A DNA stretch of 34,686 bases from an uncultured virus (IMG/VR IMGVR_UViG_3300030102_002633) (taxonomy: Duplodnaviria > Heunggongvirae > Uroviricota > Caudoviricetes), in IMG/VR virus record IMGVR_UViG_3300030102_002633, one strand, 5' to 3'. A program made the translations under genes and the position numbers. Shown one piece after another: positions 1 through 34,686 of this stretch (positions are counted from its first letter, which is position 1; every line of letters begins with the position of its first letter). The notes under the pieces are model-generated. The model made no database searches. It was not told where the DNA came from and was given only the letters and a program-made list of their open reading frames with translations.

Positions 1-1548
1 ATGGTTCATGAAGGAAAGAACATTGCTGATGAAACTCTACGAGAAAGAAATAATATTCTTTTGTATCAGTATGCTCAACATTCGTCTGAGGACTTAGCAT
101 TCCCATCTAAGAAGGATACAAGAATCGCTGATTCCATAAAAGAAGTAGAATCCTATGCTAAAGAAATAATGCAGTTACCTGCATCAGAAGGTGTGGTAAT
201 CAAAGATATAGAATCAACTTACTATATTGGGGTTAAGAAAAATCCTAAGTGGATTAAGTGGAAAAAGTTCGTGGACTTGGATGTTATAGTGTTGGATGAT
301 AAGAAGACAAAGAGCAATCTACATTCCTACACAATGGGAGTTGGGCCAGTTAATGCTGAAACTGTTAGAAATTACAAGACTGTTGAGTTTGAGGAAAAGG
401 ACTACTTAGAGGTGGGTAAGGCTCTCAACACAAAACAATCAGTAAAAATTGGTAGTATTGTTAGAGTAAAGGTTGATGAAGTTAAGAAAGGTAAAGATGG
501 GTTCAAACTATTTTCTGCTAAAGTTATAGAGATACCCGAAGTAACTCAATCAGATACGGTTGAAACATTAGAGCAATTAGCAAGTAAAACAAAGAAATCT
601 CTTAATGCAATTGGATATACATTTGGAGATAAGGTAGGTGGGTTGTTTGAAGTTACATCAGGATTACAGAACCCAAAACTGAAAAGGAAAGATGTCAAGA
701 AAGGATATTACATTACAGACCACATACATGGAACTGCTGAGATTATTCTAAAAGAGGATATGAATGGTTTCACAATCTATGGTTTTGAAGGAGATTCTCT
801 TATGCAGAAGAATGCTCTATACAACATAGATGTGTGGAAAGAACAAGTAGTTAGTATAATGAAAGGGAAACGTTCTACTTTTAGATTGGCTATTCGTAAT
901 GAAATATTAGAGAGTGGTAGAGATAATCTAAGGTTTGAACAGATATTAGATTATGTTAAGGACAAACATCAAGGAACTTTTCAAGACTTATTCGACTCTG
1001 ATGAAGGAAGGTTAATGTCTTGGATGAAACAACAAGAAGATTTAGTTTATCTTCATCCTAACAAGTTTACTGCAAGAGAAGATATACTGGAAAAAGATGT
1101 TGAAGAATTACAAAAGGAAGAAACAGGCAAGTATACAATTAATCTTAGAGAAGATGGTAATGTAGATTTAATCATAGAATACAAAGACGAGCGTATGGGT
1201 TGGACTATTGATATCGAAGAGTCAGAAGACATATACGAATTATTTGGTAAGTCAGGTAAGTATCCGGCTATTGTAATGAAAAATGCAGGTGAGTCTAAGA
1301 AAGTCTTAGATAAAGGCAGTATAGAATTAGGTATTCAAAAAGATGGATATCACGAATATAAGTTAGATGGAGATAAGTTCCAAACGAGAATGCACTTTAG
1401 AGTAGTTCCGTTAGATGAACAAAAGAGTTGGATAGCATGGACAGGAAAGAAACAAGAAATGTTAGACGATAAAGAGAACCCAAATAAATGGAATCTGAAT
1501 GAAGATTCTTATGCTCAATTACCCTTCCCTTCGGATAAAAAAGAGTAA
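1..1548 (+). CDS. ATP-dependent DNA ligase, 5'-truncated by the window, with extra C-terminal domains including a LigD phosphoesterase-like domain
   Basis: Starts inside the motif IIIa region (MVHEGKNIADETLRER); has motif IV EGVVIKD, motif V WIKWKK, then an OB-fold (LDVIVL...VGKA...IVRVKVDEV). The adenylation motif KxDG is absent, so the ATG at position 1 is internal. Confidence 0.85.
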   Translation: MVHEGKNIADETLRERNNILLYQYAQHSSEDLAFPSKKDTRIADSIKEVESYAKEIMQLPASEGVVIKDIESTYYIGVKKNPKWIKWKKFVDLDVIVLDDKKTKSNLHSYTMGVGPVNAETVRNYKTVEFEEKDYLEVGKALNTKQSVKIGSIVRVKVDEVKKGKDGFKLFSAKVIEIPEVTQSDTVETLEQLASKTKKSLNAIGYTFGDKVGGLFEVTSGLQNPKLKRKDVKKGYYITDHIHGTAEIILKEDMNGFTIYGFEGDSLMQKNALYNIDVWKEQVVSIMKGKRSTFRLAIRNEILESGRDNLRFEQILDYVKDKHQGTFQDLFDSDEGRLMSWMKQQEDLVYLHPNKFTAREDILEKDVEELQKEETGKYTINLREDGNVDLIIEYKDERMGWTIDIEESEDIYELFGKSGKYPAIVMKNAGESKKVLDKGSIELGIQKDGYHEYKLDGDKFQTRMHFRVVPLDEQKSWIAWTGKKQEMLDDKENPNKWNLNEDSYAQLPFPSDKKE

Positions 1549-1551
1549 TTA

Positions 1552-1573
1552 TTACTATTACTTCATATAGTAA
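1552..1573 (+). promoter_or_regulatory. Possible archaeal TATA-like late promoter within a short inverted repeat
   Basis: TTCATATAG at 1562-1570 lies about 25-30 nt upstream of the protease ATG (1594), which has no SD, a leaderless geometry. It overlaps TTACTAT/ATAGTAA inverted arms (1552-1558, 1567-1573). Confidence 0.35.
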
Positions 1574-1593
1574 GAGTGTAAAACCTACCGATA

Positions 1594-2814
1594 ATGCTAA
1601 TGATGGATACTCCTCTGCTTAAGGCTGAGAGTAGTCATGAGTTTACTATTTTGAAGTCTGACAACCTAATCATTGGTGGTTATGCTTCAATCGAAATAGT
1701 AGACAAGCAGAATGATTTAATCACAATTGAAGCACTACAAGATGCAGTAAAGAAATACATGGCTGATGAGAAATACAGAAATGTAATGTCTAACCATTCT
1801 AATGTGCAAGTTGGAGAAGTTGTGGAACAATATAGAGATGCTAACGGAGTTTTGCACAAGACTGCCGTAGATGATGTAGGATTCTATGTTGTAATTAAAC
1901 TGCGAGATGATATTGAGAAAGCAAAAGAAATCTCAAGAGGAATTAGAAAGGGAACTCTACGTTCCTTTAGTATTGGAGGACAAGCCATTTCAAAGAAGCA
2001 AAGAACTTCTGATGAGTATGGTGAATACAATGAGATAGACAGGTTGGAACTGCATGAAGTTACAATCTGCGAGAAGGGGATAAACCCCGAAGCAAAATTC
2101 GACATTTTGAAAATGGAGGAAAAAAACATGAGTGAAAAGTTAGAAAAAGCACTTGAAGAACTGAACGACCTGATGAAGCAGGTTAGTGAAGTTACTTCAA
2201 CAGAAAATGATGACGTAACGAAGAACGAAATGGCCTACATGGATACCAAAGATGATGAGATGGCTATGGCTGATGATGAATCAGAAATGGACAAAGCAGA
2301 CGAGGAAGACATGGACAAGGCAGACGAGGACATGGAAGAGAAGGCTCTTGATGAGGATTCAACAAGAGACTACGAAGCCGGAGAAGTTGTTGTAGACGGA
2401 GGAAACCCAAAACCTGCACCTGCTGAACTAAAGTCCTTCGGGCTTGATGGAGCAGACTTTGCTACTCTCGACCTATCGGCTGAGAATGTAGAAAAGGCAT
2501 ATGCAAAATTCAAGGCAGAGAAAATGGAAGCAATGGCTTACGATTCTCTATCAAAGCAGTTTGAAGCCCGACTCACAGAAGAGTTGTCTGTTAAGAAAGC
2601 GGCGGCTGAAAAAGCATCTTACGATGCTCGCTCAGATGTAGCGGCTCTGAAAGAAGAGTTTGCTGAACTACGCAAGTCCCTATCCGAAAAGGATTCAGAA
2701 ATTAGGAAGGCACAGGAAGTAGCATTTGCTCTACCTGATGGAATGCCAACAAGCATCGAGGCGGCGGCTGAGATGTCTTGGGAAGATATTCACGCACTAA
2801 CAAGAGGTGATTAA
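1594..2814 (+). CDS. Prohead (capsid maturation) protease of HK97 type fused to a C-terminal acidic/coiled-coil scaffold
   Basis: IIGGYASIEIVDKQND, catalytic-type NH (MSNHS), RSFSIGG serine motif, LHEVTICEKGINPEAKF; followed by about 230 aa of acidic helical sequence; immediately upstream of the capsid gene. Confidence 0.9.
   Translation: MLMMDTPLLKAESSHEFTILKSDNLIIGGYASIEIVDKQNDLITIEALQDAVKKYMADEKYRNVMSNHSNVQVGEVVEQYRDANGVLHKTAVDDVGFYVVIKLRDDIEKAKEISRGIRKGTLRSFSIGGQAISKKQRTSDEYGEYNEIDRLELHEVTICEKGINPEAKFDILKMEEKNMSEKLEKALEELNDLMKQVSEVTSTENDDVTKNEMAYMDTKDDEMAMADDESEMDKADEEDMDKADEDMEEKALDEDSTRDYEAGEVVVDGGNPKPAPAELKSFGLDGADFATLDLSAENVEKAYAKFKAEKMEAMAYDSLSKQFEARLTEELSVKKAAAEKASYDARSDVAALKEEFAELRKSLSEKDSEIRKAQEVAFALPDGMPTSIEAAAEMSWEDIHALTRGD
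2128..2814 (+). CDS. Putative nested, in-frame scaffolding protein (internal start)
   Basis: GGAGG (2115-2119), 8-nt spacer, in-frame ATG at 2128 located at the end of the protease domain. Confidence 0.55.
   Translation: MSEKLEKALEELNDLMKQVSEVTSTENDDVTKNEMAYMDTKDDEMAMADDESEMDKADEEDMDKADEDMEEKALDEDSTRDYEAGEVVVDGGNPKPAPAELKSFGLDGADFATLDLSAENVEKAYAKFKAEKMEAMAYDSLSKQFEARLTEELSVKKAAAEKASYDARSDVAALKEEFAELRKSLSEKDSEIRKAQEVAFALPDGMPTSIEAAAEMSWEDIHALTRGD
2287..2346 (+). repeat. Short tandem duplication in the scaffold (MDKADEED MDKADED MEEKA)
   Basis: atggacaaagcagacgagga at 2287 and atggacaaggcagacgagga at 2311. Confidence 0.85.
2804..2810 (+). promoter_or_regulatory. Ribosome-binding site GAGGTGA of the major capsid gene
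   Basis: GAGGTGA ends 6 nt before the ATG at 2817. Confidence 0.8.
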
Positions 2815-2816
2815 AT

Positions 2817-4211
2817 ATGTCAGGATACATTAAGACAATGAAAGACTTAGAAGCAGCAACATACGGATACGGTGGAAACACTGGTAATGCTCTACTCAAA
2901 GCGGGTGGAGTTGTTGGAGGATTTGGAACTCCTCACGATGCAGCCAGTAACCCATTTACTGCTGCTGCTGGTCTTGGCGACCTTTACAACGTTCTATATG
3001 GACAGAAAGTTTGGTCAATGCTAAATCAGGAAGTTAACCCTCTTGCTATGTTGGCTAAGAGGCCATACACATCTTCCGGTTGGAGAGTTCTAAAGAGCCG
3101 ACCTATTGGTGGTAGTGGTTCAGAGTTCGCTACTGGTGCTAACGCTGTAACTGCAAACATTAACTCAACTGACGCAGCAACCCCAAGAGCAGATACCATT
3201 GGTGGTGTTCCTGAGAACGCAGTTCTTGGTACTGACTTTGTTGCACTTGCACCTGAGTACACCAAGTTGTATGTTAGCCCTAAGACCATTGCACATCTGT
3301 TTGAGTTCTCAGAACTTGGTATGGAACTTGCTGCAATTGATGACGGTGTTGGTGATATTCGTGCTATCGTAAGAGAAGACATGGGTAAACTACACGCAGA
3401 AGTTCAGAGCAAGATGCTAGTTATGCCTCTTGAGAAATACTCAGAGAACAACACAACTGGTATTGAGAAGAACTACACTTCTCTACTAAAGATTGTTTCA
3501 TCTGCCGCAGAAATCGCTCAAATGGCTGACGATGACGTATTCTACCACAACCAAACAAACAACGGTACGGCAGCACAACTTGCTGACGCAACCAGTATCT
3601 TTGGAACTGAGAGAACTGTAACTGTCAATACATCCGGTGGAAGTGGAGCATATACTTACAGTGGTGTTGCATCTTTCCTTGATGCAGAGGTTGACTATGG
3701 AGCAAACTACACATCAGGCGGTTGCCGTGTACTAACTCTAAGTATACTAAACGACATGATTCGCAGAATCAGGCAGAATGGTGGAAACCCGAAAGTTATC
3801 ATTACCGGATACGATACTATCCAAAAGATTGCTGACTTGCTACAAAGCCAAGAGCGATTCATGGACAGGAAAGAGGTTGTTCCAACCCACAACGGAGTTC
3901 GTGGTGTAAAAGGACAGGAAGTTGGATTCAGAGTTGCAACATACTATGACATCCCAATTATCCCTGCAAAGGATATGCCTTCTACTGGTAAGTCAACAAG
4001 CAACAGGCTCAGTGATATACTGATTCTTGATACTGACCACCTATGGCTATCTGTTATGAAACCAACCCAATACTTTGAGGATGGTATCACTAGCGGAAAC
4101 CCATTCGGTGTTGGCAAACTAGGGAATCAGGGTATGTACCGCACTATGGGCGAGACTTGCTGCTCCTTCTTCAAGGGACAAGGTAAGATTACCAACCTAA
4201 AGAGTGCTTGA
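2817..4211 (+). CDS. Major capsid protein (HK97 fold; halovirus/magrovirus-like)
   Basis: Follows protease/scaffold; 464 aa; YGQKVWSMLNQE...LAKRPYTSSGWRV, SPKTIAHLFEFSE, GGNPKVIITGYDT, VATYYDIPIIP, ILILDTDHL, C-terminal QGKITNL typical of HK97-fold capsids; strong RBS. Confidence 0.9.
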   Translation: MSGYIKTMKDLEAATYGYGGNTGNALLKAGGVVGGFGTPHDAASNPFTAAAGLGDLYNVLYGQKVWSMLNQEVNPLAMLAKRPYTSSGWRVLKSRPIGGSGSEFATGANAVTANINSTDAATPRADTIGGVPENAVLGTDFVALAPEYTKLYVSPKTIAHLFEFSELGMELAAIDDGVGDIRAIVREDMGKLHAEVQSKMLVMPLEKYSENNTTGIEKNYTSLLKIVSSAAEIAQMADDDVFYHNQTNNGTAAQLADATSIFGTERTVTVNTSGGSGAYTYSGVASFLDAEVDYGANYTSGGCRVLTLSILNDMIRRIRQNGGNPKVIITGYDTIQKIADLLQSQERFMDRKEVVPTHNGVRGVKGQEVGFRVATYYDIPIIPAKDMPSTGKSTSNRLSDILILDTDHLWLSVMKPTQYFEDGITSGNPFGVGKLGNQGMYRTMGETCCSFFKGQGKITNLKSA

Positions 4212-4251
4212 TTTTAACACTGAATAAGTAAGTAAATCTGAAAAACGTAAA

Positions 4252-4293
4252 GTAGTAGCCTCTGCCCCGACAGTATGGGGCAGGGGTTACTGC
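4252..4293 (+). terminator. Strong RNA hairpin downstream of the capsid gene (transcript stabiliser or attenuator)
   Basis: GTAGTAGCCTCTGCCCC-gacagtat-GGGGCAGGGGTTACTGC: 17-bp stem with 3 G-U pairs, 8-nt loop, no U-tract after it. Confidence 0.7.
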
Positions 4294-4317
4294 CGAAAAC
4301 AAAACAGAGGTAATAAC

Positions 4318-4746
4318 ATGGCTTATATTAGATTGAAAGAACACAGAACAAGAGGCGACATAGTAATACAAGGTGCAGGTGAAACGGTATATTCTATTAA
4401 CGAAATACCTGTTGAAATACCTGCAAGAATTGCTGCACTTTACTTAGGTGACGAGCAAATGGTTGTAGAGTTTATTGATAGCGATAAGAAAGATATCAAG
4501 AGTATGCCTGAAAATAGATTGGTTTCGATTAGAAAACATTTGGGCTTAGATGAGGGTGCAGATGTTTTGAACGTTCTATATCCTAAGAAAGCAAAGACCA
4601 CTGTTAAGAAGAAAGTTGAGGAGGTTGTTGAGACTGTCACTGAAACAGTTGTTGAGACTGTTACACCGGAAAAGAAAACACCTGCTCCTAAAACAACCAA
4701 AAAAGAACCTGCTAAGAAAACAACCACTAAGAAGGAAGTGGAATGA
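4318..4746 (+). CDS. Hypothetical protein with Lys/Thr/Pro-rich basic tail
   Basis: GAGGT RBS at 4307-4311; C-terminus KKTPAPKTTKKEPAKKTTTKK; 14-nt direct repeat gttgttgagactgt at 4624 and 4648 (VVETVT twice). Confidence 0.8.
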   Translation: MAYIRLKEHRTRGDIVIQGAGETVYSINEIPVEIPARIAALYLGDEQMVVEFIDSDKKDIKSMPENRLVSIRKHLGLDEGADVLNVLYPKKAKTTVKKKVEEVVETVTETVVETVTPEKKTPAPKTTKKEPAKKTTTKKEVE

Positions 4747-5027
4747 TGGTAGGTGGAGTAGCGGGTAGTCCAGTCAGAACCGCTAGTGCAGTATTGAATG
4801 TAGGTAACTGTAAGTTGAACAGTGTTCATTTTACTTCTACTGGAAATGCAACTCTAAAAATATACGACCACGATAGCACAAGTGTTGGTTCTGCTGATGA
4901 GGTCGCACGTCTAATTCTAACCGCTAATACAACAACTGAGTTCGATTTGCATGGGAGAGCAATGGGAACAGGTATTACGGCTATATTGAGTGGTTCAGGG
5001 GGAGCATACTCTTGCACATGGAGTTGA
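4743..5027 (+). CDS. Small beta-rich protein, probably virion/head-associated
   Basis: ATGA overlap with the upstream stop; 94 aa, G/S/T-rich beta-strand pattern (ATLKIYD...TTEFDL...GITAILSG); near the capsid gene. Confidence 0.7.
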   Translation: MMVGGVAGSPVRTASAVLNVGNCKLNSVHFTSTGNATLKIYDHDSTSVGSADEVARLILTANTTTEFDLHGRAMGTGITAILSGSGGAYSCTWS

Positions 5028-5031
5028 TTGC

Positions 5032-5445
5032 TTGCCAGTTATAGACACAGATACACGATTAATAATGACCATGCTCTTTGTTGGAGCAGTAAGTGGATTG
5101 AACATTTACGTATACGCCTTAGTGGGAACTTCCTTCCCATATAGCGGAGTAGCCCATGCAGTGTTATTTGGAGTTAGCACTGTTGGTGGGATAATGATAC
5201 TGAAAGTAATATTGGATTTAATTGCTAATGATTTTATAGAGGAGTTCTTGCTAAAACGAAGAATAGATTCTTATTGGAATAGAAAGGCAAATGACGAAGA
5301 AAACAGAAAGAGGGTAAGAGAATCCTTAGTTCAGTTCCAACAGGCATACTATCAGAATCAACAACAAGTGCAACAAAATGTTATGGTTCAACCAGTAAGC
5401 GACAACACTCTAAGCCCTACTTTCTTAACACAATTTCAAGAGTGA
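5032..5445 (+). CDS. Two-TM membrane protein with a charged/Gln-rich C-terminal coiled coil
   Basis: Probable TTG start at 5032 after GGAGTTGA (ORF track starts at 4990, overlapping the previous gene); hydrophobic spans LIMTMLFVGAVSGLNIYVYALVG and VAHAVLFGVSTVGGIMILKVIL. Confidence 0.75.
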   Translation: MPVIDTDTRLIMTMLFVGAVSGLNIYVYALVGTSFPYSGVAHAVLFGVSTVGGIMILKVILDLIANDFIEEFLLKRRIDSYWNRKANDEENRKRVRESLVQFQQAYYQNQQQVQQNVMVQPVSDNTLSPTFLTQFQE

Positions 5446-5454
5446 GGGTAGAAT

Positions 5455-5682
5455 ATGGTCGGAGAAATCCTAATGGGATTCGATGAATCCACATTAGCAT
5501 ATGACCTACAAAGAGCGCATTCTGCTGATATTTGGTTTCTAAGAGCAAGGTTCTACATTTGGGGTGCAGCAGTTTCAGTAGGAACTTTTCTAATAGGCCA
5601 TGCTTTGCCGTTGTTTGGTGTTAATCTATACTCTATCTTTTGGGATGGGTTTGTCTCTTTTTGGAATCATCTATGGGGGTAG
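5455..5682 (+). CDS. Small membrane protein (one TM plus aromatic amphipathic C-terminus)
   Basis: GAGGG RBS; FYIWGAAVSVGTFLIGHALPLFGV then YSIFWDGFVSFWNHLWG. Confidence 0.75.
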   Translation: MVGEILMGFDESTLAYDLQRAHSADIWFLRARFYIWGAAVSVGTFLIGHALPLFGVNLYSIFWDGFVSFWNHLWG

Positions 5683-5688
5683 AGCCTG

Positions 5689-6387
5689 ATGTCCGTGATG
5701 ACGGGCTTTGCCATACTCATAGTTGAGGCTATGAACAAGATGTATCAACGTCTTCACTCTATACCGTTTGGTGTGTATGGTGCAAGCAAAGTAGGTAAAA
5801 CAACATTACACCATCAATTGAGAACAAGAGGAGAAGTTCCTTCTATTACAGATAGAACAGTTGGTCTACATAGAGCCACAAGAAAATATGTAAAACTTGA
5901 CGGTGATGCTCATACAGTAAAAACTGCTGATGTTGGTGGAGAAACTGTTTACTGGAATGAGTGGTTAGAGGATATGCGTGGTCGTCACGTAAAATATATT
6001 ATTTTCATGATAGATGATAGACATATGGACAAACACTACGATATAGAACAACAACTATGTTGGACATTTTTAGTTGATACTATTTGTTCATCTCATTGGA
6101 ACGTAAATGGAGTTGGCACTATTGGTGGATTAATGGGGAAAAAAAAGAAAAAGAAGCCTCATGATTACCCAATAGCAGTATCTATTTGGGCTAACAAATA
6201 TGATTTGTGGAAGGATAAATATGACTACAATGGAGACATGGATAAGCACCCTATATTTGAGTCATTTAAACCCGGAATGCAGAAGTTAAACGACAAAGGA
6301 ATACCTGTCCATAAATACATTGTAAGTGCTAAATCTGATTCAGAGATGGTATATAGAGGAATCCTAACAATCATAAAGGACTACTAA
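5689..6387 (+). CDS. Ras-superfamily small GTPase (Arf/Sar- and Rab-like features)
   Basis: G1 GASKVGKT (5779), G2 Thr in DRTVG, G3 DVGGE (5929), strand IIFMID, G4 NKYD (6193), G5 SAK (6325); N-terminal hydrophobic/amphipathic extension. Confidence 0.92.
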   Translation: MSVMTGFAILIVEAMNKMYQRLHSIPFGVYGASKVGKTTLHHQLRTRGEVPSITDRTVGLHRATRKYVKLDGDAHTVKTADVGGETVYWNEWLEDMRGRHVKYIIFMIDDRHMDKHYDIEQQLCWTFLVDTICSSHWNVNGVGTIGGLMGKKKKKKPHDYPIAVSIWANKYDLWKDKYDYNGDMDKHPIFESFKPGMQKLNDKGIPVHKYIVSAKSDSEMVYRGILTIIKDY

Positions 6388-6399
6388 GGGAGAGATGAT

Positions 6400-7074
6400 A
6401 TGTCTATGCAATTTCAGCCACCTAGTTTAATTGGCGCACAGTCAGCAAATACAGGAATGAACCCATTTCTTGACAGACTTTCTGCTGCAAGAGCAGCAGG
6501 TTCAGTCATGATTTATGAATATAAAAGCGTTAAGCCAAAAAAACAATTGAAAGAAATCATCAAAGTGCTTATGCCTGAAAAGAAAAAACTGTTAGGAATA
6601 AAATATGGTTTCAAATACAACATAAAAGATAGATGTGTGGTATGTGGGACACAAAAGAATTGGGAAGCAGGGGACTCGATGAGGCCACCTCTTCCTTTAC
6701 ATAAAGTGCGTAAAGGATATCCAATGAGAGGAACATATTGTGAGAAACACGCTCAGATACACAGACAATATGAAATGTTAGAACAACAAATGCTTGCAGA
6801 AGAACATGGGCTTTCTTTTAGTGCCTACATCCCATCTGCAAGAAGTTTGAATCCTTTAGCAAGTGGCCCTATGACTGGTCTAAAACAGGAAGATATTACT
6901 TCTCTAACATCATTGGGTTGGACTATTAAACCCCCTGTTGCTTTAGTAGAAACTAAAGAAGAAGAGTTGTTCAGATTAATCATAGAAACTAATGGAATCA
7001 ATAGTAGGATGAAAACACTATTAGCCGAAGGCACTAGGGTATCATCAGCACAAGACGAGGAGGATGTAGAATAA
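6400..7074 (+). CDS. Zinc-finger protein (CxxC...CxxH), possibly a GAP for the adjacent GTPase
   Basis: CVVC at 6634 and CEKHAQIHR at 6739-6765; GGGAG RBS. The GAP role is inference only. Confidence 0.7.
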   Translation: MSMQFQPPSLIGAQSANTGMNPFLDRLSAARAAGSVMIYEYKSVKPKKQLKEIIKVLMPEKKKLLGIKYGFKYNIKDRCVVCGTQKNWEAGDSMRPPLPLHKVRKGYPMRGTYCEKHAQIHRQYEMLEQQMLAEEHGLSFSAYIPSARSLNPLASGPMTGLKQEDITSLTSLGWTIKPPVALVETKEEELFRLIIETNGINSRMKTLLAEGTRVSSAQDEEDVE

Positions 7075-7772
7075 TGGGACTATTCGGAACAAGCAACAGT
7101 TCATTGTCAACCCAAATACAGGGTCAACAACAAAGTAATTTCAAAGCAATGAACAACTTACTAACACTACAAGAGAATCATGTGGAAGATTTCTTCCAGT
7201 ATCATGGAGAAGCATTTTTAGGTGCTTTGGAGAAGTTAATTGAAGATGTAGTAACACGCTCTGTAAGTCAGATGTTAACTAAGTTAGAGTTCAATCAGAG
7301 TTCAAGCGGTAATCTAACAATCGCTCCCGAAGCACTCAATGAGTTTACATCAATAACTCAAGAAAATATTGATTTAGATTTGGCTAATCTTTTGGCTACT
7401 GCTATCAACAGTGAAGTTGTTATGCAGAGAAGAATGGCTAAACAACAATATCTTGAAGCACAAGGCTTCTCTTCTCCTTCTCAGCCACAACCCACAACAA
7501 CTCCAATGAATATAAATCCGAATGGATTAGACCCTTCACAGATACAGGGCGGTAATATGGCAGTTGGTATGAATAATACCATGATGCAACAACAAATGGC
7601 TTTCAATAACCAATCAGGATATCCTGTTCCTCCTTCGGGATATGACAGTATGAACAATCCATATTGGATTGACCCCGCAACAGGTCAACCAACATACACC
7701 CCACCGCAGAGTGGATTAGGTTTAGCATCAGGACTAGGTAAAGCAGTTGCATGGGCTAAGTGGTTAGCATAG
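7074..7772 (+). CDS. Hypothetical protein: helical core, Q/N/M/P-rich low-complexity region, amphipathic termini
   Basis: TAATG coupling to upstream gene; starts MGLFG; ends GLGLASGLGKAVAWAKWLA. Confidence 0.8.
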   Translation: MGLFGTSNSSLSTQIQGQQQSNFKAMNNLLTLQENHVEDFFQYHGEAFLGALEKLIEDVVTRSVSQMLTKLEFNQSSSGNLTIAPEALNEFTSITQENIDLDLANLLATAINSEVVMQRRMAKQQYLEAQGFSSPSQPQPTTTPMNINPNGLDPSQIQGGNMAVGMNNTMMQQQMAFNNQSGYPVPPSGYDSMNNPYWIDPATGQPTYTPPQSGLGLASGLGKAVAWAKWLA

Positions 7773-7787
7773 GATGGGGTCTGATGG

Positions 7788-10007
7788 ATGGCAGAGATAA
7801 AAGTAACAAGTAAAGTTGTTGACGGGTTAAAAGTAGGATTTATTCTTAAACCTGAAAAGAAAAAACAAACCGTTGATGACTTGTTTACTAATGATGAGTT
7901 ATTCAGAACTCTCACTGCTTTTATCTTCAATGGTGTGTCTAACACAACCCCAATGAAAGGAGTTCGTAGATTAACTAGAAAATTAGTTTCATTAGATAAT
8001 TCTGATTATAGAGGCACAGACTTAGAGTTCGATGAAGCAGAGTATGAAAAGTATCTTGATTCGTATTTTACTAAAATAGAGAAAGCACAATTAGATGAAT
8101 TAGTTAATATGCTTGAAAATATGAATTACGTTACTTCATCAGGTAAAAATAGAGCATTTTCTTTGGGTTTCCGTAAAGAGTTGGCAAAAGAAAATATTAA
8201 ACTTTTAGATTTGAGGAATGATTTGAAAGTTAGTAAATTATTGGGTAAGAGATACGGTAAAGGATTAGATGACACTGATGTTGATGATAGTGTAAAAGAT
8301 AAGAAGTCTGCTGAGAAAAGAAGAGAGAAAAAATATGATGCAAGAAGCAGTAGATTGTTAGGGGCTTTTGATAGAAGTGAACCCGCACTCTATCCATCAA
8401 TATTAATGAAGCACATTACTATTTCAGGTGGAGCAATAACTATTGATACAGAAGAATATTTCAAAGAGATTTTCAAGAAAGAAGGATATGGAACAATAGG
8501 AACAGGTTCATTTCAGTTTAATGTAGGTGGAGCATCCAAAGCAACATCAGAAGATGAAAAGGAAGAAGAGGATGAAGAGTCTAAATTAGATAGAGAAGCA
8601 GAGGAACAGGCATTAGAAGACTTTGGTTCAGATATGGAAACTGAGGAAGGCATTGAAGAAAAAATGCTAACTAAAGCAAATCCTGATGCTATCATTTCTG
8701 AAAACTATGGACAACCCGTTGACCAACTAGTTTCTCTTGCAATTTTAGATGATGGTATGTTTGAGTTGTTTGTATTCGGAGAGAAGAAATCTTTCAATTC
8801 TAAAGACAGAGATAAAAACATGGAAGATGTTTGGAATGCTATTCAAGATGTAAAGATGCCTGATAAAAAGTCATTACTCGATATTATTCGCTCACAGAGA
8901 AAATCAGTATTGAAAAACACTATCCTTTCTTTCATTACTCCAAGAGAAAATAAGATATCCATAGGAACTGCTACTATAACATTGAAGAGAAAAGAATGGA
9001 AAGATGAAGAGGATTTTATTCTTTGGATGACTAAAGGAGCAGGTAGTGAGGCGGATAAGAAAGTCATCAAAGACGCAAGAAAAATTTCTGAACATCTTAT
9101 GAAGATTGATAACTTATTAGATTATATTGAAAATCAATGGAGTAGTTATGGTTCAGAGTCAACATTTGAAAAATTTATGACAGTCATATTTTCTAAATCA
9201 AAAAAGGAAATTGTAGAACTATTGTCTAATTTGGTATCTAGTATAAAAGATGATAAATACAACGTAGATAATCCTGAACAAGCAGATGTCCAATCTGCGG
9301 AAGTAACTAATACATTTGATGACCAACTGTTTGAATTATTTACTGGAAATAAACCAAAGAGAATAAACCCTCAAGTAAGAAGTTATGATTTTAATACACA
9401 AGAATATCTTGTAAAACCTAAAATAAAACCTATTGGGGTAGAACAAATTGTTTATGATAAAGACGGTAATCCTGTAAAGGATAAAAAAGGTAAGATAGTC
9501 ACTGAGATTGTGGACTATGAACCTGTTTATGATAATCACGATGCTATGATAAAAGACATGGAACAATTACGTAAACTTGTAAATAACTCTAAGATAACAG
9601 AAGGACTTAACGTTGGTCAATTCTTTTTACAAGAAGGAAAAAGAGAAGACTTAATTTTAGAAGAATTACAAAAAGATGTATTAGATGCTCTAAAAGGAAA
9701 AGGTAATTGGCAGACATACAAAGATGAAAAAACGGGAGAGTCTGCTGAATTTAGAATGACTACAAACAAATATATTCCAATAATCAAATACACGTCAAAC
9801 GCTCCTAAGAAAATGGTCATTGATACTAAATTAGACGGAATATCGAGTAGAGAGTTCAAGCGTGGAAGGTTTAGTGAATCAAGAGTTAGAGCCACTAAAA
9901 AACAGAAAAAAGACAGAGCCAGTAAAGCGGATAAGGATGACTCCGATGAATTGCAACTCATTTATAACGAATATATGGCTTTGAAGGAATTAATAGGAAG
10001 TGTATGA
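7788..10007 (+). CDS. Large highly charged hypothetical protein (739 aa)
   Basis: Long ORF in operon context; K/E/D-rich with a central acidic tract; no recognisable motif. Confidence 0.8.
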   Translation: MAEIKVTSKVVDGLKVGFILKPEKKKQTVDDLFTNDELFRTLTAFIFNGVSNTTPMKGVRRLTRKLVSLDNSDYRGTDLEFDEAEYEKYLDSYFTKIEKAQLDELVNMLENMNYVTSSGKNRAFSLGFRKELAKENIKLLDLRNDLKVSKLLGKRYGKGLDDTDVDDSVKDKKSAEKRREKKYDARSSRLLGAFDRSEPALYPSILMKHITISGGAITIDTEEYFKEIFKKEGYGTIGTGSFQFNVGGASKATSEDEKEEEDEESKLDREAEEQALEDFGSDMETEEGIEEKMLTKANPDAIISENYGQPVDQLVSLAILDDGMFELFVFGEKKSFNSKDRDKNMEDVWNAIQDVKMPDKKSLLDIIRSQRKSVLKNTILSFITPRENKISIGTATITLKRKEWKDEEDFILWMTKGAGSEADKKVIKDARKISEHLMKIDNLLDYIENQWSSYGSESTFEKFMTVIFSKSKKEIVELLSNLVSSIKDDKYNVDNPEQADVQSAEVTNTFDDQLFELFTGNKPKRINPQVRSYDFNTQEYLVKPKIKPIGVEQIVYDKDGNPVKDKKGKIVTEIVDYEPVYDNHDAMIKDMEQLRKLVNNSKITEGLNVGQFFLQEGKREDLILEELQKDVLDALKGKGNWQTYKDEKTGESAEFRMTTNKYIPIIKYTSNAPKKMVIDTKLDGISSREFKRGRFSESRVRATKKQKKDRASKADKDDSDELQLIYNEYMALKELIGSV

Positions 10008-10008
10008 A

Positions 10009-11082
10009 ATGAGTAAGGTTCGTTCCCCAAGTGATTTTACAGATATTAATGTAAACTACGCAATAGGAAATGGACACTATACCACACATACAGATGTATC
10101 TAATCTTTTACAAATAAGTGCTTTTAGTGATACTACTACTCCTACAAGAGCAGAAGTAGGTAAAATAATCAAAAGAGTAGAAGAGAAGATTGATGATAGC
10201 ATAAAACAATCATTCAGACCAATAATACATCATGAGGAGTTCTATTCTTTTGATGGGTGGAATAAGGGTTCATACCCTGTTCAACCTTATCGTGATTATG
10301 TAGGTTTTATTCAACTATCACAACCTAAGATTCAGAAGTTAGTTCGATTGGAAGTATGGCAAGGTGATAGATATGTTGACTTGGCATCTGCAACTGCTAG
10401 ACTAACTCTACCTGCTTCTGTTACCAATAGTGCATGGACAATATCTCTTACTGCCGGAACTTACACTTTCAATCTCGTAGAGGGAACTCACTTCTACGAT
10501 AACTTTGGTTCAAGCACAACCGCAAGCCAACTCTCTGATGCAATCAATGAGAGATTCCCTGCAAAGACTGCGAGGTTTACAGGAGAAACTGCTCGTAAGA
10601 CCTTGAAGGACACTACTAATACAGTGAGCATATCTGATTTCTTTTACGCAACGGTTGATTCTGAGAATGGAGATACTGTTGTAATATCTTCACTGCTACT
10701 GGGTAATGATGGTTCTAACTGTAATATAACATCTACATTTGGGACTATTGAATCATTTACTGGTAATCAAGACTCAGGAAGAACAAGGGACTTTTGGCAG
10801 ATGAAGAAAGAAGGTAAGATATTCTTCTATCAAGAATACCCTCACGTTACTAACCATTCAATCAGAGTTGCATATGTTGCAGGTGATGGTAGAGTCCCTG
10901 CACCAATACATGAAGCAGCGACTAAGTTTGTGGCGGCAGAAGTAATACGACATGACGATAACTCAATCATGATTGCTGAAACAGAATCAAATATAGATTT
11001 GAAAACTAAGCATGATATTCTTCTTGAGGAAGCAAACAAGATAATTGACGGCAAGAAAAACATAATCCATTTCATAACGTGA
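10009..11082 (+). CDS. Head-tail adaptor/connector (SPP1 gp15/HK97 gp6-like) with a large insertion
   Basis: N-terminal YTTHTDVSNLL...IIKRVEEKIDDSIKQSF and C-terminal IRVAYVAG..VPAPIHEAATKFVA, the usual adaptor pattern; ATG at 10009 preferred over GTG 10000. Confidence 0.75.
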   Translation: MSKVRSPSDFTDINVNYAIGNGHYTTHTDVSNLLQISAFSDTTTPTRAEVGKIIKRVEEKIDDSIKQSFRPIIHHEEFYSFDGWNKGSYPVQPYRDYVGFIQLSQPKIQKLVRLEVWQGDRYVDLASATARLTLPASVTNSAWTISLTAGTYTFNLVEGTHFYDNFGSSTTASQLSDAINERFPAKTARFTGETARKTLKDTTNTVSISDFFYATVDSENGDTVVISSLLLGNDGSNCNITSTFGTIESFTGNQDSGRTRDFWQMKKEGKIFFYQEYPHVTNHSIRVAYVAGDGRVPAPIHEAATKFVAAEVIRHDDNSIMIAETESNIDLKTKHDILLEEANKIIDGKKNIIHFIT

Positions 11083-11086
11083 TACC

Positions 11087-11275
11087 ATGAAGAACCTAAT
11101 TTCTACTTTCGATGAGATTCTGAAAAGGGAACAGGAAAGGAATGAGATACTAAACGAAGTAGGTTTAGCAGGGTTCTCTCTAAGTGATGAGGAAGTATTC
11201 AAACACGCAGTAGATGCTTTTGTGTTAAAGGTACAAGAAAAGGCAGTGGAGGCAGTAAATGGCAGAACTCCTTGA
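11087..11275 (+). CDS. Small hypothetical protein
   Basis: 62-aa ORF filling the gap between adaptor and terminator genes. Confidence 0.6.
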   Translation: MKNLISTFDEILKREQERNEILNEVGLAGFSLSDEEVFKHAVDAFVLKVQEKAVEAVNGRTP

Positions 11276-11792
11276 TGAAGTTACATTCGTGAAAAGACTT
11301 CTTTCTGATAATTGGAGTGCTTCTGCTTTATCACTATACAATAGTGGTAAGATAGCAACTAACCTTCCTGTTCCTAAAATCATAGATGTTCGCTCGATTG
11401 AGCCACAAGAAGGAAGGAGGGTAGATGTAGATTCAAACAATGTAATTGTCATCTTTGAAGATAGTTCCTCTACCACTTATCCTACTATTGATTATACAGT
11501 TAGAAATGAAACATTTACCTTTACAATACACATAAGAGTGTTACATAGAAGGGACTTTCCCGACAATACAACTTCAAGAGATAGACTCAGAATACTATAT
11601 CGAATCGTGCGACACATTCTTGAGACAAACTCTCTTAGCCCTACCATAACAACTACATCGGGAGGCTCAACTTTTACTGATAGTGCAGAAGTAATCAAAC
11701 TAACAAGTAGGAGTGAAGCCAATGATAGAAAGAAAAGGTTATTGGGCTACAAACTAAGCGTAGAGATGAAGAGAATGGGGAGAAGCATATGA
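11259..11792 (+). CDS. Probable tail terminator/completion protein
   Basis: GGAGG RBS; alpha/beta pattern (VIVIFE...FTIHIRVL...RLRILYRIVRHIL...YKLSVEM); directly upstream of the tail tube gene. Confidence 0.65.
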   Translation: MAELLDEVTFVKRLLSDNWSASALSLYNSGKIATNLPVPKIIDVRSIEPQEGRRVDVDSNNVIVIFEDSSSTTYPTIDYTVRNETFTFTIHIRVLHRRDFPDNTTSRDRLRILYRIVRHILETNSLSPTITTTSGGSTFTDSAEVIKLTSRSEANDRKKRLLGYKLSVEMKRMGRSI

Positions 11793-13363
11793 CGACAACC
11801 GCAATATTGACTGATGAGGTGTTTACCGGAGCAGGTGCATCTGCTACAATGATACCTGAATGCGACATATATTTGCCTAATTGTGACCTTTCCGCCACTT
11901 TTACTAGCGTTGATATTATTCAGGCTGATTCTCTTGAGAGTGTTGCAATGTCATTAGTTCCTAACCTGTATGTTGGTTGTATGGCGAAAGTCGTTAATAC
12001 AGTAGATTCAGAATTTAGTGGAACATACATGATAAAGAGCAACACTACTAATTCAATTACTTTTGCAGAGGCTCTTGGAGATACCGAAGACGATAGAATA
12101 GATATTACAATTCTATCTTTTGGCTCACCATCCCCTGCTCCTAACGTAATAACAGGAAAACCTACATTGTTGGCTGATAACTGGTTAGGTTTAGTCAATA
12201 CAATTACTCCTCCATCAGTTGAGGTTGAAGTGGGACAACTCAATCTTGCATTGGGAGGAAGCAGAAACTTCGGATACCAATTCAAGAAGGGAGAAACCGT
12301 TAGCGGTGGTTCTCTTGATATCTCGATGAATAATGGTTCATGGCTTTACTATGTCTTAGGAGATTACACCGTATCTAATGGTAGTGCCGGAGGCGGGACT
12401 GCACACTCATTGGGAGGAAGTGGAAGTCTATCAGGAAACGGAGTAGCATTAGATACTACTGCTGATAGACTGGTTAGAGTTATTGATGGTAAAGAGTATC
12501 CTCCATCTTCAAACATAGGTAATTTGCAAATGGTTACAGAGAATACTGGCGGATACTTTGTTTACAACTTTACTGAGAACAACGGAGATTCATTGCCTTC
12601 ATTCGCATTGGAACTTACTTATGAGAAAACAGGATTAGCAGATGCAAACTACTACGTTGGTTCAGAGGGAACATCAACCGATGCTACTGCAAAGCCAATC
12701 AAGGATATCTACGCAAAGGTATTCACTGGATGTCAAGTAAACAGTATGACCATGAACTTTGAAGAAGGTCAAGAGTTGAAGACAAGTTTAGACTTGGTTA
12801 CAAGAAGGGCATTTGATGCACCAATAGATTACACTCCAAGAAGAAGAGTTCGCACAAACACATCTCTATTCAACTACCATTCTGATGATACTAACAACAG
12901 ACCATACCTTTTCTCAGGTGGTCAAATACAGTTGTATGGTCAGACTATTGCAAGAGTGAAGACAGGAAGTTTGACTATTGCAAACAACATAACTCCTCAG
13001 AGATTCATAGGACAGTCTTCAAGAGAAGTCATGTCTGCTCACATTCCGGCACAAAGAACATATGATATATCTCTAACACTACTAATTACAGATTCAAAAG
13101 TTTGGGAAGAACTCAGAAAGGAAGGAGAGTCATTAGGAGAAGGTCAAAGACTCACTCTCAAGTTCGCCAAAGATTTAGACAATGCTACTGTTGATGATTT
13201 CATTGAGTTGAAGTTCAATGACTATCTAACACAGAGCGTAAGCATACCGTTCCCCGAAGACAAAGGAGCATTAGAGGTAGAAGTTACCTTAGCGGCAAGA
13301 ACTTTGGAAAGTGCAACATATCAAGGAGATTGGAAGATACTACAATCTGCATCAGGAGTATAG
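11789..13363 (+). CDS. Major tail tube protein with extra domains
   Basis: GETVSGGSLDISM, LPSFALE, FTGCQVNSMTMNFEEGQELKTSLD, GSLTIANNI, RTYDISLTL; sits between terminator and chaperone genes; no sheath gene in the block. Confidence 0.8.
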   Translation: MTTTAILTDEVFTGAGASATMIPECDIYLPNCDLSATFTSVDIIQADSLESVAMSLVPNLYVGCMAKVVNTVDSEFSGTYMIKSNTTNSITFAEALGDTEDDRIDITILSFGSPSPAPNVITGKPTLLADNWLGLVNTITPPSVEVEVGQLNLALGGSRNFGYQFKKGETVSGGSLDISMNNGSWLYYVLGDYTVSNGSAGGGTAHSLGGSGSLSGNGVALDTTADRLVRVIDGKEYPPSSNIGNLQMVTENTGGYFVYNFTENNGDSLPSFALELTYEKTGLADANYYVGSEGTSTDATAKPIKDIYAKVFTGCQVNSMTMNFEEGQELKTSLDLVTRRAFDAPIDYTPRRRVRTNTSLFNYHSDDTNNRPYLFSGGQIQLYGQTIARVKTGSLTIANNITPQRFIGQSSREVMSAHIPAQRTYDISLTLLITDSKVWEELRKEGESLGEGQRLTLKFAKDLDNATVDDFIELKFNDYLTQSVSIPFPEDKGALEVEVTLAARTLESATYQGDWKILQSASGV

Positions 13364-13448
13364 GGGGATTTCTAAAGTAAATAGAATCCCTATACAGTTC
13401 ATACATTCCACCAACATTGTTTGTTTGTTGGTTTTTCGTTAGGTGGAA
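13358..13448 (+). promoter_or_regulatory. Structured intergenic region: hairpin plus RBS-sequestering/alternative stem
   Basis: Imperfect hairpin 13358-13395; TTCCACC (13406-13412) is complementary to GGTGGAA (13442-13448, the RBS); alternative ACCAACA/TGTTGGT stem followed by a T-run. Confidence 0.5.
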
Positions 13449-13455
13449 AGATATT

Positions 13456-13821
13456 ATGAGTGAAGAAAAAATAGTAAGTGATAAGAACAGTTTGTTTGCG
13501 ACAGTAAACACCGATTGCCATACGTTGAAGGTTAGCCCTGATTCGGATGAAGTGCTGAAAGTTTGGGTAAAAGAACCCACTTGGCTACAAGTAGAACAGG
13601 CATTATCATCTGTAATGAAGGTTGATGATGATGGAAGAATGGAACTTGACTTGAACAAGATGTATAAGTTCATGTGCCAAGAGTTCGTAGAGAAAACTGA
13701 ACCCCAACTTTCTAGCATTGAACTACTCAGATTGAATCCCTACATTGGGGCGCAATTGAAAGAAGTCCTCCCAAATCCATTCTTTGATTTACAGGAGGAG
13801 GATACAAAAAAAGCAATCTGA
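13456..13821 (+). CDS. Tail assembly chaperone (lambda gpG analogue)
   Basis: Between tube and tape measure genes; AGGTGG RBS supports ATG 13456 (MSEEK) rather than the TTG at 13417; ends at a slippery A-run. Confidence 0.8.
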   Translation: MSEEKIVSDKNSLFATVNTDCHTLKVSPDSDEVLKVWVKEPTWLQVEQALSSVMKVDDDGRMELDLNKMYKFMCQEFVEKTEPQLSSIELLRLNPYIGAQLKEVLPNPFFDLQEEDTKKAI

Positions 13822-14036
13822 TTCGTAAAGCATTAAGTGGTAGAGAAGTAGATGCTTCTTTAGGTTTTAGAATCATATTGTATTCATACTGCAAGACTTT
13901 CTCAATAAGTCCCGCAGAAGCACAACATACGCCAATGAAATTAATGGTTGAAATGTTACAGATACACTCAGAAGTAGAATCAATGAAAAATAGAGAAATG
14001 GAAAAGGAGGTGAAAAAACATGACCAAAGAAAATGA
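13812..14036 (+). CDS. -1 frameshift extension of the tail chaperone (gpGT analogue)
   Basis: A AAA AAA heptamer at 13806-13812; -1 frame open to TGA 14034-14036: SNLIRKALSG...YSYCKTFSISPAEAQHTPMKLMVEMLQIH...DQRK. Confidence 0.85.
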   Translation, partial: SNLIRKALSGREVDASLGFRIILYSYCKTFSISPAEAQHTPMKLMVEMLQIHSEVESMKNREMEKEVKKHDQRK

Positions 14037-15441
14037 AAGAGAACTTTCTGAACTTAGCAAGGCATTTGATAGAGCGGCAAGTTCCATTTCAAGAACGGGT
14101 CAAGCATTTGGTGAATTAGCAGAAAGTAGTAAAGAGTGGACTGTCATTAGTCGTATTCTTTCCGGTACTGGTATGTGGAGATTACAAAATCAAATACGTG
14201 CAGTAGGTCAAACAATTAACATATTTCATAAAAGACAGGAAGAAGCAAGAAAGGCTACATTAGAAGCAACAGAGGCTAATTTACAATTGGCTAAATCTCT
14301 CAAAGAAGTGGAAAACGCACTTGGTATGTCAGAGGAAGATATGAGAAAACAACCACTGACAAGAATGTTTACTAAAGCAGGTAGAGATGGAATTAAAGAA
14401 TACAAAGCAATGTGGCAAGAAGCAGGTAAACAGTTGGCTAAAGCAGAAGGTGGTCTTATGAAGTCACTTAGGCCGAGTGCTACTTCTAAATTTTTAGAAG
14501 GCGGGTTTTTCAAAGATAAGGAAACCGGAGAGGGAGGAGTTGGTCAATTCTTATCAGAAGTTACTGGTTATGGTAAAGTTAGTAGTAGACTAACAACACT
14601 CAAGGACAGATTCAAACAAACTGCAATTGGGGCTAACCTTCAAACTGTTGCAGGTATACCGCTTCCTACTAGTTATGGAATAAAAAAACAGTTTCTAAGA
14701 ACTAAAGGTAGATTAGGAGAAATAGTGAGGGGCGGTAGAAGAGGATATCGAAAAAACTTAGAAAAACTAGCCCGTAAATTAGGAGGGGTTGCAGGTAAAA
14801 TAAGTCAATTCTTTGTTGTTGGTGCTGCATTTTTGCTCAAAGCATCTGTGTGGTTTTTGGCAATAGTTACTGGAATAGCGTTGTTGGTATTTGTTATTAA
14901 AAAGTTAAAAATAAAAAAACGGTTACAGGCTTTTGAAAAGAAGTTTGGTTTCTTTGCAGAATTGTTTGAAGAAATTAAAACAATTTTAACTGCCGTTTTT
15001 GACGTGTTCAAAGCAGCATTTGCAGGTGATGGCGGAGCATTATGGAAAGGACTCAAAAAACTGTTTTGGGCTTGGTTAAGTATGTTGGAAACTATTATCA
15101 AAATACTTTTGACAGGTCTTTGGCAAGTAGTTAAAGCAATTGGAAAGGGTATTGTTAAAGGAGTTAAAAATTTCATCTTTGGTAGGGCTAATGGTGGAGT
15201 AGTGCGTTCCGGTGAATTAACACTAGTGGGAGAACGTGGCCCTGAATTAGTTAGATTACCTTCAGGAGCAAGAGTTCACACTAATTCTGAAAGCAAAAGA
15301 ATGAGTGGAGGAACAATCAACGTTCATGTTAACGGAAGAGTTGGTGCTTCTGACACTGAAATAAGGGATATAGCCAGTAAGGTAGCAAGAGAGATTAACA
15401 CTCAGATGAACAGACAAGCACATACGGTAGGTAGATTCTGA
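14020..15441 (+). CDS. Tail tape measure protein (short)
   Basis: GGAGGTGA RBS (14006-14013); helical, with a hydrophobic span and amphipathic repeats; C-terminal RANGGVV...LVGERGPELV...TINVHVNG motif common in tape measures. Confidence 0.85.
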   Translation: MTKENERELSELSKAFDRAASSISRTGQAFGELAESSKEWTVISRILSGTGMWRLQNQIRAVGQTINIFHKRQEEARKATLEATEANLQLAKSLKEVENALGMSEEDMRKQPLTRMFTKAGRDGIKEYKAMWQEAGKQLAKAEGGLMKSLRPSATSKFLEGGFFKDKETGEGGVGQFLSEVTGYGKVSSRLTTLKDRFKQTAIGANLQTVAGIPLPTSYGIKKQFLRTKGRLGEIVRGGRRGYRKNLEKLARKLGGVAGKISQFFVVGAAFLLKASVWFLAIVTGIALLVFVIKKLKIKKRLQAFEKKFGFFAELFEEIKTILTAVFDVFKAAFAGDGGALWKGLKKLFWAWLSMLETIIKILLTGLWQVVKAIGKGIVKGVKNFIFGRANGGVVRSGELTLVGERGPELVRLPSGARVHTNSESKRMSGGTINVHVNGRVGASDTEIRDIASKVAREINTQMNRQAHTVGRF

Positions 15442-16130
15442 TGGTAGAGCCAAATTACAGAGTCTTCTTGGAACTACAAAGAAGAAGTGAGTTTGGCTCA
15501 GGACAAGAAAACAGAATATCCCTTCTTGCCACAGATGTAACAGTAGCCACGAACAAAACAGTATTGAACATGGGAGTTCCCTTTTCAGGTGCAGTTCGTG
15601 GAGAATCACTAAACTTAGCAATGGATGTTGGTATGGCTCAGAAGACTGTTAGTGTTAGTGGTTTTTTAGTTGAGCAAACCATCACTAAGAAGAAGGATGA
15701 AGATGGTGAGCCTACAAGTGTTAAACTAACTTCTTTTGAGTTGGCTCAGTTGATACATTCTTATGCAGATGCGAGTTCTTTTCAGAATGACCAAAACATA
15801 AACAGATTGGTTTTACTCATACCAAGTAGAGTGAATCACAACTTTGAGTATCACAATTCTGATACTGAAACTGATGATATAGCAGACTTACCTTTGATAT
15901 CTTGGTCATGGAAAAATAGAGAATATGATAACTCATTTACTTCGGGTGTTAGTGGGGGAACAAAGTATTTCCAACCATACGAATCTACTAACACAGATGC
16001 GGCGACTCTTGGTATAAGTGGATTCATTCGTTCATTCTCAACTACTGTAAGTGGTCAAGAGTTTCCGGCGGTTCAGTTTCAATTGGAGTTTGAGGAAGCA
16101 ATGGTGGTAGCAGATAACTTCTTGGATTGA
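15441..16130 (+). CDS. Probable distal tail (Dit-like) protein
   Basis: TGATG-coupled to the tape measure; DVGMAQKTVSVSG, GFIRSFSTT...VQFQLEFEE tube-like beta pattern. Confidence 0.6.
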   Translation: MVEPNYRVFLELQRRSEFGSGQENRISLLATDVTVATNKTVLNMGVPFSGAVRGESLNLAMDVGMAQKTVSVSGFLVEQTITKKKDEDGEPTSVKLTSFELAQLIHSYADASSFQNDQNINRLVLLIPSRVNHNFEYHNSDTETDDIADLPLISWSWKNREYDNSFTSGVSGGTKYFQPYESTNTDAATLGISGFIRSFSTTVSGQEFPAVQFQLEFEEAMVVADNFLD

Positions 16131-16139
16131 GGGATAGGG

Positions 16140-17276
16140 ATGGTTACAGTAAATGCTTATGTCGGCAACCCATACAAATTGGTTTTCCCACTTCTATCAT
16201 CGGGTTATTTAGAAATAAACTACGATGAAACCGTAACACAGATAGAAGGAACATCTGGTACTGTTGGTGGTTCAGGAGATGATACAAACACTCCAACTGC
16301 TTCTACGATATCAGATGCAAGGGAGAGAAGAATATGGGGACATACTGGTGCGTTTACATTAGAATGTATGATAACTCCCTATGATGTAAATGGCTCTGCT
16401 AAGACAGGTGCTTCCGAGTTTGGTGTTTTGGATTCCACTAAAACTCCTCCTTATCCGAGTGATACTCTAAGCAATAGAAGTAGCACATATCAAAGCACAA
16501 GCATATTAGGAACATCAAGCGGAACTAAGTATACTGATTCTCCCTTGAAGATGATGTTATTTCACAATACGAATGTAAAATTGTATTTAGAGAACACAAC
16601 AGATAACAGTTACAATCAACCTGCTGAATACAAGATTGTTGCTGAATTTAAGAAAACTGGTGGAAATACAATCAAACTTGAAACTGATACAGTTATCAAA
16701 GCAGAGAACAGATTAACAGGATACTATGACCCATATGGATACTATGAAGGAAGCAGAACTTCTCTGACTAAATTAGATGATGCAAGTAGAGATATCTCCA
16801 ACACTTCAATGATAGAACTTGATACTTCTTCAAATGTTAACAAAGTAGGTAAAGGAACAGAACTGTTTGACCAAACAGGAACTTCAATTGGGAAGGTTGT
16901 TTCTATTGATACTAATGCCGGAACATTAACAATGAGTCAAGTTCAATCTGCATCTATTGGGTCAGCATATATCTCCCAATTGAAAGAAGCCCTTTACTTG
17001 GAGCAGATGTATAAGATATCATTTGTCTATCTAAAACACGCTGCCGAGATTTACTTAGATAACCAGTTAGTTGCTTCAATGAGTCATGCAGAACCGGATG
17101 TGGTAATACATCCAAGTGACATTAGACTATGTGGTAGTGGAACAACAAGTGAACAGTTCTATGGTGAACTATATGAAATAGCCATGTCAACTAATAACAC
17201 TGTTAATGTGTCAACAACTAAATCCCTTTCTCCAAGTTTCAGTAACATATTGTTTTACTTTAGGTTTGGTGAGTAG
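16140..17276 (+). CDS. Tail-tip protein with a split LamG/concanavalin-like domain
   Basis: AFTLECMITP ... YKISFVY..AEIYLDNQLV ... QFYGELYEIAM ... LFYFRFGE. Confidence 0.6.
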   Translation: MVTVNAYVGNPYKLVFPLLSSGYLEINYDETVTQIEGTSGTVGGSGDDTNTPTASTISDARERRIWGHTGAFTLECMITPYDVNGSAKTGASEFGVLDSTKTPPYPSDTLSNRSSTYQSTSILGTSSGTKYTDSPLKMMLFHNTNVKLYLENTTDNSYNQPAEYKIVAEFKKTGGNTIKLETDTVIKAENRLTGYYDPYGYYEGSRTSLTKLDDASRDISNTSMIELDTSSNVNKVGKGTELFDQTGTSIGKVVSIDTNAGTLTMSQVQSASIGSAYISQLKEALYLEQMYKISFVYLKHAAEIYLDNQLVASMSHAEPDVVIHPSDIRLCGSGTTSEQFYGELYEIAMSTNNTVNVSTTKSLSPSFSNILFYFRFGE

Positions 17277-20200
17277 ATGGGAGCAAATGATAACACTACT
17301 GGTAGGATGTTCTATCCAATCAACTCAGGTAAGAAGAGTAGTGATATCACAAACAGTTACGCAAATAGAAATGCTGAGTTTACTGGAAATGACGCATTCA
17401 AGAACGTGAGTGTAAATCCACAGTTCAAGACGATAGGTATTCAACAGGAGAACTCAACAACAGGAAGTTCCTTTGTTAACTCTGCTAATTTTATAGAAAT
17501 AAGAAACGCACCAAGAGCAACAGGGATATCCAATGATTCAGGAGATAAAATTGTTAACAGAATCTTACCAACAAATACTAACTTGGATTCTTATGGTGTA
17601 AATAATGATGAAACGAGTCCAAGCAAAATAAAGGTATATGATGCTAATGATTCTTTCAGTGAAACCAACAGGAAGTTTGTGTATGGTACAACCCTCTATC
17701 CTGATAGCGATACAGTAGGATTAGACATTGACAACTATGATTACTTTATTCTGATAAACCCCGAAATGACTTCTGCCGGAGCAAATAGGATAAGACCACA
17801 CTTTGCTAAGATAACTAGAATACTAGCCTTTGATGAGTTTGGTGATGGTTTGGAGTTTGAACCTGCATACCATACAAGCGTTGCATCACAGAGCAAGTTT
17901 GAGATTTTCAAAGGGCCATCCAAAACAGATACATCAGTTGTAGCAGTGAGTTATGGTCTTAGAGGGGATACTGATGCTAACACATCAAAGTACGATATTC
18001 TTCAAAGAGCAGTTAGACCAACGTTCTACTTCTACAATGATAGATTAGATGAGAAAAACCAATTAGACTATGCAGAGAAATACACTGCTACTTCTGAAAG
18101 ATATTGGGGATATGGAACAGAGATATCTATTGCAGGTAGAGATGCTCACACACAATATGTGAATACTACTACGCAGAAGTTTACGCTTCTAACTAATGCA
18201 GATTTAGACAAGTTTATTCACGGCCAATCAATATTCGATGCAAATAATACCTTTATCGGGAATGTAAAAGAAAAGACATATTCAGGGCTTTTGTATTCAT
18301 TCAAAATAGACTATGCTAGAACTGCACTGTCTTCTTTTAGTTCAACTAACTCAAGAATTGCAACCATTGGAACACATAGCATTTCAGGAATACCATCATC
18401 AAGTAGTGTTGGAAGTAACACATACTCGTCAACTGGTGGTAGTGGTAGTGGTGCTACTTTCACTATTGTAGTAGTTGAAGCATCAGGAGTTAGATTTGTT
18501 CAATCTGTTTCTCTCTCTTTTGGAGGCACTGGTTATACTGCGAGCGATAATCTTAGTGTAAATGTTGGAGGGGCTACTGTAACAATACCTGTTGCCTCTG
18601 TTACAAGTGATGACATTAAAATAAAAATAGGAAAAACAATACAGAACGTAGTATTCAAAACTAAAGGTAAATATTCCAATACAATACAGAGTTTAGGTGA
18701 AAACAGAATATCTGCTACATTGGTTGACTCTAACAGAACTTCTGATGAAGCAGATAACTCATTTGATGCAACGAGATGGCAAACTGCTTTTCCTAAAATG
18801 AAAAGACATTCTCAGGATTTAATTACTGCTACTGCTAACTCATTAGATGGTAATTTGACTGGCCCTAACAGATACATCACATTTGAAAAAGCAGAATACA
18901 AGAATAGCAAGGTTGAGCCGAGTATCAGTGCTTCTCTCAATAGTCCTAAGAATAAACTTACAAAACTCGTTAGGTTTCAAATCGTTGATAATAGTGGTCT
19001 GCAACATTTGAAAATAAAGGAAAATTCAGACTTAAAAATAAGAAGAAACCTACATAGTGGTACTTTTACTAAAAAAGAATTTATTGGTTTTGCTAAATCA
19101 ATATCTTCTCCTAATAATAAAATACAATTGAGCGAACTAAAGAGTGAGATTGATTTGAAACATATTCTAAGTGTTAATGATATTATTGAATTAAATGGAT
19201 ATCATTTTGTTGTTAATTCAATAGAAGATAAATCAAGCGATACTGAACAAGCCATTGTCATCAAAGATAGAAAGTTGAAAACGGCTAAGGTTTGGGAATC
19301 AGATTCAGAAGTTCCTACATTTGATAGAGAGAAATTGTTCTTAATGCCTTTTACTGGTGTTTTGAATTTAAACTTTGAAAGTGATACAGAAGTATTGTTA
19401 GATGACACTGGTAATTTCCAAACTCTAACTATGAATGGAGTTGCAGTAAACAAAACAGATAGCAAACTACACAAGTCGTTTTTATCACCACTGTTTTACA
19501 ATAGTCATTTAATTGAAGTAGACTATGCAGATAAGAACAATAAATATGCTAAGATTATAGATAGTGATAAGACGTTTTACCAAAAGTCAAATGTTTCTGC
19601 AAGTAGATTGTATTACTACGATGGAGCATTTAGTATATCAGAACAAGTGTTTAGTGGTAGTGTTGATGACTTAGAGTTTATCACGGAACAAGGAAATACA
19701 ACTGTTAAGGTAACAGGTAGAGATGACACAAGTAAATTACTTGGTAAAACTATAACCAAATCTCTAACACATCATAGTGATATTGTAAAAACAACATTAC
19801 CGCCTACTATTACTACGTTTACAAATCTAACAGGGCTAACTGTCACTACGATTGGGTCTACAAGCATAAGTGTTTCAGGGACACCAAGTTCAGCATTTAA
19901 AAAATATATGCTCTTATTTGATGGAGATAGTAATTTTATTGGAGAAGTAAACGATTATATTCTAGTTCTTGGTTCAGTATATTCTATTACGTTTACTCAT
20001 GAACATTATTGCACTAAGACTGTTAGTGAATTAAATACTAGTGGGTTCAAATTCTATCATCCCTATTCTACTACTCAATACAATCAAATTGCAGGGACTA
20101 AATCTTTGCAAAGCAATGTCTTACACAGTGTAGGAGTAGGTGATTTCACTTCAATTAGTGAAAGAGGTCTATCTTTTAGAAAAGGGTTGAATATTGATTA

Positions 20201-23200
20201 TGATGGTTCTTTCAGTTATACTCCTTTGAGTTTGAGTTCTAATCAGAGTAATTCTTCTGCCGATACATTGGGATATGACATTTCATCACCCATTTCAATA
20301 TCAACTGATGATGCAGTATTTGCTTTTAATATTGGAAACGAAAATGGAGTGACAGTAGATAAACAGGATATAATGACAGTCAATTCTGAATTGTTTGATG
20401 TAGTTAAAGTAAGTGAGCAAGATAATGCTTCTACTGTTTTAGAGATAGCCCCTACATTTCCTATGGTGTTAGGCAGAATAGATAGTAACACTTCTGATAG
20501 TAGAGGAAACGCAAAATTGTATCTTGTAAATAATAACATAGAAACTGGTGGATTTATTCATAGATTAAAGGATAAGTTTGTTGGAGGAGATGGGATTGTT
20601 CAATTTGCTCCAACAGACACAATAAGATACTGGGATTTGCAGTTAATAAGACCAAATACTTTAGTTAGAACAGTAGATAGCATATACAGTACAGGTTCAA
20701 AACCCCAAGCAATACAAGGATATGCAGTTGGATATGGTATTGATGCGACAGGAACTACAAAATCTGTTACAGAAACACCCGACAACAAACCAATTAACGG
20801 TAGTAATACCTTAAGTGGTTGGAATCATTTGTCTAATTTCTATGGCGACTATCCACTGATAACAACATACCCCTCTCATTCTAATGGTGTAAGTGGGGAA
20901 ACTGACATTATGTATTCTGAGTTTGAGCAAATTGACCCAAGAAGTTTAACTTATGAATTACTTGCAACCGGAGATATATTCCCTTCATCGAAACAAAGAC
21001 ACAATAGTTTGTTCAATACAAACCACGCAAGGGGATTCAATAATTACGGAATTATGTTAGAAACACTATCAGGTCAAACAAGTAGCACATCTCACCAAAA
21101 ATATACGGGAACTACATCTCAGACTTTGAAGAGGGATATACACTTTGAGTCTGCATCCATAGTAGATAGTAGTCCAGTGAACACTGACCAAATCAGAAGG
21201 TGGGGTGTGATACGTTTAGTTGAAGCAACCTTTGACTGGCATTTCAATCCATTGGATTTTGACTCATTAGCAGATAGTTTTGATTCATTGAAGTATTTTG
21301 ACTATGTTATGATAAGGAAACCAGTTCAACTCAATGGATATACTTTGGAAGTTTCTGATGGTGATGCTGATGGAACTCTATTAGCACAAATGACTGCGGG
21401 TGATTTAGCCTACAAGAAAGATGCAATAGGAACTAACAGTAGTGAAAGTAAAGCAGGTTTGAGAATATTAGGTGATACTCATAGTGGTTTTGCTGCATAT
21501 CGTGCTAGTAATACAACCGGAGTAAATAGTAATTTTACAGATAATTATGGGACTATAATAGGAGAAAACCCTGCTAATAACATACTGAGATTTGATGGAA
21601 TAACAGTTAATGGAACTACTTTCAAAGGAGTTGAGAGTTTTAGGTTGTTCACCGATGACCAAATCTCTCTCAATGCTTTGGAAACTGCTACTGATGTAGG
21701 AATTTTTATTGATAGAGTAAACGGGCATAAGGACATAAACTTCCATAGAAGTTGGATTACACATCCACCTGTTGATTATACAGACGGTACTAATGGGTTT
21801 ATGCACCAGTTGTTGAAGAACTCTGACGGTGATAAATACGACCCAATGAATGTTATTCTCCCCATAATCGCAGAGAACAAGTCAGGTAATAGCGATAAGA
21901 ACGACAAACTATTCTCGCCTTTCCATAGACAAGACCATTGGGATAATGCTGCTACAACTGGTTTAACTTCTTCAAATGGTATAGATATGTTACATATGTC
22001 GAGAGTCATAAGTGGGTTAGTCAAGCCTTCATACGGGCAAGGGCCAAGTTTAGACAAGGGAGATATAGAATTATTAGGATTAGGACAAGGAGATGTGTAT
22101 GCTAACTGTATTGGTCTATTTAGAAACCTTGAGGCAATAGGTGAGTCAACAAACCTATACCTAAAGTGGGACGACTCGATTCCCTTGATAAGTAGTCCAT
22201 TGGGTAGGACTGACACAACAAATTATTCTACTAGGGAAGGATATAATATGGGTTCAAGTAAATTTAACAGTTATTCTCACAGTGTACTACTCGGTACAAA
22301 TACATACGGAGCGAACACGGATAGTGACCAACATTCAGAATCAACAAGATTGTATGAATGGACTAACCCCGATGTTACTTCTTACAACACAGGAAGCCCT
22401 GTTTTAACATCTCAAAATTACAAAGCATCTATGTTGGGTATACATACTACTGCGTATCCATTTGATAAAAAAGGAACAATGTCGGCAGCACGTAGAGGCT
22501 CTGATTATCGAGGTTTTGACCACACCACTCATACTAACATATTAGGTAATTCCGTTGATAACTGGGGTCAGATGTGGGCTTCTCAATTCATTGTCAAACC
22601 CACATTCAACTTAACTGCTTCTTCCAGTTTAGTGTATTCAAACTCAAATAAAACAATAACTTTCAATCTCGATGATTCTTCCACTCATAACTGGTTAAGT
22701 TTCATGCCTAATTTAAAGGGGTATTATTTGGTTTCTGAGTCATTGGTAGATGGTGACACTCTAAGAAACGCAAAGCATCATGGTGTTCCGAAGTTTATCG
22801 CTAAGATAGTCAACCACACTATCTCTACTGCCCCTAACCATGTTCCGGGCAATACTACTGCAAGTACCTTTGAGGCTCAACAGATTGAGTTTGACACTGC
22901 AATTGATGTTTCCTCCAATGGAGCAAATTACAGATTAATGAGGATATCAGAAACCACCTTTGACGATACTCCTGAAAAGATAGAGTTCAATGTAATGAAA
23001 GACACTGGATTAGATTACAATTTAACTTCTGTTAACTTTAGAACTGGTAAGGGGAGCAATGATGATAAAACAAATGATAAGAGATTCCATGAAACAGTTT
23101 ATTCAATGTATTTGAGATTGGATATTGATAATCCTATATTGGGTTCAGAGAGCAATCCATTCATAGAAGCAAGAAACACAACGAGGGCAAAAGTTGGTTT

Positions 23201-24569
23201 CACAGAAGGAGAGACAATTACTGCTTTTGTCTCTGACGGTAACACAAAAAGAAAGGTAGAATTGACTGTAAGTTTAACAAGACAAAAGCAGACAACATCT
23301 TCTACTGAGCCTTGTTTAGTGTTTACCTATGGGGGTAGATTAAATGGTAATGGAGTTGTTTCTTTTGGTGAGGTCATAGACGTTACATTAGGAAGAAAAC
23401 CAAGACTAAAAAGATTAACCCGATGTTATATTGGAACTTCATTTGATATTGGTTCTAATATAGACACAGAATTGAATAATGTAATAGCAGACGCAGGTTT
23501 AGAATATGATTTTACTAATAGTAATGCAATATTTACAACAAACATAGTAAACACAAATACCTCAACCACAATTGTTTGTTTAGAGAATGTTGTTGAATTA
23601 AGTGCAGGTGATGTAATATACACCCAAGAAGGACATCTAATAGGAGAGATACTTTCTATTAACAACAAAACAATAACCTTTGCAAGTGGGAAAAAGTATT
23701 ACACTCCTCCTCAATACTCAAACATCATCAAATTAAATGAAAGAACCTTTGTTAGCAATATAAAACTAACAAGTTCTGATGTTTATAGCACGATTAATTC
23801 ACTAACAAGTATGAAAGGTATGGACTATAAGATACAAAACAACAAAGTTATTTTCAGAAACTTTGAAGATACTTCAAGTCTTTTAAGAAAAGAAGTAACT
23901 TTTTCAGATTTAACAGGTGCAAGCCCAATTAGCAATAACGTTTCTTTATTAGATAAAGTAAACAGAGTGGAAGTTAAGGGAGATGGGGTCGAACACGCTG
24001 TTGAACTATTTACTACTTCAGATACCAAGACAATGAAAATAAATGACTCATCCATAACTACAATACAAGAAGCAGAAATACGAGGAATGAAATTACTACA
24101 AATACATAATTCAGATGCGAGAAAAATAACGTTAGAAATAAACTCAAAGGGATTTGAGTTATTAGAAGCAGGGGATTTACTACATTTGAACTTCCCTACA
24201 TATAACGTGCCAAAGGGAGATTACATAATATTTGAAATTGAAAACGTCTTAGGGCCAACTATGAAAATGACAGTTGGAACTTACAATAAAGGAATTGCAG
24301 AGAGATTAAGTGAAATATCACAAGAAGGCAGTCAAAACATTAGTCACATTCTAAGTGCAAATGCAGAAGGAAGTTCAGGTCAGAAAACCATATTTGAACC
24401 AATGAATCTTAAAGTAACTGAATTAGAATACACAGTGCGTGGTGGATTAACCGATTCAAACATAGGCTTTGACGATATAGCAGGTTTCACTGAAACAGTA
24501 GGGTTTGATATCGTTGCAACGGGTGAAATAGGAATAAAGAAGGAATACAAGGATAGATTCTATGATTAG
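17277..24569 (+). CDS. Very large tail-tip/baseplate hub protein (Tal/gp27-like core with long insertions)
   Basis: 2430 aa; hub-like segments VFSGSVDD...VKVTGRDDTSKLL and INSLTSMKGMDYKIQNNKVIFR...NRVEVKG...LEAGDLLHL...YIIFEIEN. Confidence 0.75.
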   Translation: MGANDNTTGRMFYPINSGKKSSDITNSYANRNAEFTGNDAFKNVSVNPQFKTIGIQQENSTTGSSFVNSANFIEIRNAPRATGISNDSGDKIVNRILPTNTNLDSYGVNNDETSPSKIKVYDANDSFSETNRKFVYGTTLYPDSDTVGLDIDNYDYFILINPEMTSAGANRIRPHFAKITRILAFDEFGDGLEFEPAYHTSVASQSKFEIFKGPSKTDTSVVAVSYGLRGDTDANTSKYDILQRAVRPTFYFYNDRLDEKNQLDYAEKYTATSERYWGYGTEISIAGRDAHTQYVNTTTQKFTLLTNADLDKFIHGQSIFDANNTFIGNVKEKTYSGLLYSFKIDYARTALSSFSSTNSRIATIGTHSISGIPSSSSVGSNTYSSTGGSGSGATFTIVVVEASGVRFVQSVSLSFGGTGYTASDNLSVNVGGATVTIPVASVTSDDIKIKIGKTIQNVVFKTKGKYSNTIQSLGENRISATLVDSNRTSDEADNSFDATRWQTAFPKMKRHSQDLITATANSLDGNLTGPNRYITFEKAEYKNSKVEPSISASLNSPKNKLTKLVRFQIVDNSGLQHLKIKENSDLKIRRNLHSGTFTKKEFIGFAKSISSPNNKIQLSELKSEIDLKHILSVNDIIELNGYHFVVNSIEDKSSDTEQAIVIKDRKLKTAKVWESDSEVPTFDREKLFLMPFTGVLNLNFESDTEVLLDDTGNFQTLTMNGVAVNKTDSKLHKSFLSPLFYNSHLIEVDYADKNNKYAKIIDSDKTFYQKSNVSASRLYYYDGAFSISEQVFSGSVDDLEFITEQGNTTVKVTGRDDTSKLLGKTITKSLTHHSDIVKTTLPPTITTFTNLTGLTVTTIGSTSISVSGTPSSAFKKYMLLFDGDSNFIGEVNDYILVLGSVYSITFTHEHYCTKTVSELNTSGFKFYHPYSTTQYNQIAGTKSLQSNVLHSVGVGDFTSISERGLSFRKGLNIDYDGSFSYTPLSLSSNQSNSSADTLGYDISSPISISTDDAVFAFNIGNENGVTVDKQDIMTVNSELFDVVKVSEQDNASTVLEIAPTFPMVLGRIDSNTSDSRGNAKLYLVNNNIETGGFIHRLKDKFVGGDGIVQFAPTDTIRYWDLQLIRPNTLVRTVDSIYSTGSKPQAIQGYAVGYGIDATGTTKSVTETPDNKPINGSNTLSGWNHLSNFYGDYPLITTYPSHSNGVSGETDIMYSEFEQIDPRSLTYELLATGDIFPSSKQRHNSLFNTNHARGFNNYGIMLETLSGQTSSTSHQKYTGTTSQTLKRDIHFESASIVDSSPVNTDQIRRWGVIRLVEATFDWHFNPLDFDSLADSFDSLKYFDYVMIRKPVQLNGYTLEVSDGDADGTLLAQMTAGDLAYKKDAIGTNSSESKAGLRILGDTHSGFAAYRASNTTGVNSNFTDNYGTIIGENPANNILRFDGITVNGTTFKGVESFRLFTDDQISLNALETATDVGIFIDRVNGHKDINFHRSWITHPPVDYTDGTNGFMHQLLKNSDGDKYDPMNVILPIIAENKSGNSDKNDKLFSPFHRQDHWDNAATTGLTSSNGIDMLHMSRVISGLVKPSYGQGPSLDKGDIELLGLGQGDVYANCIGLFRNLEAIGESTNLYLKWDDSIPLISSPLGRTDTTNYSTREGYNMGSSKFNSYSHSVLLGTNTYGANTDSDQHSESTRLYEWTNPDVTSYNTGSPVLTSQNYKASMLGIHTTAYPFDKKGTMSAARRGSDYRGFDHTTHTNILGNSVDNWGQMWASQFIVKPTFNLTASSSLVYSNSNKTITFNLDDSSTHNWLSFMPNLKGYYLVSESLVDGDTLRNAKHHGVPKFIAKIVNHTISTAPNHVPGNTTASTFEAQQIEFDTAIDVSSNGANYRLMRISETTFDDTPEKIEFNVMKDTGLDYNLTSVNFRTGKGSNDDKTNDKRFHETVYSMYLRLDIDNPILGSESNPFIEARNTTRAKVGFTEGETITAFVSDGNTKRKVELTVSLTRQKQTTSSTEPCLVFTYGGRLNGNGVVSFGEVIDVTLGRKPRLKRLTRCYIGTSFDIGSNIDTELNNVIADAGLEYDFTNSNAIFTTNIVNTNTSTTIVCLENVVELSAGDVIYTQEGHLIGEILSINNKTITFASGKKYYTPPQYSNIIKLNERTFVSNIKLTSSDVYSTINSLTSMKGMDYKIQNNKVIFRNFEDTSSLLRKEVTFSDLTGASPISNNVSLLDKVNRVEVKGDGVEHAVELFTTSDTKTMKINDSSITTIQEAEIRGMKLLQIHNSDARKITLEINSKGFELLEAGDLLHLNFPTYNVPKGDYIIFEIENVLGPTMKMTVGTYNKGIAERLSEISQEGSQNISHILSANAEGSSGQKTIFEPMNLKVTELEYTVRGGLTDSNIGFDDIAGFTETVGFDIVATGEIGIKKEYKDRFYD

Positions 24570-24580
24570 GAGGAAAGAAA

Positions 24581-24919
24581 ATGATAGCAGATGAAGGAGT
24601 ATCGGATATAATAGCGAATTACATTCAAGGTAATTACACGAAAATAAAGGTTGGAAGTGGAGGTGATGCTCCATCAGAGGCAGATACAGAATTAGATTCC
24701 TTCGTTGCAGAAAAGACGGTTACGCCTTCTTTAATAGGAACTGTAATGACTTGGACAGTTGAGTTTACTGGTGCAGAAATTGGTCTTGAAGGTATATCAG
24801 AACTAGGAATTTTCAAGTCATCAGGAGATAAAATGTTAAGTCGGGTCACATTCAGCAATACAGGAGTGTTGGCATCAGCAGACACATTGACTATAACAAT
24901 TAGAGTGGAGGTAGGTTAA
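24581..24919 (+). CDS. Small tail-fibre attachment/baseplate protein
   Basis: AGGAGG RBS; IKVGSG...DTELD...EFTGAE...ISELGIF...MLSRVTF resembles tail-fibre N-terminal/collar domains. Confidence 0.7.
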   Translation: MIADEGVSDIIANYIQGNYTKIKVGSGGDAPSEADTELDSFVAEKTVTPSLIGTVMTWTVEFTGAEIGLEGISELGIFKSSGDKMLSRVTFSNTGVLASADTLTITIRVEVG

Positions 24920-27900
24920 TGTCACTAAGAACTAATCCAAATTTTATCAGCACATTGTCTGCTTCTCCCTCACTTAGAATAACTGATGGAACAGACAGTT
25001 TGCATAGTGGTCTGATTAATTCATTAAATATTGCAACTGGTGGAAATAGAATCATAAATGGATTCGATATTACATTATCTCAAGGAACAACCTATACAGT
25101 TTACACGATTACCTCGGCTACCAATACATATCTTAGAGATGGTATTTTATCTACCATTGCAGAAGATACCGCAGTAACTCAATCAATTACAATGGCTTCA
25201 TCGAGCGACCCAACATATCTAATGTTAGTAATTGCATCAGGGAGTCCTGATACACTTGCTTTGAGAGAACATACAGTTGCTAACAAGGTAGCCCCTTTAT
25301 CAGCAGATGATATTCCAATAGCAATAATAGAAGTTGCAGCAAACAGTTCGGCAAAAGCAACCGATAGAAGAGTTCAATTCTTAGGATATGAGCAAACAAA
25401 TCAAGGTCTTAGTATAATAGATAACAATGCTGAAACTATACGAATAAACAAAGATGGGACTATTACAAAGGGTTCAGGAACGCTGACTCTACCTTCTACG
25501 ACAGGTACTATTGCTCTACTATCAGACATAGAATATACTTCTGCAATACCAAATGCAACTGCATCTCAAACAGGTTTGGCTACATCAACTCAGATAACTA
25601 AGTTAGATGGAATCGCCGCCAATGCAAACAATTACTCTCTTCCCGCCGCTACTGCTAATGCTCTTGGTGGAATAAAAGTAGGTGATAATCTAAGTATAGA
25701 TGGTAGTGGAGTTCTTTCTGCTACTGATACAGATATTCAACTTACTAACGAGCAGGTTCAAGATATTGTAGGTGCAATGTTTTCAGGAAATACAGAAACA
25801 GGAATCAGTGCAACATATCAAGATGGTGACGGAACTATTGACCTAAGCGTTACTGCATTGAATGATGATGTTAGTGTAAGTAATTTGGAAAGTAGATTAC
25901 CACAAATAGACACTCCTGTAACAATAGGAAACGGTGTAGGAGTAACAATGGGAGGTAATCTCACTGTTAGCGGTAATTTAGTCGTAAGCGGTTCTACTAC
26001 AACTCTTGATGTAGCAAACTTAGCAATAGAAGATAATACCATTCTATTGAATAAGAACCAAACAGGTAACTCATCTACTGATGCAGGTATAGAAGTAGAA
26101 AGAGGAAACTACACGAATGTTCAGATTAAGTGGAATGAAACAACTAACAGATGGACTTTCACCAATGATGGTAATAACTACTTCAACATACCAATAACAT
26201 CAGAACTTGCAAACCCATACACACACCCAACATACTCTACTACCAACATTGATACAACTGGTGCAGAAATAGTTGATAGCATAACCACTAACTCTACTGG
26301 TCATATTACTGCAATGGCTAAGAGAACTCTAACTCTTGCTGACTTGGGATATACAGGAAGTGCAGATGCAAACACATATGTTCATCCTAACCATTCAGGG
26401 GATGTAACATCCAGTGCAGATGGTGCAACCACAATATCTGCTAACGCAGTTACAACTGCTAAGATATCGGATAGTGCAGTTACAGGTGCTAAATTAGCAA
26501 GTAATTCCATTACAGATGTCAAGGTAGATTCTAACGCCGCAATCGCACAAAGCAAAATTAGCGGTTTAGTTGCATCTCTTGCCGGAAAAGAACCTGCTCT
26601 TACTATTAGTGATGGTCTTGATAGAACAAGTGCTACATTGAAGTTAGACATAACAGGATTAACCAATGAAAATGCAATAGACAGAACTGCCGACTTTATC
26701 GCTTTCCATGACAATTCCGTTGGTTTGAGAAAGGTGAATCTTGAAAATGTATTCTCAAAACTAACTGCAAGCGACATTCCTAATTTGAGTGGTTCATATC
26801 GAGCAGTTGGAACTCAGATAGTAAACGCTGATGTTAGTAATACTGCGGCGATAAGTGCCGATAAAATTACGGCGGGAACAACTAACAAACTATTCACAAG
26901 TACATTAGAAGCAAAACTAGCAGGTATTGCAACAGGTGCAGAAGTTAACGTTCAAGCAGATTGGAGTGAATCTAGTAATAGTTCTGATGCGTATATTCAG
27001 AACAAACCAACAATACCTAGTGGTAATCAGATTATTGATTGGACTGCAAATGGAGCGGGAACTATTCATGCTTCAAACTATACAAACACAACATACTCTG
27101 TTGGTGATGGTGGATTATCACAAAAGAATTTCACCACTGCTTTACATGATAAGTTAGTTGGAATTGCAGCAAACGCAAACAACTTCTCTCTCACAAATGG
27201 TTCTGTAACTAATGCTCATCTTGCAGGTAGCATTGCTAATTCTAAACTGGATGATATAGCACAAAGCAAGGTAACTGGATTAGTTACTGCTCTAAACTCT
27301 AAGGTTGAGAATCTTGGTGATTTGAGTATAACTGCATCTGCTTCTGAACTTAACATATTAGATGGTGTAACAAACGTAAGTGCTACTGAGATAGGATACT
27401 TGGATGGAGTTACATCATCAATACAAACTCAATTAAACGCTAAACTCTCTTCATTGGCGGTTACAGGACTAAGTGATATTTCTACTTTCAATACCAGCAT
27501 AGACAGTGGAGCGTCAAACAGTGGATTGGCAAGCACTCTTGCAATTAAGAATTATGTGGATGGTAAAGCAACAGTTGATACTACTTACTCATTAACAACC
27601 GCAGATGGAACAGATACCAATGGAGATGATGACCCAACATTCAAGACAATCAATCTTGCTGATAATACAAGTGGTTCAGGTAGTGTAGTTCACTTAGCAG
27701 TAGGAGCGGGTCTTGGTATCTCAAGAAATGCTGCCAACAATACACTAACATTAACCAACACTGGTAGTTCTTTAACAAAAGCAACGCTAACACCTGTTCT
27801 TGCTTCCTACAATGGAACAGACACATTGAACATAGGAGATACAGATAATGATACTACTGTAAATATTCGTGGTAATCTAAATGTCTTAGGAACTACAACA

Positions 27901-30900
27901 ACTGTAAATCAAACTCAAGTTAATGTTCAGAATGCCTTTGTCTTTGAAGGTGCTAGTGCTAATGACTATGAGACTACTCTAACAATTACAGACCCTACTG
28001 CTGATAGAACAATTACTCTACCAAACATAACTGGAACAGTAATTACTTCGGGAGATACATCAACTGTTACTAATAGCATGATAGCAAGCACTGCTATCAC
28101 TAGTGCTAAACTTGCAAGTAACTCTGTATTGACAAGTAAGATAGCATCTAATGCAGTAAGCACTGCAAAGATTGCCAATGGTGCAGTAACATCTGACAAG
28201 TTAGCAGGGTCTTCTGTAACTACTGCTAAACTTGATGATGGCTCAGTTACCGTAGATAAGGTAGATGGGGTAACTTCCTTTGGTAGTGGAAGCATTATCA
28301 GTTCTGCTGAGAGAACAAAATTAACTGGAATAGAAACTTCTGCTGATGTTACTGATGCAACTAATGTTGCTGCCGCCGGAGCAGTAATGGATTCCGATTT
28401 CAGTTCTAATGGATTAATGAAAAGAACAGGAGCAGGTAGTTATACTGTTGATACTAGCACATATCTAACTTCTTTAGCAGTTACAGGACTCTCAGACATT
28501 AATGCCTTTGATACTGATTTGAGCAGTGTTAGTGCATCTCATGATAGTTTGGCTTCTGCTAAAGCAATCAAAGCATATGTAGATTCTAATGCAGGTGGTG
28601 GAGGTTCTTTCAACTCCTTCTATCTACTTGATGGAACAGGGACAAGTGTAAACGTCACTGATGGAAAGTATGTTCAATTTACACAAGGAACAGGAATAAC
28701 TGCTTCATGGACTGATACTAACAGTGGTGCATCAGGCGACCCATTCGATATTACACTAACAAATACAGGCGTAACATCTAATGTTGCGGGAACAGGAATA
28801 GGTGTAAGCAGTGCTACTGGTGCAGTGACAATAACGAATACAGATTTAGGTTCTTCACAGAACATATTCAAGACAGTAGCAGTTAGTGGTCAGTCTAACA
28901 TTGTTGCAGATTCCAACAGTGATACTCTAAATTTCGTTGGCGGTACAAACGTAACAATAGCAACTGATGCTTCTACTGATACAATCACAATCAACGCTGC
29001 TGATACGAATACTCAGATTAGCCAAGAACAAGTTGAGGATTATGTTGCGGGTCTGCTTACAGCAGGTAGTAACATAACTCTGAACTATTCTGATAACAAT
29101 GCTTCGGCAGGTACTCTTACAATAGCCGGAACTGCTAACGATGATGTATCCGTTGCAAATCTAAAATCTGCTCTTAACTCAGATTTCGGTGGAGATTTCA
29201 CCATTGGTAATCAGTCAGATGATACTCTAACAGTTAGTGGTTCTCTTACTGTTGGGGCTGATTTAATCGTCAGTGGAGATACTGTAACTGTAAACACTTC
29301 AACCCTAACAGTAGAAGACCCGTTGATTTCTCTTGGAAAGAACAACTCTGCTGATTCTGTTGACTTAGGATTCTATGGAAGATACAATGATGGAAGCAAT
29401 ATTAGATACAGTGGTTTGTTCAGAGATGCTTCTGATAACGACAAGTGGAAGTTATTCTCATCAACAGGCAACTCAAATGCAGAACCAACAAGCACAGTAA
29501 ATACAACAAGCGGTTTCTCATTAGGAACATTGGTCGCTTCTACCTTTGAAGGTGGTTTAGTTGGTAATGCAACTACTGCAACAACATTGGCTACTGCACG
29601 AACAATAGCAGGTGTGTCTTTTGATGGTTCAGCAGACATAGCATTGCCTTTGAACAACTTAACAGGAACACTTGCAGTTTCAAGAGGAGGAACAGGATTA
29701 ACTTCTATTGCTTCACTATTGAACAGTAACGTGTCATTAGCAGTTGCAGACTTGTCTGACATTGCTTCTCTTGATACTGATATAAGTTCAGTTAGCGGTA
29801 GTGATGATACTCTTGCTTCTGCTAAGGCTATCAAGACCTATGTAGATGCTCAATTTGCAGGTGCGGGTTCGGGAGATATGACTGGTGTTGATATTACCGC
29901 AGGTAATGGTATCAGCGTAACTCAGAATAACACAACAAGTGGAAATTACACTGCAACTATTTCGGCATCAGGAATAACCACTGCACAGTTAGCAGATTCG
30001 GCTCTACAAACAAGTTTAGAATCTTTCAATGACAATGATACAAGTTTGATGACTTCCGCCGCCATTGAAGATAAGATTCTATCATATGGATATGGAACAG
30101 GTAGTGGTAATGGAGACATAACCAGTGTAGTTGCCGGAACAGGTTTGAGTGGAGGAGCAGATTCGGGAGATGCAACACTAAACTTAGACTTCTCTGAACT
30201 AACTGACATGACTGGTGATATTGCCGGAACTACTGAGTTTATTCTACAAGATGGAACTACTGAATCAAGAAAGGCTGCGTCTGAAATAAAACTGTCTTAC
30301 TTCAATAACGATGCTAATTGGAATAACTACGTTCACCCAACAGGAGCAGGTAATAACCACATCCCAAGCGGAGGAAGTGCAGGTCAATTCTTGAAATACA
30401 GTTCAAGTGGAACTGCTACTTGGGCTACTCCAAGTTATACAACAGAAGAACAAGTAGAGGACTTTATCGCCGCAATGATTACTGCGGGTAATAATATTGC
30501 ATTAAACTACGATGATACGGCAGGGACATTAACCATAACTGGAACAGATACAAACACTTTCAGAACAATTACCGCAGGGGGCAACACTCTTGGTTCAAGT
30601 GAAACATTAGCGTTTACCGCAGGGTCAAACATCACTATATCCGAAATTGATGGAGCAGTAACAATTGCAACTACTGCTAATAACTATTCAATCTCATCTG
30701 ATTTGTTAGATGAAGATAACATGGCTTCTAACTCAGCAACTAAGGTTGCAAGTCAACAATCTATCAAGGCTTATGTTGATTCACAAGTATCGGGATTAGT
30801 TGATTCTGCTCCTACTGCATTAGATACATTAAATGAATTAGCGGCGGCATTAGGAGATGATGCAAGTTTCTCGACTACAATGACTACCGCTCTTGGTAAC

Positions 30901-33900
30901 AGGCTAAGAGTTGATACAAACAGTCAGGGATTAACTGCTACCCAACAAGGATACGCATTAGACAACTTAGGAATAACTGCATCATTAGCAGAGATAAACA
31001 TACTAGCCAGTGGTCTATCTGCTTCTGATATACCAAACCTCGATGCTAGTAAAATAGACGATGGAGTATTCGATGCTGATAGAATACCAACACTAAACCA
31101 AAATACAACAGGAAGTGCAGGTAGTCTGTCTGCAACATTAGCAATAGGAAGTGGAGGAACAGGAGCAACTACTGCATCCGGTGCGAGAACCGCTTTAGGA
31201 CTAGGAACGGCATCAACACTATCCGGTACAGGTGCGGTTACTGATGGTAATGCAGGTTTAGTAACGGGTGATGTGGTTTATAATTACATTGACTCACAAG
31301 GTTTTGGTACTGGTTCAGGAGATATAACCGCAGTAACAATACAGACAGATACAGGTTCGGGTGCTAAAGCATCAGATACAAGTGGTTCTGCTGATTTCAT
31401 ATTACAAGGAAGCACTGGAACAGATGTTACAAACAGTGGAAATACAATTACTGTTGGTCTTGATTTATCAGAGTTACCAGATGGAGGAGATGATGTTGTT
31501 GGTAGTGCAGACGAACTAATTTACTTAGATGACGGAACACAGAAGAGAAAACTCATCAGTGAGATTAAACTAAGTCAATTCAACAATGACGCTAACTTTA
31601 ACAATTACCAACTCTCTAACATTGTAAACAGTGGAGCATATGGAAGTTCATCTAATCCTATTGTGCATTTAGTCACAGTAGCAAGTAAGACATCTGCTCA
31701 TCCTTACAACGGAGATGGTAGCAGTTCTGCATACTTCTTAGATGGAATAGAATCACCAGTTCTCACATTAAATGGCGTAGATTCTGTAACTAGTAACTCA
31801 GAATACTATTACAGATTCCAACAAACAGACAGTTCTAACACTGGACACCCTCTTAGATTCTACTTAGACGCAGATAAAACAACTCCCTATACAACGGGTG
31901 TAACAACTGCGGGAACTGCGGGAAGTGCAGGTGCTTATACTCAAATTGCAGTTACAAAGGATACTCCTAACATACTGTATTACCAATGTTCTGCACATGG
32001 CTACATGGGTAATCATGTAATAGTTGCAGGTTCAAACAAGATAAACAATAACGATGCTCTAATCAGTTTCCCAACTACTACTGGAACATTGGCTCTATCA
32101 GGAGCAAGTGTGAATTACTCACAACTAACAGGTACACCTCCTACTTGGAATCAGAATACAAGTGGAAGTGCGGGAAGCCTATCTTCTACTTTAGCAGTAT
32201 CAAGTGGTGGTACAGGACAAACAAGTTACACCGATGGACAACTGCTCATAGGAAACACAACTGGTAATACATTATCAAAAGCAACACTGTCTGCCGGAAA
32301 CAACATAACAATCACTAATGGTGCGGGTTCAATATCTATTGCGGGAACTAATGACGATGTTTCAGTTGCTAACTTGAAAACAAGATTAGCAGGTGGATTT
32401 GCTGATAATGCAGTTTCTATTGGAGATGCAAATGATGTTGTCACAATTCCGGGTTCTTTGGTTGTCACTGGAACTACTACAACGGCTAATGTAGAAACTA
32501 CTACTGTAAGCAACGGTGTTATCTTTGAAAGTAATGCAACAGGTTCACACACAGATAAAGAAACAAAATTGGTTGGAGCAACTGGATTAACTTCTGATGT
32601 TACTATCACTCTACCTAATGCAGATGGAACATTAGCAAGAACCGCAGATGTAGCATATTCATCTGCAATTAGCGCAGGTAATGATGGTTTAGTTCCATCA
32701 GCCGGAACTGCTGGTCATTACTTAGCACATGATGGGGCATTCGCTCAAATCGCTTATTCACAAATAAGCGGAACACCGACTATTATTGATTGGACAAGTC
32801 AAAATGCAGGGACAATTGATGCTACTAACATACCAACGTTAAACCAAAACACTAGCGGTAATGCCGCTACTGCTACTGCCCTTGCCGGAAATGCAAATGC
32901 TAATGTTGTATATGCAGGGCCGACATCAGGTAATGCCGCCGCACCTGCATTTAGGGCATTAGTAGCGGCAGATATACCTGACATATCGGCAACATATCTA
33001 ACTTCTGAAACTAATGATTTATCTGCTAATGTAACATGGGCTAATGTTCCTGATGCTAATATAACTAAAACCTCAGTAGCACAACATTTCGGTATTAGTG
33101 GAAATAACCAAACCAAATATCTGAAAATGACTACTGATGGTTCAAGTGTTGTTGATTTTACTGCGAGAAGTGCTAGTGACATGAGAGGTGATTTGGGTGT
33201 AGATGCGGCAGGTACGGATAACTCAACTGATGTCACTCTCGTTACTACCAGTCATGATTATCTCTCATTATCTAATCAAGCAATTACTCTCGGTCAAATA
33301 GATATTAATGATGATACTAACTTAACGGCGGGAACAAATATCGCTCTATCATCAGGAGGTCAGTTAAATGTAGATACGGCATTAACCGGATTAACAGATT
33401 TAGATTTAACTGCGGCTAATCATACTATTTTTGATACTGTTGGTGGTAATACTCTAACTATGGGTGCATCAAACACTACAATCAAAGTAGCGGGTAATTT
33501 AGAAGTTACAGGAGATACTACCTATCATAATGAAACCATTAGAATTACAGAAAATAACAAAATAGCATTCTTCGCTACTAATGAGGCGGCAAGCGGTGAT
33601 GACGGTCAAGTAACACTACAAGCACAAGACCCCGGAAATTCTGCTGTAACTATACAATTGCCTAGTGCAAGTGGAACATTAGCACTATCAGGAGCATCAG
33701 TAAACTACAATCAATTAACAGGGACAGTACCAACATGGAATCAAAACACTACTGGAACGGCAGCAGGTCTTTCTTCGACATTAGCAATTAGTAGTGGTGG
33801 AACTGGTCTTACTTCTGCTCCTATGATTGGGTTAATCGCTGCCGCAGATGCAAGTCAGGCAATAGGTGTATTAGGATTAGGAACACTGGCTACTCTTAAT

Positions 33901-34686
33901 TCAGTTGCCGCAGGGCAGATTGACGCAAATTCAGTTGATAGTTCTGAATTGAAAGGCGGTGCAGTTCAAGAAACACATCTTGATGTTACTAACGCCGCAG
34001 GTAGTGGAACTGATAATTACTTATTGTCATATAATCATGCAGGTGGAAATTTCACTTGGGTTGCTCCGGTATCGGCGGGAATATCATTAGATGCCTTAAG
34101 TGTTGGGCCGGAAGATACTCCTTCGGGTAATGGAGGAATAGACTACGATGAATCAACTGGTGCATTTACCTATACTCCTCCAGTTAACATAACAGGAAAT
34201 GCTGCTACTATAACAGTCACCGCTAATAATACAGCAAATCAGACATCCTATCTATTGTTTGCTAATGGCCCATATGGTTCAAAAGGAGCAGAAACAGATT
34301 CACAATTGTATTACAATCCTAGCAATAATAGTTTGAGTGCCTATCAATTAGAGTCTACAAATGTAATCTCGACTACTGCGAGTGCTTCTACTCAGTTAAC
34401 TACACCACTTGTTACTAACAGTAATGCAGTATCTATCACAACTACTGCAAACAATGGTAATATTGCATTAAGCCCACATGGAACAGGGCAGATTAGAGAA
34501 AAGGGTCTAAAGTCGAAAACAGGAACATATGTCGAAACAAGACATCCCGATACTGGAACCAATGCTGACCCCCCCACATATGGTCAATTACATGGTATAA
34601 CTAAAGTTCAAGGAAGTCAAAGTCAATTCGGTGTAATTGCTAGTGGTTCTGCTTTTTCGGTTACAGGAGTATTGCCAAGTGGTTCT
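24919..34686 (+). CDS. Giant modular tail fibre/adhesin, >3256 aa, 3'-truncated by the window (absent from the ORF track)
   Basis: TAATG coupling and GGAGG RBS; no stop in any segment I translated, and the track would have listed the ORF had it terminated; T/S/G/A/N/D-rich; contains LVDSAPTALDTLNELAAALGDD, ELNILDGVT, KLDGIAANAN and KIAxxAVT fibre repeats. Confidence 0.92.
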   Translation, partial: MSLRTNPNFISTLSASPSLRITDGTDSLHSGLINSLNIATGGNRIINGFDITLSQGTTYTVYTITSATNTYLRDGILSTIAEDTAVTQSITMASSSDPTYLMLVIASGSPDTLALREHTVANKVAPLSADDIPIAIIEVAANSSAKATDRRVQFLGYEQTNQGLSIIDNNAETIRINKDGTITKGSGTLTLPSTTGTIALLSDIEYTSAIPNATASQTGLATSTQITKLDGIAANANNYSLPAATANALGGIKVGDNLSIDGSGVLSATDTDIQLTNEQVQDIVGAMFSGNTETGISATYQDGDGTIDLSVTALNDDVSVSNLESRLPQIDTPVTIGNGVGVTMGGNLTVSGNLVVSGSTTTLDVANLAIEDNTILLNKNQTGNSSTDAGIEVERGNYTNVQIKWNETTNRWTFTNDGNNYFNIPITSELANPYTHPTYSTTNIDTTGAEIVDSITTNSTGHITAMAKRTLTLADLGYTGSADANTYVHPNHSGDVTSSADGATTISANAVTTAKISDSAVTGAKLASNSITDVKVDSNAAIAQSKISGLVASLAGKEPALTISDGLDRTSATLKLDITGLTNENAIDRTADFIAFHDNSVGLRKVNLENVFSKLTASDIPNLSGSYRAVGTQIVNADVSNTAAISADKITAGTTNKLFTSTLEAKLAGIATGAEVNVQADWSESSNSSDAYIQNKPTIPSGNQIIDWTANGAGTIHASNYTNTTYSVGDGGLSQKNFTTALHDKLVGIAANANNFSLTNGSVTNAHLAGSIANSKLDDIAQSKVTGLVTALNSKVENLGDLSITASASELNILDGVTNVSATEIGYLDGVTSSIQTQLNAKLSSLAVTGLSDISTFNTSIDSGASNSGLASTLAIKNYVDGKATVDTTYSLTTADGTDTNGDDDPTFKTINLADNTSGSGSVVHLAVGAGLGISRNAANNTLTLTNTGSSLTKATLTPVLASYNGTDTLNIGDTDNDTTVNIRGNLNVLGTTTTVNQTQVNVQNAFVFEGASANDYETTLTITDPTADRTITLPNITGTVITSGDTSTVTNSMIASTAITSAKLASNSVLTSKIASNAVSTAKIANGAVTSDKLAGSSVTTAKLDDGSVTVDKVDGVTSFGSGSIISSAERTKLTGIETSADVTDATNVAAAGAVMDSDFSSNGLMKRTGAGSYTVDTSTYLTSLAVTGLSDINAFDTDLSSVSASHDSLASAKAIKAYVDSNAGGGGSFNSFYLLDGTGTSVNVTDGKYVQFTQGTGITASWTDTNSGASGDPFDITLTNTGVTSNVAGTGIGVSSATGAVTITNTDLGSSQNIFKTVAVSGQSNIVADSNSDTLNFVGGTNVTIATDASTDTITINAADTNTQISQEQVEDYVAGLLTAGSNITLNYSDNNASAGTLTIAGTANDDVSVANLKSALNSDFGGDFTIGNQSDDTLTVSGSLTVGADLIVSGDTVTVNTSTLTVEDPLISLGKNNSADSVDLGFYGRYNDGSNIRYSGLFRDASDNDKWKLFSSTGNSNAEPTSTVNTTSGFSLGTLVASTFEGGLVGNATTATTLATARTIAGVSFDGSADIALPLNNLTGTLAVSRGGTGLTSIASLLNSNVSLAVADLSDIASLDTDISSVSGSDDTLASAKAIKTYVDAQFAGAGSGDMTGVDITAGNGISVTQNNTTSGNYTATISASGITTAQLADSALQTSLESFNDNDTSLMTSAAIEDKILSYGYGTGSGNGDITSVVAGTGLSGGADSGDATLNLDFSELTDMTGDIAGTTEFILQDGTTESRKAASEIKLSYFNNDANWNNYVHPTGAGNNHIPSGGSAGQFLKYSSSGTATWATPSYTTEEQVEDFIAAMITAGNNIALNYDDTAGTLTITGTDTNTFRTITAGGNTLGSSETLAFTAGSNITISEIDGAVTIATTANNYSISSDLLDEDNMASNSATKVASQQSIKAYVDSQVSGLVDSAPTALDTLNELAAALGDDASFSTTMTTALGNRLRVDTNSQGLTATQQGYALDNLGITASLAEINILASGLSASDIPNLDASKIDDGVFDADRIPTLNQNTTGSAGSLSATLAIGSGGTGATTASGARTALGLGTASTLSGTGAVTDGNAGLVTGDVVYNYIDSQGFGTGSGDITAVTIQTDTGSGAKASDTSGSADFILQGSTGTDVTNSGNTITVGLDLSELPDGGDDVVGSADELIYLDDGTQKRKLISEIKLSQFNNDANFNNYQLSNIVNSGAYGSSSNPIVHLVTVASKTSAHPYNGDGSSSAYFLDGIESPVLTLNGVDSVTSNSEYYYRFQQTDSSNTGHPLRFYLDADKTTPYTTGVTTAGTAGSAGAYTQIAVTKDTPNILYYQCSAHGYMGNHVIVAGSNKINNNDALISFPTTTGTLALSGASVNYSQLTGTPPTWNQNTSGSAGSLSSTLAVSSGGTGQTSYTDGQLLIGNTTGNTLSKATLSAGNNITITNGAGSISIAGTNDDVSVANLKTRLAGGFADNAVSIGDANDVVTIPGSLVVTGTTTTANVETTTVSNGVIFESNATGSHTDKETKLVGATGLTSDVTITLPNADGTLARTADVAYSSAISAGNDGLVPSAGTAGHYLAHDGAFAQIAYSQISGTPTIIDWTSQNAGTIDATNIPTLNQNTSGNAATATALAGNANANVVYAGPTSGNAAAPAFRALVAADIPDISATYLTSETNDLSANVTWANVPDANITKTSVAQHFGISGNNQTKYLKMTTDGSSVVDFTARSASDMRGDLGVDAAGTDNSTDVTLVTTSHDYLSLSNQAITLGQIDINDDTNLTAGTNIALSSGGQLNVDTALTGLTDLDLTAANHTIFDTVGGNTLTMGASNTTIKVAGNLEVTGDTTYHNETIRITENNKIAFFATNEAASGDDGQVTLQAQDPGNSAVTIQLPSASGTLALSGASVNYNQLTGTVPTWNQNTTGTAAGLSSTLAISSGGTGLTSAPMIGLIAAADASQAIGVLGLGTLATLNSVAAGQIDANSVDSSELKGGAVQETHLDVTNAAGSGTDNYLLSYNHAGGNFTWVAPVSAGISLDALSVGPEDTPSGNGGIDYDESTGAFTYTPPVNITGNAATITVTANNTANQTSYLLFANGPYGSKGAETDSQLYYNPSNNSLSAYQLESTNVISTTASASTQLTTPLVTNSNAVSITTTANNGNIALSPHGTGQIREKGLKSKTGTYVETRHPDTGTNADPPTYGQLHGITKVQGSQSQFGVIASGSAFSVTGVLPSGS
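28081..28260 (+). repeat. Six tandem decapeptide repeats (I/L)AxxAVTxxK in the fibre
   Basis: IASTAITSAK LASNSVLTSK IASNAVSTAK IANGAVTSDK LAGSSVTTAK LDDGSVTVDK; three more copies at 26434-26523. Confidence 0.9.
31660..32025 (+). other. Cupredoxin-like domain with type-1 copper ligands inside the tail fibre
   Basis: GHPLRF (His 31846) and LYYQCSAHGYMG (Cys 31987, His 31996, Met 32005). Confidence 0.7.

Follow-up and report, generated by a model that had tools for sequence, protein, structure and literature searches.

The question raised by this locus is whether a small zinc-finger protein encoded directly downstream of a viral GTPase gene acts on its neighbor as an ArfGAP would, or serves the virus in some other way. 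The window, i.e. the whole stretch of DNA that was analyzed (34,686 nucleotides), encodes this protein (hereafter ZnF) with residues 79-122, CVVCGTQKNWEAGDSMRPPLPLHKVRKGYPMRGTYCEKHAQIHR (nucleotides 6634-6765), reading CVVCGTQKNW...YCEKHAQIHR and containing the motif C79-x2-C82-x31-C114-x2-H117-x4-R122. An earlier note had pointed to C-x2-C-x31-C-x2-H-x4-R at 6634..6765 as the mark of a divergent or convergent GAP, and translation reproduces both the spacing and the coordinates exactly. The gene and the parts of its motif are the following:

6400..7074, + strand: ZnF ORF, 224 amino acids with an ATG start, of a lineage-specific family without a Pfam, PHROG, NCBIfam or PDB relative
6634..6645, + strand: putative zinc knuckle 1, C79-V-V-C82, followed by conserved G83 and W88 (alignment)
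6682..6699, + strand: loop R95-P-P-L-P-L between the ligand pairs, conserved in the alignment
6739..6750, + strand: putative ligand pair 2, C114-E-K-H117, at the start of a predicted long helix 115-135 (alignment; low-confidence AF2 helix)
6763..6765, + strand: codon of R122, the proposed arginine finger, not conserved in the alignment

Conservation was evaluated in an alignment of 207 sequences, taken from the window, from P0001-P0157 and, as ZnF genes, from 49 viral loci; fragments were kept, and counts were made per aligned residue, so that denominators vary. The four ligands are invariant or nearly so (C79 in 174/174, C82 in 175/177, C114 in 179/179 and H117 in 178/178), which makes a zinc site in ZnF very likely. 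The predicted proteome of the window is extremely poor in cysteine (28 Cys among 11,347 amino acids of 21 ORFs), and all three Cys of ZnF are residues of the motif; the pattern C..C.{10,40}C..[CH] occurs once in the ORFs of the window, in ZnF, and in 0 of 2000 within-protein shuffles. C79, C82, C114 and H117 most likely hold one structural zinc ion, in a site that would consist of a Cys knuckle, a long conserved Pro-rich loop (R95 conserved in 177/178 and P96 in 178/178), and a Cys-His pair opening a long helix. In one locus among L001-L138, the best tblastn alignment reads L*KTRSMHRQ for C-x-K-H, with a stop codon and replaced residues at ligand pair 2; this could be a broken ZnF copy or an assembly frame error.

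ArfGAP domains have a C4 finger of the form CxxC-x16-CxxC, and the Arg five residues after the fourth ligand is catalytic. ZnF resembles the ArfGAP family (PF01412) in having a Cys-rich zinc site, a Gly after the first CxxC and a nearby Trp, and in having an Arf-like GTPase as its presumed partner; the CG and Trp that had been singled out as ArfGAP-like are indeed conserved among homologs (G83 in 177/178, W88 in 180/182). The Arg five residues after the fourth ligand is a further likeness in the window sequence. The IHR to which it belongs, which had been counted as a further match with its Arg as the catalytic finger, is not maintained in the family: position 120 is variable (I/L/M/F/V/H/Y), position 121 is H in 173 and Y in 5, and position 122 is R in 147, K in 18 and M in 15 of 180 aligned homologs. 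A similar distribution at position 122 is found in 130 two-gene loci, some of whose contigs were fetched twice (R in 95, M in 21, K in 11, and 3 unresolved). Since about one-tenth of homologs have Met in place of R122, this residue cannot be a catalytic arginine finger; an Arg that varies among homologs is one of the outcomes that the earlier note had named as refuting its proposal.

The layout of the site likewise differs from that of ArfGAP domains, in that the spacer is 31 residues rather than 16 and the fourth ligand is an invariant His (178/178), not Cys. The ArfGap profile PF01412 matched 0 of 27 diverse ZnF members at E<=10, a search in which the HMMER filters drop most matches above an E-value of about 0.1; the zinc-finger profiles of Pfam also matched 0 of the 27 at E<=10, and ArfGAP chains are absent among the 50 VIA-align matches listed for each of the two weak ZnF models. 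Judged by its sequence, ZnF is not an ArfGAP domain: its spacing differs, a fourth Cys is missing and the Arg varies. The resemblance of R122 in the window sequence to an ArfGAP arginine finger is due to chance. It is scarcely credible that the CxxCG...W knuckle and the x4-R spacing of the window, despite these differences, mark a divergent ArfGAP domain with R122 of IHR as its catalytic finger. What survives of the earlier proposal of a GAP is the metal site and the link to the GTPase; the ArfGAP domain with an R122 finger does not, given the 0/27 result for PF01412 and the variability of R122.

Treble-clef zinc sites, a very common class, combine a CxxC knuckle, set in a beta-hairpin-like turn, with two further ligands supplied by the N-terminal end of a helix. 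The AF2 models of ZnF are weak (pLDDT 61 for the full length and 59 for residues 36-150, built with 46 sequences), and their secondary structure puts the knuckle between two bridge residues, followed by a long loop and then by helix 115-135, which opens with the Cys-His pair. On these low-confidence models, the site may be described as treble-clef-like, with the difference that a very long, conserved loop of 31 residues separates the ligand pairs, and that no structural neighbor was found: Foldseek gave 0 matches against the PDB at E<=0.001 with the weak models, and VIA-align, over 48,161 chains, gave best Z values of 4.3 (full length) and 4.2 (core), all to helical hairpins. The sole return of a BFVD fold search was an unnamed member of the ZnF family, 47% identical, and the best scores in the ESM Atlas (0.82-0.83) are at chance level.

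Database searches with ZnF found no family in Pfam, PHROGs or NCBIfam and no tblastn match in 50,697 phage records; in the PDB, phmmer gave one chance-level row (Snf5, E 0.41) and the family profile gave none at E<=10. A word-index search retrieved 393 homologous clusters; these come from marine metagenomes and from viral contigs as long as ~100 kb, and every one is either nameless or labeled 'hypothetical'. An exhaustive search of 1.84 billion representatives (50% identity, E<=0.001) retrieved only 37, mostly fragments. From this small number of representatives, the ZnF family is evidently confined to one lineage. A search of genome_contigs for a cellular source of the GTPase and ZnF gave three loci, of which one was rejected as a 20-residue chance match; the other two (L137 and L138, GTPase identity 72% and 60%) are on contigs in one MAG titled Maricaulis sp., and are probably viral contigs misbinned with the bacterium, which would mislead host prediction. 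A run labeled as a marine metatranscriptome contains three short contigs, 95-99% alike, that cover 4990-5268, 5675-5826 and 6908-7166; none spans the zinc motif and the run is a low-share holder in which DNA carry-over is possible, so that the RNA evidence for this part of the genome is weak.

The neighbor that had been taken for a GTPase has the motifs of one. Its gene and motifs are the following:

5689..6387, + strand: small Ras-superfamily (Arf-like) GTPase, 232 amino acids, with G1-G5 motifs
5779-5802, + strand: G1 motif GASKVGKT of the GTPase (G31-T38)
5929-5943, + strand: G3 motif DVGGE of the GTPase (DxxG = D81-G84)
6193-6204, + strand: G4 motif NKYD of the GTPase (N169-D172)
6325-6333, + strand: G5 motif SAK of the GTPase (S213-K215)

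The motif set of the Ras superfamily (G1, T57 of switch I, G3, G4 and G5) is invariant in 26 sequences of the family, which is encoded by 571 viral stretches and gave no tblastn match in the phage records. Pfam profiles hit the 26 members weakly (MMR_HSR1 in 25, SRPRB in 18, Roc in 17, Ras in 10 and Arf in 9), and for the GTPase of the window all five score below the curated cut-offs; some JGI records automatically name the neighbor 'GTPase SAR1 family protein', and the language-model (Atlas) neighbors outside the viral clusters are prokaryotic and Arf-annotated, with scores of 0.92-0.95. The protein begins with a hydrophobic stretch, MSVMTGFAILIVEAMNKMYQRL, whose helical moment is moderate. 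When the family profile was run against the PDB, 8oun_A came out best (E 0.017), level with Ras chains; it is described in bioRxiv 10.1101/2024.02.28.582541 as an Asgard Arf-related GTPase with an N-terminal amphipathic helix. The alignment to 8oun_A begins at chain residue 6. In Ras and Arf, the switch-II residue after DxxG is the catalytic Gln; among 130 loci, the corresponding residue 85 of the viral GTPase (5941-5943) is Glu in 75 and Gln in the remaining 55. An apparent co-variation of this residue with position 122 of ZnF (Met accompanied by Gln in 20 of 21 loci) was rejected as a clade effect, the loci being related and some of them fetched twice.

The GTPase of the window contains an insertion of 9 residues (GVGTIGGLM) followed by a poly-Lys loop (GKKKKKKP), at 6103-6138 (residues about 139-150), which is common to L002 and L005 (232 amino acids) and absent in L001, L003, L004 and most relatives (223 amino acids); one contig of run X5 is without 27 letters at this site. 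Prediction of a complex of the GTPase (with GTP and Mg) and ZnF gave ipSAE values of 0.00 and 0.00 which, in the absence of controls, speak neither for nor against binding.

The adjacency of the two genes, which the earlier note considered notable, is strongly conserved in related viral loci. The GTPase is directly upstream of ZnF in 48 of 49 ZnF-seeded loci, the sole miss having 120 nt of upstream sequence, and ZnF is downstream of the GTPase in 80 of 80 GTPase-seeded loci, where it starts 11-19 nt beyond the end of the GTPase match in 58 and 58-100 nt beyond it in the other 22. The genes and the spacer that surround the pair are the following:

4990..5445, + strand: small protein with two predicted membrane segments (residues 24-46 and 52-83; Kyte-Doolittle scan), conserved in related loci
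5455..5682, + strand: 75-amino-acid protein with one predicted membrane segment (residues 38-56), directly upstream of the GTPase and conserved in related loci
6388..6399, + strand: GTPase-ZnF spacer of 12 nt, GGGAGAGATGAT, purine-rich and Shine-Dalgarno-like
7074..7772, + strand: Q/N-rich ORF of 232 amino acids, its ATG sharing one base with the ZnF stop (TAATG)

The Q/N-rich ORF comes next after ZnF in 44 of the 49 loci; in the other five, the sequence stops at ZnF or within it. Given gaps of 12 nt and -1 nt, the GTPase, ZnF and Q/N-rich genes are probably co-translated. In the most divergent ZnF-seeded loci, the gap between GTPase and ZnF is 255 nt (L048, 1445-1699) and 384 nt (L049, 2617-3000); L049 also has ~1.65 kb (292-1947) inserted between the gene of the 75-amino-acid membrane protein and the GTPase gene.

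The window is from a group-B-type magrovirus, a tailed virus, as can be deduced from the genes on both sides of the pair and from a 92-kb relative (G002, 96% complete, with a ZnF 97% identical). The recognizable genes of the window are the following:

1-1548: ligase-domain ORF just before the prohead protease (PF01068, E 1.4e-6)
2817-4211: major capsid gene, SU10_MCP (Pfam)
11789-13363: tail tube, Phage_tube_2 (E 8.6e-17), related to gene 128 of HVTV-1
13417-13821: chaperone-like ORF of the tail module
14020-15441: tape-measure-like ORF of the tail module

Among the 50,697 phage records, the capsid protein matches archaeal tailed viruses only, namely the HVTV-1/HCTV haloviruses, which match best, and viruses assigned to methanogen-related hosts. 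In G002, the family-B polymerase is split; the genome further encodes an AAA protein resembling a clamp loader, an ATP-dependent (replicative) ligase of three domains and a ribonucleotide reductase of class II, and a second ligase domain immediately precedes the prohead protease. In the sections of Philosof et al. 2017 (PMC5434244) that bear on classification, magrovirus group B is distinguished by halovirus-like structural genes, a split polymerase unique to that group and RNR, groups A and B have one ligase embedded in the structural module, and marine group II archaea are assigned as the host. The window and G002 together have the halovirus-like capsid, the split PolB, two ligases and RNR.

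Several other features of these genomes were observed. The ORF at 1-1548 holds the C-terminal part of an ATP-dependent DNA ligase adenylation domain, the full gene in G002 encoding 863 amino acids, and the tail module is recognizable at 11789-15441 of the window. After the tail genes are two giant ORFs, at 17277-24569 (2430 amino acids) and 24919-34686 (at least 3256 amino acids, running off the window), neither of which is matched by Pfam or PHROGs; the second seems, in G002, to cross the record ends. G002 also encodes, on the minus strand (L133, 9665-10576), a 303-amino-acid protein with an N-terminal TFIIB-type zinc ribbon (E 1.2e-7), a transcription factor type of archaea and eukaryotes that is here viral.

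The location of the pair is the chief argument for the main rival explanation, that ZnF serves in the head-tail region as a virion or assembly protein (a connector, head completion protein or assembly factor) with a structural zinc, and that the GTPase is beside it incidentally. ZnF has the major capsid gene (2817-4211) on one side and the tail tube gene (11789-13363) on the other, a position usual for connector genes in tailed viruses, and HVTV-1 has seven small unnamed genes at the corresponding place; a position between capsid and tail genes suits such a protein as well as it suits a partner of the GTPase. Moreover, the genes of the structural module are all on one strand and tightly packed, so that adjacency alone is weak evidence of joint function, and conservation of gene order in the module is described in that part of PMC5434244 as a general trait of magroviruses. 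Against a virion or assembly role, ZnF is dissimilar to the HVTV-1 genes of the region and to the structural families of PHROGs, and a GTPase and two membrane proteins would be unusual as parts of a connector. Only the protease, capsid and tail-tube genes are shared between HVTV-1 and the window, and none of the seven small HVTV-1 genes is a counterpart of the GTPase or ZnF; thus, the block with the GTPase and ZnF is an addition particular to the marine lineage. We consider a virion or assembly role somewhat unlikely, although it is the most serious competitor of a partnership with the GTPase.

Nucleic-acid binding is common among small viral zinc proteins, and ZnF could in principle be a zinc-finger protein of this kind (a late regulator or DNA-packaging accessory) unrelated to the GTPase. 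The protein is basic overall (31 K+R versus 25 D+E), and its Lys-rich helix (residues 45-62) adjoins the zinc site. No DNA- or RNA-binding family was matched by ZnF, however, and its strict co-inheritance with the GTPase is not what such an unrelated function would lead one to expect; this explanation is very unlikely.

A partnership of ZnF with the GTPase has a cellular precedent in Haloferax. In the pertinent sections of Mills et al. 2024 (PMC10927574), the small GTPase ArvA/OapA is reported to drive vesicle formation; its N-terminus forms an amphipathic helix, its annotation is PF01926, and the HMM profile closest to it is that of Arf. The Zn-ribbon protein ArvC, encoded in the ArvA operon, is proposed there as a GAP, its knockout leading to 1.65-fold more vesicles, and ArvB and ArvC are stated in the same sections to have no homology to eukaryotic GAP or GEF domains (PMC10927574). 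The viral pair shares this design as far as it is described: an Arf-like GTPase with a hydrophobic or amphipathic N-terminal helix stands beside a small zinc protein suspected of being a GAP, both systems belong to the archaeal world, and the viral GTPase has the same weak Pfam picture, with MMR_HSR1 first (25/26) and Arf-like features (Arf in 9/26). In contrast, the zinc site of ArvC is N-terminal and that of ZnF central, and the viral pair is inside a capsid-tail module, flanked by two small membrane proteins. ArvC is DUF2072, now the OapC family of Pfam (PF09845). This profile matched 0 of 27 ZnF members and nothing in six frames of the 92-kb G002 at E<=10, and PF09846 (OapB/ArvB) also had no match in G002 at E<=10. 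With neither profile matched in the ZnF family or G002, the parallel to ArvA/ArvC is one of analogy without demonstrable descent: the viral pair resembles the archaeal one in design, not by demonstrable homology.

The precedent also bears on a special case of the partnership, in which ZnF would be a true GAP of the viral GTPase, of a new kind other than ArfGAP, with an Arg other than R122 (e.g. R95 or R78). R95 is the best-conserved Arg of the zinc region and is invariant also in family alignment A2, as are R78 and R31; the conserved synteny with the GTPase and the published proposal of the Zn-ribbon protein ArvC as the GAP of ArvA (PMC10927574, in the sections cited above) are consistent with such an activity. 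Against it, the profile and fold searches (the latter with weak models) gave no similarity to any GAP family. The division of the switch-II residue between Glu (75) and Gln (55) in 130 loci indicates no obvious dependence of the GTPase on one catalytic set-up. GAP activity of a new kind is unlikely.

The explanation that we prefer, with about even confidence, is that ZnF is a lineage-specific, zinc-stabilized partner of the viral GTPase in a late gene block that also encodes predicted membrane proteins. An invariant same-strand block, consisting of two small membrane proteins, the Arf-like GTPase with its hydrophobic N-terminal helix, ZnF and the Q/N-rich protein, is inserted between the capsid and tail genes of group-B-type magroviruses; ZnF would bind the GTPase, and the pair would work in a late, membrane-associated step of infection, paralleling the control of vesicle budding by ArvA and ArvC. 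Within this partnership, ZnF is most likely a regulator or effector of the GTPase, both the interaction and the membrane role being deduced from gene content. The partnership is favored by the invariance of the zinc ligands in a Cys-poor proteome, by the tight linkage of the pair (GTPase upstream in 48/49 and 80/80 loci, Q/N-rich ORF following in 44/49), by the invariance of G1-G5 and T57 in the GTPase and the start of its alignment at residue 6 of 8oun_A, by the predicted membrane segments of the two upstream ORFs, by the lineage-particular insertion of the block relative to HVTV-1, and by the ArvA/ArvC precedent (PMC10927574, same sections). It is weakened by the low confidence of the structure models, by the packed and generally conserved order of the module, and by the dissimilarity of ZnF to OapC/ArvC and the absence of OapB/ArvB, which leave that precedent as an analogy only.

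In the surface ocean, magroviruses rank among the most abundant viruses, and we know of no lysis machinery in tailed archaeal viruses and of no route by which they exit the host. A bolder and rather improbable extension of the partnership is that the magrovirus block constitutes the virus's own membrane-acting GTPase switch, in which the two membrane proteins, the Arf-like GTPase with an N-terminal helix that would insert into membranes, ZnF as a new kind of GAP or effector, and the Q/N-rich protein would be expressed late and would reshape or break the membrane of the archaeal host, allowing virions to be released or to spread in a vesicle-like manner. If true, a tailed archaeal virus would possess an egress device driven by a GTPase, the viral counterpart of the ArvA vesiculation system. 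Arf-like small GTPases were only recently shown to drive membrane budding in Euryarchaeota, according to the sections of PMC10927574 cited above. The word 'GTPase' is absent from the main texts of PMC5434244, PMC10160649, PMC11706807 and PMC8651126 and from the supplements of PMC5434244 and PMC10160649, and a literature search that paired GTPase with magroviruses or Poseidoniales viruses brought up nothing of relevance. The GTPase-ZnF pair, which is conserved in hundreds of magrovirus contigs, offers a small, testable system for the regulation of a GTPase and its action on membranes.
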